Shown in pieces: positions 1 through 64,000 of a DNA stretch of 64,000 nt. The notes beneath the pieces were generated by a model, which was given only the letters and a program-made list of their open reading frames with translations, was not told where the DNA came from and did not search any database. Both the position numbers and the translations under genes were made by a program. Location of the stretch: the IMG/VR virus record IMGVR_UViG_3300030108_006260, positions 1-64,000 of that record. One strand, given 5' to 3'. Position 1 is the first letter of the stretch, and the number at the start of each line of letters is the position of its first letter.

Positions 1-162
1 CCCGCCACGGGGGATAAGAGTAGCAGTACCCGACTTGAAGAAGCCCCACACCACAAAAATAATAGACTTTTCCGTGGTACAGTAGGTAATGTCTACTTGA
101 ATGCCTTGTCGAAGAAGAGCCTCGATGAAAGGGTGAACAAGAGTGTCCTTTGACTCACTCAC
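1..162 (-). CDS. partial hypothetical protein running off the window edge
   Basis: Open frame read by hand from a GTG at 162 (VSESKDTLVHPFIEALLRQG...) to position 1; overlaps the stop of the upstream gene. Confidence 0.5.
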   Translation of the reverse strand, partial: MSESKDTLVHPFIEALLRQGIQVDITYCTTEKSIIFVVWGFFKSGTATLIPRGG

Positions 163-745
163 CTGGGACCTCCTTGATCCCAAACAAATGGCAGAATCGA
201 TCGAACATATCCTTGTTAGAGAAGAATACAAAGTTATTGGATTCTTCTACCCAGCCCACTGTGTCATTGTCGAAGTCACGGATCGGGTCTAGAGCTGCAT
301 CACATCCGTAAAAGTTCTTGATGTAGGATTCGTAGGCTCCTGACGCGATGTCCTTGGCTCGTTCTACGTAAAGACTGTGCCTCACCTTAGGAGCGATTCC
401 CCAGATAGTCACGTCCTCAGGAGAAGGGGCCTTCTCTCCCTTTTTCAGGTACTTTCTAAGGGAGTTCAGCTTACGCTGACTTGGCGACAGACTAAAGGTG
501 AAGGTCTGGAGTTGCCCGTCCTTTGCTCTAGAAGAAAGAGCGGAGAAGGTAGAGGAGAGCTGACCGAACTCATATTCCGCAGCTCCCATGTACTTCAAAG
601 TACACACACTGTGGAGTAGATCCCATAGTTCGTCGCTACACGTGTGGAATCCGCCGAATGCACGGGCCACATCTTTGAGCTTGGATTTTTGGAGTGGAAG
701 AGGGTTCTCCAGCTCCTGTACCAGGAAGGTGCTTGCTAGGTTCAT
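155..745 (-). CDS. hypothetical phage protein (196 aa)
   Basis: Long ORF on the coding strand; promoter-like motif 5 nt upstream of ATG. Confidence 0.75.
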   Translation of the reverse strand: MNLASTFLVQELENPLPLQKSKLKDVARAFGGFHTCSDELWDLLHSVCTLKYMGAAEYEFGQLSSTFSALSSRAKDGQLQTFTFSLSPSQRKLNSLRKYLKKGEKAPSPEDVTIWGIAPKVRHSLYVERAKDIASGAYESYIKNFYGCDAALDPIRDFDNDTVGWVEESNNFVFFSNKDMFDRFCHLFGIKEVPGE

Positions 746-750
746 GTCAT

Positions 751-767
751 CTACTATCAGAAGGGTT
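751..767 (-). promoter_or_regulatory. phage promoter-like motif copy (consensus TAACCCTTCTCATAGTAG)
   Basis: Plus strand ctactatcagaagggtt, directly upstream of the ATG at 745. Confidence 0.7.
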
Positions 768-769
768 GT

Positions 770-1378
770 TCATCCTGGAAGAGACTTGGGTAGGAGAGGA
801 AGGAACCCGCCGCCACTACCAAGACGCGGAGCCAAGAACGGAGCCATCTCTTCTACCTTATCCTTGAGGTGATCAGTTTCCGCCATAAAGGACTCGAAGG
901 TGTCTTTCTCTCCGTACACTTGAGTGGACAGGTCTAGGTCATACGTCTCAATGACATACCTGGAAATAAGTAGACCCATCAGAGGGGCGCCACCGCTCAT
1001 GCAGTCGTAGAAGTTATAGCCAATCCAGTGGGAAAGAGCTGTAACAGGATCTAGTTTAAGAAGGTCTACTGACACTTGAATGGACTTGGTGAACTTAACA
1101 AACCCGTCAATATCATGAGTAAGTTTGCTTACATTCTCGTCATAAACAGAACCCGCGTACATAGTTCGGATACCTTCTCTTTCGTCCACTTCTCTCGATA
1201 GGACAAGGTGAGGATCCATAAACGGTCCAGTGTTTAGACGAACACCTGCCTCTTTGGCTGCATTAATGATGCTCTCTTCACGGGAGATCTCTCTGTCAGA
1301 ATAGAAAACCCACTCATCGTTGTTCGACATGTTAGAGAACTCGACGATGTTACGCCACTTTTTAGGTTTGGATAGCAT
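770..1378 (-). CDS. hypothetical protein (202 aa)
   Basis: Long ORF tiling the coding strand. Confidence 0.7.
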   Translation of the reverse strand: MLSKPKKWRNIVEFSNMSNNDEWVFYSDREISREESIINAAKEAGVRLNTGPFMDPHLVLSREVDEREGIRTMYAGSVYDENVSKLTHDIDGFVKFTKSIQVSVDLLKLDPVTALSHWIGYNFYDCMSGGAPLMGLLISRYVIETYDLDLSTQVYGEKDTFESFMAETDHLKDKVEEMAPFLAPRLGSGGGFLPLLPKSLPG

Positions 1379-1389
1379 ACTTCTTTTTC

Positions 1390-2058
1390 CTACTTAGGAA
1401 TTACAACGTGTATTTTTTCGAGACCAGCAGACTGTGCTCCCTTGAGACGGTGATGCCCGTCGATAAGAGTCATGTCTGAATCCACCAGAACTCCTGCTGT
1501 CCATGCCTTTTCTTTAACGAGGTAAGAATAGTGGTAGTCGCGAGCGGCACGCAGCTTTTCTTTGTTTGCGCGTACATCTTCGATGGGAACGAGTTTCGTA
1601 TGCCACTTCTCTACAGAAGCAAGGCGCTCAAGAACATACCCGTACTCCATAAATAGAAGTCGGCGCACCCTATCCGCACTGCTTCCTGCCTGAAAGTACT
1701 GAGCGTCATCAGTAGCCTTAGAGACAAAATCGTGGGTGAAAGAAGTAGAAGAGACCTCTTCACCGTAGTACCCAGGAAGAATAGATACGTTAATATCACT
1801 CTTGTTGATCGACTTACGCATGTACAAGGAAAAGAACCGGAACAATAGGATCCTATCCAGCATAGACATTCCCTTAGTTCCGTAGAACGATCGAGTGGCC
1901 TCGTATGTGTTATAGGGGGACATTTCTTCCAAGTCCCACCCTACAACTCTAGTACACCTACACATGTAGTCACACTCTCCCGTGCAAGGAGAATATCGCA
2001 CATCTAGGTTGATTGATCGTCTCCCACGAAGAGAGGAGTCGTTGAACTGCATGGTCAT
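1390..2058 (-). CDS. protein with C-terminal ParB/sulfiredoxin-like domain
   Basis: C-terminal LIDGHHRL motif typical of ParB-N/Srx domains. Confidence 0.65.
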   Translation of the reverse strand: MTMQFNDSSLRGRRSINLDVRYSPCTGECDYMCRCTRVVGWDLEEMSPYNTYEATRSFYGTKGMSMLDRILLFRFFSLYMRKSINKSDINVSILPGYYGEEVSSTSFTHDFVSKATDDAQYFQAGSSADRVRRLLFMEYGYVLERLASVEKWHTKLVPIEDVRANKEKLRAARDYHYSYLVKEKAWTAGVLVDSDMTLIDGHHRLKGAQSAGLEKIHVVIPK

Positions 2059-2063
2059 GTCAG

Positions 2064-2080
2064 CTACTATCGGAAGGGTT
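2064..2080 (-). promoter_or_regulatory. phage promoter-like motif copy
   Basis: ctactatcggaagggtt, 5 nt upstream of the ATG at 2058. Confidence 0.7.
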
Positions 2081-2085
2081 GTGGG

Positions 2086-2313
2086 CTACTGCTTCTTCTG
2101 TTTTTCCCACTTAGAGAAGACCAAGTCTGAAGATGTCCGAGCATCCAGATTCACGTGAGCATAGCAGCGGTAGGGAAAGGATTTAACCACAAAGGGAACG
2201 TCTTCATGTGGAATGCGAACTTCTCGTGTGGGGCACCACCCCGGTACTATGGCAGTATAATTATTTCTGCCCTTTGAATAGATACGAACTAGCTGACGGT
2301 ACGTCTTAGGCAC
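2086..2313 (-). CDS. small hypothetical protein
   Basis: ORF on the coding strand. Confidence 0.6.
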   Translation of the reverse strand: MPKTYRQLVRIYSKGRNNYTAIVPGWCPTREVRIPHEDVPFVVKSFPYRCYAHVNLDARTSSDLVFSKWEKQKKQ

Positions 2314-2457
2314 CAGGTACTTTTCCTTCTACCCAGTCCATGAGGTCCTTAGGCAGGCTCCGATACACAATCTCTTGTCCTTGGTCTCGTGCGTGGTCGA
2401 TTCCGTACTTCATTCCACGGGATATCCCAAGGTCCTGATACACTACCGTCCGCAAAA

Positions 2458-3093
2458 CTAGTTACCTCTGATTCTATCCCAGCTACGAAGAACAGTGCTT
2501 CTGACTTCATCCAATACACCAATGCCGCGAGTATTTTCATTATGAATAAGCATGAAGGAAAGACCTTGCTCCAGGGCATCATCAATAGCACGGTGGCTAT
2601 GAGGCAACATGGATGCCCATCTACGGGGCCAGCTCCCTTTACCTGAGTGTAGGACGGTCTTTTTCCTCATGCCGGACACGTAGCTCCTCATGTCCAGACA
2701 ACTAAATCCAAAAGGACTTCCCCCAGTAAACTTCTTCATGTACCAGTACATGAACGTAAAATCAAATCCGGAGGGGTAGCAAACCATTACCTTTTTACCA
2801 ACAAAGGAGTTTACCCAGGTTACGTACTCAGTCATGGCAACAGAGGGGTCTACTCTATTTTGAAGTACGTACGCAAGGGCCTCTGGTTCCTTGTCCCAAA
2901 AGTTGACTGTAGTATCCACATCAGGGTAAGCGCCTGGAAGAGGTAGTGTGTTTCTCTCGAAAGATCCTACTACCTCACCTGACTCCCTGAAAACTACAGA
3001 AGCGAAAGAAAGCATAGAGTTCTGGCCAGGGAGAGGGCCGTCTGTTTCTATGTCAGTAGAGAAATATAGGACCTCATTCTTCGAATTACTCAC
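2458..3093 (-). CDS. DEDD/DnaQ-like 3'-5' exonuclease
   Basis: STDIETDGP (ExoI), FDFTF (ExoII), HRAIDDA (ExoIII) motifs. Confidence 0.85.
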   Translation of the reverse strand: MSNSKNEVLYFSTDIETDGPLPGQNSMLSFASVVFRESGEVVGSFERNTLPLPGAYPDVDTTVNFWDKEPEALAYVLQNRVDPSVAMTEYVTWVNSFVGKKVMVCYPSGFDFTFMYWYMKKFTGGSPFGFSCLDMRSYVSGMRKKTVLHSGKGSWPRRWASMLPHSHRAIDDALEQGLSFMLIHNENTRGIGVLDEVRSTVLRSWDRIRGN

Positions 3094-3097
3094 AGAT

Positions 3098-3316
3098 CTA
3101 TACCTCTTCTACAATCCTATAATGGCATCCTCCCTTGAGGACTTTGACGTCTTGTCTTCCGCCTAAGATCACTCTGACTACTTTGCCATCGAGTGAGCCT
3201 GTGCACTGAGCTACTTCGCATAGTGCCTTAGAGAAGCATGCTGCATTGAATGTCCCATCATTACCGCCATAAATCTTGGTGGCACGCTCCATACAGAGCC
3301 TTATTATGTCATTCAT
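3098..3316 (-). CDS. small hypothetical protein
   Basis: ORF on the coding strand. Confidence 0.6.
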   Translation of the reverse strand: MNDIIRLCMERATKIYGGNDGTFNAACFSKALCEVAQCTGSLDGKVVRVILGGRQDVKVLKGGCHYRIVEEV

Positions 3317-3374
3317 TTATCATGCTTTCTTGAATCCTACCTAGTGTAAGAAAGTATGTCGGATGTAGAAGTCA

Positions 3375-3644
3375 CTACTTCCATTCAGGGTAAGAGGACT
3401 TGATTGCGTTGTGTACTAACTTCCAAACACTGTATGCGTTTCTGGCATAGTCTTCGACTCTACCTACCCGTGTGGTTTTGATGTCGTTCCAAGATCGGGC
3501 AGGGTTAGAACCCTTTCTGGCAACCTTGACGTCGTAGTTGCCTCTTCTTCCGTGGGTGGTACCGTCATTGGCTATGTACATCCTGCCAATTTCGGAAACC
3601 TTTCCTGTTATGGCAGACCACAACTCTATCTTAACAACAATCAT
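3375..3644 (-). CDS. hypothetical protein (start moved to MIVVKIELW, downstream of the tRNA)
   Basis: The ORF-track N-terminus overlaps tRNA-Leu; ATG at 3644 fits. Confidence 0.65.
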   Translation of the reverse strand: MIVVKIELWSAITGKVSEIGRMYIANDGTTHGRRGNYDVKVARKGSNPARSWNDIKTTRVGRVEDYARNAYSVWKLVHNAIKSSYPEWK

Positions 3645-3664
3645 TCTCGTCTCAGAATATAAAA

Positions 3665-3752
3665 TGGTGGGGCCGGTGGGATTCGAACCCACATGACTTA
3701 TTAGGTCGGAAGATTTTAAGTCTCCTGCGTCAGCCAGTTGCGCCACGACCCC
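3665..3752 (-). tRNA. tRNA-Leu(TAA)
   Basis: Cloverleaf GGGGTCG...; anticodon arm GGAGA-CTTAAAA-TCTTC; long variable arm; GGTTCGAATCC T-loop; encoded ACCA. Confidence 0.95.
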
Positions 3753-3781
3753 TAAACTTGTACTAAATGATACTAGCGCAT

Positions 3782-4069
3782 CTACTCCGTTGTGTCCAGG
3801 CTTTTTACGTTAAAAGCAATGTCGGTCCACCTGCCCACTCTAGATCTACCTTTTGATTGGTCCTCCTCAAGCGCGATCCAACCAATAGAGGCAAGGGCAT
3901 CCATAGCCCACACGTTAGGTGCCACACAGTGGGAGTACAGATAATAGTCAGGCTCGTCAGATTCAGGGTATTGGCTCGACACCGTACAATGGTGGGAAAC
4001 CATACCAGCAAGGGCCAGAGCCATGTCCTCCCTGAACTTTTTATCTTGGCGTTCTTTTTGGTCTGTCAT
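3782..4069 (-). CDS. hypothetical protein
   Basis: ORF on the coding strand. Confidence 0.65.
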   Translation of the reverse strand: MTDQKERQDKKFREDMALALAGMVSHHCTVSSQYPESDEPDYYLYSHCVAPNVWAMDALASIGWIALEEDQSKGRSRVGRWTDIAFNVKSLDTTE

Positions 4070-4096
4070 TCACTACAGCGATTCGTGTAAAGAAGC

Positions 4097-4465
4097 TCAC
4101 TTTGACTCTAGTAGTCTGAGGGTCTTTTCCAGAAGCTCCAGGTTTTCCTTCTGGTCCTTACTGGTCTTCTGGATCATGACACGGATTCCCTCTGCTAGGG
4201 CATAGTTTGAAGGAGTATCAAAGAAGTACCCAGCACAATCTCTGTCGAACTCATCACCGTAAATGCGTAGCGCATCTCCGGGTGTGTAGCATGCTTCGTA
4301 GTCCGCTCGGGCGAAGAAAAACGGCATCCTTTTACCTCCAGGACCCGAGAGGGTCTCTACAGAGTAGTGGCCGCTCTCGTTGTTCCTCATAAGGCGGAAG
4401 GTTGCGATTTCCTGGTCTTCTTCCTCAAGGTTGTTTTCTACTTGGGTACTATTTTCTACGGTCAT
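4097..4465 (-). CDS. hypothetical protein
   Basis: ORF abutting the upstream gene. Confidence 0.7.
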   Translation of the reverse strand: MTVENSTQVENNLEEEDQEIATFRLMRNNESGHYSVETLSGPGGKRMPFFFARADYEACYTPGDALRIYGDEFDRDCAGYFFDTPSNYALAEGIRVMIQKTSKDQKENLELLEKTLRLLESK

Positions 4466-5269
4466 TTAATATTCTCCATCTTTATCTACAGATCGTGATT
4501 CACTCCTCTTCTTCCACAGAAGAGTGTTGACCTCATGCTTAGCATTTACATGATCAATCAGATGCCCCAAGATCGTGTCTAGGAAATCAAATTCCTCATT
4601 CTGGGCAGCTTCGTTTAGGAGCTGACTTACATCGTTAATGTCCATGTACGTGAGTTCTTTAATCTTATTAGGACGCACAAACAGGAGTGGGTGACTGTTT
4701 TTTGAATTCTTGTGGTCCTCTACTGCCTTAGACATACCATTGGAATACTCGCAGAGATCTTTGAGGAACAATGATGGGTCTCGGAGAATTTTACCTACGA
4801 AGAGAACAGGAGCATTTCTCCTGAAGATTGCCACAGGTACGTAACATTCTGCCGCATACATTTCCTGGTGGGAACCTTCTTCACAGAAAGGTCCGAACGT
4901 AACAACTGACTCTCCGTTTGCGTCCCATCCACCTTTGTCCCAGCAGGACCTGTATTCGAATATCTCTTGATGAGGTGTGTAGGCTCTCGTTAGGATACTA
5001 GGATCCGCCTTACCCTCACCGTAGTTTTCCTTATCGTACTCTTTGAGCATCTCTTCGTAAGGAAGGGCAGCGTCGTCCTTTGGAGTGAATAGCCAGACAC
5101 TGTGGACTGCATCAGCTGCTTCGTCATCCCAGTACTGGGCAACGAAAAGAACACCCGTTTGTGCCTCCTCGTTGCCCTCGAATACCAAATCCGCGTATGC
5201 CTTTGCAGGACCCGTTAGCCACTTATTTCGAAGAATCTCTGCTTCTTCGACACTCATACTTCTATTCAT
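4466..5269 (-). CDS. hypothetical protein, paralog of 49131-49970
   Basis: Shared block (W/Y)LTGP.K.Y...V.QY(W/Y).DEA.DAVH; start placed at the ATGA overlap with the upstream stop. Confidence 0.75.
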   Translation of the reverse strand: MNRSMSVEEAEILRNKWLTGPAKAYADLVFEGNEEAQTGVLFVAQYWDDEAADAVHSVWLFTPKDDAALPYEEMLKEYDKENYGEGKADPSILTRAYTPHQEIFEYRSCWDKGGWDANGESVVTFGPFCEEGSHQEMYAAECYVPVAIFRRNAPVLFVGKILRDPSLFLKDLCEYSNGMSKAVEDHKNSKNSHPLLFVRPNKIKELTYMDINDVSQLLNEAAQNEEFDFLDTILGHLIDHVNAKHEVNTLLWKKRSESRSVDKDGEY

Positions 5270-5928
5270 GATCTGAACCAATCTACTTGTTGACTGCGTT
5301 GTTCTTGACTTAGCTTGTGCATGTAGCACTCTACTACAAGAGGAGTACCCTCTCTCATTTTTTCTTTAGCCCACATAAATCCGAAAGAACCATCCTCGGT
5401 CATCGGTTGGTGGGTGTCATGTCTCCCCTGGTTGGTGGACACGTGTACCTCGACAATGTTGTCGTAATCTTGAAGGGACTCCCACGTTTTCATCTCCATG
5501 GCCCCTTGCTCTAGTTGTATAAAAATGTGAGACACATCAACAACAAGAGGAAGATTTGCTCTCATTGCCTCTGTGACAGAGCCCTCTCCTTCTCCTGTAC
5601 CCATCCCGTAAGATCCGTACATTGTTTCAAAAGATCGGTCCTGCTCCATCCACTCCGACGTAAGAGGACGTGTCGGGGGATGTACGGTGGCACCTTCCAT
5701 AGCGACACACGTATTTCCTTCCCACACTTTTCTCTTTATTCTATCCCATTCAAATCCGTGGTGTACCAGGTAAGGAATGTTTTTATCGAGGAACTTTTCC
5801 TTAAAGTCTGATAGTGGAACGTTTCCTGGAGTGAGCTGGATCCCATCAGGAGACAAGGACATAAGGTCGTCCACGGCCTCCTCAGATCTTCTACCTTGTA
5901 GGCATGACAGCGCTAAGTACAGCATCAC
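5266..5928 (-). CDS. possible TIM-barrel (AP endonuclease/xylose isomerase-like) protein
   Basis: Pattern VVDVSHIFI...VEVHVSTNQGRHDTH resembles metal-binding D-H / E-H / D-H of AP2-like barrels; fold inferred. Confidence 0.45.
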   Translation of the reverse strand: MMLYLALSCLQGRRSEEAVDDLMSLSPDGIQLTPGNVPLSDFKEKFLDKNIPYLVHHGFEWDRIKRKVWEGNTCVAMEGATVHPPTRPLTSEWMEQDRSFETMYGSYGMGTGEGEGSVTEAMRANLPLVVDVSHIFIQLEQGAMEMKTWESLQDYDNIVEVHVSTNQGRHDTHQPMTEDGSFGFMWAKEKMREGTPLVVECYMHKLSQEQRSQQVDWFRS

Positions 5929-6314
5929 ACAATCACAAATCTACTAGCGTCATAGACCCGGTCCCCTGCGGTGTCCCAGGGGTATACTGTGACCTCTTCA
6001 CCTCGGAGGTTCCTGTATTTGGACCCAGCACTAACTAGCATCTTTCCTATTCCTCGTCTGCGCATTTTTCTCTCTACGTAGACACTCCCTATCCTGTTTT
6101 GAGGGGAGTTTTTAATAATGCAGAACCAGCCCACAATGGTTCGGCTGTTATCCTCAGCCACCCAAACGTGCTCTATCTTACCTGAGTAAAGAGATTCATA
6201 CATCAACGAATGATCTCGCCCCCATCCTCCGTTCGTTAGGAACCGGAGGCGGTTGTGCACAACAGGGTCGTTATACACCCGTTTGAGTGAAATCTTTCGT
6301 ACTTTGATAGACAC
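5925..6314 (-). CDS. GNAT-family acetyltransferase
   Basis: Motif A VYVERKMRRRGIGKML. Confidence 0.8.
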   Translation of the reverse strand: MSIKVRKISLKRVYNDPVVHNRLRFLTNGGWGRDHSLMYESLYSGKIEHVWVAEDNSRTIVGWFCIIKNSPQNRIGSVYVERKMRRRGIGKMLVSAGSKYRNLRGEEVTVYPWDTAGDRVYDASRFVIV

Positions 6315-6317
6315 AGG

Positions 6318-6590
6318 CTACTCCTGAAGTGCTTCTAGCGTCTTTAGAATGTACTCTGCCTTAGCAGAGCCACTTTTTCCAAGGGGCTGTCCTGTATGGA
6401 TGTCACACCAGTCCGAATAGCTGACTGCATTGTCTAGACGGACAGCAGTGATACGCTCACTGAAAAACAGAAACTTCCTCTGTGTCCAGGATACAACCGC
6501 ATTCTTTCCAGATCGAATGAGAGAAATCTTAGAGGATTTTTCTTCCTCGTGTGTGACAATCTCTGCTTTGGTTCGATATGCCATTACCAC
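6318..6590 (-). CDS. hypothetical protein
   Basis: ORF on the coding strand. Confidence 0.6.
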   Translation of the reverse strand: MVMAYRTKAEIVTHEEEKSSKISLIRSGKNAVVSWTQRKFLFFSERITAVRLDNAVSYSDWCDIHTGQPLGKSGSAKAEYILKTLEALQE

Positions 6591-7099
6591 TCGGAACAGG
6601 CAATGTACCCAGCGTCAGACACAGATGTCAAGGGAATTTCGTAATCTTCCTCGCCCTCGTCATACCTAATTTTAACGTTACTCGCCTCAGGAAAGCTTAG
6701 TTCTTCGATGACCACATCATAGAAGCTGGTTAGACCCAGGTCTTCCGCAACGTAGCCAGAGTCCTCCCAGGATTTCTTCATGAGGGCAGTTGCTTCTTCG
6801 AGGGAAGGAGCAATGATCCAATGGAGGGCCCCGTCATCAGCACGCCAGTACTTCCGGCTCTTATTTTCTTTGGACAAAGCTGGAAGTCCGTAGTTATCGG
6901 GAAGGGGTTCTGACCAGAAGTAACCCCGCCACTTGCTAGGAGTGTAGAGTCCTCCCGAGGGAAGCCCAACAACGGTAATAACGTCACCAGGATCTCCTAG
7001 TACACCCATCGTAGGGTACCTGCCTGGAGCCTCTGGCATGGCCAGTGTCCACTTACCCGAGTGAAATCTGGTCCACTCTTCTTTTTGTTTTCGGTTCAT
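6584..7099 (-). CDS. hypothetical protein
   Basis: Start MNRKQKEEW follows an AGGA SD and a promoter motif. Confidence 0.7.
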   Translation of the reverse strand: MNRKQKEEWTRFHSGKWTLAMPEAPGRYPTMGVLGDPGDVITVVGLPSGGLYTPSKWRGYFWSEPLPDNYGLPALSKENKSRKYWRADDGALHWIIAPSLEEATALMKKSWEDSGYVAEDLGLTSFYDVVIEELSFPEASNVKIRYDEGEEDYEIPLTSVSDAGYIACSEW

Positions 7100-7119
7100 T
7101 GGGGTCCTTTCTTCCTTTT

Positions 7120-7137
7120 CTACTATGAGAAGGGTTA
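7120..7137 (-). promoter_or_regulatory. phage promoter-like motif copy
   Basis: ctactatgagaagggtta. Confidence 0.75.
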
Positions 7138-7764
7138 CCACATAGTGGAGCTGTCTTTGACCTCAAACCCATGAGGAGGCTCGCCATATACTTCCATGGC
7201 AACCGTCATAAACTTCTTGAGTTCGTGGCATCTGTTCTTACGTCTTGCGTAGTCATGCTCGGCGTATTCAATTTTTCGGTGAAGGTACTTATTTTCTCCT
7301 TCTCGCCACTCCTCAAAAGTGATGTTTTTTGGTTCGTCGTTAGTAGTCATCCTCAAATTCCAGGCTATGCCCTCTTTGAGTTGCTTCACTACTGTTTCAT
7401 GGAACTCACGAAGAACTTCAGGTACGGCCGATGCCTGCTCCTCTATCTTGTTCTTCAAAGACTCAACCCTATTGATTTCTTCTTGGATACGAGATCCTAG
7501 ACTATCGTGTTCCCCGTTTCTTTCAACAAGGTTTTCCTTCCACTCTTCTCGGAGCTGACTTTCTGTCTTGGCAAGAAAAGCATCAAGGTCTGCGATTGCT
7601 TCCTTGATTTTCTCTTTCTCGAAGTCCTCATTCCAGTTATAAAAAACAATGGGGTCTTCTCTTCCAGCATCCCTCCGGTTCAAACCGATGTGGTGCCAAA
7701 AGTACTCTCTGACAGTGGTGATGCTGCCGTCAGCAACTGCGTGTGAGAATCCGGTCCAGGACAT
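7135..7764 (-). CDS. hypothetical coiled-coil protein
   Basis: Long charged helical ORF. Confidence 0.7.
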   Translation of the reverse strand: MSWTGFSHAVADGSITTVREYFWHHIGLNRRDAGREDPIVFYNWNEDFEKEKIKEAIADLDAFLAKTESQLREEWKENLVERNGEHDSLGSRIQEEINRVESLKNKIEEQASAVPEVLREFHETVVKQLKEGIAWNLRMTTNDEPKNITFEEWREGENKYLHRKIEYAEHDYARRKNRCHELKKFMTVAMEVYGEPPHGFEVKDSSTMW

Positions 7765-8378
7765 TACTTTACTCCGTTAAATCTTACTTTTTCGTGCATC
7801 CAATGGGTGGAAGTCTGCACATGGTTTTTTCTTACGTATTTTGCTACAAGAGAAGAGAACTGATCAAAACTAAATGAAGAGGTAGGTCGAACTACGTACC
7901 CCTCCTTACCACTGATATCAATTTGGTCCAGCATGTCCTTACTAAAAGGACCTTGGTAGAGAACAGGGACAGGAGAAATATCCATCATGGACAGGTAGTC
8001 CAATGTGTCTGACCAAGACAGACACGTATTCGTTTCATCCCATACGGAGAACGCCAGGAATATATGGGGTAGCTCCGTGTACTCGATCGAGTGGACAGCC
8101 GTAAGATTCTCCCCGCAGACTCTCCACCCTGAGGGTATGTTTCCTTGAATACTTGAGTGGAATGCTTTGATCTTTGTCCTGGATTCGTGGGGCCTATAGT
8201 TCAATGAGCGGGCATGTATCCCATCGGAGTAAAGAGAAGTATTCTCCCCATCCATCTTTTCAGTAACAACTACTTCCCCCGAGTCTTCGAGAGGAGTCAG
8301 GTCCGAGAGGATCTTATCGTCGTTAGTAGCCCCAGGACTCCAAGGAAGATGATAGGTTCTAGGGTACTTGATCCACAT
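7764..8378 (-). CDS. RNA ligase family protein (ATP-dependent nucleotidyltransferase)
   Basis: KYPRTYHLPWSPG N-terminus, motif I TEKMDGEN, CGENL, EGYVVR. Confidence 0.85.
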   Translation of the reverse strand: MWIKYPRTYHLPWSPGATNDDKILSDLTPLEDSGEVVVTEKMDGENTSLYSDGIHARSLNYRPHESRTKIKAFHSSIQGNIPSGWRVCGENLTAVHSIEYTELPHIFLAFSVWDETNTCLSWSDTLDYLSMMDISPVPVLYQGPFSKDMLDQIDISGKEGYVVRPTSSFSFDQFSSLVAKYVRKNHVQTSTHWMHEKVRFNGVK

Positions 8379-8637
8379 CTTTACGTGTATTCTTATCGCC
8401 AAAGACAGGCTCTGACACGTGAGCTACGTACCACTCAGTCTCCGTCACAGCCGCAGCCATGAAGAATCCCATGGCTACAGTTGAAACAAACCCGAAGAAC
8501 CAGTACTCGGTGCCCCACAGGTAGAGAAGAGCAGGAATGATCAAGAGGAAGCCGCAAAAGAAGATGACTATCGACCACATGAAAAGAGATACTGTCAGTC
8601 GAACCGCCTTGGCAGCCAATGCGTGTAGGTTGATCAT
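8359..8637 (-). CDS. small membrane protein (2 TM)
   Basis: Two hydrophobic stretches; start moved to MINLHAL. Confidence 0.6.
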   Translation of the reverse strand: MINLHALAAKAVRLTVSLFMWSIVIFFCGFLLIIPALLYLWGTEYWFFGFVSTVAMGFFMAAAVTETEWYVAHVSEPVFGDKNTRKDVDQVP

Positions 8638-8755
8638 AAGACTTTCTATTAGATGTATTGTTGGTAGATCTGGCAGGACTTGCACCTGCACTCCCGTGAG
8701 GGAACTGGGGTTTGAATCCAGCGAGTCTTCTAATTTCTCCACAGATCCTTGTCGG

Positions 8756-8843
8756 TAGGAACGGAGGGGCTCGAACCCTCAAGAGCCGTTAGGCTCACTA
8801 GATCCTTAGTCTAGCGTGTCTTCCAAAATTCCACCACGTTCCC
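8756..8843 (-). tRNA. tRNA-Leu(AAG)
   Basis: GGGAACG/CGTTCCT acceptor, A73; anticodon arm CTAGA-CTAAGGA-TCTAG; long variable arm; GGTTCGAGCCC T-loop. Confidence 0.9.
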
Positions 8844-8844
8844 G

Positions 8845-8917
8845 TAGACCCACCAGGACTCGAACCTGGAACGAACCGGTTATGAGCCGGCGACTCTAAC
8901 CATTGAGCTATGGGTCC
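8845..8917 (-). tRNA. tRNA-Ile2/Met(CAT)
   Basis: GGACCCATAGCTCAATGGTTAGAG...CCGG-CTCATAA-CCGG...GGTTCGAGTCC; paired 1:72 so elongator type, Ile2-like. Confidence 0.9.
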
Positions 8918-8945
8918 TTAAGCAAAGGTACTGTTACACAGATTA

Positions 8946-10061
8946 CTAGTCAGTGCAAGTTTCTGGCTGACTATTTTTCAAGGCAGCGAAAAGAACATCG
9001 TTTCGTGGACTGCCAGGGTGGTCAAAAAGACGACGGCGCCGGGCAAGAATTTCCCATTGTTCACGCCATTCTGGATCCGATGGAAGGTCCTTGAGAGCCA
9101 TTGCCTCCACAACAAATGCCTTACCCACGTCGCGAGCTTCGTTGGTGCTATGGAAGAGACCAGCCGCAGAAGCCTGGCGACAGACGTCATCTCGTCCCAT
9201 CTTGGAATACCGCTCTCTCCGGCTATCCACCTCGCCAGGACGGTACTGGACCTTGAGTTCGTTTTCCTCGAATTCATCATCTTCAAGCTCCTCGTCTGTG
9301 TAGGAGGAGTGCTTTAGCTCAGTCTTAGCCTCGTACACACGAAGAACTTCGAGGCGACACACACGAAGCTTTTCCGTTTCGTTCTTAGGAACAGAAACAG
9401 CATCCCTTGGGTTCACTTTGACGAGGATCATTGTGGGAGCCCACGACCGAGCGTATGCCGCAGTACCCACGTGGATGCCTGGCGCACACGACATATCTGG
9501 ATCATCGCACACCTTGTCCCGTTCCATCTCGATAACAGTGCCCGGATGGTACTGGAAGGTGTTTCCCGTGTGCTTGTCCCAGAGGTCGTCGTTCACGCCC
9601 TTGTAGGAAAGGAAATGACCATCAAGTGTGAGAGGGAATCCAGCCCTCTCCAGGAATCCGTAGAGCTGCTCCCGTGACCGATCTGAGGGGTTCTCTGAAA
9701 GGTTCGCAAGGAACTTTACGAAGGGTGCCACACTACGGCCCTGGGAACGAAGCTCTAGAATCTTGTCCACTAGGGCACCGTGAATAGGTTCTCCCCTCAC
9801 GGATACAATTCCGTGGGACACAGTTACATCACTCTCCATGAAGGGAGTAAACATATCTTCGATGCATTCCTCGATGTCTTCCCGGAGAATAGACAGAAGA
9901 CATTCTTCTTTCTCCTGGTCGGATCGTGGGACCCCATCAAGACCTTCAATGATGTTCCACACTTCCTCTGTCCGAATATCGTTCGGATGAAGAGTGTAGG
10001 GTTCTCCCCTCACAACAACTGTGAGAACATCTCCTGCGTACACATATCCAATTTCGCTCAT
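8946..10061 (-). CDS. rIIB: rIIB-like lysis-inhibition protein
   Basis: FLANLSENPS.RSREQLYGFLE, GHFLSYKGV, CAPGIHVG..YA, VKVNPRDAVSVP motifs; directly downstream of rIIA. Confidence 0.85.
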   Translation of the reverse strand: MSEIGYVYAGDVLTVVVRGEPYTLHPNDIRTEEVWNIIEGLDGVPRSDQEKEECLLSILREDIEECIEDMFTPFMESDVTVSHGIVSVRGEPIHGALVDKILELRSQGRSVAPFVKFLANLSENPSDRSREQLYGFLERAGFPLTLDGHFLSYKGVNDDLWDKHTGNTFQYHPGTVIEMERDKVCDDPDMSCAPGIHVGTAAYARSWAPTMILVKVNPRDAVSVPKNETEKLRVCRLEVLRVYEAKTELKHSSYTDEELEDDEFEENELKVQYRPGEVDSRRERYSKMGRDDVCRQASAAGLFHSTNEARDVGKAFVVEAMALKDLPSDPEWREQWEILARRRRLFDHPGSPRNDVLFAALKNSQPETCTD

Positions 10062-10100
10062 ATTATTTATTTCCTGGTAAGGAGTACCTTTTCTCTTCTC

Positions 10101-10118
10101 TTACTATCAGAAGGGTTA
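10101..10118 (-). promoter_or_regulatory. phage promoter-like motif copy
   Basis: ttactatcagaagggtta upstream of rIIB. Confidence 0.7.
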
Positions 10119-12227
10119 CATCCCTGCTTCTCGTTCAATCACGTAGTGCATGTAGTCAGAAACCTCGCTGTCACGCCATGAAACACGGAAGTACTTCAGT
10201 AGTGGGAACATACCAACAATACTTCCTTCAAGGAAGGGAGTAACTTCTCCCACCAATTCCCGGTTTCCGAACATTTTTTGTAGGAATTCCATGCGGAGTG
10301 CTGTGTTGTGGTTATTATTAATTTCTTCTAGGTCAGAAGCAATAGAATAAAAACGAGGGGCAGCCTCGACCATGTCCGAGGATTCAATGTAATCTCGAAT
10401 CTTAAGCAGGTGGTCCGTTTCTGGGAAGCATCCGGTGTCAAATCCTTCGCTACGGATCATACTCCGACGTTTGTTGCAGTATACCAAGCTCTTCCGGGCC
10501 CACTCCATATCAGGGGAAGTCCACCGATCCCACACAGCCTTTTTAAGGACAGGGCCAAGGAGCTTCCAGTTCTTTGACTTTTCGAACTTACCGAGACGGG
10601 AGGAACGAACTACAACAAAAGAGAAGTCTTTGGGGACAACACCGTTGTTCTTTAGATCATCAAGATAATCCCGTACGTTCTCTAGGGTCATGTAACAGAT
10701 AATAGTTCCGTCACTGTCCTCTACTTCAATCTGATTACGGTAGAGCTTGACGTAGCAACCACTATCGTTACTCACGTCAACGTCTGACTCTTCCACTTTA
10801 TCGGAGGTGACACGATACACCTGTACTGCTTTGGTGGACTTACGAGTAGACTTACTCTTTTTCTTCGGCGGCCTAGGCAAAGAAGCTACGGACTTCACTT
10901 GCTTTGCGGAGATACCAAGGACAGAGAGGATTTCGCGGTACTCCCGTGCCGTCTCAGGAACCAGAAGGACACTACTCACCCTGGACTTGTTTGCTCCGTG
11001 AAATCGGAGATACCTTCGAAGATGGTAGGGTGCCGATTTACAGTCCGAAAGGTAGAACTCCGTATCGGCGGAAAGATCCCTGGCAGTCAGGCACGAAGTG
11101 GTACTTACACTGTAGGAGTCCTTCGAAAAGGAATAAGATACCGAAAGTTCCTTGGCTACTTTTTGTAGGTGCTTAGGGAAAAAGTCAAAGTTCCTGGGAA
11201 TCTTCCTTCCATGCCAGGTCAGACAGTCGTCAATAAGACCCCCTAGGGACACATAGGACTCAATCCCATAGTGGGATGCTTCCCAGAACGTCTTACAACC
11301 AGAAAGCTTTTCCTGGAAGACACTGAGGATTTCTTCATAGAGATCCTCAAAAATCTGATTGACGTTGTTGATCGACGCGTCAGTCCAAGAGATGTTTTCA
11401 CGGGAAGGAGTCACCGCAAACGTTCCAATGGGAAAGAAGTAAACCAAGTCAACACACTTGAGTAGCTTCTTGACTACTGGGCTGAATTTGCTCTGTACCT
11501 CAATAGGATATTCAACATTACCCATTACCGCAGTGGAGTTTGCGTTCCGGGTCTTACGGTAAAGGAACCATCCCTCTCCATCTAGGTGGGGCTCTTTGTA
11601 CGTGTCAGGCTCGAAGTTCGACTTTCCGTACAAGGTAGGTTGAACAGGGAAAGGACGCAGGACCTCTCGGGCTTCTTGCTCGAATGTATAGAAATCTTCA
11701 GAATCTACTGGGAAGGAGATCTCAAGACCATTGGGTTCATCCGAGTTTACCTTAGAGACCGAGATTACTTCAGGAATTCCTTCGGTGCCAAGAATCATGG
11801 AGTAGGTTCGCTTCTCTCCATTGTAGTAAGAGATCACCGTAAAGTTATCGGTGTAAGCGAAGGGACTCTTAGACCCAAGACCAAAACAACCAATCTGGTC
11901 GTTGCTTTCCTGTTTGGTGGACCGCATGACAGTACGGTACAGATTCATCACGTCATCGTGAGAGAGCCCCGTTCCGTAGTCCCGGATCTTGAACCAAGGT
12001 TTGACTCGGTTCGGAAGAAAAAGGTCGAAGGGTGCATCTTGCTTGTCTGCCATCTGGTGGGCATCGATAGCGTTACACGCTAGCTCACGGATGATTGCTC
12101 GGATCTTATTAGAGTACAGACCGTGAGTTAGAACAGCAAAGGTGTGCCGGGTCTGGTCAACCGTGAACTGTGCACGCTCGAACTGCTTTGAGACCTGGGT
12201 GGTACTTGTAGTGTTAGGTACTTGCAT
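10116..12227 (-). CDS. rIIA: rIIA-like protein with N-terminal GHKL ATPase
   Basis: LYSNKIRAIIRELACNAIDAH, IRDYGTGL, IGCFGLGSKSPFAYTD. Confidence 0.9.
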   Translation of the reverse strand: MQVPNTTSTTQVSKQFERAQFTVDQTRHTFAVLTHGLYSNKIRAIIRELACNAIDAHQMADKQDAPFDLFLPNRVKPWFKIRDYGTGLSHDDVMNLYRTVMRSTKQESNDQIGCFGLGSKSPFAYTDNFTVISYYNGEKRTYSMILGTEGIPEVISVSKVNSDEPNGLEISFPVDSEDFYTFEQEAREVLRPFPVQPTLYGKSNFEPDTYKEPHLDGEGWFLYRKTRNANSTAVMGNVEYPIEVQSKFSPVVKKLLKCVDLVYFFPIGTFAVTPSRENISWTDASINNVNQIFEDLYEEILSVFQEKLSGCKTFWEASHYGIESYVSLGGLIDDCLTWHGRKIPRNFDFFPKHLQKVAKELSVSYSFSKDSYSVSTTSCLTARDLSADTEFYLSDCKSAPYHLRRYLRFHGANKSRVSSVLLVPETAREYREILSVLGISAKQVKSVASLPRPPKKKSKSTRKSTKAVQVYRVTSDKVEESDVDVSNDSGCYVKLYRNQIEVEDSDGTIICYMTLENVRDYLDDLKNNGVVPKDFSFVVVRSSRLGKFEKSKNWKLLGPVLKKAVWDRWTSPDMEWARKSLVYCNKRRSMIRSEGFDTGCFPETDHLLKIRDYIESSDMVEAAPRFYSIASDLEEINNNHNTALRMEFLQKMFGNRELVGEVTPFLEGSIVGMFPLLKYFRVSWRDSEVSDYMHYVIEREAGM

Positions 12228-12258
12228 TTTTACTCCTGAGCCTTCTGTGGCTCGTCAT

Positions 12259-12276
12259 CTACTATGAGAAGGGTTA
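12259..12276 (-). promoter_or_regulatory. phage promoter-like motif copy
   Basis: ctactatgagaagggtta upstream of rIIA. Confidence 0.75.
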
Positions 12277-12699
12277 CGTCTTGGTCTTCTTCTTTATAAA
12301 GACCTGCCCGTCTATAATCTTCAGCGGGTTTTTATGAGTATGCCTCTCTCCTTTGAATAATAGAACGAGAGACTTGCCTTTCTCTCTATCTATACTCTTT
12401 AGGCACTTCCTTCGGATCCTTTTCCGAACAGCTTCAGTGTCTATTCCCCTATCCCGGAGAACTTTATACCACTGCCTAGTGGTCTTATCCTGCTTTGAAC
12501 TATTGCAGGATAGACAGCAAGTCACAAGGTTAGAAGGGTCATCGTTCCTTCCGTGTGACTTGCAGTCCTTTACGTGGTCCAGAGTTAGTTTCTCTGAACT
12601 TCCACAATACACGCACTCAAAGTCATCTCTATGATAAATTGCTAGTCTCTTGGAGACGGGCAACCAGCTTGACCCTGACTTTGCTGGCGTAATAAACAC
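12274..12699 (-). CDS. HNH endonuclease
   Basis: CVYCG...LTLDHV...NLVTCCLSCNSSK. Confidence 0.85.
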   Translation of the reverse strand: MFITPAKSGSSWLPVSKRLAIYHRDDFECVYCGSSEKLTLDHVKDCKSHGRNDDPSNLVTCCLSCNSSKQDKTTRQWYKVLRDRGIDTEAVRKRIRRKCLKSIDREKGKSLVLLFKGERHTHKNPLKIIDGQVFIKKKTKT

Positions 12700-12700
12700 G

Positions 12701-12922
12701 TTATGCCCAGAAGAAGGGACGGTGCAGGTGCTGTAGGTCCCCTCGGATCTTTTCCTCTAGGACAGCACGAGCATCCTTTGTGGTCCGGGTCGTGAAGGTA
12801 ACGCACATTCCGCGAGTAGGACGGTACTGGTTGCGTACACGCGCCTTCCCTACCACCCTGTCATTACGCACAGCTTCATAAACTCGAACGTTGTCTTGGA
12901 CCTTTTCAATTACTTCAATCAT
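12701..12922 (-). CDS. small hypothetical protein
   Basis: ORF on the coding strand. Confidence 0.55.
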   Translation of the reverse strand: MIEVIEKVQDNVRVYEAVRNDRVVGKARVRNQYRPTRGMCVTFTTRTTKDARAVLEEKIRGDLQHLHRPFFWA

Positions 12923-12979
12923 GGTTTCTCCATATTTGGTGATATTCCCGAGTAGTCCCGAGGACCCCTCTTTACAGAG

Positions 12980-13264
12980 CTAGATGAACTCAGTACCTGG
13001 GAATGCTTTTTCGCAGTCCCAATCGTCAGGAAGCCAACTAGGCTTATCCTTTTTATTTTCATCGAATCGGGGATTAGAAGGATTGAGGCCATGCGTGTAG
13101 ACCCAGTCACACTCATCACTGCCACAGAAATAGGTCATCGCAGAAAAGCATCCCCAGCAACTCATCCAGGTACCGTCTCCGCGTTGCCACGTGTGGCAAG
13201 AATCCGAGCAGTCTACGTTCTCATGTCCACACCGGGGGCAGCAAACTTCTTCAGTTTTTTCCAT
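12980..13264 (-). CDS. Cys-rich putative zinc-binding protein
   Basis: CPRC, CWGC, C...C pairs. Confidence 0.6.
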   Translation of the reverse strand: MEKTEEVCCPRCGHENVDCSDSCHTWQRGDGTWMSCWGCFSAMTYFCGSDECDWVYTHGLNPSNPRFDENKKDKPSWLPDDWDCEKAFPGTEFI

Positions 13265-13970
13265 TGTTCATAACTTTCGAAATTTCATTAAAGGCGTGAT
13301 TTATTTCCTTAAATCTTTTTTCCGAGTCAGGATTGTTCTTGTTCCTATCAGGGTGATGTTCGAATGCAAGTTTTTTGAACTTCTTCTTTATGGTAGAGAA
13401 CTTGTTTCCTGCCTTAGCACCTAGAACCGCATAATACGAAAGTATCCCTGTGGTTTTCCTTCTCCTGGTACTTTTACTGCCTGTATTCTTACTTCTGTTC
13501 CCGGTATTCTTCTTTTTCTTTTTCTTTTTGGTACGGGGTCTCGGAGGAACGTATTCGCCCTTCAAGACTTTTTCATACAAAGATCTTTCTTCCTCGGTGA
13601 CTCCGTTTATCTTTTCCCAGTTTATTCGCCTGTCGGAAATAAACCCAGTACGTACTTTACTGACCTTGGCAGGAAGGGGGTCTGTTGTTATAGGAGGAAG
13701 ATGCCCAGTAGGTTCCTCGTACCGCTTTGCACGATAAAAGTTACGAGCATGAAGCCATAGCAGCATCTTAGTGGAAGAAAAAGGTACCCCTCCCTTTATC
13801 CTTACCCATGTAAGTGTAGGGTCAATACTCACATCTTCTATATGAACCCATAGATGTGAGTAAAAGTCTCCTTCGTTCCCCTGAAATATTATGGGGGAAT
13901 TTTTACTTATGAGGAATAGGCTGTCACCAGGGACTAGGAGAAAGGGTAGTGTGTTTACTACCTTTGTCAC
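13251..13970 (-). CDS. protein with C-terminal DnaJ (J) domain
   Basis: YYAVLG...IKKKFKKLAFEHHPDRN...FKEINHAF; HPD motif after a poly-Lys linker. Confidence 0.85.
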   Translation of the reverse strand: MTKVVNTLPFLLVPGDSLFLISKNSPIIFQGNEGDFYSHLWVHIEDVSIDPTLTWVRIKGGVPFSSTKMLLWLHARNFYRAKRYEEPTGHLPPITTDPLPAKVSKVRTGFISDRRINWEKINGVTEEERSLYEKVLKGEYVPPRPRTKKKKKKKNTGNRSKNTGSKSTRRRKTTGILSYYAVLGAKAGNKFSTIKKKFKKLAFEHHPDRNKNNPDSEKRFKEINHAFNEISKVMNNGKN

Positions 13971-13977
13971 TTAGTTC

Positions 13978-14298
13978 CTAACCGTACGGCCACTGGCTTC
14001 TTTTCGGGGGCTTTGTGTCCGAAGGAGGAGGCGGTTCGCTCTTTATCTTTAGCATCTTCTTGAGCTGAACAATAACCCTGGCGCACTCCTCCGCGCGCAC
14101 GAGAAAAAGCTCAGAAGCTTCATTATCAAACTTCTGTACTTCTCGTGCCTGTTTCATATGTCGTTCTCGATCGTCAGTGAGCCTCCCCAGGATAAACCTG
14201 AGGGTAAACTCGTCGAGAGGAGGTCTCCAAGAATCCATGTCTTTAAATATCATTTCTGCTAACAGCTTCCCAGTCCAACAGCCACAAATATGACACAA
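13978..14298 (-). CDS. hypothetical protein
   Basis: ORF on the coding strand. Confidence 0.6.
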   Translation of the reverse strand: MCHICGCWTGKLLAEMIFKDMDSWRPPLDEFTLRFILGRLTDDRERHMKQAREVQKFDNEASELFLVRAEECARVIVQLKKMLKIKSEPPPPSDTKPPKRSQWPYG

Positions 14299-14360
14299 AC
14301 GACCATAGTAAAGGTGAAAAAGTCCTGAGACGCGTCGTTCTCTACGTACATAAACAACCC

Positions 14361-15074
14361 TTATCCTAGTTTCATGTGCTCAGGAGTACGTTGCCGCAGG
14401 TCTACGTTTTCCCCGGCACGCTTACCTCGCTCGTAGGCATCGGGGTGGACAGTGGTTCTTGTCTTCTTCTGCTTGAGTCCTCCAAGGACTTCATTAATGT
14501 GTGCCAGGGCTGCCTCGTGCTTCTGGTTGATTCGCTCGATGGCATGGGATACCAGGACGATTTCATCTTTACTAGAACTATTAATGATGTCGTCTTGTGC
14601 CTCCTTCTTGGCCTCGTGGAGCCTACGTGAGACAACAGAAACAACCCCAGCCCGAAATGACGTAAGCCACCTCTTTCCGGGATTGTTACGACGAGAAGAC
14701 TCCAGAAGAGTAAGGCGGTCTACTTCTTTTGCTACATGTGCGTACATGGTACGAACAAGAATAATATCCGAAGGAATTCCGTACACCTCCACAACAACTC
14801 CGGTGCGGGTCCGGGACCGGACAGCTACGCATCCGTTGACTTCGGCTACCACATTAGCGAGAACGCTTTTCCATCGAGAAAGTCTCTTTCCTCCATGAAA
14901 CAGGACATCATCCTCGATATCGTCCTCGTTATCTTCAAGCATCTCTTGGCTAATCTGATACTGCTGCATCAGTTTTTGTGCTTGTTTGAATGCGTTTGCC
15001 GCCTCATTAACGTTGGAGTTACCGTTGGACAGGGACAACAGACGTTGGATTTTGTTTAGGATCTCTTCATTCAT
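14361..15074 (-). CDS. DUF2786-family protein
   Basis: ILNKIQRLLSLS..NSNVNEAANAFKQAQKLM N-terminus; C-terminal AYERGKRAG. Confidence 0.8.
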   Translation of the reverse strand: MNEEILNKIQRLLSLSNGNSNVNEAANAFKQAQKLMQQYQISQEMLEDNEDDIEDDVLFHGGKRLSRWKSVLANVVAEVNGCVAVRSRTRTGVVVEVYGIPSDIILVRTMYAHVAKEVDRLTLLESSRRNNPGKRWLTSFRAGVVSVVSRRLHEAKKEAQDDIINSSSKDEIVLVSHAIERINQKHEAALAHINEVLGGLKQKKTRTTVHPDAYERGKRAGENVDLRQRTPEHMKLG

Positions 15075-15102
15075 CTTACTATCTCCTCTGGGAGTCAGGT
15101 TA

Positions 15103-15120
15103 CTACTATGTGAAGGGTTA
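15103..15120 (-). promoter_or_regulatory. phage promoter-like motif copy
   Basis: ctactatgtgaagggtta. Confidence 0.75.
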
Positions 15121-15720
15121 AGATGGTCCTGTTGTCTTCTCCCATGACTTCAAAAATGATGAGATCTGTTCCCTTCCAACCGGGTTTGATGTGTGTATTG
15201 TATACGAGGGTACGATATCTGTCTGCTCAGATAGCCACCTGAGAAACTCCATAGTAGTTAGGGTCTCTCCCGACACAGAGACGCCAAGGTCGTGGTCTAA
15301 CGCCATGAGACTAGGGCTTCCCCACAACTGAACGTAGTACTTGGCTTGTTGAGGAGTAGTGGCCCACACGTATTCTTTTCTCTCCCAGTACGGATCGAAG
15401 TCTACGGGACTACGTACATCGTCCAGCCAGAGGTTCCACGATCGTGTATGCGGCTCCTCTTCATCACCAATCAGTGTGAGTATCCCGTATTCCACGATTT
15501 GAAGGCTGTCTTCCAGATCGTACGAATACAGTATGGCGTCTCGGAGGAACCTAAATTCCTTAGCTCCTTCACCCAGATAGAGTAGAACTTCTCTATTATC
15601 CGTACGCCCCTGGTCATCCAGGAGACATGAATATCCCGTCTCGAACACCCTGTACCTATCATCAGATACCTTGTGAATCACAATGACGTTGTCAGCGGAC
15701 ACTATTCGTCTCCAGGGCAC
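15118..15720 (-). CDS. protein with C-terminal cyclic-phosphate-processing receiver (cREC) domain
   Basis: LWLDDVRSP...LDHDLG...IHTSNPVG. Confidence 0.75.
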   Translation of the reverse strand: MPWRRIVSADNVIVIHKVSDDRYRVFETGYSCLLDDQGRTDNREVLLYLGEGAKEFRFLRDAILYSYDLEDSLQIVEYGILTLIGDEEEPHTRSWNLWLDDVRSPVDFDPYWERKEYVWATTPQQAKYYVQLWGSPSLMALDHDLGVSVSGETLTTMEFLRWLSEQTDIVPSYTIHTSNPVGREQISSFLKSWEKTTGPS

Positions 15721-15890
15721 ATGTCAGGAATACACTCGCATACCCTGTAGTGTTCTCCCTCTTCGTAGGAGGCTACAAGATGTTCACCACACATTTCCGT
15801 ACAGTCCAGGAAATCCATAGGAACTGCTTCCTGATACTTAGGCTGTGTGCATCCTATGAGGAATAACGGGAGAATTTTAATATACTTCAT
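15702..15890 (-). CDS. small Cys-containing lipoprotein
   Basis: Signal peptide with lipobox-like FLIGC. Confidence 0.55.
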   Translation of the reverse strand: MKYIKILPLFLIGCTQPKYQEAVPMDFLDCTEMCGEHLVASYEEGEHYRVCECIPDMCPGDE

Positions 15891-15894
15891 AACT

Positions 15895-16443
15895 TTACTC
15901 TACCAAATAGGAGGTATTTCCTTCCAAGAAGCTAAGTAGCTGGGCGTCACCAGAGAACTTAGCATCAATGGTTCTTTTCTTCATGACTTTGTGAGCAAAG
16001 AGGCGATGCCACCCATCGAGTACTTCTGGTACCATGAAAGTCATGTCTTCAGTAGCAAAGCATCCTACCTCCACTGGCCAGTATAGCACAGAGGGGTTCT
16101 TGATCATGTAACGAATACGTGCTGCATGCCACTCCGCAGAAGGACGTTTTCCTTCGAGCATAAGAGTATCGTAGGGTACGTCCGTATCTTCCTGTGGCTC
16201 TACTTTCTGTAGTACCATGTCTAAAGAAAATCCGCATCCCCACGGATCTTTTACTGGACTTGCGTCGTACAGTCGGTCTACTAGAAGGGATGATACTTCA
16301 TCAACTTCTGCCTCCAGAACGTTAATTTCAACTAGTCCTACTGCAATGGTTATCGCTTCTTCAGGTGTGGGTGCTTGAACTACCTTATCTATTACATCGT
16401 CTTCTGCTACTAATGTCACTAAGAAACTAGTCATCTTCGTCAT
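15895..16443 (-). CDS. protein with ParB-like domain
   Basis: EVLDGWHRL motif. Confidence 0.6.
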   Translation of the reverse strand: MTKMTSFLVTLVAEDDVIDKVVQAPTPEEAITIAVGLVEINVLEAEVDEVSSLLVDRLYDASPVKDPWGCGFSLDMVLQKVEPQEDTDVPYDTLMLEGKRPSAEWHAARIRYMIKNPSVLYWPVEVGCFATEDMTFMVPEVLDGWHRLFAHKVMKKRTIDAKFSGDAQLLSFLEGNTSYLVE

Positions 16444-16834
16444 CGTGTTCCCTACTATCAGTAGGGTCGCTCTTGGAGGTGTCCTTAAAGTACTGGAGGT
16501 CTAGGTGGAAGAAAATAACCTCCTCTACCCCTACTGAGGCATGCTCCTCGATAAGGGGAACGAGCTTTTCTACGATCTCATACCGTATCCTAGCACGCTG
16601 CTTTAGCTTCCTCACCTTCAGAAGACCCTCTACTCTCCAGTTTGTGGTACCCCCAACTACACGAAGGGTCTCAAACTCTGAAGGAACACCCTTGAGTTTG
16701 GTGTGTAGTCGTCCGGGAAAGGAATCGAGCTTTATGTTGGCGCCAAAGGACGCCCACATTCTTTCCTTAGTTGGATCGGGCATTTGTATACTTGGAGAAG
16801 AAGGCTTCCTCCTCTCCTCGATCTTTAAGCCCAA
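16427..16834 (-). CDS. hypothetical protein
   Basis: ORF on the coding strand; true start may be downstream of the listed one. Confidence 0.55.
   Translation of the reverse strand: MGLKIEERRKPSSPSIQMPDPTKERMWASFGANIKLDSFPGRLHTKLKGVPSEFETLRVVGGTTNWRVEGLLKVRKLKQRARIRYEIVEKLVPLIEEHASVGVEEVIFFHLDLQYFKDTSKSDPTDSREHDDEDD
16452..16468 (-). promoter_or_regulatory. phage promoter-like motif variant
   Basis: ctactatcagtagggtc, 8 nt upstream of the ATG at 16443. Confidence 0.55.
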
Positions 16835-17240
16835 GAAACACGCGGGTCAGACCACCCTCATATTCGTCCTTATGCTCTTCTATGTAGGACTTAACTTCGG
16901 TTGCGGTACCTCTGAATAGGGGCTGTTTCGTTTCCGTATCCCACACATCTTCAACAATGGTAACGCCACGGGATGACCTTGTTCTCGTATCAAAGTTAAA
17001 GACTCCGTACTCTGGCTTAGGGTAGTCTGGGACTTCCATGGTAGGAAGGTCCAGGCCACATAGACGAAAAGCCTCTACAACTTCTTCCCGCTCCAGTATA
17101 GGAATAACTTTTTCACTATTCTCTAGGGGAGCGTAGCCGTGGACGGCTGCCATCACAGAAGCGCCTCCTACAGAGGGGTGGTTAATCTCCCAGAAGAGCC
17201 TAAGCAACGCCAGTCGGATGGTATCTCTATCAATCTTCAT
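16767..17240 (-). CDS. hypothetical protein
   Basis: ORF with ATGA coupling to the upstream gene. Confidence 0.65.
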   Translation of the reverse strand: MKIDRDTIRLALLRLFWEINHPSVGGASVMAAVHGYAPLENSEKVIPILEREEVVEAFRLCGLDLPTMEVPDYPKPEYGVFNFDTRTRSSRGVTIVEDVWDTETKQPLFRGTATEVKSYIEEHKDEYEGGLTRVFLGLKDRGEEEAFFSKYTNARSN

Positions 17241-18394
17241 TCTGATTCCCCTTTGAGATCGGACAGAGGGAAACCCCTGTCCAGCTCTGCGTACGCCCTT
17301 GCAGCGCAGATGATTACGTCAAATAACTCTGATTTGAGGTTACTGCGACTCTTGTCTTTCTTTCTCACTTCCGCAGTAAACTCCGCTACTTCTTCTCTCA
17401 GAACACTCTCGATTTCGTGAGTAGAAGCGAAGGGACCCCACTTAGATGCTAGCTGCCTGACTTTGGAGTCTACTTCGTTAAGGAGCTTGTTTAGGGATCC
17501 TCCTAAGAAATCGAACTCATCTCTATACCCTCCATACTCTTCTGTGATACGAACAAGTTCCCTAAGGGCTTCTCTTCGTTCGGATTTTGAGCACAAGTCA
17601 TCTCTCATATTACCGTAAAGAACGTGGGCGTTTACTTCACTTAGGCCAGACATCTGCCCATCGTTAAGCTCGATTACAATCCACTCACCGCTTTTTGTTC
17701 GAGCTACATCGACCACAAAAAATCGTATCTTAGGAGCTACTCTTTTTATGACTTCATCAATAAAGTCTTGAGGGACACTGTTGACATCAGGATCAATGCT
17801 TTTTTCAGACCTGAGCCACTCCACATGTTCAGACCAGTAGAACCCCTTACCTATCACTTTTCCATCAAGAACAAAGAAGCGGTACTCCTCTGTAATAGGA
17901 ATACCCTGTATTCCCGTATCGTAGGTGTTCAGCTCTACGAACTTTCTTACGTAAATATCTTGGTACCCAATGTACCCATCCTGAGATAGCCTGCTGTACA
18001 CCCTACCTGCGTCCTCCTTGGACTCCGCAAACATATGAGTGTTCCAGCTATGCTTTTTGCTGTTTGTTGCTCCCTTCAGAACGAATGGAGCTTCGGCGGG
18101 ATCGACTTCATGAAGACGGAACCACGTTTTAGGAGTAAGGTCCTCAAGGTCATAGTACCAGTTCTTAAGGTCTGCTACGTATGCGTGTTCGCTATGTGAG
18201 TTAATGAGGCGAGATCCCAGGATCTTTATATCCTTTTCCAACTCTTTGTAGTTTGGAAGTGCTGAATATCTGGGTATAACTAGGGAATTCTGTGGGATCT
18301 CTGCTCGCTGCGTAACTACTTTAAAGTAGACACTAGCAGCATTGATTTCCTCTTGCTCTGCGAGAGCCTCCCTCATGAATACGATTGGTTTCAT
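17237..18394 (-). CDS. R2K-type ATP-grasp protein fused to a C-terminal MazG-like domain
   Basis: EYRFFVLDGKVI, FFVVDVA...WIVIELNDGQMSG (ATP-grasp); STHEIESVLREEVAEF...ELFDV (MazG-like). Confidence 0.75.
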   Translation of the reverse strand: MKPIVFMREALAEQEEINAASVYFKVVTQRAEIPQNSLVIPRYSALPNYKELEKDIKILGSRLINSHSEHAYVADLKNWYYDLEDLTPKTWFRLHEVDPAEAPFVLKGATNSKKHSWNTHMFAESKEDAGRVYSRLSQDGYIGYQDIYVRKFVELNTYDTGIQGIPITEEYRFFVLDGKVIGKGFYWSEHVEWLRSEKSIDPDVNSVPQDFIDEVIKRVAPKIRFFVVDVARTKSGEWIVIELNDGQMSGLSEVNAHVLYGNMRDDLCSKSERREALRELVRITEEYGGYRDEFDFLGGSLNKLLNEVDSKVRQLASKWGPFASTHEIESVLREEVAEFTAEVRKKDKSRSNLKSELFDVIICAARAYAELDRGFPLSDLKGESE

Positions 18395-18404
18395 GAGGGG
18401 TGTT

Positions 18405-19145
18405 TTACAGATTCTTGTCCCGGATCTCTTTCTTGGACATCTCTCTAATTTCGTAAGCAACCCTCCACCAGAGAACACGATGCCCGGTCTTGGGATCATC
18501 CTTATAGTGGGAACGACGAGGAGGAGCCCACCACTTATTATAAGTGACGCGGCGCTTCATAAGGACATCGTACTCAGACCCTCCGGGTCCCATGAGAACA
18601 AAGTCGACGCAGTACCAGCGTCCATTAATTTTGTGGTATTCAATAAAGGGCGTCTCTTCCACAATCTTCGGAGACGCCTTCTTTCTCTCCTTCTTTCTTC
18701 GCGCTCTAGCCTTAGGCGTATCGTTGTCACGAAGAATTCCGTAGGGGTCTACGTAATAACCCGTCCACTCGATTCCGTTGCGGAAAGGAAGATTACGTTT
18801 CCCCTTCCACTCGGGCTTGAGCAGAACGAAGTCATTGAGAAGGTGGTCGAAGACGTGCTTTCCCGTGGCAGTACGGGGACTGAGGCCCTCACAGATCTGA
18901 GAAAAGACCTTATCCCAAGGACGACCCACGTTCTTACGAAGAATACCCTTGAGGGGAGTGAAGTATTCGTTCAGGTACTTTCCTCCCCAGTTCTTGACAT
19001 GATGCTTCTTCATCCCTTCCCGCTTGGGAAGACGCTCCATCATGTGTTCATCATTACTTTTCCTTCGAGCAGAGCGGAAGGCATACTTTCCGCCCCCACC
19101 GTAGCGGGGGCGCTCGCACAACTCTTTGTGCAGATACTTTTTCAT
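18405..19145 (-). CDS. basic hypothetical protein, paralog of 44916-45353
   Basis: Shared LCERPR, LP.R..M, PL..(I/F)L.KNVGRPW..V.S.IC. Confidence 0.75.
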   Translation of the reverse strand: MKKYLHKELCERPRYGGGGKYAFRSARRKSNDEHMMERLPKREGMKKHHVKNWGGKYLNEYFTPLKGILRKNVGRPWDKVFSQICEGLSPRTATGKHVFDHLLNDFVLLKPEWKGKRNLPFRNGIEWTGYYVDPYGILRDNDTPKARARRKKERKKASPKIVEETPFIEYHKINGRWYCVDFVLMGPGGSEYDVLMKRRVTYNKWWAPPRRSHYKDDPKTGHRVLWWRVAYEIREMSKKEIRDKNL

Positions 19146-19163
19146 TCTGCGTTCCTCTTTCTT

Positions 19164-19325
19164 TTAGTAAAGGTCGATAACAACAACTCCCCTGTTGTCT
19201 TCTGCTTCCTCTTTATTTGGAGGGCGGGGAGCGGAGGGAATCTCTAGTTCTAGATACTTAGGGGAAACCTTTTCCTCTTTTTTCTCTCGCTTACGAATAT
19301 CTTCAATAATATGAATAGGTAGCAT
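19164..19325 (-). CDS. small acidic/Pro-rich protein (53 aa) missed by the ORF track
   Basis: MLPIHIIEDIRKREKKEEKVSPKYLELEIPSAPRPPNKEEAEDNRGVVVIDLY read by hand; preceded by GGAGG SD. Confidence 0.7.
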   Translation of the reverse strand: MLPIHIIEDIRKREKKEEKVSPKYLELEIPSAPRPPNKEEAEDNRGVVVIDLY

Positions 19326-19350
19326 GAGGCACCTCCTTGGTTAAATATAA

Positions 19351-19719
19351 TCAGTCTTCAAAGGAAGACAAGGAAGAAGGTACCTCAACAACAGAGGCCA
19401 TGTAGTCATTGACGTAGGAAGACATAGCATCCCCTTCCACCTTACGCCAAATCCACCTTCCTGCCTTGGATTCAACTCCTTCAGGGAGGTAAGTTTCAGC
19501 ATACCCCTTGTCCTCCAACCAAGCAAGGCAGTGACGAAGCTTCATGCTGCTCAAAGATCGGGCCTTAGCCCACTCTTTGAGGGAGGACCAGTGCCTCTCC
19601 CCCAAGGCGATGAACAGAGCCAAAGGAATACACACAGGACCCCAGTACGGAGAGCCGATCGCAGGGATACTAGAGTCTTCTTCGAACATGTAAAAGGTCC
19701 CTCGTGCACTACATACCAC
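19351..19719 (-). CDS. hypothetical protein
   Basis: ORF on the coding strand. Confidence 0.55.
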   Translation of the reverse strand: MVCSARGTFYMFEEDSSIPAIGSPYWGPVCIPLALFIALGERHWSSLKEWAKARSLSSMKLRHCLAWLEDKGYAETYLPEGVESKAGRWIWRKVEGDAMSSYVNDYMASVVEVPSSLSSFED

Positions 19720-20102
19720 AAACGGTACGCGTAATTCTTACAAATAATGACCTGATGCCCTATAGCACCCAGGTCAAACTAACAAAAAGCGGATGTGTAC
19801 TTCGTATGTCTTGCATGTTTCCTTACCTACGTTTTAAGTGGGAACCCCTTGATGAAGAGGAAAGCGTAGACATGGTGCGAGACGTAAGAAAAGAACTAAA
19901 GAAAAAGGGATATAGATCAAAGGTCAGAAGGAAAGTAGAGTTTGACGGTACTAAAAATCTAAACGTATTTGAGTTCCGTATCCTTCTAAAGGAAGGCGAC
20001 CTTCCTCATAACTTCATTTCTAGCCTTGAAATCCTCAAGAAAGAGGAGAGGATAAGATCGAAATCACCGAAGAAACGTTATCGTCTGTCAGACCAACTTT
20101 AG
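19704..20102 (+). CDS. basic hypothetical protein on the opposite strand (likely start near MPYSTQ)
   Basis: Fills a gap in minus-strand tiling; Lys-rich; AT-rich upstream region. Confidence 0.55.
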   Translation: MHYIPQTVRVILTNNDLMPYSTQVKLTKSGCVLRMSCMFPYLRFKWEPLDEEESVDMVRDVRKELKKKGYRSKVRRKVEFDGTKNLNVFEFRILLKEGDLPHNFISSLEILKKEERIRSKSPKKRYRLSDQL

Positions 20103-20532
20103 GGTCTGTGAGGACAAGACGGTCTGACAGGTGTCCCATGTTGGGGATGTCATCCAAAATACAGAAAGAACTAACTTCTCCGTACCTTTGAGTAGAAAGC
20201 CACGCCTGTATCTCGTCTCCCCTGCACTTTCTGTTTAGGACTTTATCCCCACTTGGAGTCTGTGACAGCAAAGATCCTTCGAAACCTCTGGCACGTAGGA
20301 ACAACTCCACCATGCTCCTAGAGTTTCCTAGCCGCCAAGAAGACGAAAGAACCACTAGGCACTCTGTTTTTTCTACGATGACGTTTAGACGTTTCACCAT
20401 ATCGGTATCAAGCATCGACGTCCAGTCTTTCAGAGCAGACTTCTCTGATGAGGACCTACGCTCCTCGAAAGACTTTCGTAGCGTGTCGTAGTTGTTCAGT
20501 ACGCCGTCGATGTCAAGAAATAGGACCTTCAC
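20035..20532 (-). CDS. HAD-superfamily phosphatase (Swiss-Army-Knife RNA-repair-type HAD)
   Basis: LFLDIDGVLN, VVLSSSWR, RGDEIQAWL, FCILDD. Confidence 0.85.
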   Translation of the reverse strand: MKVLFLDIDGVLNNYDTLRKSFEERRSSSEKSALKDWTSMLDTDMVKRLNVIVEKTECLVVLSSSWRLGNSRSMVELFLRARGFEGSLLSQTPSGDKVLNRKCRGDEIQAWLSTQRYGEVSSFCILDDIPNMGHLSDRLVLTDPKVGLTDDNVSSVISILSSPLS

Positions 20533-20735
20533 TGTTCTTCCTCCAGGATAACTAGAGCCTGCTTAGCCCAGGCAATGACACGAGAGAGGCTCTCTTTGGG
20601 AGAAGGTGAGGGTCCTCCTTTATCGTACACTTCGACGATAACCTTATTGTTTCGTCCTACGGAAAGCTTTCCGTTTGAGATCTTTTTGTCGTGTACTGCC
20701 TTGCGGATTACCTTAAATCCATTTACATGACTCAT
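20529..20735 (-). CDS. small hypothetical protein
   Basis: ORF coupled to the HAD gene. Confidence 0.55.
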   Translation of the reverse strand: MSHVNGFKVIRKAVHDKKISNGKLSVGRNNKVIVEVYDKGGPSPSPKESLSRVIAWAKQALVILEEEQ

Positions 20736-20798
20736 TTCTTAGTCTTTCCTTATGGGCTCTGTGCCCGTAGACAAATAGGAGAGAATCTCTCTCGTTTT

Positions 20799-20816
20799 CT
20801 ACTATGGGAAGGGTTA
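20799..20816 (-). promoter_or_regulatory. phage promoter-like motif copy
   Basis: ctactatgggaagggtta. Confidence 0.7.
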
Positions 20817-21362
20817 CCCCTTGTAGGCCCCGCGTAGCCTAAGAAGTGTTGCCTTGCATGTTCGGGGCATTACGACAAGGACTGTGTCCTCTTTAACAGG
20901 TATGTGAACAACCATACAGCTGTCTGAGGACACTCTGACCATGGCGTCCCCCTTTGTGGCCTGGAGCGCAATGTACATCATTGTGATGTCGTCAGACCAA
21001 CCCGTTGCCAGAGAAATCTCACCCCGTGGGGAATTCAATGCAAAGTTGATGGAATCGCTCCTTAGACCAGACCTAACTTCTCTCTTCCAAGCACGAAGGG
21101 AACCACTCCTACACACTATCCTGTAAGTGTTGTGTACACTGAGGTAATGGTGAAGGTCACTGGGCCTTCCGGGAATGTCCTTATACCAAGGATTGTCCTT
21201 TAGATCGTCGATATCTGTGTTACGTGTGGCCTCTACCTTACGCCTGTGTATCTCTTCTTGCTTCCGGGTAAAAAATATACATGAAGTATTCCAACACTGA
21301 ACCGTAAGGCCCGAGTTGTATACGTCCAGACTTCCACACCCAGGGCAGCTGTTGTCAATCAT
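20814..21362 (-). CDS. hypothetical protein with N-terminal zinc ribbon
   Basis: CPGC...C...C at the N-terminus. Confidence 0.6.
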   Translation of the reverse strand: MIDNSCPGCGSLDVYNSGLTVQCWNTSCIFFTRKQEEIHRRKVEATRNTDIDDLKDNPWYKDIPGRPSDLHHYLSVHNTYRIVCRSGSLRAWKREVRSGLRSDSINFALNSPRGEISLATGWSDDITMMYIALQATKGDAMVRVSSDSCMVVHIPVKEDTVLVVMPRTCKATLLRLRGAYKG

Positions 21363-21386
21363 AGAACGTCCATAAGTAAACTAGAG

Positions 21387-21611
21387 TCATTCTTTTTCAG
21401 AAAAATCTTCAATAGGCTGATAGGGACGAACGGTATCTTTTCTAAAGATGTCCTCTTCCTTACCGTTTTTGTACCCTATAGAGTACACAACAAGAAGCTG
21501 ATCGTAAACCAAGTCAAACTTCTGTGAGTACTCTCCAGGGGGAATCTCTTCGCCTGCTATGAGGTGAAGTAGGTACTGTGCCTTAGCTTTTAGATCTTTG
21601 TCAGGAGTCAT
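21387..21611 (-). CDS. small hypothetical protein
   Basis: ORF with GGAGG SD. Confidence 0.6.
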   Translation of the reverse strand: MTPDKDLKAKAQYLLHLIAGEEIPPGEYSQKFDLVYDQLLVVYSIGYKNGKEEDIFRKDTVRPYQPIEDFSEKE

Positions 21612-21629
21612 TGCCTCCTTACAATAATA

Positions 21630-21857
21630 CTACTTTTCTTGCTTCTTGGCTTCTTTATAAATTCTATTTACGAGGTGACGAGAATAATTCTGGACCATTT
21701 CTGGCCATACATCCTCGGCCAATCGTACGAAGTCCTCGAAATCTAGGCCCTCTTCTAAAGCATAACCAATAGCGTGCACAAGTCCACAGGCTATTTGTTC
21801 CTTATGATCAACAGTTTTTGCTTTTTGTTCCATTTTTCTCGCAAAAGAATCGTTCAC
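21630..21857 (-). CDS. small hypothetical protein
   Basis: ORF on the coding strand. Confidence 0.6.
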   Translation of the reverse strand: MNDSFARKMEQKAKTVDHKEQIACGLVHAIGYALEEGLDFEDFVRLAEDVWPEMVQNYSRHLVNRIYKEAKKQEK

Positions 21858-22132
21858 TAGGTAGATACCCCTAAAACCGAATAGTTATTCCAATAATCCC
21901 CAACGTACTCATCGTCAGGTATGACTCCTGCTATATACCCTTTGTGAATAGAAATGCCAGTTGACAACTCGATCACGTTGTTTTCTTCGAACACGACACG
22001 AGACAAGAAAACACCCTTGACTTCTTGAGAATCCGTTTCTCTAATCTTAAGTACAATGACCTTGTTTAGCAGAGGCCCATCGTAGGTCAAGGGAGGAAGT
22101 GTGTCAGCTGATTTATCTTGTAATTTTTCCAA
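21857..22132 (-). CDS. small hypothetical protein
   Basis: ORF coupled to neighbours. Confidence 0.55.
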   Translation of the reverse strand: MEKLQDKSADTLPPLTYDGPLLNKVIVLKIRETDSQEVKGVFLSRVVFEENNVIELSTGISIHKGYIAGVIPDDEYVGDYWNNYSVLGVST

Positions 22133-22907
22133 GTTGGTTCCACCTTTTTTGAAGAAGAGTGCAGTACATAGAAGGAGAAAGGTTGAGGGACTCTGTCCCG
22201 TACACCTCTTGTGCTTTGATGAAGAGAGTAGGGGTTCTTATGCTCTCAGGTCGGTTGGGGAACATAGCGACTCCCATGTGAAGTACGTAAGAATCCTGTA
22301 CCATCTGTTTTGCTCTTGTCAGCGCCAGATTGAGGTCTTTGAGGTCTAGTGTGATGAGAGGATCCCCCTTTACATGAGCCACGCCTACCAGGCAACTACT
22401 TTCCATAAAGAGCTTGTACTCGGAAATGTAGGAAACTATAGGAGAAATCCAAACCTGACTCGAACCGCTCACGTAGTCTAATCCTACGAGGTCAGAAAAC
22501 GATTCTACCTTTTGACTAGGGAAGTCCTTCGGTTCAAAGGATCGAAGCCACCAAGTACCCGGATCTTGCCCCTTGAACCTTGTCCTCAGCTGCTCCATTG
22601 TCATTAGAGTAGGAGGAATATCCCTGCTACGAAGGAGACAAGGCGGGAAAGTTAGTGGGTCAGGGGGTCTGTACCCCATAGCCTTTATACCCTTCCTCGC
22701 TAAGTGTACTTCTCCGTACACCATGGATTCTTTGTCTATGGGTAGAGAAGACGATGAATCAAAATCATTTGAGTGGAAGGGTATAACATCCAGGCCCTGC
22801 CTAGTAAATTCTCTGGCTACAGTGTAGCAGTCACGCGTAAGCCACTCGCCTTGTGAGTTCTGTTGAACAAAGACTTTCTTCAGCATGCTACTGTGTTTAC
22901 AGGTCAA
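22113..22907 (-). CDS. R2K-type ATP-grasp family protein (divergent)
   Basis: KVFVQQ...DCYTVAREF..QG.DVIPF; SEYKLFM...LVGVAHVKGD. Confidence 0.6.
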   Translation of the reverse strand: MTCKHSSMLKKVFVQQNSQGEWLTRDCYTVAREFTRQGLDVIPFHSNDFDSSSSLPIDKESMVYGEVHLARKGIKAMGYRPPDPLTFPPCLLRSRDIPPTLMTMEQLRTRFKGQDPGTWWLRSFEPKDFPSQKVESFSDLVGLDYVSGSSQVWISPIVSYISEYKLFMESSCLVGVAHVKGDPLITLDLKDLNLALTRAKQMVQDSYVLHMGVAMFPNRPESIRTPTLFIKAQEVYGTESLNLSPSMYCTLLQKRWNQLGKITR

Positions 22908-23385
22908 ACACTTCAGTGGCTGTCATATGGTGGGGACCTATGACCCCTCGGCGTCCTCTTTCTGCAAAAGAGTCCACTCTATCGTTGATATAATGGTCGA
23001 TTCCGATTGCAGGATCTTGATGGCTCTTAACGTGGGCTGTCTGAAGGTGACACCCCACTAACATGTCCTGAATTTTGGTCCTAATCCTGAGCATGACAGG
23101 GTCTCTAGACCTCATGCGAAGGATGCCCTTAGACACATGGCGTAGCGCAGTAACAGAATCGCTGCACACACGAATAGTACGTATGTCAGACCACTTCGAA
23201 TGAGCTAACTTAAGACCGGCGTACACAGCGAACAGCTCAGCATGGTTAGCCTGCTTGACATAGGCAGGGCACCTTCCGTACCGAACATCCCAGGAGGATT
23301 CTCTCTCCCGTTGAATCCAGGCTGCCCACCCTCCTTTCTCAGAAGGAACATCCATAGACCCATCCGTGTACAGTAGAACTTTCAT
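22897..23385 (-). CDS. ribonuclease HI-like protein
   Basis: YTDGS, NHAEL, CSDS, HVKSH, NDRVD catalytic residues. Confidence 0.9.
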   Translation of the reverse strand: MKVLLYTDGSMDVPSEKGGWAAWIQRERESSWDVRYGRCPAYVKQANHAELFAVYAGLKLAHSKWSDIRTIRVCSDSVTALRHVSKGILRMRSRDPVMLRIRTKIQDMLVGCHLQTAHVKSHQDPAIGIDHYINDRVDSFAERGRRGVIGPHHMTATEVFDL

Positions 23386-23389
23386 AGAC

Positions 23390-23779
23390 TCATTGGTGTT
23401 TAGGGGAAGGTAGGGGCCAGTTGAAGAATAGCCTGATAGGCCGGTTCATGGACATAGACACGACGGGAACGTCAGGAACAGGGTCCAGTCTCTTGGGGAC
23501 TTCTTCGAGGCAACGATGGTTACTATAAGTAGGCTTGAAAGACACAGGATCTTCGGCACTAGCGGTATCGTTATGAGAAAAGTGAGAGCATATGATGTAG
23601 AGGGAGGCAACAACAGCAAGGGGCCAGCGCCACTCTGCAACATTCAGGCTCCAACGAAACGACGGTTCGTTTCTAAGCTTCGTAAAGTCGTCAGAGAGCT
23701 TCCTTGTCTGCTCTTCCAATGAGTGTACCTTGTGTGAAATTGGTTGCTCTCTGTACATGTTTGTCTTTCCTTTTTCCAT
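23390..23779 (-). CDS. membrane-anchored hypothetical protein
   Basis: One hydrophobic segment WPLAVVASLYIIC. Confidence 0.55.
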   Translation of the reverse strand: MEKGKTNMYREQPISHKVHSLEEQTRKLSDDFTKLRNEPSFRWSLNVAEWRWPLAVVASLYIICSHFSHNDTASAEDPVSFKPTYSNHRCLEEVPKRLDPVPDVPVVSMSMNRPIRLFFNWPLPSPKHQ

Positions 23780-25132
23780 TTATAGTTCCAAGAATTGGTC
23801 TCCGGTGCACGGATCTACAAGCACTGTAGATAAGAACCTTGACATATCCTCAGGCTCGTTTGATAGCTCTGCGGTAAGGGTTCTTCCATCGCAGTCAAAC
23901 CCTGGAAGGTGTCTTTCCTCACCCATTACAACAAGGACTTCTCCGTGTGTAAGTGAAGCACATGCCTCTTCTTCTGTGACCAATCCCATACCTCTTTCAG
24001 GTAGATAGGATTGTGCTTCCTCATCCGTAAACATAATGATGATGCGAATAGACCCTTCTCTCCAAGAAAGACCTCTTCCTGCTGTAGGAGCACACTGACG
24101 GATAGGATCTGTTGTTGTTTCGACTTCCATACATCTTGTGTGCCTGATCTGGTTGGTTCCTATCTCCCATATAGCGTCTAAGCTGGGTTCCTCGCTGCCA
24201 CCGTCCGGAAGCATAGGACCAAGAAGATAGTCCCTGAAAACAGGGAAAGGTGATAGGTCGAGGTTCACTGCGGGAGCTACGTCCGCCAGGTTGGAGGCAG
24301 CAAAACTAACGATCCCAAATCGCATTGAGGGCAGGTTCAGTTCGGAAGCGAAAGAAAGAGTAGCCTCCGTAACTGCTTCCGCCTCGTCTGTCATGCTTCC
24401 TGACGTATCAATGACATAAAGAATGTCGAACCCTACAAACGGCAAGTTGGAGCATGTACCATCTTCGAGGACGTTACCATCTACACACCCGTCGCAGTCG
24501 TTGTCTACTCCATCGCATGCAAATAGACCTCCTTCTGAACGTGGAGGTATTTCCCCAAGACATTCTGTCCACATACCATCCAAGCACACCTGAACTCCAG
24601 CCCTACAGGGGTTGATTATGTCCAGAGGGGTGTAAGTTACGTTTCCATCATAGCAAAACGCAGAAAGGGGCATCTCTGGAGACGCCCCTTCATCAATCAA
24701 CCCGTCGCAGTCATTATCAGACCCGTCGCACACTTCTGGCAGACACTCGACTACCGTACACCTTGCTGAGATACACCCTTCTCCGTATCCGTGGCACTGA
24801 TCGTCAAACTCACAGTTTATTCCTTCTGGGTCCGCTGGGATGCAACGGCCTCCTCTACATCCTTCTCCTTGAGAACAAGGTTCTCCTTGACCGCACCTGC
24901 ATTCCCCGTCTACGCACTGGTCAGACAGGGAAGGCGGGCAGTGATTTCCGCAAGATCCGCAGTTCCTCATGTCAATGGCAATAGTCTCAGGGTTGCAGAC
25001 GTTCAGGTTTGACATATGAAGACCGCCGTCAGGGATAGAGTGACTTCTCCTCTCAGGGGAGGAGCATGATATCATCAGAAGGACGCCTAAGTGAATGGTA
25101 AAAATCTCTAACTTAGATAGTGCCCTGCCCAT
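23780..25132 (-). CDS. Cys-rich vWA-domain lipoprotein (myxobacterial type)
   Basis: Lipobox LMISC; DMRNCGSCGNHC and two CDG.DNDCDG repeats; MIDAS YVIDTSGSM; FTDEEAQ. Confidence 0.8.
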   Translation of the reverse strand: MGRALSKLEIFTIHLGVLLMISCSSPERRSHSIPDGGLHMSNLNVCNPETIAIDMRNCGSCGNHCPPSLSDQCVDGECRCGQGEPCSQGEGCRGGRCIPADPEGINCEFDDQCHGYGEGCISARCTVVECLPEVCDGSDNDCDGLIDEGASPEMPLSAFCYDGNVTYTPLDIINPCRAGVQVCLDGMWTECLGEIPPRSEGGLFACDGVDNDCDGCVDGNVLEDGTCSNLPFVGFDILYVIDTSGSMTDEAEAVTEATLSFASELNLPSMRFGIVSFAASNLADVAPAVNLDLSPFPVFRDYLLGPMLPDGGSEEPSLDAIWEIGTNQIRHTRCMEVETTTDPIRQCAPTAGRGLSWREGSIRIIIMFTDEEAQSYLPERGMGLVTEEEACASLTHGEVLVVMGEERHLPGFDCDGRTLTAELSNEPEDMSRFLSTVLVDPCTGDQFLEL

Positions 25133-25198
25133 ATGCGTATCCTCACATCCCTGCTTTTATAATAGCAGGTTGTTTGGAAAGGGCAAAAAATATTTACT

Positions 25199-25855
25199 CT
25201 ACGTGTGCCATCCAGGAGGAAAACCTTCGGGACGAGTTCTAAGAACCACACCTTTATTGTCTAGGGCAGCTCGGACAGTAGGGTGGATGTCTAAAGTAAA
25301 CTTGGTTGAACGGTGATTGTTCCAGTGAGACACAGGAGTGATGTCAAGAGAATTAATGAATTCTAGCCTCTCAGAGAAAACATCCGGTATACCTAGTTGG
25401 CTCCGGACACTACTGACAAGAGGACCCTTGGTCTCGTAAATGCGTAAGATTTCATCCCGGAACGCTACGGAAAAAATGGCGCCATCAAGCAACACAAGTC
25501 CCTTCATGTAGAAGTCAGGTTTGATGTATTTGTATGTTGTGGGTTTAGACATCCATTCCCACAAAGAAAGAATCCTACTTCTAGCTTCGTTGTGGGAGAT
25601 AGTTTTAGCAGACATCATACAGTTCCATGACACTACTTCTTCTGCTTTATTAAGAGCAGAGATATAGCTTCGGGCCTCCGCTTGGGTTCTTACCTCCTGT
25701 GATCTTCCAATAATGGAATGAGATCCAAGGGTTACAACTATTTTCCTCTCGTCGCCCGGAGGGTTGCCAGAAACTTCTTCCTCGAATGGGTATGCCTCAT
25801 AAGACAGGACCATAGATCCGTCTGGCCTAACATATTTTTTGTACGTTTCGTTCAT
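25199..25855 (-). CDS. hypothetical protein
   Basis: ORF on the coding strand. Confidence 0.65.
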   Translation of the reverse strand: MNETYKKYVRPDGSMVLSYEAYPFEEEVSGNPPGDERKIVVTLGSHSIIGRSQEVRTQAEARSYISALNKAEEVVSWNCMMSAKTISHNEARSRILSLWEWMSKPTTYKYIKPDFYMKGLVLLDGAIFSVAFRDEILRIYETKGPLVSSVRSQLGIPDVFSERLEFINSLDITPVSHWNNHRSTKFTLDIHPTVRAALDNKGVVLRTRPEGFPPGWHT

Positions 25856-25867
25856 AGTGCCTCTATT

Positions 25868-26293
25868 TCAGGAGGTGTAAGACCGCTGTACCCACCACAC
25901 CATTTCAATAGCATGCTTTACACTAGTATAGTCGTTGACCCTAGATACTGCATGGTGAGCAGCTTCCTCCGCAACCTCGTGAATAGCATTCATCAAGGCA
26001 ATGGCCCATTCCTGAGAGCAGTAGATAGGTATAGACCCGCTAGGTATCGCTATAAATCGAGAAGACAGGTCCTCTTCGTATCCAGGCATCCTTGCTAGGA
26101 TAGAAGGAAGGTACTTACGCTCCATCTCTCCTAAAACGATAAATCCCCACCCGTTTCGATATTCCAAAGGGGTATCGATGGGCGTAGCATTCCCCTCCCT
26201 TTGTACCCTGACGGGTATGGGATGGGTCACTGCTTCATTCATTGAGGGCGTACGATCTGGAGGAACGTGACCATGGTATCCGTAGACTACCAA
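25868..26293 (-). CDS. hypothetical protein
   Basis: ORF on the coding strand. Confidence 0.6.
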   Translation of the reverse strand: MVVYGYHGHVPPDRTPSMNEAVTHPIPVRVQREGNATPIDTPLEYRNGWGFIVLGEMERKYLPSILARMPGYEEDLSSRFIAIPSGSIPIYCSQEWAIALMNAIHEVAEEAAHHAVSRVNDYTSVKHAIEMVWWVQRSYTS

Positions 26294-26712
26294 TGAATCT
26301 CTTTCTGAACACCGAAGCCCAATCCTCCAGGAATAAGCTGAGGATTCTTGTAAGGACTATCTTCTGTGAAACAGAACACGTCCACTCCCGTAAGTCTGGC
26401 TAGATTGTAGAGAGTGATCAGGTTATTACTGAAAGCTAGTTCTATGACTTTTATAACGAAAGGGAACCTAGCAACCTCTCCGTATGTTGTGTCCGAAACA
26501 ATAGAGCTTGGAGAGCTTTCTTCTATCATGACCTCTACGAGGTCTTTTACCTTATCTGCCGAGAAGACGTGTTTCCTGTCCGACGTGAGATAAAGGTGGA
26601 TGCATTTCCATCGTCCGGGCTCACAACAAATCCAGTGACGATCACACTCGCATAGCTCTGTTTCCCCCTTCTTACCCTCAGAAAAAGAGTGAAGGCACAT
26701 GTTACATTTCAT
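26287..26712 (-). CDS. hypothetical protein with Cys-rich N-terminus
   Basis: CNMC...CECD...C. Confidence 0.6.
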   Translation of the reverse strand: MKCNMCLHSFSEGKKGETELCECDRHWICCEPGRWKCIHLYLTSDRKHVFSADKVKDLVEVMIEESSPSSIVSDTTYGEVARFPFVIKVIELAFSNNLITLYNLARLTGVDVFCFTEDSPYKNPQLIPGGLGFGVQKEIHW

Positions 26713-26734
26713 GGTATTCTCCTAAGTTGGACAT

Positions 26735-26935
26735 CTAGTAAAAGGTGTCTCTGGTTTCACGGTACATCTTCAAGTCCGTTACGTTACCCGAATAACATGC
26801 CTCTAGTGCGTCAGTGCTGAGCTTATACCCAGGGCAGTAAGAAAGCATCTCACCTTCTCCCGCATTGCATACCTCGCAGTATACACAGCCTTCCATGTCA
26901 GGAACTGGCTTTATCTTGTGGCGAACAGGTTTCAA
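26735..26935 (-). CDS. small zinc-finger-like protein
   Basis: CVYCEVC...CPG. Confidence 0.6.
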   Translation of the reverse strand: MKPVRHKIKPVPDMEGCVYCEVCNAGEGEMLSYCPGYKLSTDALEACYSGNVTDLKMYRETRDTFY

Positions 26936-27087
26936 CTATTTATTCCTTTTCTTTACTAGGGTGTGATATGTCAGTGTATGAAGTATAGTTATGCACACCT
27001 CTATACTTTTACCTACTGAAATGGTATGGAAAATACGAAAATGAGGCTATAACTACGAAGTAGTCCCGTATAACCTACTATATTGAG

Positions 27088-27627
27088 GTGATATTAATTA
27101 GTATGGATAGAAAAACTCGTGAGCTTTGTTGCGGAACGGACGGGGCTGTCATATGTGGTAATCAACCTACATGGCAGGTGAAGAATGAGACAGGGGGAGA
27201 AACTCGTGTTTGTGATTTACATCTTGCATGGGCAATGAGGAAGTCGGGTCTGCCTGCAATCATAGGGGAACACACGGAGGGAAGCGAAAAACCTCCCGCG
27301 AGAGGAATAACCCGAGACTTATCCACTAGAGAGAGGTCTCTCATGCTACGAATAGCCCCCTCCCTCACCACAAGGCCCAGCGAGGGCTTAGAAGTATACC
27401 AAGCAATATCGTCGCTACCAGAGACAGCCCAGGACGAAATCATAGAGGCGTTTGCAAACGCAGTGACAACATCAGATATTGAACTGGCTATCTCCACACT
27501 AAATCAATCTAGGAATCGGTTGGTACGTGACGTAGGAGGCATCCTGAGGTGGACCTACACGATGCACAGAAGGCAAAGTAGAAGTGCGTATCTACAGAGT
27601 ACAAACACCGAGAGCGCAGACACCTAG
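27088..27627 (+). CDS. hypothetical protein on the opposite strand
   Basis: GAGGTG SD and AT-rich divergent intergenic region at 26936-27087. Confidence 0.7.
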   Translation: MILISMDRKTRELCCGTDGAVICGNQPTWQVKNETGGETRVCDLHLAWAMRKSGLPAIIGEHTEGSEKPPARGITRDLSTRERSLMLRIAPSLTTRPSEGLEVYQAISSLPETAQDEIIEAFANAVTTSDIELAISTLNQSRNRLVRDVGGILRWTYTMHRRQSRSAYLQSTNTESADT

Positions 27628-28059
27628 AGTACAGGGGTGATCGTCACCACAAGCACATCCGAACGAACTGCATCGGTCTGAAGTAGAGGGGTCGCACACC
27701 ATACCGCAGCTGCCACAGTTCTCCATGTCACTGCGAAGGTCCGTACATTCACCACCGCACAAAGAGCCTCCCGCACAAACGGAGGAGTCGGGGTCTGGCC
27801 CTGAGTCAACCGGGACGTCTTCCATTCCGGCATCACCTGCGTCCGCACCCGCGTCCAACTCTGCGTCCATACCAGAGTCGGTACCAGAATCTGGTACGAT
27901 GTCCGTGTCTACACCGGCGTCACCTACATGACTATCAGGCGGAGTCATGTCCATCATACCCGAGTCCATGAACACAACATCATTTTGAACGTCGCGGGGA
28001 CCCAGATCGGACAAATCAAAGGAACAGCCAACAATAAACACTAGAACTAGATTCTTCAT
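27592..28059 (-). CDS. Asp/Gly-rich, Cys-rich lipoprotein (myxobacterial type)
   Basis: Lipobox IVGC; DSG/DAG low-complexity repeats; CTDLRSDMENCGSCGMVC. Confidence 0.75.
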   Translation of the reverse strand: MKNLVLVFIVGCSFDLSDLGPRDVQNDVVFMDSGMMDMTPPDSHVGDAGVDTDIVPDSGTDSGMDAELDAGADAGDAGMEDVPVDSGPDPDSSVCAGGSLCGGECTDLRSDMENCGSCGMVCDPSTSDRCSSFGCACGDDHPCTLGVCALGVCTL

Positions 28060-28091
28060 TTTTCTTTCTCCGAGGATCCTTTCCTCTTCTT

Positions 28092-28109
28092 CTACTATGG
28101 GAAGGGTTA
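28092..28109 (-). promoter_or_regulatory. phage promoter-like motif copy
   Basis: ctactatgggaagggtta. Confidence 0.75.
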
Positions 28110-28871
28110 GAACTCCACAGTGTAAGCGGCACGAGCCCCTCGCACATCAAAGGCAACAGCTACACCCGTTCCTGCGAGGGACACACCGGATAGAATCCAG
28201 AGGGACGTAGCTGTCCTAGCAAGCCGCTGGACATGGCGCGTATCCTCGTCACTACATCCCTGCTCCGTTCCACCACAAGAGGAGGCCAGTTCTTCATATC
28301 GGTTAGATGCACGTACGCTGACGCCCACAGCCGACGCTCCTAGCGCTAAAGTTGCTGCACCTGTAGCAACAGTCCTCACCCACTGGAATCGCTTGTTGAC
28401 CACACGCCGAGGTCCTTCTACGTAAGGATTGAGGAGAGGCGCGGAGTCATTTTCCTCTTGAGGAGTCTCTACTACAGGAGCGGGAGATGCGTCCTCTTCT
28501 TGGTAAGATACTGACTCTTCCGGCAAGAGAGAAAGCTCGGCCCTAAGACGTGCTACACGGTCATGAACCGCAGAAAGGTCAGTGTCCTCTCCAACTTCAT
28601 GAATATACCTAGTGAAAGCAGTGATAGCACGACGGTAGTGGCGGTGAGATCGAGTAACCTGAGCCGCCTTCTCGTACGCAAGCCCGATGTTGAACAGACT
28701 CTCCACACGATGGGCAAGAGAGAAGCTGGCTTCAAATTCTTCTGCCGCTTCAAGCCACCGGTAGTTGTCGAAAGCTTCTACTGCTCTTTCATGGTGGTCC
28801 CTAGCTGTATCCTGTGCGTGGACAGGGCACGCAGCAGCTACTAGGAAAAAACTAACAATGATGTAACGCAT
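28107..28871 (-). CDS. secreted TPR protein with C-terminal membrane helices (myxobacterial type)
   Basis: Signal peptide; ARDHHERA...EAAEEFEASF...LFNIGLAYEK TPR; two C-terminal hydrophobic helices. Confidence 0.75.
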   Translation of the reverse strand: MRYIIVSFFLVAAACPVHAQDTARDHHERAVEAFDNYRWLEAAEEFEASFSLAHRVESLFNIGLAYEKAAQVTRSHRHYRRAITAFTRYIHEVGEDTDLSAVHDRVARLRAELSLLPEESVSYQEEDASPAPVVETPQEENDSAPLLNPYVEGPRRVVNKRFQWVRTVATGAATLALGASAVGVSVRASNRYEELASSCGGTEQGCSDEDTRHVQRLARTATSLWILSGVSLAGTGVAVAFDVRGARAAYTVEF

Positions 28872-28887
28872 AACATCCTCCTGTCTC

Positions 28888-28905
28888 CTACCATGAGAAG
28901 GGTTT
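28888..28905 (-). promoter_or_regulatory. phage promoter-like motif copy
   Basis: ctaccatgagaagggttt. Confidence 0.65.
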
Positions 28906-29143
28906 AGGTGAACGTCTTCTCGATATCTTTTATAGCAGCATCTCGTTGCTCTATCTTCTTAAGAAGAGCAGAAATTTCCTTTCGCATCTTATACTCCTGG
29001 TAAGAGAAGTAGGTCATGGCTATAAAAAGAGTCAAGACAAAAATAGAAGGAAAAATAAGTGCTGCTGACTTGGAGGTAAAGAGTAGATAGAACTCCAGAA
29101 TGCATGCACACAAAAGAAGCAGAGGTTTTACTAGTAAGTTCAT
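28904..29143 (-). CDS. small 2-TM membrane protein
   Basis: Two hydrophobic helices and a charged tail. Confidence 0.6.
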   Translation of the reverse strand: MNLLVKPLLLLCACILEFYLLFTSKSAALIFPSIFVLTLFIAMTYFSYQEYKMRKEISALLKKIEQRDAAIKDIEKTFT

Positions 29144-29718
29144 CGTATCCTACGAAGGTACCCACCGTCTTCAAGCTCTGTTCTTATAACAGAAGGAATC
29201 TCAAAGGCCAATGATAGGGCTGTCTTGCTTATAAGCTGGTCCTGTACGAACCTCTTGTTCTCGATCTCCGAGGCTTTAGACCTCTCTGCCTCTGAAGCCT
29301 TAGAGAGGCTCAGGTGCCAAGTCTCATAGTCAGAGGCATGACCAAAGACAATGAATGCCTGGTTGGGTCCCTTCCTCTCTCGTGTAGTTTCCAAGGCGGC
29401 AGAGATGGTAACAGGGAGGGCCTCTCCTCCAGATGCGCACAGAGCTTCATGCAAAGTAATAGCGACCTCGGGAGAGACAGCAGGGTAATGCTTTAGAACG
29501 TTAAGGGCCCCTTCTACCAAGGGGTGATGCACCTTGAGGTATCTTTCTTTACTTTCATTTGAGTAGGGTACAACAAACGAATCAACGAAAGAGGAGGCCC
29601 CAGGAATTTCTAGGGACCGTAGAATATAGTTACCAGCGCCAGCAAAGACAGCTTTAATCTTGGCACCAGAGTAATGAGTCATGAGTTCATGTAGCATGTT
29701 CAGTCCAGGTCTCCCCAA
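29140..29718 (-). CDS. CinA/PncC-like (NMN deamidase fold) protein
   Basis: AGAG...LEIPGASSFV..FVVPYSNES; RKGPNQAFI. Confidence 0.6.
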   Translation of the reverse strand: MGRPGLNMLHELMTHYSGAKIKAVFAGAGNYILRSLEIPGASSFVDSFVVPYSNESKERYLKVHHPLVEGALNVLKHYPAVSPEVAITLHEALCASGGEALPVTISAALETTRERKGPNQAFIVFGHASDYETWHLSLSKASEAERSKASEIENKRFVQDQLISKTALSLAFEIPSVIRTELEDGGYLRRIR

Positions 29719-30056
29719 GAAGGAGTAAGAACACCAGGGTACGCTTCGTCCATGATCTTCTTGAACTCCCTAAGTTCGCTCATCCTATTGTTGTGTTTAG
29801 AGGAAAAGCTCTCTCGCCACATTCTTCCATACCTCACAAGTAGGATACCCATGGAAGATATGATCCACCGGAGCTGCTCCTCTTCCAGGTCCGAGTCTTT
29901 GTCCAGTACAGGAGCAAGGGCATCGAGGACCGCCTTGGAAATGTCAAGGCGGTCCTCATACATGATGGCCTTTTCTATATCTTGTAGCGCTTTATCCATG
30001 ACGGAAGTGTCATAGGTCTTAGTTACGCCATCTACCGTTATAGTAACGCTACTCAT
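29700..30056 (-). CDS. hypothetical protein
   Basis: ORF on the coding strand. Confidence 0.6.
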   Translation of the reverse strand: MSSVTITVDGVTKTYDTSVMDKALQDIEKAIMYEDRLDISKAVLDALAPVLDKDSDLEEEQLRWIISSMGILLVRYGRMWRESFSSKHNNRMSELREFKKIMDEAYPGVLTPSWGDLD

Positions 30057-30061
30057 TTACT

Positions 30062-30502
30062 TCAGTCCTCGTCTAGGAACGTATCGATATTTACACAGGC
30101 TACATCAGCTACACGCTTCAGCTTAGCAATAGCACGATCCCGTGCTTCACGAATAAGCTTCTTGGCGATCTTGCCTCCTCGTGGTCCCGTAAAGGTGGGA
30201 ACAAGGACAGTGGTCATCTCGCTATCGTCTCCCTGAACAAGAAGCTCGGTAAGCTCAAGAACCAGAGCGTCATCCGTAAGGTCTCGCATCACTGGAGATG
30301 AGGACGCCTCTCGTGGAGCACCCACAGCCTGAGTAAAGGTCTCAGCGAGGTCTACACCGTCGTCATCATCAAAGTCATCCGAGGGAGGGGCAGCCTTCTT
30401 GGCCTTTGTCTTCTTCTTAGGACGGGGAGCTTCTTCTTCCTCGTCTTCCTCAAGATCAAAGTCATCAAGGTCGTCGTCAACTTCATCAAAATCAGGATTC
30501 AT
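30062..30502 (-). CDS. highly acidic low-complexity protein
   Basis: Asp/Glu runs at the N-terminus with a Lys patch. Confidence 0.7.
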   Translation of the reverse strand: MNPDFDEVDDDLDDFDLEEDEEEEAPRPKKKTKAKKAAPPSDDFDDDDGVDLAETFTQAVGAPREASSSPVMRDLTDDALVLELTELLVQGDDSEMTTVLVPTFTGPRGGKIAKKLIREARDRAIAKLKRVADVACVNIDTFLDED

Positions 30503-30521
30503 TTATAATTCTTTCCGGCTC

Positions 30522-30824
30522 TTAAGCCTTCTTACCGCTGCTAAGGAACAGCGAATAACTATCAAAGTACTTTCCCCAGGGACGAAACTCCTGGGTCTCA
30601 TAAATACCCGTGTCATTGCACACAAGAAGGACTTTACAGGGGTCCGCTATGTCAGTGAGGGTATTTCCGAGCAATGAAATCAATTTATTCTCATCAACAA
30701 CATATTCGCTGTCCTCTGTCTCTTGTTTCTTAATAAGAGAACAGGTGTGTCGAACAGTAGTGCTGAGCACAATAGAGTGCTCTCCGTGGCGGCGGAGCCT
30801 GATATCTACCTGGTGCTCAATCAT
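30522..30824 (-). CDS. hypothetical protein
   Basis: ORF on the coding strand. Confidence 0.55.
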   Translation of the reverse strand: MIEHQVDIRLRRHGEHSIVLSTTVRHTCSLIKKQETEDSEYVVDENKLISLLGNTLTDIADPCKVLLVCNDTGIYETQEFRPWGKYFDSYSLFLSSGKKA

Positions 30825-30826
30825 GA

Positions 30827-31975
30827 CTAAAAAATCTCATCGATAAGCTTAGAAAGGTAGGAACTGTCAATAGTTTTCCCTTCCTGCTGAGAGTCTCTCT
30901 TAAGGATTGAAATAATTTCCTTAAAGTATGCCTGGTCCACACCAACTAGCTGGTCTGACAGCAACTCTACGTTTGACAAGAGCCAGTTGTTTGCACCGGG
31001 AACCGACCAAGGAGCAGGTTCCTGGCCCCTACTAACCTCTGGATCTTCTTCTGAGTCATTGTAATCTTTGTTGTTGTGATTAGTACCCCATGCGCTGCCC
31101 GTAAGGTCAGAAGGGGGAGTCGATGACGTGTCTGGTGTAAACCCTAAAGAAGTCCCCATATTATGATACTCCTGTAGGGTCTGAGGAGTACACATCGCTG
31201 CTACCTGACTCACCATCTTAAGAATCTGACCTGCGTTGATTGTCCAATCCCGTTTAATGAACTTACGAATACGGATAATGGAACAAATAGGGTACTGACT
31301 ACCCATGTAGTGAAGCTCTTTTGTCAGTACAGATTCCAGAGCACGCTTATTGGTTACTAGTTCACGGTCCCACGACGTCCAATAGTTAGTACAGTGAACG
31401 AAGTCATAGAAAGAATGAATTTTCTTAGGATCACCATAGAACCGCAGGACAAGCTGAATGTCACCCGAAAGAGTAATAGCGTTGTCCGTAAGGAGTAGCG
31501 GCTTATACTTTTTGCACTCGCTAAGCTTCTTGAACTCTTTTCCCTCGCAGGCTGAAGAGAAGGTGCTCCTGACGAAAGCCTCGGTAGAATCTCCTACCAT
31601 GTCGTTTTCAAAGTACTCGTAGGTTCCTTCGTCTACGGATGCCACACCCGAAGACTGTACCATCACTTTGACTCGACCGTCTTCGGCAACAACTCTGAGG
31701 TAAGATTCTTCCTCAGGGTTGAATACTTCGCCTTCCTTCTTCTCTCCCTCCAGGTACTTATTTACGTAGTACTCAGCTACGGCTTTTGTAGTCTCAAAGT
31801 CCCTGAAGTACAAGTCAAAGTCGTTGACGGGCTCCTGCAATAGCATAGAAGCAATGCACCCGCCTGTAACTAATGTGTTGTTTTCTACGAGTTCCCTGAC
31901 CTTCTCATCGTCAATGGACTTGACCCAGCTGTCGAACTTATCGTTGATGGTGGACTGTATTGTCTTTATCTTCAC
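30827..31975 (-). CDS. Pol-beta-like nucleotidyltransferase-fold phage protein
   Basis: VTGGCIASML...NDFDLYF (GG/DxD); FDFVHC-like FYDFVHCTNYW; YPICSIIRIRKF. Confidence 0.7.
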   Translation of the reverse strand: MKIKTIQSTINDKFDSWVKSIDDEKVRELVENNTLVTGGCIASMLLQEPVNDFDLYFRDFETTKAVAEYYVNKYLEGEKKEGEVFNPEEESYLRVVAEDGRVKVMVQSSGVASVDEGTYEYFENDMVGDSTEAFVRSTFSSACEGKEFKKLSECKKYKPLLLTDNAITLSGDIQLVLRFYGDPKKIHSFYDFVHCTNYWTSWDRELVTNKRALESVLTKELHYMGSQYPICSIIRIRKFIKRDWTINAGQILKMVSQVAAMCTPQTLQEYHNMGTSLGFTPDTSSTPPSDLTGSAWGTNHNNKDYNDSEEDPEVSRGQEPAPWSVPGANNWLLSNVELLSDQLVGVDQAYFKEIISILKRDSQQEGKTIDSSYLSKLIDEIF

Positions 31976-32160
31976 TAATCTGTCTCCTCTTCTACTACAG
32001 CCCAGCTATCCAGGGCGTCACCCAACATGTCTGATAGCTGCTCGTCTGCGTAGGTCTGTGCCTCTTCCTGAGAGGCAAATTCAAGAACTTCTACTATTTC
32101 ATCTCCCTCACATGTAGGGAAGGGGTAATCGTAACCACATTTAATTTTGAACTTAGGCAT
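31975..32160 (-). CDS. small acidic protein (start MPKFKIKC)
   Basis: ATG 8 nt downstream of a promoter-motif variant. Confidence 0.6.
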   Translation of the reverse strand: MPKFKIKCGYDYPFPTCEGDEIVEVLEFASQEEAQTYADEQLSDMLGDALDSWAVVEEETD

Positions 32161-32168
32161 CGAATCTT

Positions 32169-32186
32169 TTACTATAAGAGGGGTTG
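32169..32186 (-). promoter_or_regulatory. phage promoter-like motif variant
   Basis: ttactataagaggggttg. Confidence 0.5.
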
Positions 32187-32350
32187 CACACCGCAAATCA
32201 CTTTCGATCTTACCTAGGGTACAACCCTGTATGATGGCGATTTATCTGCAAATTTCTCGATGAGGTGTATCGCATGAATGTGACCCGTGGATGTATAACC
32301 CCTATATGGCGTATTCTCAATCCAACCATTTGCTACTAACAACTCAAGAA

Positions 32351-32388
32351 GTGTAAGTACCCTACGCAGTGCGTCAGGGTACTTACAC
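32351..32388. other. strong hairpin in a ~360-bp region without a listed ORF
   Basis: gtgtaagtaccct / agggtacttacac 13-bp perfect inverted repeat plus inner acgc/gcgt. Confidence 0.8.
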
Positions 32389-32522
32389 GAGTCTACAAGT
32401 GTGGATACTGGTGGAGCGTACTAACGATAACAAGAGGCTAGCCAGTTGGCACCGGTTACGACATCAATACCACAGTAGTCAAATATAAATCTATCAATGT
32501 ACCTCTCCACACCTTAGGCCCT

Positions 32523-33071
32523 CTATTCAAGTCCACGCTGCGCTAGTGCTTCAACATACTTGTCGGTTGCCCGTATAGCAGAATCCTGGATTTCTTCAAG
32601 GCTCATCAATTCTAGATCATATTTATGGATTAGATAGTTCATAATTTGAAGATAGTGGTTGTCCCATTGTGTCATAAGGGTTGAAGATAGTTTATTTTTC
32701 ATGGTCTTTCCTTTATTTTCTAATGTATCATTGTCAGGGTACATTAGTGATTGTACCACAGACAAGAACAAGTAGTCTTTCGTCTGTTGCTCAGAAGGAA
32801 GTTCCTCAAACGGAACCATACAGGGGTGGGTCTTATTATCCGGATCTTTTGTTTCCCCGTAAGTCCACCCTTCTTTCTCCTTTAGTTCCAACCAACTCCT
32901 GTGACTGTCACCTGGGGTAGTCTTCTTGGTTGTTTTACGCACTCCATCAATGGCACTTTCTCTCTGCCACTCGGGAGCCTCTTCCCACGGTACCTGGGAT
33001 GTGTCTCCAATAGATGTACAGTATGCCCTGTTAACCTCATGGGCTACGCGTGCGATTTCTTCGATTTTCAT
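32523..33071 (-). CDS. RyR (ryanodine receptor repeat) domain protein
   Basis: IARVAHEVNRAYC...SHRSWL..KEKEGWTYGETKD..NKTHPCMVPFEELP..QQ.KD. Confidence 0.9.
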   Translation of the reverse strand: MKIEEIARVAHEVNRAYCTSIGDTSQVPWEEAPEWQRESAIDGVRKTTKKTTPGDSHRSWLELKEKEGWTYGETKDPDNKTHPCMVPFEELPSEQQTKDYLFLSVVQSLMYPDNDTLENKGKTMKNKLSSTLMTQWDNHYLQIMNYLIHKYDLELMSLEEIQDSAIRATDKYVEALAQRGLE

Positions 33072-33970
33072 ACGGATACCTCTGCCTTTATTGCTGGGTG
33101 GTGGTTGTAGTTGGTGATTTCAAAATCCTGTGCTCCCTTGCACTTTTCCAGGAAATCATCGATAGACCAAGAAGTAGGGTCCTCACCATCAAAAGTCTTG
33201 ATGTGAAGAGAAGGCAAGTCGTAAGTGTGCCTGTTGAGCTGAGTGTCTACTTGGTCTCTGTGATTGTTATAGATGTGAACGCTACCAAAAGTGTGGACGA
33301 AAGAACCCGCAGAGAGTCCAGCCATGCCTGCCAGGATGTGAGTCAGGAGGGCGTAGGAGGCAATATTGAAAGGGACTCCAAGAAATGAGTCAGCACTGCG
33401 TTGGTACATTTGGCAGTCCAAATACTTTGGGGTTCCTTGATTGTCAGGACGCACGGAGAACTGTGTCATCATATGGCAAGGAGGAAGTGCCATGGCTTCC
33501 AAGTCTCCTGGATTCCAAAGCTGCATGATGATTCTCCTGGAGAAAGGATTGCTCCGTATCATGTCCAAGCAACCCTGGAGCTGGTCAATCCCTACTCCTT
33601 CGTTCATGCCCCACTTCCGTCCGAAATGACGCATCTGGTATCCGTAGACGGGTCCAAGACTACCGTCCTCTTTTGCCCACTCATCCCAGATATGAACATT
33701 CTTGTCCTGAAGAACACGGGCATTGGTGCTCCCGCTCATGAACCACAAAAGTTCCTCGAAGATACCACGCGTGAACATCCTCTTAGTAGTCAGGAGGGGG
33801 AACCCTTTGCTAAGGTCAATTTGAATCTGATACCCAAATAGGTCTTGTGTTCCTGTACCTGTGCGGTCTCCCTTGAACACTCCACGGTACTTTATAGCCC
33901 GAAGCATATTTAGGTACTGGTCTTCGGCGCTTTCTTTAAAATCAATGTAATAGGTCATTTTCTTAGCCAA
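33068..33970 (-). CDS. thyA: thymidylate synthase
   Basis: DRTGTGT, FPLLTTK, LGPVYG.Q.R, SRR, MALPPCH, YQRSADSFLGVPFNIASY. Confidence 0.97.
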   Translation of the reverse strand: MAKKMTYYIDFKESAEDQYLNMLRAIKYRGVFKGDRTGTGTQDLFGYQIQIDLSKGFPLLTTKRMFTRGIFEELLWFMSGSTNARVLQDKNVHIWDEWAKEDGSLGPVYGYQMRHFGRKWGMNEGVGIDQLQGCLDMIRSNPFSRRIIMQLWNPGDLEAMALPPCHMMTQFSVRPDNQGTPKYLDCQMYQRSADSFLGVPFNIASYALLTHILAGMAGLSAGSFVHTFGSVHIYNNHRDQVDTQLNRHTYDLPSLHIKTFDGEDPTSWSIDDFLEKCKGAQDFEITNYNHHPAIKAEVSV

Positions 33971-34932
33971 TCGTAATCGTGAGACACCTTAGAGTCGTAC
34001 AAAGAGAACTCGATAATTTCTTTAGACACTTCGAATTCATGGTACTTGATAAGCTCCACTAGGTTCGATACAGAGTGCTGAAACTCTTCGTATGTACACT
34101 CGTAGTCACGAAGGGTTACCATCACAGTGTACAGACCATCTTCGTACTTCTTGAAAATATTTTTGCTTTTATGAGCTTTAGTATCTTCTAACAAACACTC
34201 AAGCTCTTCCTCTAGCTCCTTGACACACAATACTGGAATGTGGCACTCGAAGTAACACCCGTCTGGCATTACAGTTCCTTCTTCCTCTGGGTATGCCCTG
34301 TGAGACGAAGAGGGGGCCGCAGGGTGCCAAGGGGTAGTTTCTATCTTCTTCCGGATAACGTTAAATCCACCATCTAAAAGAGTCCTTACGATTTCATCCA
34401 TGCGTTCGGCGACTCCCTGGTTATCTCCGAAGTACACTGAACTTGTCATAAGATCTTTGATAGGCTCTTTGCCTTCGACATGAAGGTCAAGAAGAATAGG
34501 CTTTACTCCTGCAAAATCGCACACCCTCTTGAATGCTTCGATGTCAGACGTAGAAGCTTCCACTGTGACGTGAATTTCATAAGGAAGACTCCACTTTCCC
34601 TTCTCCCGAGTTACTTTTCTCTCCCGAGCTTGTAGGTCTGCCCAGTATTTTGACTTACGGGCTAGCTCCTCTTCTAGTTCCTCTTTCGTGAACCCCATGC
34701 TATAAAGAACAGACTGGGTGCAGAGTGTCACGTCTGCGATTTCTTCAAGAATACGCTCCCTTACCACAAATCTGTGGTTGGTTGCGTAAGCTCCCTCATA
34801 AGGTAGGATTACTTTTGAAAGTTCTCCTACTTCCTCGACTAGCTTGAGTGTTTTCTGTCCTAGTGTTTTCTTGTCCTCTCTAGTAAGCTCCTGGATAAAC
34901 GCATCAAGGTCTAAGACTTCTTTCTTTTTCAT
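33955..34932 (-). CDS. MazG-like NTP pyrophosphohydrolase with large C-terminal domain
   Basis: KLVEEVGEL...LEEIADV. Confidence 0.75.
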   Translation of the reverse strand: MKKKEVLDLDAFIQELTREDKKTLGQKTLKLVEEVGELSKVILPYEGAYATNHRFVVRERILEEIADVTLCTQSVLYSMGFTKEELEEELARKSKYWADLQARERKVTREKGKWSLPYEIHVTVEASTSDIEAFKRVCDFAGVKPILLDLHVEGKEPIKDLMTSSVYFGDNQGVAERMDEIVRTLLDGGFNVIRKKIETTPWHPAAPSSSHRAYPEEEGTVMPDGCYFECHIPVLCVKELEEELECLLEDTKAHKSKNIFKKYEDGLYTVMVTLRDYECTYEEFQHSVSNLVELIKYHEFEVSKEIIEFSLYDSKVSHDYDWLRK

Positions 34933-35482
34933 TAAAATCTTTCAAATAGGAAATTAGAGAAGGAACAATCAAGGCACGCAAGACCTTGTAAGAGGAGGAG
35001 GGCTCAGTACGGATGTGGTCTGGAAGGAATGCGATAACGCCTTCTAGATCTTTGGCGAGAGAAGAGTAGTAGAACTCATCGGAAGAGGACCAGTAGCTCC
35101 TTGTGAGCCTGTCGTAGAGACTTGTTGCTTCCTCTACTCCGATTTTGCCCCTTTTGCGCTGGGCGATGACTTCTTCTTTTAGGGACTCTACGGTCATCTC
35201 CGAAGAGAATACGTCCTTACTCAAGGCACCTAACTTATCTGAGACATAGATAGGTCCCCAAGAAACGATGCGAGCACCTAGCGTGAGAGAGTCATCAGGA
35301 CCCCAACGGTAGGACCAGGATCCCCAATCACTAACAACAGAAAGGATGCACGTACTGTAGTTAAGTGTGCATTGGGCCCACCCTACGGGCTCAAACCTAA
35401 AGTGTATAGATACAGTTTCAGAAAGGGAGGCTTCCTTTACACTGTACTGCTCCTCTATCAGAGAGAGGTAGTTAGATCCCAT
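34904..35482 (-). CDS. hypothetical protein
   Basis: ORF on the coding strand. Confidence 0.65.
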   Translation of the reverse strand: MGSNYLSLIEEQYSVKEASLSETVSIHFRFEPVGWAQCTLNYSTCILSVVSDWGSWSYRWGPDDSLTLGARIVSWGPIYVSDKLGALSKDVFSSEMTVESLKEEVIAQRKRGKIGVEEATSLYDRLTRSYWSSSDEFYYSSLAKDLEGVIAFLPDHIRTEPSSSYKVLRALIVPSLISYLKDFNEKERSLRP

Positions 35483-35506
35483 GACATTCCTTTTGTAGTG
35501 TGTGTT

Positions 35507-35758
35507 CTACGAACAGCGTTTACAGTCATTGCGGAGACAAAGGACATGTTCCTCTTTATTCTGTCTTCGTTCCAAGACAATAGACCGTTTACCATAGGGG
35601 AAGTGCGTTAGAGGCCAGTTAGGCCAGTACCTACTTTCCTTAGGATGATTTCTGGTCCTATAAAGATACATCCGGAGTCGAAGTAGTCGCCAGCGGGATT
35701 TGATAGGGCGTGATTTCTTTTCATAGAAAGATTTTATTTTAGCGTTTGTTCGGTACAT
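35507..35758 (-). CDS. small basic protein
   Basis: ORF on the coding strand. Confidence 0.55.
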   Translation of the reverse strand: MYRTNAKIKSFYEKKSRPIKSRWRLLRLRMYLYRTRNHPKESRYWPNWPLTHFPYGKRSIVLERRQNKEEHVLCLRNDCKRCS

Positions 35759-35770
35759 TCGTTAGCCTAG

Positions 35771-35995
35771 TCACCATCGTTTGCTGTACTCAAATCCCCC
35801 TGGGACACTACGCCATCCTAGAAGCTCCAAAGTCGCAACAACAGGCTCCGGGACTTCCTCGTCAACCGCCGCCCACACTGCGTCAGGACGGTATGTAATT
35901 GAAGCGTCTTCCGAGAAAGTGTGTACCAGGTCAAGACCCAGCGAGAGCGCCCTCAAGGAACTTACTTCATCCATGTAACGACCAGTGTGCCTCAT
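35771..35995 (-). CDS. small hypothetical protein
   Basis: ORF on the coding strand. Confidence 0.5.
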   Translation of the reverse strand: MRHTGRYMDEVSSLRALSLGLDLVHTFSEDASITYRPDAVWAAVDEEVPEPVVATLELLGWRSVPGGFEYSKRW

Positions 35996-36914
35996 GAAGT
36001 GCCACGCACAGATTCTTGATTTCTTCTGTGTTCGTTTCGTCAGGTAGGCTACTCTTCTTATAGAGGTCCTCTACTAAATCCTCAAGGCGGGAAGCTTCCT
36101 CCATAATCTCCTCGTATGTCTTAGACCCAAGACGAATTTCAATCAATTCTTCGGCATCTGGGCGTTTAGTAATAACTCCTTTGCCTTCCATGATTTCTGC
36201 ACACATTCTCATCAAGCGAATAAGGTGCATTCCGTTCTTAGTGTCGTATCCAAACTTGGATTCAAGCTTGGCCCTTGCTTCGTTTCGGTTTTTCTTCCAT
36301 CCCTGATACTGTTTCCACCTAGTAAGGGCTGAAGCGTACTCCTTTTCCCTCCGGACAGCCGTGGCTACCTCTGGTCCGAAGGTGTACCCCTGGGACTCTA
36401 GATCCTCAATGGCACCCATTGTAGTCTTGTCGATGACCTTACTTCCTGACTCTGGAAGTCCAAAATCAGAACGAAGAGGCTTACTCTTAGGAGGATTGCG
36501 TAGCCACTCGTAGTGTCCTCTCATCTTCTTCAACTGGGAGTGAGCGTATCCCATAAAACGAAATTTAGCCCTCTTTGATAGGAAGATGTCCCGTTTTTCG
36601 ATAAGGACTCTCCCTACAGGGGCGCACACAGTCCAGTCACTCTCTTCTGTATAGAGAAGCTCTACAATGTTGGGGTTACATTCAGACGCTAACTTAAGAA
36701 ACTTCTGTAGCGCAAAAATAGTCCTGTCATGATCATGTCCCCGGTTTACCTGTTCTTCGTGCTGGTCGAAGGAAAAAAACGGGTCTAGGATTACATCCTT
36801 AGGGGGAACGCAGACTCCCTTGAAGTCCACGTCAGAGCCTTCGATGTTGGTACCATAAGCCCTGCTTCCCGTGAGGCATTCGAACACTGTGTTCTTGGGT
36901 ACATCAAATCTCAT
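35967..36914 (-). CDS. Pol-beta superfamily nucleotidyltransferase (RlaP / T4 NrdC.11-like)
   Basis: LTGSRAYGTN...SDVDFKG, CNPNIVELL, GYDTKNGMHLIRL. Confidence 0.9.
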   Translation of the reverse strand: MRFDVPKNTVFECLTGSRAYGTNIEGSDVDFKGVCVPPKDVILDPFFSFDQHEEQVNRGHDHDRTIFALQKFLKLASECNPNIVELLYTEESDWTVCAPVGRVLIEKRDIFLSKRAKFRFMGYAHSQLKKMRGHYEWLRNPPKSKPLRSDFGLPESGSKVIDKTTMGAIEDLESQGYTFGPEVATAVRREKEYASALTRWKQYQGWKKNRNEARAKLESKFGYDTKNGMHLIRLMRMCAEIMEGKGVITKRPDAEELIEIRLGSKTYEEIMEEASRLEDLVEDLYKKSSLPDETNTEEIKNLCVALHEAHWSLHG

Positions 36915-37353
36915 CTGGTTCTTCCTCTGGACCTAGTTCAGACCGTTCAAGGCGATACCGGAAAACGGCAAGAAGTCCCTCTAATGTAGAAAGACCAACC
37001 ATAACTTCCCACATGTTGTAGGGGCCCTCACCCTTAATAATAGAAGAGAATTCTTCCATTGCCTCTACCAGAGGAGGTGCTGCTCGGGACACAAGATCTT
37101 GTGACTCGGGTTTCATCATAGAAGACATAGCGGCAGACATGGGTTTAGACGTTGCCTTGAACGAAGACAGGTCTCCTCCCTCTTCAAGGTAGGAAGAAAC
37201 TAGGTCAGCAAGTATCTTCTCCTTCCCGTCTCCGATGTCTGTGTCACCTAACAGGCTGTCAAGGAGGTTAATAGCGGAGGGGACTGTGTCTAACAAACGA
37301 TTATGTGTCATGGCTATTTTTAGTATCTGTAGGGTTAAAGAGTAAAGGCTCAC
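36904..37353 (-). CDS. hypothetical helical protein
   Basis: ORF on the coding strand. Confidence 0.6.
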   Translation of the reverse strand: MSLYSLTLQILKIAMTHNRLLDTVPSAINLLDSLLGDTDIGDGKEKILADLVSSYLEEGGDLSSFKATSKPMSAAMSSMMKPESQDLVSRAAPPLVEAMEEFSSIIKGEGPYNMWEVMVGLSTLEGLLAVFRYRLERSELGPEEEPDEI

Positions 37354-37388
37354 CCGGAGGCAAGCCTTTTACAGTAGTCTGAGGTTCC

Positions 37389-37757
37389 TTACTCCTCCGA
37401 CCCCTTGAGCCACGGCACATCTGTCAGACGTGACAGGAAGTTAAAAAGAGATTTGAAGCTACTCTCTGTCTGGTTTACGGGATCTTCATCCTCGTACCTA
37501 TCCAAGTAAAGAGAGTCGGCTATTTCGTCTACAGTATCGTACAGGCTTAGCTGTTCGGTACCCATGAGACGTAGGTCTGGAGATGTCCTCCGGACCTTAT
37601 TAGAAAACTTTCTAGCTTTTCGAGCCAGGCGCTTTCGGTCGCGCCCGTGTCGTTCGAATTCTGCATATAACTGCCTCGCTTCCTTTTCTATTTTCAGTGA
37701 CTCTTTCATCCGCTTTAGGCGAGATGGCTTTAGCCGTGACGGCTCTAGAGTTCGCAT
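37389..37757 (-). CDS. hypothetical protein
   Basis: ORF on the coding strand. Confidence 0.6.
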   Translation of the reverse strand: MRTLEPSRLKPSRLKRMKESLKIEKEARQLYAEFERHGRDRKRLARKARKFSNKVRRTSPDLRLMGTEQLSLYDTVDEIADSLYLDRYEDEDPVNQTESSFKSLFNFLSRLTDVPWLKGSEE

Positions 37758-37787
37758 AAAATTAGATAAGAAGGGGCGAGAGAATTC

Positions 37788-38420
37788 TCAAGGGGAAGGG
37801 AGAAAATACCACTTTTCAGCGGAAGGAATGTCTAGTTTTTGGGTAGAAAGGACAACATAGTCATGCATTAAAGGAGGAAGCTGACTCAGGTGCTCAGAGG
37901 TAAACCGGTAAACACGTGCTCTTTTTTCGTACTGAGGAGTTATCCACAGATATTCCACGTCAATTCCTGAATCAAGCAAGTGACGGTCTATCTTCCAGTA
38001 AGCAGAAGCATGCGTCTCTTCGACGTACACGTAACGTACTTTTGATGTGTCAGAGCCCCGTGGAACAGAAGGAAGCCCCATGTCCCTAGCTTCTCTCTCA
38101 ACAATAGAAAGAGCGGCCTCCAAGGGGAGATCAAAAGAGTTGTGACAAGTTCGTGCCAGGGTAAGAGCACACTGTAGAGAGCAGGCGGTCTTGCCATCCG
38201 TGTATATCGATGATTGCATACACACGGGACAGAGAACCTTTTCTGCTCCTTTGCTGGTCATCCTGATGACCTGAGCTTTCTTCTTATAAAACACCCCGTA
38301 GTGTCGATGATTCGCACCAACATACGTAAGGGTAAAGTAATAGGTCTGGGAAGAATTCTCATCTGTATTTCTTGCTAATATATAAACAGGAAAACAAGTC
38401 GATCTATTAAATCGATTCAC
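37788..38420 (-). CDS. hypothetical protein with internal zinc finger
   Basis: CPVC...CS..C. Confidence 0.6.
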   Translation of the reverse strand: MNRFNRSTCFPVYILARNTDENSSQTYYFTLTYVGANHRHYGVFYKKKAQVIRMTSKGAEKVLCPVCMQSSIYTDGKTACSLQCALTLARTCHNSFDLPLEAALSIVEREARDMGLPSVPRGSDTSKVRYVYVEETHASAYWKIDRHLLDSGIDVEYLWITPQYEKRARVYRFTSEHLSQLPPLMHDYVVLSTQKLDIPSAEKWYFLPSP

Positions 38421-38425
38421 TTACT

Positions 38426-38911
38426 CTAAAGCAAGTGAATCGCGTTCAATACGCAACTGTGCAGGGTACGAAAAGGAACCTCAGGTCTCCGTGTCTTCTT
38501 GAATAACCAGTCTAGATATCCTACGTTGGGAGTGTTAAAAGGACGACCGTAAACTACCTTTTCTTTGTCCCTGAGAAAATACCCGAACTCCACATTAGTA
38601 GTGAATCCAGGAAGATCCTTGAGATCTCTAGGAACCCAGAATAGAAGAACATCGCAAGCATTAATAGCTAAGTGTTCCCATTGGGCGTCAGAGTCTCCAT
38701 GGAATACTCCGTCGCGCGGCTCTGGAATAATGAGAGACACATCATAGGTTTCGTCAAGCAGACTCGATTCTTCCCTGAAGGAATCTTCAGCCGATACTCT
38801 CCACGAGGTACTACCATCACGAGGCGTAGGTCCTGCGAGAAACACTAACTTCCTCTGGTACGGTATAGGCTCTAAGTTGTATACACTGCCCGCTAGAGAG
38901 AACTTCTCCAT
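38426..38911 (-). CDS. nucleoside 2-deoxyribosyltransferase-like protein
   Basis: VFLAGPTPR...WE...CDVLLFWVPRD...LPGFTTNVEFG. Confidence 0.85.
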   Translation of the reverse strand: MEKFSLAGSVYNLEPIPYQRKLVFLAGPTPRDGSTSWRVSAEDSFREESSLLDETYDVSLIIPEPRDGVFHGDSDAQWEHLAINACDVLLFWVPRDLKDLPGFTTNVEFGYFLRDKEKVVYGRPFNTPNVGYLDWLFKKTRRPEVPFRTLHSCVLNAIHLL

Positions 38912-39369
38912 CAGAAGAAGCCTCCTCCTGGCTTAGCGATCTTAGGTCCGCCGAGATCGATAAGAGCTACGATGTGGTGTGCACGAGAGTCTCCAATAAC
39001 ACCTTCGTGTACCCGCTCTTCGTTGTTAAGGTCCCGCAAGAAAAACGTACGACGTGCACGGCTGATGTCCGCCTCGTTAGGCTTCTTGATCTTACCGTCC
39101 TTTTCTCTGCACACCGTTACGTGGTAGCTGACCTTCTTCTTCTCGCTGTTGCCTTTGACCCTCACAGGGTTAATAGCAACCAGAACGATTAGGCTACTGC
39201 CCTTCTCTCTGTACTTATTGACGCTTGCTCCCTCGTGGTCCTTGACACCTTCAAAGATCCAGTCGTTAGAGATACTCTCAAGAGGAGCCACGCCGGTAAG
39301 TGCCTGGGCTACCCAGTCTCCGTCGTCTTCCGTGGGAGCAATCGTTTCAGTTGAAAATAAGTCAGTCAT
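38911..39369 (-). CDS. hypothetical protein
   Basis: ORF on the coding strand. Confidence 0.65.
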   Translation of the reverse strand: MTDLFSTETIAPTEDDGDWVAQALTGVAPLESISNDWIFEGVKDHEGASVNKYREKGSSLIVLVAINPVRVKGNSEKKKVSYHVTVCREKDGKIKKPNEADISRARRTFFLRDLNNEERVHEGVIGDSRAHHIVALIDLGGPKIAKPGGGFF

Positions 39370-39993
39370 TTAATCTCTCTTCATTGTAAGGGCCCAGCCA
39401 GAAAGTATTAGGTCAGACCGTAGTTTGGATACATCTTCATCTCGTATCTCTGGATTGGACAAAAGGTCAACACCCCTACTAAAGACGGAGAAGCCTTCGG
39501 TACTAAGGGTATTCGCATCAGTGTACAGTGCTGCATCCACAAGGTACCCTGCTGCGTACGCCTCCAACTTTCTCCCGTCTTTACGTGCATTATCCCGTAC
39601 GATACGAAGACCCGCAGCAGTCACTTCTAGGGTCTTCTTGATTGTGTCACTGAAAAATCCTTCAGTACTTTCGGCGGGCGAAATAGAGGGTGGATCAGAT
39701 TCTACAGAAACTTGAGATACATTGTCAAATGACATAACAACATAGCCATCAGGTAATCCCACATCATAACCTTTAGCAATGTAAGTGATCTCGGCCGTAA
39801 GGGACCGGCCAGTAAGGGGATCAACTCTAAGGGGGTTGTATTCATGTATCTCAAGAATGTCACGCATCTTAAAGTCCTTGTTGTGTTCACGGGCTTCAAC
39901 ATGCCTTTTTCCTGAAACAATAGAGTTAAACTCCCTAGGGACAACCTCTATCACATGGGTGTCTGGTTCATCGTTCATCTTGATACTCATCAA
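39370..39993 (-). CDS. ASCH/PUA-like (DUF3850-type) domain protein with C-terminal extension
   Basis: F.SIVSGKRHVEAR..N.DF...DIL.I.EY...TGR...AEITYI...GL..GYVVMS. Confidence 0.75.
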   Translation of the reverse strand: MMSIKMNDEPDTHVIEVVPREFNSIVSGKRHVEAREHNKDFKMRDILEIHEYNPLRVDPLTGRSLTAEITYIAKGYDVGLPDGYVVMSFDNVSQVSVESDPPSISPAESTEGFFSDTIKKTLEVTAAGLRIVRDNARKDGRKLEAYAAGYLVDAALYTDANTLSTEGFSVFSRGVDLLSNPEIRDEDVSKLRSDLILSGWALTMKRD

Positions 39994-40189
39994 AAAGTTG
40001 CTTGAACTTAGTGGGAACTAGAGGAGGCGTAACACCATGAGACACAAAGATAGAAGCAATAAACTGGTCCATAGCTTCTGCTTTTGCTTCAGGGTCCTGA
40101 GCGTCATCTAAAGAGAGGGCAAGGTCAACTCCTGCTCGAATCACAGATTTGACTTCCTCGGATTTGATTTTTCTCTGCTTATTCGTCAT
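39968..40189 (-). CDS. small hypothetical protein
   Basis: ORF on the coding strand. Confidence 0.6.
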   Translation of the reverse strand: MTNKQRKIKSEEVKSVIRAGVDLALSLDDAQDPEAKAEAMDQFIASIFVSHGVTPPLVPTKFKQLFDEYQDER

Positions 40190-40523
40190 TGGACACCAAT
40201 GTAGTGGATCCTATTATATCCATAAGATCTTCATAGGCAAGAGCTTTAAGTAGTACCGCTCTGAGCTGCATACTAGTCATGACCCTCCCGTAGGAGTCAG
40301 GTCCATCAAAGTCCACACGTAGTGTCCAGGTGGATTCATCACAATCCACTTGGACCTGTTGTGAAACATAGAACTCGGAGGGATGTCGAATATCAACCTC
40401 CTTAATCATATCCAGTATCTGTAGCTTTGTTACTTCGACTGTCATGTTACGGCTTTCTACCGTTGCCCTACAAAAGTCCGTGCGGGATAGACTCTCGGTA
40501 TCCTGCGGCTGTAATCTGTACAA
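40179..40523 (-). CDS. hypothetical protein
   Basis: ORF on the coding strand. Confidence 0.55.
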   Translation of the reverse strand: MYRLQPQDTESLSRTDFCRATVESRNMTVEVTKLQILDMIKEVDIRHPSEFYVSQQVQVDCDESTWTLRVDFDGPDSYGRVMTSMQLRAVLLKALAYEDLMDIIGSTTLVSNDE

Positions 40524-41496
40524 ACTCTGCTTTGACTTGGAACTCTTCTAGGTTGGAGGCACCCGCATATGTCATACCAGATCGAATACCCTCGTGAAGA
40601 CCCTGTACTATTTTTTGTACGGGTCCTTTATAAGGAACAAGACGTTCTGCTCCCTCGATGTACTCTGCCTTTCCGAAGAACTTCTTCTTAGCGCCATGAC
40701 TGGCCGAGCCTGCGTACATCTTATAGAGTGCGTCCCCGTTCTTTACAACATCTCCTGGGGCCTCGTCTGTTCCTGACAGAAGGGATCCGAGCATCACAGC
40801 GTCGGCGCCGGCAGCGAGACTCTTGCAGATGTCTCCGCTATTCTTTAATCCACCGTCTGCAATTAGAGACATGGGGGACCCGTATTTTTCTAGTGCAGCG
40901 GAGATGCGCCACACAGACTCTAATGTAGGAAGTCCAAATCCTGTCTTTACTCTCGTGCTACACAAAGACCCGCCACCGACTCCTGCCTTAAGTGCAACAC
41001 GACTCTGATCTTCCATGCACAATCCCATGATAAATGATCTTGCTGCATCCTCCGTTGCGATGTTTCCTATGATCAAAGGAACATCAAACTCTTCCAGAAA
41101 CTGCCTGGAAACTTCAACCACCCTATCTTGATCGCCGTGAGCTACGTCAACACAGATAATGTGTGCACCCCCGTCTATACATGCAGCAGCTCTTTCTTTC
41201 CAGTCGTCGCCAATTCCAATTGCTGCTCCAACGTACCCTTCTGACTTTTGTACCATGGATGCTTGCTTCTCGATAGAGCACATACGGTGAATGATTCCTA
41301 GGGCTCCTTCACTTGACAGTGCCGTGGCCATTTCATGACCGCATACGGAAGGCATGTTTGCTCCTAAAATTGGACTCTCTAGACTAAGTCCTCCTACTTG
41401 GGTAGCCAGTGACACCTCAGACCTGCTACGAACTGGGTTATACTTGGGCACAAGAAGAACATCATCAAACGAAAGAACTTTATCTAGTTTCATCAA
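40468..41496 (-). CDS. IMP dehydrogenase / GMP reductase family enzyme lacking CBS domains
   Basis: LSFDDVLLVP, DVAHG, GVGGGSLCSTR (catalytic Cys), IADGG, GADAVMLGSLL, YAGSAS, EG. Confidence 0.92.
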   Translation of the reverse strand: MMKLDKVLSFDDVLLVPKYNPVRSRSEVSLATQVGGLSLESPILGANMPSVCGHEMATALSSEGALGIIHRMCSIEKQASMVQKSEGYVGAAIGIGDDWKERAAACIDGGAHIICVDVAHGDQDRVVEVSRQFLEEFDVPLIIGNIATEDAARSFIMGLCMEDQSRVALKAGVGGGSLCSTRVKTGFGLPTLESVWRISAALEKYGSPMSLIADGGLKNSGDICKSLAAGADAVMLGSLLSGTDEAPGDVVKNGDALYKMYAGSASHGAKKKFFGKAEYIEGAERLVPYKGPVQKIVQGLHEGIRSGMTYAGASNLEEFQVKAEFVQITAAGYRESIPHGLL

Positions 41497-41503
41497 TATT
41501 TCC

Positions 41504-41947
41504 TTAGACTTTCTGAGCCATCTCTCGACTCAATCGGTCTACTTTGTTATTCAAGAATGCGGACACGCCCTGTTTGCTCGAACGATGGCCTTTTACATGA
41601 GTGAAGTAGGCACGGCATTTATACTTGTAGAGCATGCGCCTGAATTTGTTTTGTATAACCAGCCAATCTTTTCGACGATAAATAGTATCCGGCTGCCATT
41701 CTAGATAGTGAATAGCAGTGTGGCAGTCCGTGAATACCCCTACTCCTTCTACGTTATCGAATAGACGAACAGCACGGTACACGCCTGCTATGATTGCAGA
41801 CATCTCCGCTGTTGCTGAACAGTTGACCCAAGAGGGACATTCTCCCGCCTTGTGGAAAGATCCTTGGTCACATTTTAGATGGTACGCCCACCCTCCCGCA
41901 AACTTTTCGTCATACCAGGAAGCATCAGTGTAGCAAGTTACCCACAC
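41504..41947 (-). CDS. second ribonuclease HI-like protein
   Basis: YTDAS, AEMSA, FTDC, HVKGH, NNKVD. Confidence 0.85.
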   Translation of the reverse strand: MWVTCYTDASWYDEKFAGGWAYHLKCDQGSFHKAGECPSWVNCSATAEMSAIIAGVYRAVRLFDNVEGVGVFTDCHTAIHYLEWQPDTIYRRKDWLVIQNKFRRMLYKYKCRAYFTHVKGHRSSKQGVSAFLNNKVDRLSREMAQKV

Positions 41948-41949
41948 GG

Positions 41950-42315
41950 TCAGGTCTCTTCTTTAAGAAACTCACGACTCAGGTCAATAATTTCAAAGTC
42001 TATTTTCTCTTCTCCAGATCCGGTTGCTTTGCCAACAAAACGAGAGGGTACAACAAGATTCCTACCTGGCGTAATTGCGGATTGGTAGTGGATCCAGGAG
42101 ATGTAGTCATCCTCTTCTTCTAATAGCTCTGTTCGGGCGCAGTATAGTAGCTTGGCTATTTCCTCTCTGCTATCGGAGGGGACAGACGTGATGGAAAGGA
42201 CAGTGTCTACGTACCTCACAGCCCGGTCACTGCTGATGTTAGAAGCAGTGATTGCTCCCATGATCCTAAAGGATATGTTGATTTCCTCGTTTACGTCAAG
42301 CATGCTATTTTCCAC
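41950..42315 (-). CDS. hypothetical protein
   Basis: ORF on the coding strand. Confidence 0.6.
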   Translation of the reverse strand: MENSMLDVNEEINISFRIMGAITASNISSDRAVRYVDTVLSITSVPSDSREEIAKLLYCARTELLEEEDDYISWIHYQSAITPGRNLVVPSRFVGKATGSGEEKIDFEIIDLSREFLKEET

Positions 42316-42877
42316 TTAGTTCCTGTTCAATCTTAGCCTGAGAGAATCTGGGCTCCGCGACTCCGGTTCCGTATGTCCAGCGTATGCCGTTCACTTCTCG
42401 GGTACCATAGGATCCCACCTCAATACCTGCCACTACTAGATCCTGTCCCTCGTGAGTATGATAGACTTTAGGGTCAACTCCTTCACTGATGAAGAACTCC
42501 ATTGCGTCGTACATCAAGTCTTCTAGGGTTCCTTCTCCAGGTATGTACAGCTCTACTTTCATGAACGTGGGGCTGTGTAGAGCGTCGTCTGGCATGTTGT
42601 CTCGGAAGCAAGGAGAGCAGGCCACATATTTAGTTCCAGGAGTCAGAACACCAGAAGAAGAAGACATAGACAAAAGAGACTGCTCTGCTGATCCTACTAG
42701 GTCTCCGAGACCTGTTTTAAACCGGTGAGTTCCTGTGTAGGTGAACTGTACAAATCGAGGATCTACGTACCAGGGAACCTCTACATATATGTACCCCAGT
42801 GACTTGTAAAAGTCCACAGCTCTTCCCAAACGTGACCAGTCAATGACACTCCGTTTGTATGTTCGAGTGTCGTTCAT
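42305..42877 (-). CDS. stand-alone class-II aminoacyl-tRNA-synthetase-like catalytic core
   Basis: Motif 1 YIYVEVPW, LVGSAEQ, motif 2 PCFRD...HSPTFMKVELY, IEVGSYG, motif 3 GTGVAEPRF. Confidence 0.75.
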   Translation of the reverse strand: MNDTRTYKRSVIDWSRLGRAVDFYKSLGYIYVEVPWYVDPRFVQFTYTGTHRFKTGLGDLVGSAEQSLLSMSSSSGVLTPGTKYVACSPCFRDNMPDDALHSPTFMKVELYIPGEGTLEDLMYDAMEFFISEGVDPKVYHTHEGQDLVVAGIEVGSYGTREVNGIRWTYGTGVAEPRFSQAKIEQELSGK

Positions 42878-42878
42878 C

Positions 42879-43157
42879 TTATTTCCTAGGTACTCTGTGA
42901 CCTAGTTCGAAAGAAGCGGAAGTTCTATCGTGCATGAGCTTCAAGTCTTCCATAGATATATCCGGGTGGTGCTTCGCCAAGTACCCCTCTATTGCTCCAT
43001 AAAGGTCGGACAGTTCCGTAAGGAGCATGATGCTAACTCCTTGCTCGTATGCATCTTTAGCCTCTAAGAATTCCTCTTCAATCTTAGAGAACTCTTGCCA
43101 TGTTCCCCTAGGTATTTCCCTAGAGTGGTACCCATGTGAAGGAGTATCTTCTGGCAT
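42879..43157 (-). CDS. small MazG-like (all-alpha NTP pyrophosphatase) protein
   Basis: SKIEEEFLEA...ELSDLYGAI. Confidence 0.6.
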   Translation of the reverse strand: MPEDTPSHGYHSREIPRGTWQEFSKIEEEFLEAKDAYEQGVSIMLLTELSDLYGAIEGYLAKHHPDISMEDLKLMHDRTSASFELGHRVPRK

Positions 43158-43384
43158 TAGTATACTCTGCCAAGGTCTCGTAGGTCATCATCTGGTTGGT
43201 CACCTGGGTCCCAGCCTTTCTTTCTTGCTATCCACATGCTGCACAACAGTGTAGTGCCCTCTAGCTTGGCGTGGGACTTTGGGAACCAGGCTTCTCCTAG
43301 TACTTCATGCTTCAAGTAAAGAGCCGCTTCCGTTTCGTTTAAAAGAGTTACGTCAGGAACCCTGTACCCCAATACGACAGTCAT
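43157..43384 (-). CDS. small hypothetical protein
   Basis: ORF coupled to neighbours. Confidence 0.55.
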   Translation of the reverse strand: MTVVLGYRVPDVTLLNETEAALYLKHEVLGEAWFPKSHAKLEGTTLLCSMWIARKKGWDPGDQPDDDLRDLGRVY

Positions 43385-43806
43385 AGAACCAAGTCCCTTT
43401 CCTTCTCTTTTTCCGCAGCTATTCGATCCTTTAGAAAAAGTACAAGCTGAGATTTCTTCTGTCTCAGGTCAACATGGGATGTTTCTGTGATTGGGTACTC
43501 AGACAAAAAGTCCCGCGTAACTTCCTCGACCATCCTTACTAGGGACCGATCTTTCATGAACTTATCACACACAAGGCCAAGGTCTGAGGCATAGGTAGCG
43601 TGAAGCTCCATACTCTTCTTCATGGACGAGTATGCCTCCTCTTGTCTCTTCTGTAGAACACGGATCTCTAATACGCTATGCGTTACCATGTCCAGAGCTA
43701 TTTTCAGGATGGAAGAAGAATACTTCTCTTTCTCCTCTTCCGAAACGCTCTCGTAGGAAAGAAGCAAGGAGGCCAGAAGTGGATTTGCGATATCGTTACT
43801 GCTCAT
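43381..43806 (-). CDS. hypothetical helical protein
   Basis: ATGA coupling. Confidence 0.6.
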   Translation of the reverse strand: MSSNDIANPLLASLLLSYESVSEEEKEKYSSSILKIALDMVTHSVLEIRVLQKRQEEAYSSMKKSMELHATYASDLGLVCDKFMKDRSLVRMVEEVTRDFLSEYPITETSHVDLRQKKSQLVLFLKDRIAAEKEKERDLVL

Positions 43807-44162
43807 TTTATTCTCAGGTCCTCTGGGGTCGTGCTGATGGGAAAGTTATACACGCTTTTTCCCTTATACACAAATCTGTCCCTGAGTCGTGATAGGGTTA
43901 CTTCTTCTACTGCCCTGTACGCAGTAGATACAATTTCTTCCTCGGTGGTATGCCTACTGAGTACCCAGGAACGACCTAGCCGAGGAGATGGAAGTGTATA
44001 AGGGTCATCTATGTCTATGTCATCGTACCCGAATCGGAGAAACATGAACTCTTCCTTTTCACGGAGAAGAAACAATGGATTCCTGTACATTTCTCTAATA
44101 CGAATGTGATCAAGTACATCCCTCACTGCGTTTAGTGAGTATGCCTTTTTAGGTTGTGGCAT
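43803..44162 (-). CDS. hypothetical protein
   Basis: ATGA coupling. Confidence 0.6.
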   Translation of the reverse strand: MPQPKKAYSLNAVRDVLDHIRIREMYRNPLFLLREKEEFMFLRFGYDDIDIDDPYTLPSPRLGRSWVLSRHTTEEEIVSTAYRAVEEVTLSRLRDRFVYKGKSVYNFPISTTPEDLRIK

Positions 44163-44164
44163 GA

Positions 44165-44485
44165 CTAATCCCTCTCTACTACTACATGGTAAGGATAGAT
44201 CTCGTGGCCCTCGTCATCCCTGAACTCTGTATCATCCGGGGTTCCCATTATATCGCAGATCTTCTCCCCTCCCATGGTATAGGCCCGGAGGCACCTTACT
44301 CCGAGAGGTTCCAGGTCACGAACAGCCTTCCTAACTGCTTCTAGCTCGGAGTGAGCACTTCTGTCGAAGTCAATCCACCAACGGTCTCCTACGTTACCTG
44401 CGAGAGCATGAGGATCTATCAGCCACAACTCTTGTACAGATTTATGACTGAACTCAATAAGCTCTATTCGAAACTGGTAGTTCAT
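44165..44485 (-). CDS. hypothetical protein
   Basis: ORF on the coding strand. Confidence 0.6.
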   Translation of the reverse strand: MNYQFRIELIEFSHKSVQELWLIDPHALAGNVGDRWWIDFDRSAHSELEAVRKAVRDLEPLGVRCLRAYTMGGEKICDIMGTPDDTEFRDDEGHEIYPYHVVVERD

Positions 44486-44916
44486 TCGCCTTCTTCGATT
44501 TCGTTAGTAAGTGCATACCTCACTAGGTCGTCTGTATTGAAAAAGGACGACTTATTTAGAGACACCGCTTCTGACTGAGTAAATCCTAGACGACTCTCCC
44601 GCATAATGGTGTGGATTACTAAAACGTCTTGGCCCCTTCCTCTGAACTTGCGAAGAAAATCAAGCAAGAATAGATTCATAGCTCCCGTTTTGTTTCCATA
44701 ACAGTAGAAGTAAACAGTTGTTCCTGCATACTGGTCTACGGAGCACTCCCAATTCCAGGGTCCCCACCCTGCAAACATACCCCTGATTCTGTCGATTTCC
44801 AAAGGATTAGCACCGTCACTAAACAGGCTGTATTTCAAGGCTGCATGTCGTTCCAAGAGCCAGGACACTTCTTCGGTGGTCTCACAATTGACGGTAGTAT
44901 GCGTGTAGTTCTGCAC
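44482..44916 (-). CDS. hypothetical protein
   Basis: ORF on the coding strand. Confidence 0.6.
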   Translation of the reverse strand: MQNYTHTTVNCETTEEVSWLLERHAALKYSLFSDGANPLEIDRIRGMFAGWGPWNWECSVDQYAGTTVYFYCYGNKTGAMNLFLLDFLRKFRGRGQDVLVIHTIMRESRLGFTQSEAVSLNKSSFFNTDDLVRYALTNEIEEGE

Positions 44917-45353
44917 TAGTCTTTACATCCTTCCCTAAGGAAGCCCTCGGTGTCCACGAAAAACATTCTGCACTTGGACATGTATACTGAGTTGTAAGGC
45001 TCCCCTTCTAAGTAGACAGGGTGCTCTACCACAAACTGTTTCGTATGTATCCTAACGTGGTCATCGGTTGCTGACCGACTACCCACCACTTTACAGATCT
45101 CACTGTACACATCATTCCAAGGCCGCCCTACGTTTTTCTCCAGAAATCGGTACAAAGGAGAAAATAAATCGTCAGGGTACTTGTAATCCCCCCGTGTAAC
45201 ATGGGGCCTGCGCATACTCTGGCGCAAAGGGAGATCCTCCCAGGATACAGGATTTTTAGACTCTCTTCTGGACTTTCGGTTTCCAGCATTTGACCATCGT
45301 GCACCGTGCACACGTGGACGTTCACACAACTTCTTTGCGATATCTTTACGCAT
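44916..45353 (-). CDS. basic hypothetical protein, paralog of 18405-19145
   Basis: Shared LCERPR and KNVGRPW blocks. Confidence 0.75.
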   Translation of the reverse strand: MRKDIAKKLCERPRVHGARWSNAGNRKSRRESKNPVSWEDLPLRQSMRRPHVTRGDYKYPDDLFSPLYRFLEKNVGRPWNDVYSEICKVVGSRSATDDHVRIHTKQFVVEHPVYLEGEPYNSVYMSKCRMFFVDTEGFLREGCKD

Positions 45354-45354
45354 A

Positions 45355-45411
45355 GCATCTCCAGGGGTTCTGGGGCCGTCTATTCGGCCCTAGATAGTCA
45401 TGTGGAGATGC
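45355..45411 (-). promoter_or_regulatory. structured 5' leader sequestering the SD of the 44916-45353 gene
   Basis: GCATCTCCA/TGGAGATGC 9-bp stem containing GGAG, enclosing a GGGCCG-AATAGA-CGGCCC hairpin. Confidence 0.65.
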
Positions 45412-45451
45412 ATTGTTGTGGATATCCTTTCTGATAATAGATAATAGAATT

Positions 45452-45485
45452 AGAAACGGGGAAGCAGTCTCGCTTCCCCGTTTCT
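45452..45485 (-). terminator. intrinsic terminator closing the tRNA/ncRNA array
   Basis: 14-bp perfect stem agaaacggggaagc / gcttccccgtttct immediately after the last CCA. Confidence 0.75.
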
Positions 45486-45598
45486 GGACCCCTGCGCACG
45501 ATTCGAACGTGCAGCTCCCAGTAGATCAGTCTGGGCTCAGAACACTCAAAATACGCGCGTATCTATTGTGTTCCCTGTTTCCGTTACACCAGCAGGAG
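45485..45598 (-). ncRNA. tRNA-like RNA with expanded anticodon arm
   Basis: CTCCTGC/GCAGGGG acceptor + T + CCA; GCACG-TTCGAAT-CGTGC T arm; GAACAC/GTGTTC stem enclosing 22 nt including palindrome ATACGCGCGTAT; CCCAG/CTGGG variable arm. Confidence 0.75.
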
Positions 45599-45613
45599 AT
45601 TCTTTGTATTTGG

Positions 45614-45790
45614 TCAGAACATAGTCGGCTTTTTATTTCTAGCCTCATCTAGTTCTGTGGACCCCGAGCTGTCTGTGTACTCGATGATACTTCTATGTAC
45701 CTTTTCGTACCTAACGATCTTGATAAGTATATTGATACATACGGTACCAACAATACTTGCTAGTGTGACTTCAATGAGCCATTCGAGCAT
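45614..45790 (-). CDS. small membrane protein (58 aa) inside the RNA array
   Basis: MLEWLIEVTLASIVGTVCINILIKIVRYEK... read by hand. Confidence 0.55.
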   Translation of the reverse strand: MLEWLIEVTLASIVGTVCINILIKIVRYEKVHRSIIEYTDSSGSTELDEARNKKPTMF

Positions 45791-45820
45791 TATTTTTATA
45801 CCTTCAAAACCGAATCAAAT

Positions 45821-45894
45821 TGGTAGCGGAACCGGGATTCGAACCCGGAACCCAAGGTTATGAGCCTTGTGAGATGCCCTTTCTCTATTCCGCA
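45821..45894 (-). tRNA. tRNA-Met(CAT), initiator-like
   Basis: T1:T72 mismatch, CAAGG-CTCATAA-CCTTG anticodon arm, encoded ACCA. Confidence 0.88.
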
Positions 45895-45980
45895 TAAGTT
45901 ACTAGTCCCGAGGGTTTTGTTCCACACGCGCCTAGCAAGCGTGTACTATAGGCTTTAGGAACTCTTTGATAGTGCCCAGG

Positions 45981-46052
45981 AGCGAGAGACCGGGGTCGAA
46001 CCGGCAACGTCTAGCTTGGAAGGCTAGCATTCTGCCATTGAATTACTCTCGC
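45981..46052 (-). tRNA. tRNA-Gly(TCC)
   Basis: GCGAGAG/CTCTCGC acceptor, U73, CTAGC-CTTCCAA-GCTAG anticodon arm. Confidence 0.92.
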
Positions 46053-46057
46053 AAAAA

Positions 46058-46196
46058 AAGAAACCGAGGTAACAATCTGTGTAACATTTATGTTCATTTT
46101 CAAGATGAATGACTTTACCATTTGTCTACATCAGCTGGTAGCTGAAGACAGGATTCGAACCTGCAATTGCGTGTAAGATTGTTTGTAAGGTTTCTT
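46058..46196 (-). ncRNA. Y-RNA-like RNA with circularly permuted tRNA (T arm, closed acceptor, D arm, TGA anticodon arm)
   Basis: Outer stems AAGAAACC/GGTTTCTT and AACAATCT/AGATTGTT; inside GCAGG-TTCGAAT-CCTGT, CTTCAGC-TACCA-GCTGATG, GAC-AAATGGTAAA-GTC, TTCAT-CTTGAAA-ATGAA. Confidence 0.8.
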
Positions 46197-46198
46197 CT

Positions 46199-46334
46199 TG
46201 GCGGAGTTGACTGGAATCGAACCAGATTTGCTTGTAAGAACTGCGAAGTAGTCACTAGGTGACTGAGTAGAAGTTCTGGGAAAAATATGCTTTCTCTAAA
46301 ATGAAAGTGGGGAACCAATCCCCTGTTCAACTCC
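46199..46334 (-). ncRNA. tRNA-like RNA carrying the conserved module in its variable arm
   Basis: GGAGTTGA/TCAACTCC-G-CCA acceptor; GGGGA/TCCCC D-like stem; AGAACT/AGTTCT + AGTCAC/GTGACT module; CTTACAAGCA; CTGG-TTCGATT-CCAG. Confidence 0.75.
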
Positions 46335-46380
46335 TAATTTTGGAAATTTTTACATCTTATCCATGATGGTAATTAATTGC

Positions 46381-46506
46381 CACTAACTGAGTTATAAATC
46401 TGATTTTGATTTGCAGCGCAGGATTTGAACCTGCTACCTTCTGAGTTTCGGTCAGATGCTCTACCAAATGAGCTAGATGCGTGTAAGATTTATTTGTTAG
46501 TTAGTG
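46381..46506 (-). ncRNA. Y-RNA-like RNA enclosing a degenerate tRNA-Phe-like body (loop CCGAAAC)
   Basis: Outer stems CACTAACT/AGTTAGTG and ATAAATCT/AGATTTAT; CTTACACGCA; D, anticodon and T arms present; weak acceptor and no CCA. Confidence 0.75.
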
Positions 46507-46509
46507 ACT

Positions 46510-46639
46510 CGGCGGGGTGTCCTGGAATCGAACCAGATTGCTTGTAAGGATTTGTGGTTGGCCTCGGATGAGGCGAGGGAAAATCCTGTGAAATATCATT
46601 TCCAAATAATGATCGGAGGGCCACCCTCCTATACACCCC
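46510..46639 (-). ncRNA. tRNA-like RNA carrying the conserved module in its variable arm (sister of 46199-46334)
   Basis: GGGGTGT/ACACCCC-G-CCG; GGAGGG/CCCTCC; AGGATTT/AAATCCT + GCCTC/GAGGC; CTTACAAGCA; identical T arm CTGG-TTCGATT-CCAG. Confidence 0.75.
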
Positions 46640-46681
46640 AGGAAGACCTACAAAGTAGGTCATAAACCTAGTATACGAGAT

Positions 46682-46785
46682 TAAAAGCTGAGTTTTTGAT
46701 GTACAATGTAGGAATCGAACCTACTACATTAAGGTTAATAGCCTTACGCTCTATCCAATGAGCTAATTGTGCGTGTAAGCTTTTA
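46682..46785 (-). ncRNA. Y-RNA-like RNA enclosing a tRNA body with ATT anticodon
   Basis: TAAAAGCT/AGCTTTTA outer stem; CTTACACGCA; GCTC/GAGC D arm; TAAGG-CTATTAA-CCTTA; GTAGG-TTCGATT-CCTAC; no CCA. Confidence 0.75.
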
Positions 46786-46807
46786 TGTTTGTTTACTAGG
46801 TGGAGAG

Positions 46808-46835
46808 AGTTTAACACGCTCTCCGAAGTTGTCAA
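46808..46835 (-). promoter_or_regulatory. sigma70-type promoter driving the RNA array
   Basis: TTGACA, 16-nt spacer, extended -10 TGnTAAACT; T-tract upstream; array begins ~20 nt downstream. Confidence 0.75.
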
Positions 46836-46844
46836 GAAAAAAAG

Positions 46845-46997
46845 TTACTGTCCTTGTCTTTTTGTTCCGCAGTACCTTGACGTATGTGACTCCTCTTTGA
46901 GTCTTGTCCAGGTTGTGTTGCGATCTTTCTTTACAAGAGCAATCGCACTCTCAACTGCATTATGTGTGGATGTTTTATTTTCTTTTTCCGAAGTCAT
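46845..46997 (-). CDS. small basic protein (50 aa)
   Basis: MTSEKENKTSTHNAVESAIALVKK... read by hand; follows the ThiF stop. Confidence 0.45.
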   Translation of the reverse strand: MTSEKENKTSTHNAVESAIALVKKDRNTTWTRLKEESHTSRYCGTKRQGQ

Positions 46998-47002
46998 TTC
47001 TT

Positions 47003-47596
47003 TTAGTGAGACATAGCCCCGGCTGGATGAACAGTGTAACCTACCTTGACCCCGTCGTCAACAAATTTTTGAACAGAACGTGCAAGATAAGAAGAAGTGA
47101 TAGCGATAAAGGGGAGAAACTGCCCATCCTCGCAAGTAGCAGCGCCTTCCTGTGGTTCTGGATCGATAACAAAGTTCTCGCTCCAGACGATACGACCGAA
47201 ACTTCCTGCCCCGTCAAGGGCACCGTGAAGACAAGGAATCTCATCCTCACCTTCCTGGGGTCGACAGAAGTTCTGTACGACACTTCGTCCCTCCAGGTTA
47301 TCCAAGCAGTCTACAACAAGGTCAGCGTCGGACAAAAGCTCATAAACATTTTGGTCTGTCAACTTGTGGGGAACCACAGACAGCTTCGTACCAAAGACAA
47401 AGTTCATTGTCTGCTTTAGTCCCTGTACCTTACCTTTTCGTACGGAACCCTTAGAGTGAAACTGGGAGGCCACGTTCTTGGTCTCTACCTTGTCAAAATC
47501 AATAACGGTAAGATCGATGTCTAGGTTACGAATAAACTGAACAAGGTGAGATCCAAGGGCACCCACACCTACAACTACTACTTTCTTCTGAGACAT
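47003..47596 (-). CDS. E1-like ThiF/MoeB adenylating enzyme
   Basis: VVVVGVGALGS, VIDFDKVETKN, DLVVDCLDN; candidate catalytic Cys in GAATCEDG. Confidence 0.88.
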   Translation of the reverse strand: MSQKKVVVVGVGALGSHLVQFIRNLDIDLTVIDFDKVETKNVASQFHSKGSVRKGKVQGLKQTMNFVFGTKLSVVPHKLTDQNVYELLSDADLVVDCLDNLEGRSVVQNFCRPQEGEDEIPCLHGALDGAGSFGRIVWSENFVIDPEPQEGAATCEDGQFLPFIAITSSYLARSVQKFVDDGVKVGYTVHPAGAMSH

Positions 47597-47605
47597 TGTT
47601 CTCCT

Positions 47606-47845
47606 TTACTTAGACATATATGATAGAGCACGACGAGGAAACCTGTCAAAATAGCTAGACCACAACCAAATAGAAGTGATCATTCCAACCGGAACTCCTG
47701 TGTCAGTGTGAGCCCAGGTGTGACCACCGGAGCATACAGCTTCGTTCTGGGTAGTTCCGGCCGGCGTAATCTCCGTCCACCTCGCAAAGGTGCAGTCACC
47801 CGCATCCATAAAAATGAGGTCGCATCCTTTTGTATCTGTCTCCAT
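47606..47845 (-). CDS. small hypothetical protein
   Basis: ATG 5 nt downstream of a promoter motif. Confidence 0.6.
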   Translation of the reverse strand: METDTKGCDLIFMDAGDCTFARWTEITPAGTTQNEAVCSGGHTWAHTDTGVPVGMITSIWLWSSYFDRFPRRALSYMSK

Positions 47846-47850
47846 GTACC

Positions 47851-47868
47851 CTACTATGAGAAGGGTTA
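47851..47868 (-). promoter_or_regulatory. phage promoter-like motif copy
   Basis: ctactatgagaagggtta. Confidence 0.75.
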
Positions 47869-48633
47869 ACCTTTGGTCGACTCCAGGAGTTCTGTTACCT
47901 TTTCTAAGTCCGTTCCCTTGCGGTTAGCGTCCCCTGTTCCCCAGCATACCCTACATACATCGTAAGTCATGGCAGCACCACCAAGTCCTCCCCGCCATGT
48001 AGAAGTGGACCCATAAAGCATGGTACCCATACCAGCACAAGAAGGACAAGGAGTAACAACACCCCTCCATGCTAAAAACTCTCGAACAGTGAGGGTCTTA
48101 TCAAGTTCTACACTATTCCTTAGTTCCCACGCAGAAGTGAGTGGAACAGTAGGATCCTTCAAATTCGAAGGATAAGGGTCTTCATGGTTCCAACGAACAG
48201 ACTCACGGGTCCCTGTCTCATACCACTCAAAGTGGAGCATATGTGTAGAGTGACCCATAATGTCAGGTCTGGCCTTCTCAGGAGGAAGAACGGGCGATAC
48301 ATTTGCCAAATGCATACCTCTACGGAGGTAGGATCCTACTTCTAGTCCTCGAACCGGCTTGACCTCTCCATAGTTCAGAACACCACTAGCACCTTCAACA
48401 AGTACAGCCTGGGTGTAAAGCCAGTGTTCTTCTCCTGGTCCTCCAGTGAAGTCCTCTATGGCTACAACAATTCCATCCTCTGCTGCAAATACCCTGGACT
48501 TTCCCGTGACATAAATGTCTATTCCTTGATGGTAGTAATACGATCTCTTATGACCAAACACACCATATTCTGATGTAAGTCTTTCCTGATTTGTGAGATC
48601 TTCGGATTTAATGGGGAATGTCCACTGAGGCAT
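47866..48633 (-). CDS. M23-family peptidase with C-terminal CxxCxGxG zinc finger
   Basis: HQGIDI (HxxxD), NYGEV, HMLHFE (HxH); CPSCAGMG / CRVCWGTG. Confidence 0.8.
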   Translation of the reverse strand: MPQWTFPIKSEDLTNQERLTSEYGVFGHKRSYYYHQGIDIYVTGKSRVFAAEDGIVVAIEDFTGGPGEEHWLYTQAVLVEGASGVLNYGEVKPVRGLEVGSYLRRGMHLANVSPVLPPEKARPDIMGHSTHMLHFEWYETGTRESVRWNHEDPYPSNLKDPTVPLTSAWELRNSVELDKTLTVREFLAWRGVVTPCPSCAGMGTMLYGSTSTWRGGLGGAAMTYDVCRVCWGTGDANRKGTDLEKVTELLESTKG

Positions 48634-48639
48634 TAGGTG

Positions 48640-49134
48640 CTACTTGTCCGTTCGTTCGAAGTCAACGAACGAAACATCTGGTGTGTTTGCCTCTTTACGG
48701 GATACTTCTTGGAACTCAGGTGGAAGAGAAGGAAAGAAGGCATCTCCCTCTGCTTCACGGTCCACAGTAGTAAGGAAAACTTTTGTAACAAGGGGCAGTG
48801 CAGCGGAATATACTGTAGTTCCACCTATAATAAACGGCACATTTTCAGAATGCCTTTTAGCAAAAGAAAGCGCATAAGACAAGGTCTTAGCTGGAACACA
48901 CCCAGAGAACTCCCTAGTGCTAGAGAGAACAATGTTTATTCTTCCCGGAAGAGGACGTCCTATCAACTCATGTGTTTTTCTTCCCATGATGACAGGAGAT
49001 CCGGTAGTAAGCGCCTTGAACCTCTTCAGATCCTCAGGAATGTGCCAAGGTAGGCCAAACTTGCCCTGGCTGTTACCTATTACACCGTTACGTCCTACCG
49101 CTACAATTAGGTTTAGAGGCTGTAGCACTATCAA
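48640..49134 (-). CDS. folA: dihydrofolate reductase
   Basis: LIVAV..NGVIG, LPWHIPEDLKRFK, VIMGRKT, RPLPGRINIVLS, IIGG, GDAFFP. Confidence 0.95.
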   Translation of the reverse strand: MIVLQPLNLIVAVGRNGVIGNSQGKFGLPWHIPEDLKRFKALTTGSPVIMGRKTHELIGRPLPGRINIVLSSTREFSGCVPAKTLSYALSFAKRHSENVPFIIGGTTVYSAALPLVTKVFLTTVDREAEGDAFFPSLPPEFQEVSRKEANTPDVSFVDFERTDK

Positions 49135-49970
49135 TCGGACTCCTTGAGGGGTTTACCGTGACTGTCTACCTTTTCTCTCGACAAGTCTGATGACACTCTG
49201 TGCTCAAAAGAAAGGTCCCACTTCCTTCTCCGTTCCTTTTCTTCCCACATATCCGCAAGAAGGCTTTCGTTAGCTAGAAGGGAGTTATAGTAGTCCGCTC
49301 GGATCTGGGGTCCGGTTTCGTCCCACCTAAGAAGCTCAGATTCACGTTCCCAGTAGTCAAAATACCTCCGTTCCATAAAACGAAGTGACTGGGGTGATTC
49401 CTGATCTTCGCGATACTTTTTAATAGCGCAGAAGATACCTCCATGATGGTCCTCGTACTCGTCCCCACTATACCAGCTAGGATTAACACCTTCTAGGTAG
49501 GGTCGCAGCTTCTCTCCGAAGAAGGTGTACTGCCCATTGCGAGAGAACGAGGCGATTGGAGTGGCGTCGTACCCGTTATCTTCCGCACAAAAGCAAGAGA
49601 AAAGAGAGATAGCCTGATCGTTACAGGACCACCCAGCTCTATAATAGGGGCTGTTCCACCCATAAATAGAGTCTACCCTCTTAGTGTGGTCATACCCAAA
49701 GTAAAATCCTTTGATGGTCCTCGTATGACGGGTCCAGTCCGTACTAGGCCAATATCCCTCTTTATCGCATGTGACTGCAAAGAGAACGTTGTGAACAGCA
49801 TCCTCCGCTTCATCATTGTAATACTGGGATACACCAAGTGTAATAGAGTTTACTTCAGGGTACATCTCAAAGAAGTGGGACAAGTACACCTTGAAGGGCC
49901 CAGTAAGATAATCCGTTCGCATACGTGATGCTTCCTCTACGGAATACCTGTGGGTGTTACTATTAGTCAT
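49131..49970 (-). CDS. hypothetical protein, paralog of 4466-5269
   Basis: YLTGPFKVY...VSQYYNDEAEDAVH. Confidence 0.75.
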   Translation of the reverse strand: MTNSNTHRYSVEEASRMRTDYLTGPFKVYLSHFFEMYPEVNSITLGVSQYYNDEAEDAVHNVLFAVTCDKEGYWPSTDWTRHTRTIKGFYFGYDHTKRVDSIYGWNSPYYRAGWSCNDQAISLFSCFCAEDNGYDATPIASFSRNGQYTFFGEKLRPYLEGVNPSWYSGDEYEDHHGGIFCAIKKYREDQESPQSLRFMERRYFDYWERESELLRWDETGPQIRADYYNSLLANESLLADMWEEKERRRKWDLSFEHRVSSDLSREKVDSHGKPLKESD

Positions 49971-50000
49971 ATTAATACTAGTTAGGATTTAAGGGATAAG

Positions 50001-50025
50001 AAAAAAGGCTACCTAAACAGTAGCC
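50001..50025 (-). terminator. intrinsic terminator after the Ubl gene
   Basis: GGCTAC-TGTTTAG-GTAGCC followed by TTTTTT on the minus strand. Confidence 0.7.
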
Positions 50026-50030
50026 AGTTT

Positions 50031-50312
50031 TCAACCGAAAGGGGTCTTTGGACGAATGCTGAAGAGAGCGAAAGGTCGTCCTTCGCTCGGGGCAAAACGG
50101 TCCACAACGAAGTCGCTGAAGTCAGCGTTTTCGTCTGCTGCGATTCCCTGCACACTACCTGCGCTCACGGCTTCCGTTACCCACATGCGAATGTCAGCAT
50201 CCGATGCGTCCACAGAAACAGGCTGTGCCATGTCTCCGTTCTGTCCTGCCCAGGTCACGTTGACCCGTGCTTCATCGCTTAGAACTTCATAATTTGTTGC
50301 CTCTTCAGTCAT
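50031..50312 (-). CDS. putative ubiquitin-like (beta-grasp) protein
   Basis: 93 aa; beta-rich RVNVTW...; ends ...IRPKTPFG with free C-terminal Gly; GGAG SD; co-occurs with E1, JAB and E2-like genes. Confidence 0.65.
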   Translation of the reverse strand: MTEEATNYEVLSDEARVNVTWAGQNGDMAQPVSVDASDADIRMWVTEAVSAGSVQGIAADENADFSDFVVDRFAPSEGRPFALFSIRPKTPFG

Positions 50313-50339
50313 ATTTAACTCCTCTATTTTAAAACCAGA

Positions 50340-50864
50340 CTAGTGGTAAACTTTAGTCTTCTTATCATTGGGGTAAAAAGAATCAAGGTGACCAGAGTCA
50401 GTCCCTTCATTCGGTTCTTGTGGATCGAATGCCATTCGAAGAAGGGCAAACTCTTTCTTGGCTACCTTATAGCTTTCTTCTTTGATACTTCTCATGTAGG
50501 CTACAAGAACATCTCTATGGCGGGGGTAGAGGCAGAGACACCATATCCCACCTATGGCCTTTACAAACTGAGTCCTGCCAGATATTCGTACAGGGAGCTT
50601 TTCTAGGTAGGTAAGTAACTCGTTTGACTCCCTTAGGTTCCAACTGATCACCAGACCGTCTATCTCTACTTCTGTTCTCTTGTTGTTCGATAAAGTTGGT
50701 CCTACGTATCGCTCGAAAAATATAGTTTCGCATGGTTCTGAATGTGTCTCATCTCTATATTCTGGATACCGAGTGTCAAGGTCATCTACTAGGTCATCTT
50801 CCATCTCTTCTGGAGCTACATGGCCCCTCAGCATTGACCCTACTAAAAGTTTCTTCCATCCCAT
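50340..50864 (-). CDS. hypothetical protein
   Basis: ORF; start set at MGWKK. Confidence 0.6.
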   Translation of the reverse strand: MGWKKLLVGSMLRGHVAPEEMEDDLVDDLDTRYPEYRDETHSEPCETIFFERYVGPTLSNNKRTEVEIDGLVISWNLRESNELLTYLEKLPVRISGRTQFVKAIGGIWCLCLYPRHRDVLVAYMRSIKEESYKVAKKEFALLRMAFDPQEPNEGTDSGHLDSFYPNDKKTKVYH

Positions 50865-50938
50865 AACACTACCCCCAGTGTACAAACACTATCATAAAAA
50901 GGGTTCAGAAGCTAGTTAAAGATAGGAAAGAGGTCACA

Positions 50939-51211
50939 CTACTCATTTTCTAAACTTCTTACCGCGTACTCGCAGCGGTTCCACGCCTTATCACCCGTAT
51001 AAAGCGGAGACGTTAGGACAATGGGCGATAGAACACCATCCTGATAAGTCCAAAGAACATCTGTAACAATCACCAACTTATCCTCTAACCACACCTTTTC
51101 ATCTTGACGTGGGATGTCTCCTGAAAAATGTATAGTATTTCCGTTGGGTGTTTTTAGTATGTAAGTCATGCTTTTCCTAAGGAATAGTGGCTGAACAAAC
51201 GAGGGGCCCAT
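50939..51211 (-). CDS. small hypothetical protein
   Basis: ORF on the coding strand. Confidence 0.5.
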   Translation of the reverse strand: MGPSFVQPLFLRKSMTYILKTPNGNTIHFSGDIPRQDEKVWLEDKLVIVTDVLWTYQDGVLSPIVLTSPLYTGDKAWNRCEYAVRSLENE

Positions 51212-52080
51212 TCCTCTAATCTAGGCTCCACACTAGCAAGAAGGCTAATTTGCGTGGACATGTTTGACCCATCAATCTCTTCAGGGTCCATGTTATTGTC
51301 GATATACTTTAGCAGAGTAATACGACGCAAACTAGAGGTGTTACTAATGTATTCTGCTACTTCTGTCTCGGTAGCACACCAAGAATCAGAGTCACGGGAC
51401 TCTCGTAGCCTACGAACTACAGACCTGCAAGCCTGATCAATGAGAAGTGTGTCACTAACTACCCCCAGCTCCAGAATGGACATTCTCACGGAGGCAACAG
51501 AAGGGTACAGGACGTTACCGAAGTAGTCAAGGGCTTCCTTGATCATTTCCTCGTTCGAGGTAGACTCCAGTGAAATATTCGCTATTTTAAACCTCACTCC
51601 GGGAGTTACGGCTCTGTAGAAAGAAGCCTCCTCTTTGTAGCGATGTATGTCTATGGCGTACTTGTCATTATCCAGAATTATCCAATTAGGACTGTATTCT
51701 GTGTGCCACCCCCTAACAGTGTATGATAGAGTCCGCAGCTTATCCAGCCAAGAAAAGTCAGCACTAAAGGGAGTTGATTTCCAGGAGCCTGCGATCTTCC
51801 TGCATACAATGATGTCCGTCTCGGAACAGATCCACCACAACAAGGACCTTCCTAGCGCCTTCTCAATGGAATCAAATGTTTCAATGTCGATCGATGAAGG
51901 TGAGGGTATGCCTGAACCAGGATGACTATGAGCGAAACCAAGAACTTGGTCTCTGTTATCCCATATCTCACTCCACAGGTCTTGAGAATCAGGAAGGTAT
52001 ACGGCAGACCTTCCTTCTGGCAGGTGCCAGTAAATAGGCTTGTTGTCTAGTCCCACAAGGACCCCTGTTTCAATACTCAT
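51166..52080 (-). CDS. JAB/JAMM (MPN+) metalloisopeptidase with C-terminal extension
   Basis: N-terminal IETG (catalytic Glu); FAHSHPGSGIPSPSSID (HxH...SxxD). Confidence 0.85.
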   Translation of the reverse strand: MSIETGVLVGLDNKPIYWHLPEGRSAVYLPDSQDLWSEIWDNRDQVLGFAHSHPGSGIPSPSSIDIETFDSIEKALGRSLLWWICSETDIIVCRKIAGSWKSTPFSADFSWLDKLRTLSYTVRGWHTEYSPNWIILDNDKYAIDIHRYKEEASFYRAVTPGVRFKIANISLESTSNEEMIKEALDYFGNVLYPSVASVRMSILELGVVSDTLLIDQACRSVVRRLRESRDSDSWCATETEVAEYISNTSSLRRITLLKYIDNNMDPEEIDGSNMSTQISLLASVEPRLEEWAPRLFSHYSLGKA

Positions 52081-52384
52081 CTCCGCGCCGACTTTCTTCG
52101 TAAAATTTGTTATTCCTAACAAGTAACAAACGGTCTGCCTCCAGTTCGGCAACAACACCCCACCACCCAATAGACTGAGATCCACTGAGCCCTTTGAGGT
52201 AGTGGACACATCCATAACGGCCATAAGAATGGGTCGATAATGTCCTAATAACTGATAGTATTAGACCGGGGGTAGCTCCCGCCATCTTAAGAGCAGTCGT
52301 TACTGATATGCGCCATGTGTCTCTCTTGGACCCATAAAATATTTCAGATACCCATTCTGCTTGCTTGTCGGACAGACTATTCAT
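52070..52384 (-). CDS. hypothetical protein
   Basis: ORF; start set at MNSLSDKQ. Confidence 0.55.
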   Translation of the reverse strand: MNSLSDKQAEWVSEIFYGSKRDTWRISVTTALKMAGATPGLILSVIRTLSTHSYGRYGCVHYLKGLSGSQSIGWWGVVAELEADRLLLVRNNKFYEESRRGDEY

Positions 52385-52592
52385 CCGAGTACCACTTGAA
52401 GGGAATATCATCCGTAACATTAAGCACATAGTGCTCTAGAGAGGAATAGTCCGCAGTTTTTAATGGAGTACCTCTCGACGTGTCTGACATAAGATCTCTA
52501 ACACGCTTACCAAGAGAAGTACGTATAGGAATGTTATGAAGAGGAATCTTGGAAAAGGAAATACGCCCTGTTATAGTTCTAGACTTTTTCAT
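52377..52592 (-). CDS. miniature protein resembling a family-A DNA polymerase fragment
   Basis: TITGRISFSKIPLHNIPIRTSLGKRVR and KTADYSSLEH parallel PolA TxTGRLSS..PNLQNIPIR and motif A ADYSQIELR. Confidence 0.65.
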   Translation of the reverse strand: MKKSRTITGRISFSKIPLHNIPIRTSLGKRVRDLMSDTSRGTPLKTADYSSLEHYVLNVTDDIPFKWYSDE

Positions 52593-52806
52593 CTATGATT
52601 TCCTGTAGAGACTCATCAGACAGAACCACTGTCAGATTAAAGTAACTCAAAGGGCACTCCCTGATGTCTTCTAGGAGGATCTCCTGTATCATGCTCATGA
52701 CTTCAGCCTTTCCTCCCTCCCTGTAAGCCTCACGAATGTCGTCACTGCTGACATTGATAAGGTCTTCGGTCTGCTTTATCTTAAAATCGATTATTACGTC
52801 ACTCAT
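52579..52806 (-). CDS. small acidic protein
   Basis: ORF on the coding strand. Confidence 0.6.
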   Translation of the reverse strand: MSDVIIDFKIKQTEDLINVSSDDIREAYREGGKAEVMSMIQEILLEDIRECPLSYFNLTVVLSDESLQEIIDEKV

Positions 52807-53221
52807 TTCTTAGTCTACCCCTTGGGAATCCAGTCATTTTCTCTACAACTCCAGTGTAATGTGCACCATAGCTTATTTTGAGGATGGAGCCGTCACAGAA
52901 GCAAATAGAAATGTTACGATTGTTCTCTACTATGGTGTCAACTGCGGATAAGTTGATACAGACTCTCTTTCCTGACTCATGTAGATAAACACTGTGGAAT
53001 CCCGGAAGGGTCTTGAGAAGTAGCACCCCGTTTTTTGAAAGACGAACGCTTCCCTTCTTATGACGTAGCATATAGAATAAAGAATCCTTTAGTGGTTCTG
53101 GTTCCTCCGCATAAAGGATAGAGTCTGTTCGCAGGGCCATCCTGGAAACGTTGCCCCCATTTGAATAGGTCTCCACATATACAAAAGAATTTTTATTCAT
53201 AAGTCCTACCAGTGGCGCCAA
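52799..53221 (-). CDS. hypothetical protein
   Basis: ORF on the coding strand. Confidence 0.55.
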   Translation of the reverse strand: MAPLVGLMNKNSFVYVETYSNGGNVSRMALRTDSILYAEEPEPLKDSLFYMLRHKKGSVRLSKNGVLLLKTLPGFHSVYLHESGKRVCINLSAVDTIVENNRNISICFCDGSILKISYGAHYTGVVEKMTGFPRGRLRNE

Positions 53222-54141
53222 ATAACGGCACCCTCAGAAACTGCTTCTCTCACAACGCCTGGAAGGGATTCCAAAGTAAAATAGCTGTCCCCTCGCTCTC
53301 CCGTTGTTTCGCTCGTCAAGCACACACCTGCTTCTACGATGGACAAGTCCTCTCTGCAAACACATTCGTACCTTCCTCCGTTCAGGGTATATCTTACAAC
53401 GTACTCTCCGTTACCAGTTCGTCTGTGCTCCACATAAGAAGCGCCGCCGATAGAAAGGGAAGACCTTGCAGCAGTCTCAAAGTCTACCTGTGCCAGCCTC
53501 CTACGTGTAAGACCGTCCCCAAGGGATGTACGAACTTGTTCTTCCAATGCAGCCCGTTCTTGCGCTCTTCGTTGTCTCTCTTCCTCTTGTGCCCTAGCCC
53601 TTTCCGCTTCCTCTCGAATACGTCGCTGTTCTTCCCGGCGAGCACAGGCAAGGCGAAAGCATAGGTCAAGGGCCGGAGTAACTTCCTTTACTTCCCGTAG
53701 AGAGTCCTTGTCTTCAAGGTAGGCTTCTCGAACTTCGTCCTCGGGACCAAGGGGAAAAGAAAGTCCTCCGTAAAAAAGAGGACCGTTAGTCCAGTAGCGG
53801 TGAGCAGATACCCGCTCAAAGTGGTCTAGGTGGTCCATGAGATGAAGACGTGGAAATCTACCTGCCATTTCCTGCGGCGTGGAGATGTTTCCGCCTTGAC
53901 TGTCTGAGACAAAAAGGTCACCTACTGCGTACCCACAAATCTCTTCTGTAGGGACCCCTTCATCTGACTCTTCCTTAAGACGGGCAGTCCGGCTGTCGAT
54001 TGTCCACTCATACATGCCTGCTTCGGAGGGAAGAGGACCCTTAATTTTCCAGGATCTGGATCCATAAAATAGCCTACGCCCACCCAGCCATGGAGTGACA
54101 ATAGTCTCATCAGGTTTTTGAAGCAGGTCTTTCCAGCTCAT
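53206..54141 (-). CDS. putative E2/UBC-like conjugating protein with N-terminal domain and coiled coil
   Basis: C-terminal ...LSIVEAGVCLTS... resembles the E2 GxICL catalytic motif, followed by TLESLPGVV helix; context with E1, Ubl and JAB. Confidence 0.55.
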   Translation of the reverse strand: MSWKDLLQKPDETIVTPWLGGRRLFYGSRSWKIKGPLPSEAGMYEWTIDSRTARLKEESDEGVPTEEICGYAVGDLFVSDSQGGNISTPQEMAGRFPRLHLMDHLDHFERVSAHRYWTNGPLFYGGLSFPLGPEDEVREAYLEDKDSLREVKEVTPALDLCFRLACARREEQRRIREEAERARAQEEERQRRAQERAALEEQVRTSLGDGLTRRRLAQVDFETAARSSLSIGGASYVEHRRTGNGEYVVRYTLNGGRYECVCREDLSIVEAGVCLTSETTGERGDSYFTLESLPGVVREAVSEGAVIWRHW

Positions 54142-54146
54142 GGTGA

Positions 54147-54164
54147 TTAGTATGTGAAGGGTTT
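54147..54164 (-). promoter_or_regulatory. phage promoter-like motif variant
   Basis: ttagtatgtgaagggttt, 5 nt upstream of the ATG at 54141. Confidence 0.6.
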
Positions 54165-54202
54165 CCACGTGATAAAAGTCAATTTTTCTTTAAAAAGAAA
54201 TG

Positions 54203-54232
54203 TTGACTTGGAAAATATGATGTTCATATTCT
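54203..54232 (+). promoter_or_regulatory. sigma70-type promoter with overlapping inverted repeat for hsp20
   Basis: TTGACT at 54203; AATATGA-tgt-TCATATT inverted repeat at 54214-54230 over the spacer and -10. Confidence 0.6.
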
Positions 54233-54271
54233 AGTAAAGTCACCAAGACTTAAAAATATAGGAGATAACAT

Positions 54272-54667
54272 ATGCTAACTTTGCGTGACCCGTTTGCAGA
54301 TTTTCCCTCTTTATTCTCTTCTCGCGTACATGGAACAAATGGCACAGCTGATAGATGGTCTCCTCCTCTAGACATAGTTGAGGATGATACCACGATCCAT
54401 ATCAGTATGGAAGTTCCGGGAATGTCGCTTTCTGACCTTCAGGTGGAGGTAGGATCCGGAGTCATCACTATTTCAGGAGAGAAAAAGAAATCTACTATTA
54501 AGGCTCATAGGGTAGAAAGCCGTAGCGGAAAGTTCGTTAGGGCATTACGTCTACCCAAGGACGCAAACGTAGATGAAATAGAGGCAGACCTATCCCAAGG
54601 AATTTTGACTATATCAATACCAAGGAGTATACCTAAAAAAACCCTAATAAAAATAGGTGAAAAGTAA
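54272..54667 (+). CDS. small heat-shock protein Hsp20 / alpha-crystallin
   Basis: WSPPLDIVE...MEVPG...VITISGEK...HRVE.R.GKF.R...LP...A.L..GILTI.IP. Confidence 0.95.
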   Translation: MLTLRDPFADFPSLFSSRVHGTNGTADRWSPPLDIVEDDTTIHISMEVPGMSLSDLQVEVGSGVITISGEKKKSTIKAHRVESRSGKFVRALRLPKDANVDEIEADLSQGILTISIPRSIPKKTLIKIGEK

Positions 54668-54668
54668 T

Positions 54669-54699
54669 AAAAATGGAGGGGCAAGTCCCCTCCATTTTT
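54669..54699. terminator. bidirectional intrinsic terminator
   Basis: aaaaatggagggg-caagt-cccctccattttt between convergent genes. Confidence 0.85.
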
Positions 54700-54701
54700 A
54701 T

Positions 54702-55208
54702 TTAACGAAGGTCAAAAAGGTAGAGAGTAGTTGCCCAGGAAGAAGAAAGGACATTTGGTGGCTCCTCCTCAGCTTCAAGCTCGTCACTAGACTCAATTGC
54801 TGAGTCTAGAAATCTCTTAGCGTGGAAGTACGCTTCTAGGAGTGGCCGGGTGTGGAAAGACCAGTTATTGTTGTGCTCCATCTTAAAAGAGACACCCGTA
54901 CCCTCAGACACTATTGACATAAATAGAGAGTTCATTTCCCTGTCAGGCAGAAGTGACTGGAGAGCAGAAACTATATCCTTCGTCCATTCCTGGATTCTGT
55001 ATACCTTGAAGGAGTTATGGTAGAACCTATAAAATAGGTCTGCTTCTCCCCATTCGCTCTCTACAGAGGACTTGATCTTCCTAAGATCGTCGACCTTGCT
55101 TGTAACTGCTTTGAACAGAGAAGTCTCTAAATACTTTCTAGATTCCCCGTCAAGGTGCTCTTCGGTGTAATCAAAGACAAGGGTCTCGTCTTCTTCACGT
55201 TCCGCCAT
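54702..55208 (-). CDS. hypothetical protein
   Basis: ORF; start set at MAEREED. Confidence 0.65.
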   Translation of the reverse strand: MAEREEDETLVFDYTEEHLDGESRKYLETSLFKAVTSKVDDLRKIKSSVESEWGEADLFYRFYHNSFKVYRIQEWTKDIVSALQSLLPDREMNSLFMSIVSEGTGVSFKMEHNNNWSFHTRPLLEAYFHAKRFLDSAIESSDELEAEEEPPNVLSSSWATTLYLFDLR

Positions 55209-55283
55209 TATTGTTTTTATTCTTCCAAATTTTAGGTAAAATGAAGATAGGGGAGGGTGCAAAATGTCACCATCCCCTATCTA

Positions 55284-57140
55284 TCAACTAGCAGTAATAG
55301 CCCAGGCAGGCTTCTTCAGTAGGTCGGTCTGTAGGATCTGGTCAACGAGCATAACCCGAGGGGTACGCGCTCCCTGAGAAGACACGCCAACAGGAGTGGA
55401 GGCAATAAGGTTGTGTAGGGTTCGCGGAACCTGGTACGGATCACTAAACACTGACTGCTCAACCTCAAAGCAAGGAATCTCCAGACTAGCTGCTGTCTCC
55501 GTCACGCAGTGACGCCAAGAACTTCCTACCTTAAGAAGACCAAAAGCCACAGGGTTCAATCCTGACTGTTGAACTGCACGAGGGAAGTTAGCAGCACCCT
55601 CATCACCTACGAAGATGAACAGTGCATCCTCATCTGCGCTAGGAGGGTACTTGGAAAGAAGACGAACGCCAGTAGCGTAATCGGTTCCTCCTCCGGCGCC
55701 ATACCCACGGAAGGCGGCACGTACACCTGCGTGGGAAGCATGCTGGATCTTGATCTCACGTGCTACCGTGTTGAAAACACACACGTGAACTCTGTCCAAT
55801 GGGAATGCCTGAACAAAGTTTTCCAGACATGCCTTTGCTTCATCCAGGGACTGCTGCATAGACCCCGAGATGTCTACGAAGAAGTAGATGCGCATGTTGC
55901 GGGAAACTTCTTCCACCTTCTTCTGTAGGGCAGCGTCTGCGCCTTCCTTCAGAACCTCGACAACTTCTCGTCCCTTTACGTTACGAGCAATGTTACGGGA
56001 ACGTTGGTCTTCTGCTGCACGGACTGCTGAACTCCACCGTTCCTTGATATCCTGTACCTCCAAGAGTCCAAGAGTCTCAAGGGTAGGAGTAGCAATAACA
56101 AGGTCCTTGTCAGACAAACACCCTGACTCAATGGCAGCAGCCATGACTGCGCGGGTAACACCAACCGATACAGGAACACGTGAAGTGATGACCTTGTAGG
56201 AAGGCTTCTCGGAAACAATCTTCTGACAGATCTGTTCCTCCGTTAGATCGTCCCAGGAGTCCTGCTTCTGAATCTGGACACCAAGAGCAACCTCTCGGCG
56301 ACCGTCAGGAGCTTGCTTCTGCTTCCAACGAAGAATCTGAAAGAAGTTTTCCCCTTCGGGCTTGTACCCGATGATCTGAGAGAGTCGAATAACACTCTTA
56401 CGGAAACCAGCCTTGACAAGACCCTGTAGAACAGGAGGATTCTGCTCGCGGAACCGCAACCACTTCTCTACAGCCTTGGGCCAGCGACCCAAGAAAGGGT
56501 TACGATTAGATCGACCAAATCCGAGCTGACGGTTGACCTCTGCAACACCGTCCTGAATGAGGACCTCACGGACACGAAGTAGCATCTTCGGGTTGAAGTC
56601 ACGTCGTTCCGAGCGTAGAAGTAGCATAGCCTCTCCCACGTCACGGTAGTCCTCGTCGTAGAAGAGAACTTCACCGTTCTCTACCTCAGGGTCTCCCTTT
56701 CGGGACTGGCACAGCAAGAAGGCAGCAAGAATAACCTTAAGGTCGCGATGCTCCTGGCCAAACGCATAGGAGGCCCATCGTGCAGCAAACTCATTGTCCA
56801 TTCGCCACAACTCTGCCACCTGGTTATACATCCAGTGAGCAACCTCAGGAAAGATTCCTGCTGGACGGTACTGTGCGACTACACTACGACCTTCCGTGAT
56901 AGATCCATCCTCCCCAAGAACACCTACACGAGTGCGGGTGACACGGCGGCCACTCTTAGAGAGAGCGTAGACAATCTTCTGCCCGTTCTCTTCTTTGTGG
57001 GTTACAGGGGACCAGGAAACGCCGATACGTGTGCGTCCGTCTTGCTTTACCATTCCTGGACGGTTGTGGTAAAGGTGGTCGGTATGACTTAGAAGCGACT
57101 GTAGAATTACCTCAGCCGGTCCCTTACTTTCTTGTTCCAT
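55284..57140 (-). CDS. TROVE/Ro60-like helical domain plus C-terminal vWA domain
   Basis: Clear MIDAS FFVDISGSM, GGGTDY, FVGDE; helical N-region with DNEFAARWASYA, GRWPKAVEKW, IRLSQ..YKP recalling Ro60 blocks (fold inferred). Confidence 0.65.
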   Translation of the reverse strand: MEQESKGPAEVILQSLLSHTDHLYHNRPGMVKQDGRTRIGVSWSPVTHKEENGQKIVYALSKSGRRVTRTRVGVLGEDGSITEGRSVVAQYRPAGIFPEVAHWMYNQVAELWRMDNEFAARWASYAFGQEHRDLKVILAAFLLCQSRKGDPEVENGEVLFYDEDYRDVGEAMLLLRSERRDFNPKMLLRVREVLIQDGVAEVNRQLGFGRSNRNPFLGRWPKAVEKWLRFREQNPPVLQGLVKAGFRKSVIRLSQIIGYKPEGENFFQILRWKQKQAPDGRREVALGVQIQKQDSWDDLTEEQICQKIVSEKPSYKVITSRVPVSVGVTRAVMAAAIESGCLSDKDLVIATPTLETLGLLEVQDIKERWSSAVRAAEDQRSRNIARNVKGREVVEVLKEGADAALQKKVEEVSRNMRIYFFVDISGSMQQSLDEAKACLENFVQAFPLDRVHVCVFNTVAREIKIQHASHAGVRAAFRGYGAGGGTDYATGVRLLSKYPPSADEDALFIFVGDEGAANFPRAVQQSGLNPVAFGLLKVGSSWRHCVTETAASLEIPCFEVEQSVFSDPYQVPRTLHNLIASTPVGVSSQGARTPRVMLVDQILQTDLLKKPAWAITAS

Positions 57141-57210
57141 TACACTAATACTTTCCGAGACGAGTAGAGGGTTACTCTTGTTGTCTCTGTGAGCCTATAA
57201 ATAAAGAGGG

Positions 57211-57282
57211 CGGACCCGGTAGGATTCGAACCTACGACCGTTGGTTTAGAAGACCACTGCTCTTCCTCTGAGCTACGGATCC
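57211..57282 (-). tRNA. tRNA-Arg(TCT)
   Basis: GGATCCGTAGCTCAGAGGAAGAGC...TGGT-CTTCTAA-ACCA...GGTTCGAATCC. Confidence 0.92.
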
Positions 57283-57320
57283 AAAATGGAGCACAAGACT
57301 AGCAGGGGCTCCGTGGGAAG

Positions 57321-58259
57321 TCAATCACTTTCTGAAAAAAACTCTATCTCTTTCTCGTGTAAGGGAGAAATGATGTTAGCACATCCCTTCAAGAATGCAA
57401 GGTGATTACTGTAATCTACCTGTTGACTTCCCTGACCTGTTGTTGGTACCCATGTACGTCTAAGCATCTTCATCCAGTGCTGAATGAAAATAAGTTGACT
57501 AAGTCTATTGAAAGCTAGGGGGCTATCCGACTCCATAGAAGGAGTAGGAGCGTCAGGGTCAAACCCCGATCTTTTTAGAAGATCTAGGATAGGGCCCACT
57601 TCGCTGTTTTCACTACCCTCCAATAGAGTTGCCAAATCCTTTTGGGTACGTAACGTGGAAGCTACCCAAGAGCTTCTTCCTGTGCTAGGAAAAGAGTAGC
57701 TGAAGATTCCTGATATACTAGAGATAGGAATGGAATCATGCTCACGGGCCAACTCAGGAGAGTAGCTGATCGAGCTATATCCAGCGTCATAAACTAGGGG
57801 CATGCCTAGGGCCATGTCCCACACGTCACGACGAGCCATGATCATCTCAACTGGAAGAGTCCTAGAGGGGTCTTCCTTGGTACGACTCTTATCATCAATA
57901 AAAAGAGCAAACTCATGCAAAAGAGTAAAAAGAACAGTAAGGTCGTTGACTGGATCCTTCCAATCAAAAGAGGACCACTCTGCCATTCTGTTCTCAACAG
58001 GATGGCGTTGACTATTAATGGTGTCTAGCCACTGCTTGATTATCACCTCTTCCCCCTGGATGGTCCCTTCCTTAGCTTCCGGCCTTCCGTAAGAGTCGTA
58101 CTCTCCGTAGAGGGGTAGCACAAAGGGTACCCACAAGTCAGTAGGGTGCACACGTCCGCTGTTATCAAACGGAGACTTGTGAATAAGAAGGGCAACAATA
58201 GGATCCCCTGCCTCGATTGGCAGGTTCGACATAAAGCACGTCTCTGTCCAACAACCCAT
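57321..58259 (-). CDS. hypothetical phage protein (312 aa)
   Basis: MGCWTETCFMSNLPI...LYGEYDSYG; long ORF. Confidence 0.75.
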   Translation of the reverse strand: MGCWTETCFMSNLPIEAGDPIVALLIHKSPFDNSGRVHPTDLWVPFVLPLYGEYDSYGRPEAKEGTIQGEEVIIKQWLDTINSQRHPVENRMAEWSSFDWKDPVNDLTVLFTLLHEFALFIDDKSRTKEDPSRTLPVEMIMARRDVWDMALGMPLVYDAGYSSISYSPELAREHDSIPISSISGIFSYSFPSTGRSSWVASTLRTQKDLATLLEGSENSEVGPILDLLKRSGFDPDAPTPSMESDSPLAFNRLSQLIFIQHWMKMLRRTWVPTTGQGSQQVDYSNHLAFLKGCANIISPLHEKEIEFFSESD

Positions 58260-58293
58260 TAATAAGTCTTTCTAATTTAGATGATAATTTAGA

Positions 58294-58368
58294 TGGCAGT
58301 CCCGGTAGGATTCGAACCTACGACCTTCGGCTTAGGAAGCCGCTGCTCTTCCTCTGAGCTACGAGACC
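58294..58368 (-). tRNA. tRNA-Arg(CCT)
   Basis: GGTCTCGTAGCTCAGAGGAAGAGC...CGGC-TTCCTAA-GCCG...GGTTCGAATCC...GCCA. Confidence 0.92.
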
Positions 58369-58380
58369 TCGTTACCTTCT

Positions 58381-58398
58381 CTACCATGAGAAGGGTTT
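58381..58398 (-). promoter_or_regulatory. phage promoter-like motif copy upstream of tRNA-Arg(CCT)
   Basis: ctaccatgagaagggttt. Confidence 0.7.
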
Positions 58399-58519
58399 CA
58401 CACCGGTCTAGACAGGATACTCTCTCACCCGGATATTCTCTGGAAACTCGCTTATGTCCCCTCCCTTTTTGTCCCTCAACTTTGCTTTTAGTCTAAGAGG
58501 TACAAGAGGACTGAGTCGT

Positions 58520-59242
58520 TCAGACTCTGTCTCTTCTGGCCACAGAGTATCCTTGTTCATGAGAGGAAAAGACCCCCATCTGTTTCACAAATAGCTTGAA
58601 CCCTAGTGACCTTGACTCCTCAACCAAGGTAGAAGCCCAAGCGGGATCGAAGGACCGGGCACCAGAGCCGCTTTCTCCGCCTGCGATTATCCAATCCGGT
58701 ACACCAGACCATTCTTTTGAAGACAAGTGAGCAGCAACAGATAGAGGACCCAGAGCGGGCTCATAAGAGACAAACTTAACCTTAGCGTAAGTATTGTCTA
58801 GAAGAGGCCATCTTTCGTCAAAGTGATTCTGGTCCTCAGCAGATATACCTAACCAAACGTTTTCATACCCTTCTCCCCAATCGGAAGGAAGTCTGTTCGA
58901 TATGAGGTGAGGTCTCTTGGTAAGGATCTGATAGATTATGTTGGGAGTCTTACGGACAATAGCCCATGCGTCGTCTCGCCACTCATCTGCCTCAGGATGA
59001 AACCAGTCAGACCAAGAGCAAGTAAACACCCTAAGGGATTCCCCGGCCTGAAGGTTCTTCGACCAAGAAAGAGGCTTATTGAACGTACCTGACTTAGTTC
59101 TGGTAACCAAGGTAGGATCCATTCCGTACCTTTTCTGGTCAGAAAACATGTAACAATTTTTACACCCAGGAGAGACTTTACTACATCCTCTCCACGGGTT
59201 CCAGGTGTTATCTGTCCACTGTATCTTTGTGTCTTCTGCCAT
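58520..59242 (-). CDS. DUF5131 / phage Gp37-Gp68 family protein
   Basis: TKIQWTDNTWNPWRGCSKVSPGCKNCY, FTCSWSDWFH, QILTKRP, FVSYEPALG, WIIAGGESG. Confidence 0.92.
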   Translation of the reverse strand: MAEDTKIQWTDNTWNPWRGCSKVSPGCKNCYMFSDQKRYGMDPTLVTRTKSGTFNKPLSWSKNLQAGESLRVFTCSWSDWFHPEADEWRDDAWAIVRKTPNIIYQILTKRPHLISNRLPSDWGEGYENVWLGISAEDQNHFDERWPLLDNTYAKVKFVSYEPALGPLSVAAHLSSKEWSGVPDWIIAGGESGSGARSFDPAWASTLVEESRSLGFKLFVKQMGVFSSHEQGYSVARRDRV

Positions 59243-59253
59243 TTATCTGGTAT

Positions 59254-59580
59254 CTAATAGTTGTGTAGGATAGTAGCTATAGAGTCATTGTCACTCGATA
59301 GATCACATTCTACTAAATTAGTAATGGAGTACTGAGAACTCATTCCGATTATGATAGAAGGAACCTCAGATGGAAGTGATCCTTGTATCTTACGTGTAAT
59401 GTAATCAAGAGACGTAGAAAGTAGTCTACCGGAGAAATCTTCTGTTTGTTTATGCAACAGAGGAAACCCTTTATTAGTGTACAAGGTGTACTCACCGCCA
59501 ACAAAAGAAATGACACCTACGTTTGTGTGTTCTATATCTTCAGGGCTAGGAGAAAACCCAACTACAAAGAACCCTTCCAC
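59254..59580 (-). CDS. hypothetical protein
   Basis: ORF on the coding strand. Confidence 0.55.
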   Translation of the reverse strand: MEGFFVVGFSPSPEDIEHTNVGVISFVGGEYTLYTNKGFPLLHKQTEDFSGRLLSTSLDYITRKIQGSLPSEVPSIIIGMSSQYSITNLVECDLSSDNDSIATILHNY

Positions 59581-59585
59581 GGAAC

Positions 59586-59840
59586 CTAAGAACGACTAGA
59601 CTTTACAAGGTGAAGCCACTCACTCATCGAATAAAATGAAGGAACACCCTCGTCTGAAAGATGATACCAGCCGTCTTCTTTTCTGGAAAGGAGCAGAAGC
59701 TCGGATCTCTCTTCCAGGGAAAGGCAGCTGTTCTTACCTAAAGCAGCTCCCCATAAGAAAAAAGAAGTATCTTGCTCCCATCCATCTGGGCTTACTTTAG
59801 GTACCATCTTTCGCATTAAGTGCAATAAACTATTACTCAT
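59586..59840 (-). CDS. small hypothetical protein
   Basis: ORF on the coding strand. Confidence 0.55.
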   Translation of the reverse strand: MSNSLLHLMRKMVPKVSPDGWEQDTSFFLWGAALGKNSCLSLEERSELLLLSRKEDGWYHLSDEGVPSFYSMSEWLHLVKSSRS

Positions 59841-60022
59841 TCTAGATGAGCGTCTTCATTTAAGACGCAGTAACATGCGTTCTCGTCCCAGTGAGCATCA
59901 GGAAGACATCGCTCAGGGGCACATTCAGCGGGAACTTCTCTACATGTTCCTCCGAAACAAGAAGTGCGAGTAGAAGCAGAACCACAGCCAATAAGAATTA
60001 AGCTTAGAAGAATCTTATACAT
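59837..60022 (-). CDS. small Cys-rich lipoprotein
   Basis: Lipobox LIGC; six further Cys. Confidence 0.6.
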   Translation of the reverse strand: MYKILLSLILIGCGSASTRTSCFGGTCREVPAECAPERCLPDAHWDENACYCVLNEDAHLE

Positions 60023-60956
60023 ATGAACTAATATAGTGTCTCATCCTATCCCCTTTTTTAGATAGGAAGTCACGAGGATAGCACTCTGGATGGACGTTGT
60101 CCAGGGCAGTCAGAACTATTTCCTTGTTTTTAGGATTTGTCATATTCATGAAGAAGGTCCTTATCGTGAAAAGGAATGACATACCAAGAGGAACGACAGT
60201 CTGACGCTCAAATCTACAGAATATATTCTGATCCGGGGGCTCCCAGGTCCAAGAGTCTTCAATGCCCAAAGACGGATGTATGTTTAGTGTCTGGTGGGAC
60301 CGGAAAGACAGTGCACCTACGCGCTCCACCGGTTCAGGCATAGACGAAATGCTTCTTACCATCTTGGAGGGGTCTTTGATCACAAGAGATCCGTCTCGAT
60401 TAACGACTTCCTCATGAATCGAATGAAAAGATTTATCCCTGGCCCAATCAACAGACCAATGACTGGCTGATGCCAAGGCGATCTCAACAATTCCGTCATC
60501 CTTGAAGAGAACCAGGTCACACTCAACCTGCATAGAAACCCATCTAAATAAGGTTGGGAGACCTCCTAGAGTGGAGTTGCAGCGTAACGTCTCAAAGGTA
60601 GCGGGATCAAAGTCTATTGTTTCTCTTGAAAGAGTACACGTAAGACGGTGCGCACCATCTACTTCTTTAATATTAAAGAGACGGGGATGCTTAGTTGTCA
60701 AGTCCTCTACTAGGTACTTATAACAGGAATACCTATCAAAATAAGGGTCTACTAAAGAATAGTCATCAAAAGAGGCTTCTGCTTGGGAAATATTGTTCTT
60801 CCTAAACTGGTTCCAGTAGGTGTCAAACATGAACACGGTGTTTCTCCTATCTGGAAGGTTAGAGAACTTGGTCATCTTAACGGAGGACCGTGGGACACTT
60901 CCACTATGGAGCGGACATATTTTTAGGTAATCATCCATTATACGTCTGTACCTCAA
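60015..60956 (-). CDS. DUF3445 / heme-dependent oxidative N-demethylase alpha-subunit-like protein
   Basis: QVECDLVL, ASASHWS..W..KSFHSIH..V, RFERQT, FLFTIRTF match the family pattern. Confidence 0.65.
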   Translation of the reverse strand: MRYRRIMDDYLKICPLHSGSVPRSSVKMTKFSNLPDRRNTVFMFDTYWNQFRKNNISQAEASFDDYSLVDPYFDRYSCYKYLVEDLTTKHPRLFNIKEVDGAHRLTCTLSRETIDFDPATFETLRCNSTLGGLPTLFRWVSMQVECDLVLFKDDGIVEIALASASHWSVDWARDKSFHSIHEEVVNRDGSLVIKDPSKMVRSISSMPEPVERVGALSFRSHQTLNIHPSLGIEDSWTWEPPDQNIFCRFERQTVVPLGMSFLFTIRTFFMNMTNPKNKEIVLTALDNVHPECYPRDFLSKKGDRMRHYISSYV

Positions 60957-61179
60957 CTGGTTTAAGTCTGTTAGAACTGAGCCATGAGCTTACGGTATTT
61001 GTAATATCGTGTTCTTCACTTTCCACTTCCAAGTAGACAAACCATTCCCCACAGGAAGAAGAGACGAAAATATCAACAACAGGTCCCGATGGACGCAGTT
61101 CCTCAGCCATCTCCTCGCTTATTGGGTATATTTGAACCTCTAAAGTTCTAGTACGCATAGTGCGACCTCTTATCAACAT
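60931..61179 (-). CDS. small hypothetical protein
   Basis: ORF on the coding strand. Confidence 0.5.
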   Translation of the reverse strand: MLIRGRTMRTRTLEVQIYPISEEMAEELRPSGPVVDIFVSSSCGEWFVYLEVESEEHDITNTVSSWLSSNRLKPVEVQTYNG

Positions 61180-61765
61180 TCTTAGGAAGGTTAAAGTAAG
61201 AGTATACCTGCGAGTTCGGTTCTGAAAAAACTAGAGAATGAAACAACTCCCAAGTAGCATCCCATACGTGAGGTATATTATTATCCCACAGCTCAGAAGA
61301 TACAGCGTCTTGGTCCAACCAGAACACAAAAACAGGGTCCATAGACGGATACGGAGGCTGCTGAAAAACAGCTAGGCTTAGCTTGAAGCCGTAGTTCGAA
61401 TTTCCCATACCAAAGAAAAACTCAGGAGAAGATACCAATCGAATGATCTCTTCTCTGGTCGCAAGTGTGGAAAACGTGTGAGCCTCTGACAAGGACGGTC
61501 CAATGTCTAGATCGTAAGCAAGGGAAACTTCTCTTACGATGCTAAGAAGCTGAGTAGGTCCTTCTGATGCAGAAATTCCATGGTCCTGGATGCTACGTGA
61601 TGCGTTCCTACATTCTCGCCTAGACATCGTGCACATCTTGTGGACTCTGTCCGCGCTACCTACGCCCTCTTTTCTGGCAAAGAAGAGAAACTCTATCTCA
61701 TTCTTTACTGAGGAAAGAAGAGGGCTATCCAGGAAATGTGTAAGGGCTCTGACGTGGGGGTCCAT
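61148..61765 (-). CDS. hypothetical protein
   Basis: ATG 6 nt downstream of a promoter motif. Confidence 0.65.
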   Translation of the reverse strand: MDPHVRALTHFLDSPLLSSVKNEIEFLFFARKEGVGSADRVHKMCTMSRRECRNASRSIQDHGISASEGPTQLLSIVREVSLAYDLDIGPSLSEAHTFSTLATREEIIRLVSSPEFFFGMGNSNYGFKLSLAVFQQPPYPSMDPVFVFWLDQDAVSSELWDNNIPHVWDATWELFHSLVFSEPNSQVYSYFNLPKNVDKRSHYAY

Positions 61766-61771
61766 GTGCTT

Positions 61772-61788
61772 CTACTATCAGAAGGGTA
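61772..61788 (-). promoter_or_regulatory. phage promoter-like motif copy
   Basis: ctactatcagaagggta. Confidence 0.65.
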
Positions 61789-61792
61789 GATA

Positions 61793-61966
61793 CTAGTCAA
61801 GGTATCGCTCAGCAAGACAGGACAACGCTGAATAAACTGCGATACACAAGCAAAATACACCTATAAATATGTCAATACCTGCCACGGCATTCTGGGTAAG
61901 GTGATATGCACCCAGACCAAAACCTACAGAAGAAAAGAAGGACATAGCAACCATCCAGTACATCAT
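61793..61966 (-). CDS. small 2-TM membrane protein (57 aa) missed by the ORF track
   Basis: MMYWMVAMSFFSSVGFGLGAYHLTQNAVAGIDIFIGVFCLCIAVYSALSCLAERYLD read by hand. Confidence 0.6.
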   Translation of the reverse strand: MMYWMVAMSFFSSVGFGLGAYHLTQNAVAGIDIFIGVFCLCIAVYSALSCLAERYLD

Positions 61967-62577
61967 CACTCCTCTACTTCGTCAGGAATCATTACAGGAG
62001 GAACGGAAACCAGAGAAAAAGGAGCAGATACCCAAGGAGACCACACAGAAGCTATTTGGAGAGACTTTAAAACAAATTCCGCAGCTATGGAGGGTTCAGG
62101 CCGAGACGAAAGGTCTGGGTAGTGTGATAGAACTAACGCGGATAGAGCACCATAAGCGTAGTGTCTACCTGCTCCAATAGCACAGAAAGAGCGCTTGCTC
62201 TCCCACATTCCAAAGTCGTCATCTAGAAAGAAGTTTTTTCCGTTGAATGATAGAATGAAGCCCGAGTCTTTGATCTCTTGGTATCCGTTGGTCTCACCAA
62301 CACAGCCTGCCTCTTTCATGTATTCGCGGATCTCCTCTGACAAATCACCACGTATCCACTCCTCCGTCACTTCCTTCTTTTCTAGGACATAGTGACAAAG
62401 GGCCTTTTTGAGGACCTGTTCGTTTCTAACTGAACCGCAGATACCAACTCCCACGGGACCCACAGTGTAAACCTTGTCCTCGAAGCACAAGTCGCTTACC
62501 TCACTGTCTCCGCAGAAGGAGTCACCGCCAAGAATAACAGATCCGTCAGAACAGGATATAGAAACAACTACAGTCAT
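61966..62577 (-). CDS. Ntn-hydrolase, proteasome-beta/HslV-like peptidase
   Basis: M-T-VVV N-terminal Thr, ILGGDS, DKVY, GICGS, AIGAG..YA.GAL. Confidence 0.8.
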   Translation of the reverse strand: MTVVVSISCSDGSVILGGDSFCGDSEVSDLCFEDKVYTVGPVGVGICGSVRNEQVLKKALCHYVLEKKEVTEEWIRGDLSEEIREYMKEAGCVGETNGYQEIKDSGFILSFNGKNFFLDDDFGMWESKRSFCAIGAGRHYAYGALSALVLSHYPDLSSRPEPSIAAEFVLKSLQIASVWSPWVSAPFSLVSVPPVMIPDEVEE

Positions 62578-62656
62578 TGCATTTCTTTTTACAAAGAAAA
62601 AGACCGCAGATAATAACTTAGGTATTACAGTACAAAATAAAGTCTAGTAGTGTAAC

Positions 62657-62965
62657 TTACCGTCGTGTCTCTACAACGTAGTCGCTGGTATCCACCCCGA
62701 AAACTCCGAACCCTGCTGGGTAGTTGGCGCCTGCGGGGTCCGGTGAGGTAGTGACCCACCTAACAAATTGATCGGTGGGAACGGTAGTACGGACCCGGTT
62801 CACGTACTGAGAAACGCCGACCGTCCTAGTTGCACCCTGTAGGGGTAGCCACTCTACATCCTCAAGAGGAATAAGGTCCATTAAGTCCAAGTGGTCAACA
62901 TCCGCCATATCAAATCTGCACTGGGTAAGAGAAAGCATCCCATGGGATGTATAGATCATCACCAA
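62657..62965 (-). CDS. hypothetical protein
   Basis: ORF on the coding strand. Confidence 0.55.
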   Translation of the reverse strand: MVMIYTSHGMLSLTQCRFDMADVDHLDLMDLIPLEDVEWLPLQGATRTVGVSQYVNRVRTTVPTDQFVRWVTTSPDPAGANYPAGFGVFGVDTSDYVVETRR

Positions 62966-63913
62966 CCCTCAGGAAATCCTGGTTGGTGTACGTGGGCTGG
63001 TTTTGCCCTCGTGTAAATGAGGGAAGTTGTATTGAGCTGGGAAAAGTAGCAGTCGCTCCTTGACCTCCGTGCTGAGCCCAGAAGAGATCTTGAAGCACGC
63101 CCTTCGGGAACTTTGTAGCCGCGCCCCCCTTTGCCGCGACGATGGGGTAGCGACTCACGAGACCAAAGTCAGTCACGACGGAGAAGGGACCCACAGCGGA
63201 AGTGCCAGGCTGTGTGCCGCCCCCCGGCTCTCGGAAATAGTAGGGCTTGATGTTGTTGGTTCCTAGGAACGCTTCGGCGCCGCCGCCTTTGTCGTAGTAG
63301 CCGAGCCAATCGACCCCGCTCGACTTATCGCCGGTCCACGCTTCCATGTAGATGACAGGGTCCAAGTCTGTACCGCGCCACACGTTGAGTGGGAACATTC
63401 CGAAAATGCGGTGATTCATCGTGCTGGCTGCTGCGTAGGGCCGCGCACAGAACCCAAGAAGATGTGCTGCTGACTCGTAGCGAACCGCGCTGTCTGTCCC
63501 TTCGATATAGTCGCCTCCTGGCGCGTCGTCGCCGAAGAGAAAAAGCTGGTGTACGCCCGCCTGATCGAAGAAGTTTCCTTTCGTAGACCCGCCCGTCCCA
63601 ACGAGTTGCTGCTCTTCGGCGAGCGGAGGGCGTGTGTCTTCGGTCCCCGAAGGCACGGGAGGACTCGCAGCAAGGCGGCTGACGTATACCGCCATCGCCG
63701 CAACCGTGCTCCCTCGCTGGAACGTCAGAACGCGAATGCCGGGCGCAGGCTCCCTGATGCACTGGTAGGCGTTGTTATACNNNNNNNNNNAGATCCCGTA
63801 CCTCCTCCCGCGTAGTAGGCGGTCCACCCCAGGTTATCGATCGCGTGGCGAAAAAGGTGGTACGCGGCTTCTGCCGGGTTGCGCGCTAGTGCTGTGTTGA
63901 ACCGATAAGTCAT
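62910..63913 (-). CDS. Gly/aromatic-rich hypothetical protein spanning the assembly gap (possibly virion-associated)
   Basis: MTYRFNTALARNPAE... (63913) runs into the N gap; frame YNNAYQCIREPAPG... resumes after it; gap length is a placeholder. Confidence 0.55.
63781..63790. other. assembly gap (10 N)
   Basis: nnnnnnnnnn. Confidence 1.
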
Positions 63914-64000
63914 GAGGGCGTGACTCCTGTGGGCCAGGGGTAGAGCATGCCGGAGTTGTTGACGAAGACGCGCGCGTCGTCCTCTGCGGGCCGCGAGCGG

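Follow-up and report, generated by a model that had tools for sequence, protein, structure and literature searches.

In described Ro60 systems, Y RNAs are encoded beside the Ro60 gene (PMC4201824, PMC12135203), and the 5' strand of the Ro60-binding motif reads GNCGAAN0-1G in bacteria and GGUCCGA in animals (PMC4201824, Chen et al. 2014). Here we analyzed an array of five tRNA-like RNAs encoded on the minus strand of a 64-kb stretch of viral DNA (one strand; hereafter, the window). As in Ro60 (Rsr)/YrlA loci, including the Ro60/Yrl locus of Thermus phage phiLo (PMC12135203), the noncoding RNA genes adjoin a gene for a protein with a helical repeat and a MIDAS-containing vWA domain. As in YrlA, the 5' and 3' ends of the RNAs form a stem interrupted by conserved internal loops, and beyond this stem lies a tRNA mimic that has D and T arms. 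Several paralogous RNAs per phage are likewise found in the Ro60/Yrl phage systems. We consider it probable (roughly 0.6) that the array RNAs and the adjacent gene cassette represent a new Y-RNA-like ribonucleoprotein family, for which we infer both the binding role of the shared module, or handle, and the function.

An earlier note had described a decamer that occurs five times in the array. When the array was read in the sense direction, the exact sequence CTTACAMGCA was indeed found five times on the minus strand (46168, 46229, 46478, 46539, and 46770), all within 46168-46779, and there was no other copy in 64 kb. Allowing one mismatch gave 14 matches in the window, compared with 5.6 on average in shuffled sequences. 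Two near-matches, at 8620 and 7738, were located within coding sequence and lacked the module. The exact-pattern scan also caught many ordinary tRNA-Val(UAC) genes, whose anticodon loops read CUUACAC or CUUACAA, and these were set aside. The five units containing the decamer are listed below.

46667 to 46800, minus strand: U1, a-type; leader and trailer form the handle and enclose a full tRNA with anticodon AUU; Q' 46794-46800, P 46778-46784, UACACGCA 46770-46777, tRNA 46700-46772, P' 46683-46689, AAUCUC 46677-46682, Q 46667-46673.
46510 to 46639, minus strand: U2, b-type; tRNA-like, with a 7-bp acceptor, a G-CCG end, and anticodon loop AUUUGGA; the handle is a hairpin-closed module at the variable-arm position (46539-46587, minus strand), placed by folding and by alignment with 20 homologues.
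46381 to 46506, minus strand: U3, a-type; the handle encloses a tRNA-like body whose acceptor stem is limited to 5 bp and whose anticodon loop, CCGAAAC, lacks U33; Q' 46499-46506, P 46486-46493, UACACGCA 46478-46485, P' 46394-46401, AACUC 46389-46393, Q 46381-46388.
46199 to 46334, minus strand: U4, b-type; tRNA-like, with an 8-bp acceptor, a G-CCA end, and 8-nt anticodon loop AUUUUAGA; the handle is a closed module in the variable arm (46229-46277, minus strand), placed by folding (z-score -3.6) and by the b-type alignment.
46057 to 46197, minus strand: U5, c-type, circularly permuted according to its fold; it runs from the 5' half of the handle through the T arm, the acceptor stem (closing loop UACCA), the D arm, and the anticodon arm (UGA) to the 3' half of the handle; Q' 46189-46197, P 46176-46183, UACACGCA 46168-46175, P' 46071-46078, ACCUC 46066-46070, Q 46057-46065.

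All five units folded into the helices that had been proposed for them, with z-scores of -2.1 to -3.7. The earlier note described the module as one helix whose pairing is kept despite sequence change. The pairing held in all five units, and the module proved to consist of two helices, P and Q. The P strands are AAAAGCU/AGCUUUU, AUAAAUCU/AGAUUUAU, AACAAUCU/AGAUUGUU, AAAUCCU/AGGAUUU, and AGUUCU/AGAACU, and the Q strands are CCUAGUA/UACUAGG, CACUAACU/AGUUAGUG, GAAGAAACC/GGUUUCUUU, GAGGC/GCCUC, and GUGACU/AGUCAC. In U3 and U5, both P and Q already lay inside the coordinates of the earlier note. Specifically, the handle is composed of helix Q (~9 bp, with a closing C-G pair), a 5x5 internal loop in which A-NNNN is opposite NN-CUC, helix P (~8 bp), and a second junction. 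The second junction is an asymmetric 5/8-11-nt loop, with NACANGC(A) opposite (N73)-NCA-AAnCC.

U1 gave a full-length R1 match of 119.8 bits and was called by ARAGORN and by the Rfam tRNA model (63 bits); its body has the canonical 7-bp acceptor with free ends, a 7-nt anticodon loop with U33, and the cloverleaf. This unit had been placed at 46682-46785, with AAAAACUC named as its CUC patch. The real unit is larger, as listed above, and AAAAACUC lies 5' of P'; the conserved CUC is that of AAUCUC, 3' of P'. In the case of U3, the scores were 123 bits with R1 and 48.9 bits with the Rfam tRNA model, ARAGORN made no call, position 33 is C, and the fold z-score was -3.7. U2 and U4 each carry a 49-nt insert. 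U5 matched R1 at 35.6 bits over its full length, through the handle, and its gene order is shared by 15 further c-type genes at other loci.

The claim that these units belong to a structured RNA family with covariation was borne out when a covariance model was built and searched. More than 100 full-length relatives were found in the ~2.4 Mb sampled, which defines a large RNA family. Among 72 full-length a-type RNAs (68 distinct), 95.7% of cells were paired compared with 27-48% in slid controls, and 29 of the 31 pairs showed compensatory changes. CUC was present in 71 of the 72 members, and ACA-N-G was nearly invariant. The covariance model covers a-types; the b-types, when aligned with MAFFT, could not be lined up well enough to give a good consensus fold. 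CUC was invariant in 21 b-type RNAs that had been selected by the other motif only, and alignment of U2 with its 20 homologues from other phages showed invariant CUC and UACAMGCA. These results confirmed that the five repeats are genuine members of a widespread, unannotated family of structured small RNAs. The family is absent from Rfam 15, its members are unannotated or labelled as plain tRNAs in GenBank, and neither the RNA nor the cassette was found described in the literature searched. A BLAST search of the array against GenBank phages matched only ordinary tRNA-Gly and tRNA-Met. Further features of the window are as follows.

46808 to 46835, minus strand: predicted sigma-70-like promoter before the array (TTGACA-16 nt-TGnTAAACT; 10/12 consensus matches, extended -10).
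45821 to 46052, minus strand: ordinary tRNA-Gly(UCC) (45979-46052) and tRNA-Met(CAU) (45821-45894), directly downstream of U5.
7764 to 8402: RNA ligase gene (PF09414, E 7e-30).

The two ordinary tRNAs are probably co-transcribed with the array. The array had been credited with its own promoter and terminator. A promoter-like site was found by consensus match (46835-46808), and an equivalent predicted TTGACA promoter also precedes the homologous array of an AT-rich phage (L088). Downstream, the sole hairpin resembling a terminator (45485-45452) is not followed by a convincing run of U. A sixth, tRNA-less copy had been suggested at 45904-45963, the spacer between the two tRNAs. This spacer had no model match even with filters off, and its fold (z-score +0.33) was no better than those of shuffled sequences.

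Phage T4 species 1 and 2 (rnaC and rnaD, encoded where the tRNA cluster ends) are stable RNAs of unknown function. The array RNAs resemble them by analogy in being ~120-140 nt long, in their probable co-transcription with phage tRNAs, and in having a T-arm-like 3' domain. We rejected rnaC and rnaD as homologues, since they have no ACANGC/CUC handle and showed no sequence or model similarity.

The suggestion that the array RNAs are themselves Y RNAs did not hold by sequence model, binding motif, or stem attachment. In a cmscan of 45700-46900 at E<=10, the Rfam Y RNA and YrlA models had no match (only tRNA and chance matches were returned), and a scan of the window and 15 related loci at the Rfam gathering thresholds found no Y RNA. 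Neither GNCGAAN0-1G nor GGUCCGA occurred in U1-U5 or within the first 45 nt of any aligned a-type member (0/72). Unlike those of YrlA, the conserved elements of the handle RNAs are ACANGC and CUC. The attachment also differs. In YrlA, the terminal stem is located at the anticodon stem, whereas the handle joins the acceptor end (a-types) or the variable arm (b- and c-types). YrlA has a closed acceptor, and among the handle RNAs this is true only of the c-types; moreover, unlike YrlA, many handle-RNA bodies retain the entire anticodon arm, and some a CCA end.

The module is attached at the acceptor end in U1 and U3, in the variable arm in U2 and U4, and around a circularly permuted tRNA in U5. 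All three of these proposed topologies were real and recurred in unrelated phages. A strict motif scan of other loci yielded 41 a-type, 30 b-type, 19 c-type, and 14 module-only RNAs, compared with 2 open and 9 closed forms in shuffled sequences, and the L088 array contains all types. Circularly permuted tRNA-like genes are thus shown in bacteriophages.

One motif in leader/trailer, internal, and permuted contexts is reminiscent of the permuted, split, and intron-containing tRNA genes of Archaea and Cyanidioschyzon merolae, which are processed at a bulge-helix-bulge (BHB) motif. The c-types also resemble permuted tRNA genes and two-piece tmRNA genes in that the 3' half comes first, often with CCA encoded in the joining loop. 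It is conceivable, if unlikely, that the units are simply unusual tRNA genes, with the module serving as a maturation signal for an endonuclease, and perhaps for the phage RNA ligase, that would generate ordinary or two-piece tRNAs. The BHB-like logic of one motif in three topologies points in this direction, as do the location of the units inside tRNA arrays under one predicted promoter, the RNA ligase gene in the window, and the plain tRNA labels given to some bodies in GenBank. Most phage a-types have a canonical anticodon loop (CUNNNAA), and their anticodons are diverse; many phage members have a 7-bp acceptor followed by N-CCA, and many trailers read N73-CCA. In addition, the loops that close the c-type acceptors start with N-CCA in 6 of 16 cases (~1 in 64 expected).

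Other observations argue against a maturation signal. BHB motifs have a 3-nt bulge, 4 bp, and a 3-nt bulge, whereas the handle junctions are a 5x5 loop and an asymmetric 5/8-11-nt loop with a ~8-bp helix between them. In contrast to archaeal and C. merolae systems, the handle RNAs are bacterial and phage RNAs, and neither the cassette nor the window showed a splicing endonuclease. Many members could not yield a functional tRNA, unlike BHB tRNA genes. Acceptors of just 2-5 bp are common among phage a-types, U33 is missing from about half of the b-types, and one c-type has no anticodon arm. At bacterial loci, the one or two a-type RNAs have acceptors of 3-4 bp and lack CCA, and the RNA abuts the vWA gene outside tRNA arrays. 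In the module-only RNAs, small hairpins replace the tRNA body, which fits a binding handle and not a tRNA-processing signal. Many phage members do look like real tRNA precursors that may be processed into working tRNAs, which counts against the ribonucleoprotein reading.

Hammerhead and twister ribozymes occur in natural circular permutations. We also considered that the module could be a small self-cleaving or self-ligating ribozyme, itself permuted, that trims the tRNA-like RNAs at NACAN|G. The handle is a compact two-helix motif that is naturally permuted, its unpaired ACA-N-G and CUC and its closing C-G plus A are strictly conserved, and in a-types the tRNA body begins (position +1) with the conserved G. 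However, no match to the Rfam hammerhead, twister, pistol, hatchet, HDV-like, or hairpin models was found at E<=10, in b-types a cut at NACAN|G would fall within the variable region of the tRNA body, and a tight link to a bacterial protein cassette would be unexpected for an autonomous ribozyme. We judged a ribozyme to be very improbable. The genes to which the RNAs are linked are listed below.

55284 to 57140, minus strand: vWA protein, 618 aa; N-terminal beta domain (29-92), helical-repeat region (98-412), and vWA domain (416-581).
53206 to 54168, minus strand: 320-aa coiled-coil protein; a cassette member in 65/70 loci, directly after the vWA gene in most.
51166 to 52224, minus strand: JAB/MPN-domain protein, 352 aa; Pfam Prok-JAB E 3e-5, 24.2 bits (just under the 25-bit Pfam cutoff); 64/70 loci.
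47003 to 47596, minus strand: ThiF/MoeB-type E1-like adenylyltransferase, 197 aa; Pfam ThiF E 1.6e-21; the last cassette gene, immediately upstream of the array.

The co-occurrence with the 618-aa vWA gene that had been proposed as a check on the partnership was found. We retrieved 71 phage loci using the vWA protein alone, not the RNA, and ~55 of them contained full-length matches to the RNA model (65-129 bits). All RNAs at these loci are on the strand of the vWA gene, 0.1-1.5 kb upstream or 3-9 kb downstream of it. The order vWA-320aa-JAB-ThiF-RNA is conserved across phage loci and other genes are not, with the ThiF-type gene present in the same strand and order in 61/70; it is also found at bacterial loci. 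Divergent vWA subfamilies (22-28% identity; hhalign E 5e-44) still adjoin RNAs. Part of the phage co-occurrence could be clade-level synteny, although the bacterial loci make it less likely that synteny explains all of it. In bacterial chromosomes, where the vWA protein is 36-40% identical, the RNA is located ~70-700 nt from the vWA gene. Strong RNA matches were found beside this gene in at least eight loci (L196, L197, L200, L204, L209, L212, L221, and L225), and weaker matches in the same position were found in L207, L208, L215, L216, L219, and L224. L208 belongs to the cultured Spirillospora sp. NPDC047279, in which the cassette is accompanied by just a weak RNA candidate (9845-9938). A relaxed motif scan of GC-rich bacterial loci gave too many false positives and was used only for positional clustering beside the vWA gene. 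Carriers of the cassette and RNA include jumbo phages and bacterial genomes and MAGs assigned to Myxococcota, Verrucomicrobiota, and Actinomycetota, together with one Leptonemataceae MAG. The Myxococcota setting anticipated in the earlier note was apparent, as hosts and contigs were mostly Myxococcota MAGs.

The vWA protein had been called TROVE-like, a term that suits its architecture at most; homology to TROVE proteins is a tentative reading. Structure comparisons suggested a Ro60-like arrangement of a helical repeat followed by a vWA domain (MIDAS D423xS425xS427), a resemblance that is architectural only and carried by weak signals. The best Foldseek matches, and the sole full-length ones, were the Ro60/TROVE structures 9kop, 1yvp, 9nep, 9l5y, 1yvr, and 2i91 (E 6e-8 to 3e-5 over 533-570 columns, TM only 0.3-0.4). 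The N-terminal domain model alone matched generic HEAT/ARM solenoids and not Ro60. Pfam TROVE (PF05731) had no match in 28 + 27 family members at E<=10, and Pfam vWA_Ro60 matched 5/27 subfamily-2 members weakly (best E 0.024). A profile of the diverse vWA family gave sub-threshold matches to human Ro60 (E 0.005) and to the helical region of the phiLo TROVE protein (E 0.16). Unlike Ro60, the 618-aa protein has an extra N-terminal beta domain, and its gene has JAB and E1-like neighbors instead of the RtcB/RtcA of Ro60 loci.

As for the other cassette proteins, PADLOC and NCBIfam returned generic E1 or JAB names only. The closest PDB relatives of the ThiF-type protein are MoeB and Uba4. The 320-aa protein had no match in Pfam, PDB, or NCBIfam; the idea that it is a PP-loop thiolase was dismissed after inspection of its sequence.

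Some enzymes of the ThiF family are known to have tRNA as their target (TcdA and the Uba4/TtuC pathways). One alternative, which we regard as distinctly unlikely, is that the RNAs are substrates or cofactors of the ThiF-type adenylyltransferase and JAB protein rather than partners of the vWA protein, e.g., in sulfur-relay or conjugation chemistry with the handle as recognition element. The relationship to MoeB and Uba4 is consistent with this idea, as is the position of the E1-like gene, which immediately precedes the array in most phage loci. In bacterial loci, however, the RNA abuts the vWA gene and not the ThiF gene, and no Ubl or sulfur-carrier gene or PP-loop thiolase was found in compact cassettes. 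Linkage to the vWA gene thus stood, while the single-partner view overlooked a cassette with JAB and E1-like genes, any member of which could be the partner of the RNA. Linkage alone does not identify which protein would bind; the phage array most often directly follows the E1-like gene.

In the Y-RNA-like ribonucleoprotein that we favor, the conserved handle would be a docking site for a protein of the adjacent cassette, and the vWA protein is the most plausible direct partner. The absence of any known Ro60-binding motif in the handle counts against docking. The tRNA-shaped part might be cargo, or bait shown to tRNA-binding factors, by comparison with Ro60 and the tRNA-like YrlA. Bacteria have one or two RNAs beside the vWA gene; in jumbo phages the RNA may have proliferated, with its handle transferred to varied tRNA bodies. 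A broader, more tentative possibility is an RNA-protein machine of bacteria and jumbo phages, composed of the RNA and the four-gene cassette, in which a handle-borne tRNA-shaped RNA works with the E1-like adenylating enzyme and the JAB peptidase, e.g., as a tRNA-mimic sensor or decoy under the control of ubiquitin-like conjugation or as an acceptor for protein-RNA conjugation; phages would then have grafted the handle onto genuine, even permuted, tRNAs.

The linkage ties a tRNA-mimic RNA to an uncharacterized conserved cassette with Ro60-like vWA, JAB, and E1-like proteins. Should the vWA protein prove to be a remote relative of Ro60, the Ro60/Y RNA paradigm would gain a new binding motif and a link to ubiquitin-like enzymology; if not, a protein ring plus tRNA-mimic RNA was invented independently. 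Either way, the family provides a testable lead on the odd tRNA-like genes of huge phages.

In one bacterium, the cassette adjoins a Wadjet defense locus, a neighbor that would fit a role of the cassette in immunity or counter-immunity.

The array contained five tightly packed RNA units (U1 to U5), each a conserved two-helix handle joined to a tRNA-like body, and an ordinary tRNA-Gly and tRNA-Met followed directly after them on the minus (sense) strand. Its features were as follows:

46835-46808, minus: promoter-like site TTGACA-16-TGnTAAACT preceding the five units
46667-46800, minus: U1, handle halves flanking a tRNA-like body at the acceptor end (a-type)
46510-46639, minus: U2, hairpin-closed handle placed where a tRNA-like RNA would have its variable arm (b-type)
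46381-46506, minus: U3, handle halves flanking a tRNA-like body at the acceptor end (a-type)
46199-46334, minus: U4, hairpin-closed handle placed where a tRNA-like RNA would have its variable arm (b-type); U2 and U4 end in G-CCG or G-CCA
46057-46197, minus: U5, handle halves flanking a permuted body of T arm, acceptor stem closed by UACCA, D arm, and anticodon arm (c-type)

The repeated motif described in the earlier note was real, as a pattern search of the window yielded exactly five copies of CTTACAMGCA, all of them in the array and on one strand. Sequence comparison and folds indicated that the handle is made of two helices, P and Q, in the order Q'-J-P-UACAMGCA ... P'-NNCUC-Q, with P pairing to P' and Q to Q'. 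All ten helices in U1 to U5 were Watson-Crick paired despite their differing sequences; the idea of a helix that keeps pairing while its sequence varies was right about the pairing but not about a single helix, since the module has two. The observation was thus confirmed, and its boundaries and anatomy were corrected. Specifically, U1 is longer than first drawn, and its conserved CUC is that of AAUCUC, 3' of P', rather than the patch originally assigned. A suspected sixth copy at 45904-45963 was dropped; it has UACACGC and CCCUCG but not the P/P'/Q arrangement, its fold was no better than those of shuffles, and it gave no match to R1, our covariance model of the a-type RNA, with filters off. 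Under that setting, U5 scored 35.6 bits through its handle alone. The anticodon loop of U4 has 8 nt (AUUUUAGA), and the spacer of 27 nt that separates U1 from U2 holds a perfect small hairpin, GACCUAC-UUU-GUAGGUC (46645-46661, minus), with a possible role in processing or pausing.

Scanning IMG/VR with the pattern gave two kinds of match. Ordinary tRNA-Val genes, whose anticodon loop CUUACAC coincides with the motif by chance, were rejected; the other matches were about 40 long tRNA-like genes (128 to 160 nt) of b-type architecture within tRNA arrays of jumbo-phage contigs. In 21 aligned b-types, chosen through UACAMGCA only, the CUC was invariant too. Many loci also carried open forms of the module, namely a-types (with "acceptors" of 2 to 7 bp), permuted c-types, and tRNA-less RNAs with one or two small hairpins. 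A nine-sequence a-type alignment had compensatory changes in 26 of 31 pairs, and R1 found full-length matches of 65 to 129 bits in most related loci. Across 72 such matches (68 distinct), 95.7% of cells were paired, versus 27 to 48% with the partners slid, and double changes occurred in 29 of the 31 pairs; no shuffle reached the observed values. The covariance-model check proposed in the earlier note therefore supported a family, with the a-type consensus Q (last pair C-G) - A NNNN - P - NACANGC(A) - body - N73-(C/U/A)CA-AAnCC - P' - NNCUC - G...Q and the CUC in 71 of 72 members.

A strict motif scan of 2.37 Mb found 41 a-types, 30 b-types, 19 c-types, and 14 module-only units (shuffles gave 2 open and 9 closed forms), and a homologous array in AT-rich phage L088 (the L117 contig) contained b, c, a, b, and module-only units with a TTGACA promoter ahead. 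The three topologies proposed earlier therefore recur in other loci and are conserved across the family. A ribozyme would also be in keeping with the conserved unpaired nucleotides and the natural permutation; there was no positive evidence for one beyond these two features. The L088 array also includes a tRNA gene whose D loop holds an inserted hairpin of about 50 nt (reverse-complement positions 1345-1470, minus strand); this is a fourth kind of insert-bearing tRNA and lacks the ACANGC/CUC handle.

Many phage members resemble true tRNA precursors, and the main rival reading is that these tRNA-like RNAs mature to working, possibly two-piece, tRNAs. Most a-type anticodon loops read CUNNNAA, and their anticodons are diverse; N73-CCA is present in many trailers, N-CCA begins 6 of 16 c-type closing loops, and the phage encodes an RNA ligase. 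Maturation fails to explain module-only RNAs, a c-type without an anticodon arm, and the many b-types that have lost U33. Among the b-types, with members in L009 to L083, about half replace this near-universal nucleotide (e.g., CGGUAAA, CACAUAA, CACCAAA) and still have Tyr-, Met-, or Trp-like anticodons; a-type loops stay canonical.

The 618-aa helical-repeat/vWA protein had more than 1,400 homologues at 58 to 68% identity. The 71 viral loci fetched by this protein alone included at least 20 of the approximately 28 contigs found independently by RNA pattern, and about 55 of the 71 carried full-length a-type RNAs (R1), which bore out the co-occurrence predicted earlier. These RNAs were always on the gene's strand, 0.1 to 1.5 kb upstream or 3 to 9 kb downstream of the vWA gene. 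RNA-positive contigs that seemingly lacked the protein encode a divergent subfamily (22 to 28% identity by tblastn; hhalign probability 100%, E 5e-44), which likewise adjoins the RNAs. When every window ORF from 38 to 64 kb was compared by tblastn, only four genes were conserved, in the same order and strand, with the RNA array after them:

vWA protein, 70 of 70 loci
320-aa protein, 65 of 70 loci
JAB protein, 64 of 70 loci
ThiF/E1-like protein, 61 of 70 loci

In the window, this cassette is broken up by non-conserved ORFs that are absent from most other loci:

54702-55262, minus: 186-aa ORF
52799-53221, minus: 140-aa ORF
47866-50885, minus: block of about 3 kb with an M23 peptidase-like gene

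The sole GenBank phage with the cassette was KX853510 (Virus Rctr197k, our L172; regions 8255-8374 and 19829-19884), where the vWA gene is annotated "similar to conserved hypothetical protein" and handle-bearing RNA bodies are labeled plain tRNAs (e.g., tRNA-Ala, 8275-8347).

A genome scan gave two groups of loci, both of which kept the cassette. The first (50 to 65% identity) lay on contigs of mostly Myxococcota MAGs, which are probably phage contigs that point to hosts. The second (36 to 40% identity) lay on megabase-scale bacterial contigs, including a 5.9-Mb Leptonemataceae chromosome, Verrucomicrobiales, delta-proteobacterial MAGs, Labilithrix, and a Spirillospora isolate. The tRNA array was absent at these bacterial cassette loci, and R1 placed one or two a-type RNAs immediately beside the vWA gene:

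L200, 12391-12522: in the space separating the vWA gene from its neighbor
L196, 11841-11967: beside the vWA gene
L197: two copies beside the vWA gene
L209, L212, L221, L225, and L204: about 70 to 350 nt upstream of the vWA gene
L207, L208, L215, L216, L219, and L224: weaker full-length matches in the same position

The bacterial RNAs share ACANGCA and ACUCG elements in alignments and have "acceptors" of 3 to 4 bp, and tRNA maturation does not explain such single RNAs. The best case for the RNA as a functional partner of the cassette, and not a by-product of phage tRNA arrays, comes from this arrangement; a maturation pathway is compatible with a handle that also serves as a protein-binding element. 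On the Leptonemataceae chromosome (L200), the cassette and RNA lie between housekeeping genes and a Wadjet pair, JetD_C and SMC-like JetC (14886-19742, minus), which hints at a defence island.

Pfam recognized the vWA domain as the sole match in the 618-aa protein. In its AlphaFold2 model (pLDDT 77), a small beta domain precedes helical repeats (about 300 residues) and a vWA domain with a MIDAS, and its best and only whole-protein PDB matches were Ro60/TROVE structures of Thermus phage phiLo, Xenopus, and human (E 6e-8 to 3e-5, 533 to 570 columns, TM-scores of just 0.3 to 0.4); the remaining matches were restricted to the vWA domain. A BFVD search returned viral helical-plus-vWA proteins of 500 to 540 residues and a DUF2828 protein. 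A diverse family profile weakly matched human Ro60 (E 0.005) and, in the phiLo TROVE protein, the helical part (E 0.16), and five subfamily-2 members gave weak Pfam vWA_Ro60 matches. Speaking against a Ro60 relationship, the N-terminal 415 residues alone (model pLDDT 81) matched generic HEAT/ARM solenoids only and not Ro60. The modeled architectural resemblance to Ro60 is solid, and we put the odds of true homology at roughly even. TROVE proteins are known from some jumbo phages (PMC7824862).

Bacterial and phage Y RNA genes adjoin the Ro60 gene, the known RNAs have a terminal stem with GNCGAA-type motifs, and YrlA attaches its tRNA-like domain via the anticodon-stem position (PMC4201824, PMC12135203). 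The handle RNAs are built on the same principle, yet they passed none of the family-specific tests: they had no Rfam match, GNCGAA occurred in 0 of 72 members, their junction geometry is unlike that of YrlA, and the partner genes are JAB and E1-like rather than RtcB/RtcA. The earlier reading of a Y-like RNA coupled to the vWA protein was partly supported, in that these are a new family of tRNA-chimeric RNAs coupled genetically to this protein, more precisely to the four-gene cassette; the family is not part of YrlA. Most plausibly, the handle RNAs would work like a Y RNA. Both RNA and cassette were absent from Rfam 15, PADLOC, NCBIfam, and the searchable literature.

The member nearest to YrlA in shape was a c-type around 16398 (plus) in L114, which has a T arm, a closed acceptor, and a D arm and lacks the anticodon arm. 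The window's RNA ligase gene (PF09414, E 7e-30; 7764-8402, minus) adjoins a second tRNA cluster (two tRNA-Leu and tRNA-Met, 8662-8917), and the enzyme may serve to repair tRNAs or to join RNAs that are permuted or split. Within tRNA arrays of related jumbo-phage contigs, we also observed a group I intron (L010, 1948-2178) and a tmRNA gene (L048, 5949-6306).

What the first reader, a model, noticed from the sequence alone, without database searches (positions are those of the whole stretch)
46058..46196. Circularly permuted complete tRNA (T arm, acceptor closed by TACCA loop, D arm, UGA anticodon arm)
Seen in sequence, read on the minus strand: GCAGG-TTCGAAT-CCTGT (T arm) comes first. Then CTTCAGC-TACCA-GCTGATG gives the 3' acceptor strand plus ACCA joined directly to the 5' acceptor strand. 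Then TA-GAC-AAATGGTAAA-GTC (D arm) and TTCAT-CTTGAAA-ATGAA (Ser-UGA-type anticodon loop). All of this is clamped by two 8-bp outer helices. YrlA has the T-acceptor-D order but, as I recall, uses the anticodon position for the Ro-binding stem; here the anticodon arm is retained and the break is in the variable arm. It could be a nuclease or synthetase decoy, or a precursor that yields a functional tRNA after cleavage in the ACCA loop and ligation, and the genome encodes an RNA ligase.
Basis: partly seen in the sequence, partly recalled or inferred. Interest (0 to 1): 0.85.

Follow-up and report, generated by a model that had tools for sequence, protein, structure and literature searches.

The report
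Phage Y-RNA-like permuted tRNA mimic
The "circularly permuted tRNA" is real: it is one copy of a conserved, previously unannotated family of tRNA-shaped RNAs found in giant phages, encoded near a divergent Ro60-like protein, so it is most likely a new kind of Y RNA (a protein-tethering tRNA mimic) rather than a gene for a working tRNA.

Summary
On the minus strand at 46198-46056 lies a complete tRNA cloverleaf opened in the variable arm. Its acceptor stem is closed by UACCA and it is clamped by two terminal helices. It is not a one-off: a covariance model finds about 60 distinct copies on 49 contigs (huge phages, Myxococcota-binned contigs, one GenBank phage where it is unannotated). All six helices covary (94% paired, 34/36 pairs compensatory), and the tRNA 15-48 tertiary pair covaries too. 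Across the family the acceptor loop is often a UUCG or GAAA tetraloop, U33 is present in only 64% of 7-nt "anticodon" loops, and 23 different triplets occur. So the family is a structural mimic, not a decoding tRNA. A 618-aa protein 9 kb upstream on the same strand folds like Ro60 (TROVE ring plus vWA). Its homologues lie 0.3-9 kb from the RNA in other genomes. Best reading (about 0.55): a Y RNA of YrlA type with a different permutation point, a retained anticodon arm and a different conserved stem motif. It fails the Rfam YrlA threshold. Rated a new variant of a known kind. A permuted-gene-to-tRNA pathway is unlikely but not excluded.

The parts
46056..46198 (-). Whole permuted tRNA-like RNA (about 143 nt)
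   Evidence: Covariance model R1 hit 46055-46198, 118.8 bits. Sequence read.
46189..46198 (-). Terminal helix 1, 5' strand (pairs with 46056-46065)
   Evidence: Sequence. Helix 1 covaries: 8/8 pairs compensatory, 95.5% paired. Predicted de novo by RNAalifold.
46184..46188 (-). Internal loop, 5' side (UUACA)
   Evidence: Alignment A3/A4.
46176..46183 (-). Helix 2, 5' strand (pairs with 46071-46078)
   Evidence: 8/8 pairs compensatory, 85% paired.
46165..46175 (-). Conserved linker UACACGCAAUU (family motif ACA-N-GCA). Its last base acts as tRNA position 48.
   Evidence: At least 90% conserved. The 15-48 pair is A-U 32, G-C 7 of 43.
46148..46164 (-). T arm with canonical GGUUCGAAUCC
   Evidence: 100% paired.
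46129..46147 (-). Closed acceptor stem: 3' strand, UACCA loop, 5' strand
   Evidence: 7/7 pairs compensatory across the family. Loop statistics.
46111..46126 (-). D arm (3-bp stem, loop with A14 and G18 G19)
46093..46109 (-). Anticodon-like hairpin (5 bp, loop CUUGAAA)
   Evidence: 5/5 pairs compensatory. Loop not conserved.
46079..46092 (-). A-rich 3' linker
46066..46078 (-). Helix 2 3' strand (46071-46078) plus internal loop ACCUC (46066-46070). Together with the first G of helix 1's 3' strand (46065), this loop carries the family's conserved CUCG block.
   Evidence: CUCG is at least 90% conserved.
46056..46065 (-). Helix 1, 3' strand, followed by a U run and then tRNA-Gly
55284..57140 (-). 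618-aa Ro60-like protein (helical TROVE-like region plus vWA with MIDAS); proposed partner
   Evidence: AF2 pLDDT 78. Foldseek top hits 9kop, 9l5y, 1yvr, 2i91 over about 540-560 columns. ESM Atlas nearest clusters are TROVE. MIDAS residues invariant. Linkage.
46199..46334 (-). Sibling element, normal gene order: tRNA-like with 8-bp acceptor, GCCA end and an insertion of roughly 60 nt in the variable arm, carrying the same linker motif
46511..46639 (-). Second normal-order sibling element
46808..46835 (-). Sigma-70-like promoter candidate for the RNA cluster (weak evidence)
   Evidence: TTGACA-16-TAAACT. The count is not above shuffles.
45452..45485 (-). Strong terminator-like hairpin at the end of the cluster
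   Evidence: 15-bp stem.
7764..8402 (-). RNA ligase (context: phage RNA-repair kit)
   Evidence: PF09414, E 7e-30.
35967..36914 (-). RlaP nucleotidyltransferase (RNA-ligase-associated; context)
   Evidence: PF10127, E 3.8e-21.

Best explanation
It is a phage-encoded Y RNA-like molecule. A complete tRNA-shaped body (T arm, closed acceptor stem, D arm, anticodon-like hairpin) is mounted on a terminal stem formed by its own 5' and 3' ends.

Proposed mechanism:
1. It is made as part of the tRNA-cluster transcript.
2. It is set free by the enzymes that trim the neighbouring tRNA-like gene and tRNA-Gly.
3. The terminal stem, with its conserved internal loop (CUCG) and linker (ACA-N-GCA), is the docking site for the phage's Ro60-like ring protein.
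4. The tRNA-shaped body recruits a tRNA-recognising enzyme (an exonuclease or repair enzyme) to that protein. It may also gate the protein's access to RNA.
5. The likely purpose is tRNA quality control or repair while the host attacks tRNAs.

Shown: the structure and its conservation, the tRNA-like tertiary signature, the fold of the protein, and co-occurrence with conserved proximity.

Inferred: binding, processing and purpose.

Because the acceptor stem is 7 bp and the loop reads U-ACCA, this copy may also be cut by RNase P to expose a CCA end, as reported for M. smegmatis YrlA. That too is inferred.
For: Structure:
- The six-helix structure is supported by covariation on 18 sequences (90% paired against 64.5% shuffled and 31-48% slid).
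- It holds on 48 sequences (94% paired, 34/36 compensatory).
- RNAalifold predicts it de novo.
- tRNA elbow nucleotides are conserved and the 15-48 Levitt pair covaries.

Not a decoding tRNA:
- Acceptor loops include UUCG and GAAA tetraloops and inserted hairpins. Only 17/48 start with NCCA.
- U33 is present in 21/33 seven-nt loops, and 23 different triplets occur.

The protein:
- The 618-aa protein's best structural matches are Ro60/TROVE over about 540-560 columns, E 1e-8 to 4e-6.
- ESM Atlas nearest clusters are TROVE.
- MIDAS residues are intact.

Linkage:
- The RNA is found in 34/64 Ro-centred viral loci. All 52 hits of at least 50 bits are on the gene's strand, mostly 2.4-6.6 kb downstream.
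- The same holds in MAG contigs and in GenBank KX853510.
- 14 of the 17 contigs found by RNA motif also carry the gene. A fifteenth, L105, has a 26%-identical homologue ending about 290 nt upstream of the RNA.

Precedent:
- YrlA RNAs lie within 4 kb of Ro60 on the same strand, including in phages (PMC4201824).
- Phage Ro60 binds adjacent Y-like RNAs (PMC12135203).
- Some jumbo phages carry TROVE with a tRNA-like partner (PMC7824862).
Against: - No binding or expression data exist.
- The Ro-like assignment rests on fold and language-model similarity only. Pfam TROVE and PDB sequence searches see just the vWA domain. TM-scores are low (0.33-0.43). There is an extra N-terminal beta-domain.
- The Ro-like gene sits inside a co-oriented tRNA island (921 tRNAs in 64 loci, 97% same strand). 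Same-strand proximity may therefore reflect island synteny within one phage lineage rather than function.
- In the window the distance is 9.1 kb, beyond the 4 kb used for YrlA.
- The canonical GNCGAA/CGAA Ro-binding motif is absent.
- Rfam YrlA gives no hit in the window and 25-28 bits (threshold 69) in relatives.
- L137 has the RNA with no Ro-like gene in the stretch held, which reaches about 5.5-6.3 kb either side of the RNAs.
Confidence: 0.55

Rival explanations
1. Stand-alone tRNA decoy. The closed-acceptor tRNA mimic soaks up or misdirects a host tRNA-targeting defence nuclease or another tRNA-binding protein, independently of the Ro-like protein.
For: - The anticodon-like hairpin is kept (7-nt loop in 33/48, purine at position 37 in 32/33) while the triplet is hypervariable. 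That could reflect an arms race.
- The phage carries an RNA-repair kit (RNA ligase, RlaP, cREC). This is the context in which tRNA cleavage by hosts matters (PMC7824862).
Against: - The most conserved parts are the elbow and the terminal stem or linker motifs, not the anticodon loop.
- U33 is missing in a third of the 7-nt loops, and loop length varies.
- A decoy does not explain the conserved terminal stem with its CUCG loop, or the persistent pairing with the Ro-like gene.
Confidence: 0.15
2. Two-piece tRNA-like RNA. RNase P cuts between the ACCA and G1, with no ligation. This leaves two strands held together by the acceptor stem and the terminal helices, with a free CCA end that could be aminoacylated (a split class-II-like tRNA).
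For: - The acceptor stem is 7 bp family-wide.
- 17/48 loops begin with NCCA followed by a spacer that looks like an inter-tRNA spacer.
- M. smegmatis YrlA, with a 7-bp stem, is cut by RNase P and receives CCA in vivo (PMC4201824).
- ARAGORN accepts the re-permuted core as tRNA-Ser(tga).
Against: - Many orthologues have UUCG, GAAA or 2-nt loops with no CCA.
- In the window copy the spacing is U-A-CCA, one base too many for N73-CCA. The loop can instead be an ACC triloop on an 8-bp stem.
- Discriminator U and the U-U mismatch are not typical of tRNA-Ser (from my own knowledge).
- The loop triplet is not conserved.
- This reading is compatible with, not exclusive of, the Y RNA reading.
Confidence: 0.12
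3. True permuted tRNA gene of the Cyanidioschyzon type. The termini are joined by the phage RNA ligase (circular intermediate), the variable-arm extension is excised, and the acceptor loop is opened, giving a canonical tRNA-Ser(UGA).
For: - The gene order is exactly 3' half then 5' half.
- Normal-order siblings carry an insertion at the same position, paralleling the intron/permutation correspondence known in C. merolae (the parallel is from my own knowledge).
- An RNA ligase is encoded.
Against: - There is no bulge-helix-bulge motif. The terminal region is 8-10 bp, a 5x5 internal loop, then 8 bp.
- No splicing endonuclease was seen among the window ORFs screened.
- Tetraloop-closed acceptors, non-canonical anticodon loops and unconserved triplets occur in orthologues.
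- The 'removed' part is among the most conserved.
Confidence: 0.04
4. Non-functional debris of tRNA-array rearrangement, or a permuted (two-piece) tmRNA.
For: - It lies in a tRNA array.
- Rfam gives weak tmRNA_permuted similarity in a relative (31 bits against 47).
Against: - Compensatory changes occur in 34/36 pairs across 48 copies on 49 contigs.
- ARAGORN finds no tmRNA.
- There is no G3:U70 pair and no room for a tag reading frame or pseudoknots.
Confidence: 0.01

Closest known systems
YrlA-type bacterial and phage Y RNAs (Rfam RF02553; Chen et al. 2014, PMC4201824; Wang et al. 2018, bioRxiv 10.1101/312249)
   Same: - A tRNA-derived module in the order T arm, closed acceptor stem-loop, D arm.
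- Conserved elbow nucleotides and a covarying 15-48 pair.
- Termini pair into a stem.
- Encoded near, and co-oriented with, a Ro60-type gene.
- Present in phages.
- Proposed origin from tandem tRNAs fits the NCCA-plus-spacer loops seen here.
   Different: - The opening is in the variable arm, not the anticodon stem.
- A full anticodon-like hairpin is retained, whereas YrlA lacks the anticodon loop.
- There is no V hairpin upstream of T.
- There is no 5' GNCGAA motif. Instead there are a conserved CUCG loop on the 3' strand and an ACA-N-GCA linker.
- The acceptor stem is 7 bp throughout.
- It fails the Rfam gathering score.
- The partner protein is a divergent TROVE-like family that Pfam does not recognise.
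Ro60-Yrl RNP of Thermus phage phiLo (PMC12135203; PDB 9kop, 9l5y)
   Same: - A phage-encoded Ro60-fold protein with adjacent small structured RNAs.
- The phiLo protein is the best structural match of the window's 618-aa protein.
   Different: - phiLo Yrl RNAs are described as stem-bulge-stem RNAs with a CGAA motif upstream of the gene, not complete tRNA cloverleaves.
- Sequence identity of the proteins is about 18%.
Circularly permuted tRNA genes of Cyanidioschyzon merolae and some archaea (from my own knowledge; reviewed in PMC3400036)
   Same: - The 3' half is encoded upstream of the 5' half.
- Acceptor strands are joined by a short intervening sequence.
- Sibling genes carry an insertion at the permutation point.
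   Different: - Those yield canonical tRNAs through a BHB-dependent endonuclease and ligase.
- Here there is no BHB, decoding features are not conserved, and acceptor stems are often tetraloop-capped.
Two-piece (permuted) tmRNA
   Same: T arm, 3' acceptor and CCA lie upstream of the 5' acceptor strand. Weak Rfam tmRNA_permuted similarity in a relative.
   Different: No tag frame, no pseudoknots and no G3:U70. It has D and anticodon arms. ARAGORN is negative.

Membership tests
YrlA (Y RNA-like, RF02553) | tRNA-like module: T arm, closed acceptor stem-loop, D arm, with elbow nucleotides conserved | tested here: met
YrlA (Y RNA-like, RF02553) | Termini leave through the anticodon-stem position; no anticodon loop; optional V hairpin 5' of T (PMC4201824; 10.1101/312249) | tested here: not met
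   Termini leave at the variable-arm position. A 5-bp hairpin with a mostly 7-nt loop follows A26.
YrlA (Y RNA-like, RF02553) | Conserved GNCGAAN0-1G motif near the 5' end | tested here: not met
   The family consensus has no such motif. The conserved blocks are ACA-N-GCA and 3'-side CUCG.
YrlA (Y RNA-like, RF02553) | Reaches Rfam gathering score (69 bits) | tested here: not met
   No hit in window 44500-48000 at E<=10. 25-28 bits in L028 and L041, covering model positions 30-81 only.
YrlA (Y RNA-like, RF02553) | Encoded close to, and on the same strand as, a Ro60 orthologue | tested here: inconclusive
   Same strand. 9.1 kb in the window, 2.4-6.6 kb typical, 0.3 kb in L105. But the protein is only Ro60-like by fold, and both lie in a co-oriented tRNA island.
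YrlA (Y RNA-like, RF02553) | Bound by Ro60/Rsr in vivo | not testable with these tools
   Needs RIP or EMSA.
Ro60/TROVE proteins (for the 618-aa protein) | Alpha-helical (HEAT-like) TROVE region followed by a vWA domain with MIDAS | tested here: met
   Foldseek matches to 9kop, 9l5y, 1yvr and 2i91 over about 540-560 columns. DxSxS, T and D are invariant. TM-scores are only 0.33-0.43, and ring closure was not verified.
Ro60/TROVE proteins (for the 618-aa protein) | Matches Pfam TROVE (PF05731) or Ro60 sequences | tested here: not met
   Only vWA families are hit. The ESM Atlas nearest clusters are TROVE at 0.86, which counts as a lead only.
Permuted tRNA gene (C. merolae type) | 3' half upstream of the 5' half of one tRNA | tested here: met
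Permuted tRNA gene (C. merolae type) | Bulge-helix-bulge motif formed by leader and trailer | tested here: not met
   The terminal region is helix, 5x5 loop, helix.
Permuted tRNA gene (C. merolae type) | Product is a canonical decoding tRNA (U33, 7-nt loop, conserved anticodon among orthologues) | tested here: not met
Two-piece tmRNA | Tag reading frame, pseudoknots, G3:U70 alanine identity | tested here: not met

The most novel reading that the evidence does not exclude
The permuted RNAs and their normal-order siblings are two topologies of one design, in which a Ro-docking stem is grafted onto the variable arm of an otherwise complete tRNA. Copies with an NCCA-spacer loop (including this one) are opened by RNase P. 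This gives charged or chargeable split tRNAs that deliver the Ro-like protein to the translation or tRNA-repair machinery. In the extreme version, they are ligated into working tRNAs, which would be the first permuted tRNA genes outside eukaryotic algae and archaea.
Probability: 0.1. Interest if true: 0.9.

Novelty: new variant of a known kind. Interest (0 to 1): 0.66.

Why it matters
Y RNAs that mimic tRNA are known, but only in one topology, open at the anticodon stem with no anticodon loop. This family shows a second, independent way of turning a tRNA into a Ro-type tether. It is open at the variable arm, has a full anticodon arm, and uses a different docking motif.

It comes with a divergent Ro60-like protein family that standard domain models miss, yet that family has more than 1,400 homologues, many on contigs of 100-600 kb. 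The coexistence of permuted and normal-order versions, and of NCCA-spacer and tetraloop acceptor closures, gives a natural series for testing the proposed origin of Y RNAs from tandem tRNAs.

It also flags unannotated RNA genes in huge-phage tRNA islands, which are probably tied to the contest over tRNA cleavage and repair.

Tried and rejected
- **DNA similarity to sequenced phages.** Only ordinary tRNAs matched.
- **Strict junction pattern** (T loop, 11 nt, ACCA, 7 nt, TAG) in viral contigs. It found only the source contig with a complementary acceptor; the others were ordinary tandem tRNAs.
- **Rfam** at gathering and at E<=10. Nothing on the element itself.
- **The ACA-N-GC motif as a general tRNA leader or promoter.** Rejected: it precedes only 51 of 921 tRNAs, and it lies inside the RNA between helix 2 and the T arm.
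- **Hammerhead-like CUGAUG in the acceptor.** Rejected by eye, since it is not conserved in L028.
- **Ro60 by sequence.** Pfam, PDB phmmer and a profile search gave the vWA domain only.
- **MoxR-vWA chaperone pair.** No AAA+ partner was found among the neighbouring ORFs.
- **ARAGORN with the outer helices kept as a variable arm.** No call, because the arm is too long.
- **Promoter scan.** The count is not above shuffles, so the operon model is only tentative.

Full report
**1. The observation**

In 5'-to-3' order the parts are:
- helix 1, 5' strand (46198-46189);
- internal loop UUACA;
- helix 2, 5' strand (46183-46176);
- linker UACACGCAAUU;
- T arm with a canonical GGUUCGAAUCC (46164-46148);
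- 3' acceptor strand (46147-46141), UACCA (46140-46136), 5' acceptor strand (46135-46129);
- U8 A9, then a 3-bp D arm with a GG loop (46126-46111);
- A26, then a 5-bp hairpin with loop CUUGAAA (46109-46093);
- a 14-nt A-rich linker;
- helix 2, 3' strand (46078-46071);
- internal loop ACCUC;
- helix 1, 3' strand (46065-46056).

Three refinements. The acceptor stem has a U-U mismatch at 6:67. It can alternatively be drawn as 8 bp with an ACC triloop. Helix 1 extends to 10 bp, so the element exactly fills the space between the CCA of the upstream tRNA-like gene and G1 of tRNA-Gly.

The sequence folds better than shuffles (z = -3.5). ARAGORN calls the re-permuted sequence tRNA-Ser(tga) when the terminal helices are removed, and calls nothing when they are kept as a variable arm. 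Neither ARAGORN nor Rfam sees the element in its native order.

**2. It is one member of a conserved family**

The window is part of a 240-kb viral contig. It comes from a phage with rIIA/rIIB that is remote from sequenced phages.

A relative of 377 kb (L028) has the same architecture at the syntenic place, with different stem sequences that still pair. A recurring linker motif before T arms, ACA-N-GCA, let me fish further loci from viral contigs. A script then picked out 18 clear members.

On a MAFFT alignment of these 18, an explicit six-helix structure is 90% paired, against 64.5% in shuffles and 31-48% with slid partners. 31 of 36 pairs change on both sides. RNAalifold predicts the same six helices de novo.

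A covariance model built from them separates members (73-128 bits) from everything else (63 bits or less, mostly tandem tRNA junctions). It finds exactly one member in the window, at 118.8 bits. Searching loci fetched around a protein (section 4) added many more. On 48 distinct copies, 94% of cells pair and 34/36 pairs are compensatory (this alignment is model-fitted, one search is not).

In all I count 49 contigs with a member at 73 bits or more. These are 40 IMG/VR contigs, many of 200-620 kb; 8 contigs binned in bacterial MAGs; and GenBank KX853510.1 (Virus Rctr197k), where the RNA is unannotated.

**3. What the family conserves, and what it does not**

Conserved in at least 90% of members:
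- the T loop;
- D-loop A14 and G18 G19;
- C25 and A26;
- the ACA-N-GCA linker;
- a CUCG block where the 3' internal loop meets helix 1.

U8 is present in 38/43 members. The tRNA tertiary Levitt pair 15-48 covaries (A-U 32, G-C 7 of 43), with the last linker base acting as position 48. So the RNA very probably folds into a tRNA L-shape.

By contrast, the features needed for decoding or charging are not conserved:
- The acceptor-closing loop starts with N-CCA in 17/48 members. Elsewhere it is a tetraloop (UUCG, GAAA and others), a 2-nt loop, or carries an inserted hairpin.
- The anticodon-like loop is 7 nt in 33/48.
- U33 is present in only 21 of those 33.
- 23 different triplets occur.

The family as a whole is therefore a structural tRNA mimic with a closed acceptor end. 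The window copy happens to look more tRNA-like than most.

**4. The protein context**

The window encodes a 618-aa protein at 55284-57140, on the same strand and 9.1 kb upstream. Pfam sees only a C-terminal vWA domain in it.
- An AlphaFold model built from 25 homologues has mean pLDDT 78.
- Its four best PDB matches, and the only ones spanning about 540-560 columns, are TROVE/Ro60 structures: 9kop and 9l5y (Ro60 of Thermus phage phiLo), and 1yvr and 2i91 (Xenopus Ro60). E-values run from 1e-8 to 4e-6.
- The ESM Atlas independently places residues 1-413 next to TROVE clusters.
- The MIDAS residues are invariant.
- Sequence-level searches do not reach Ro60, TM-scores are low, and there is an extra N-terminal beta-domain. 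I therefore call it Ro60-like, not Ro60.

Homologues number more than 1,400, many on contigs of 100-600 kb.

Linkage between the gene and the RNA:
- In 64 viral loci centred on this gene, the RNA model hits 34 loci.
- All 52 hits of at least 50 bits are on the gene's strand, mostly 2.4-6.6 kb downstream.
- Of the 17 contigs found through the RNA motif alone, 14 also carry the gene.
- A fifteenth, L105, has a distant homologue (hhalign 99.8%, 26% identity) that ends about 290 nt upstream of the RNA.

An important caveat applies. The gene lies inside a co-oriented tRNA island (921 tRNAs in 64 loci, 97% same strand). Part of the proximity and all of the strand bias could therefore be lineage synteny.

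**5. Comparison with what is known**

YrlA RNAs are encoded within 4 kb of Ro60 on the same strand in more than 250 bacteria and 22 phages. They contain T, closed acceptor and D modules that mimic tRNA (PMC4201824). Their crystal structure shows a tRNA L-shape without a free CCA end and without an anticodon loop (bioRxiv 10.1101/312249). M. smegmatis YrlA, which has a 7-bp acceptor stem, is cut by RNase P and receives CCA (PMC4201824). A phage Ro60 binds adjacent Y-like RNAs and can engage host PNPase (PMC12135203). Some jumbo phages are noted to carry a TROVE protein with a tRNA-like partner, alongside RNA ligases and RlaP (PMC7824862).

The present family works like this kind of RNA but is not a member of YrlA as defined:
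- It is opened at the variable arm rather than the anticodon stem.
- It keeps the anticodon arm.
- It lacks the GNCGAA motif.
- It does not reach the Rfam threshold.

I found no paper describing it.

**6. Mechanism**

Most likely (about 0.55), the RNA is released from the tRNA-cluster transcript by tRNA-processing enzymes. Its terminal stem (CUCG loop, ACA-N-GCA linker) docks the Ro60-like protein. The tRNA-shaped body recruits a tRNA-recognising enzyme, or gates the protein. This would serve tRNA surveillance or repair during infection.

The window also encodes an RNA ligase (7764-8402), RlaP (35967-36914) and a cyclic-phosphate-processing cREC protein (15118-15720).

Structure, conservation, the protein's fold and co-occurrence are shown. 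Binding, processing and purpose are inferred.

Rivals:
- a Ro-independent decoy for tRNA-targeting defences (0.15);
- a two-piece RNA with a free CCA end after RNase P cleavage (0.12; compatible with the main reading);
- a true permuted tRNA gene resolved by ligation (0.04);
- debris or tmRNA (0.01; refuted by covariation and anatomy).

**7. Siblings**

The same linker motif and stem design occur in normal-order tRNA-like genes with an insertion of about 50-60 nt in the variable arm. There are 92 of these against 67 permuted ones in about 90 loci. Two lie just upstream in the window (46334-46199 and 46639-46511). The permuted RNA is thus literally a circular permutation of a co-resident design, which strengthens the view that the variable-arm stem is a functional module.

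**8. Verdict**

This is a new variant of a known kind (a Y RNA/YrlA-like tRNA mimic), paired with a divergent Ro60-like protein family, in huge phages whose contigs are repeatedly binned with Myxococcota.

Noticed in passing
window 46199-46334 (-) and 46511-46639 (-): Two normal-order tRNA-like genes. They have 5-6-bp D stems, odd anticodon loops (8-nt AUUUUAGA; AUUUGGA) and an insertion of about 50-60 nt in the variable arm, carrying the same ACA-N-GCA linker and an ACUC-type internal loop. ARAGORN and Rfam miss them. 92 such elements occur in about 90 related loci, and 31/92 have a CCA tail.
   Followed up: partly
window 46410-46482 (-); L028:7868-7943: A tRNA-like gene (Rfam tRNA 48.9 bits; missed by ARAGORN). 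It has only a 5-bp acceptor stem, is preceded by the CUUACACGC motif, and has loop CCGAAAC (C33). The L028 counterpart has a perfect 5-bp stem and a different anticodon.
   Followed up: partly
window 46700-46772 (-): A tRNA with anticodon AUU (called Asn), an unusual A34 anticodon. It is also preceded by CUUACACGC.
   Followed up: no
window 45486-45598 (-): Another tRNA-like fold: 7-bp acceptor-like stem, T arm GCACG-UUCGAAU-CGUGC, no D stem, two internal hairpins. It lies just before the strong terminator. Its folding energy is not above shuffles (z = -1.1).
   Followed up: partly
L041:8566-8658: A bacterial-type small SRP RNA (57.7 bits, threshold 40) is encoded in a 497-kb phage contig immediately after its two permuted RNAs.
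   Followed up: no
L211-L236 (genome contigs): 21 of the 26 genome assemblies holding the Ro-like gene are labelled Myxococcota lineages (Sandaracinaceae, Kofleriaceae, Polyangia, Sorangium and others), and three more are labelled only Deltaproteobacteria. This suggests the host group. One is a cultured isolate, Paraliomyxa miuraensis SMH-27-4 (799-kb contig, L229), where no RNA copy was found within 10 kb.
   Followed up: partly
L237:21541-21681 (KX853510.1, Virus Rctr197k): An unannotated member of the RNA family (78 bits) in a GenBank phage record. The Ro-like gene there is only a misc_feature 'similar to conserved hypothetical protein'. Synteny with the window holds (Ro-like, ThiF-like, tRNA cluster with Gly-tcc and Met).
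   Followed up: yes
window 7764-8402, 15118-15720, 35967-36914, 2458-3093 (all -): An RNA-repair kit: RNA ligase (PF09414) beside the Leu/Leu/Met tRNA cluster, a cREC cyclic-phosphate-processing receiver domain, RlaP, and a weak 3'-5' exoribonuclease-like match.
   Followed up: partly
window 47003-47596 and 51166-52224 (-): A ThiF/E1-like protein directly upstream of the RNA cluster, and a JAB-domain protein a few kb away. The ThiF-cluster synteny is kept in L057 and KX853510.
   Followed up: no
3' flanks of family members (for example window 46049-46055; L054, L062, L071, L077): Many copies are followed within a few bases by a run of 4-7 U. This is reminiscent of the 3' oligo-U of eukaryotic Y RNAs, or it may be a weak terminator. 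It was not analysed statistically.
   Followed up: no
window 17237-18499 and 22113-22907 (-): Two R2K-clade ATP-grasp proteins.
   Followed up: no
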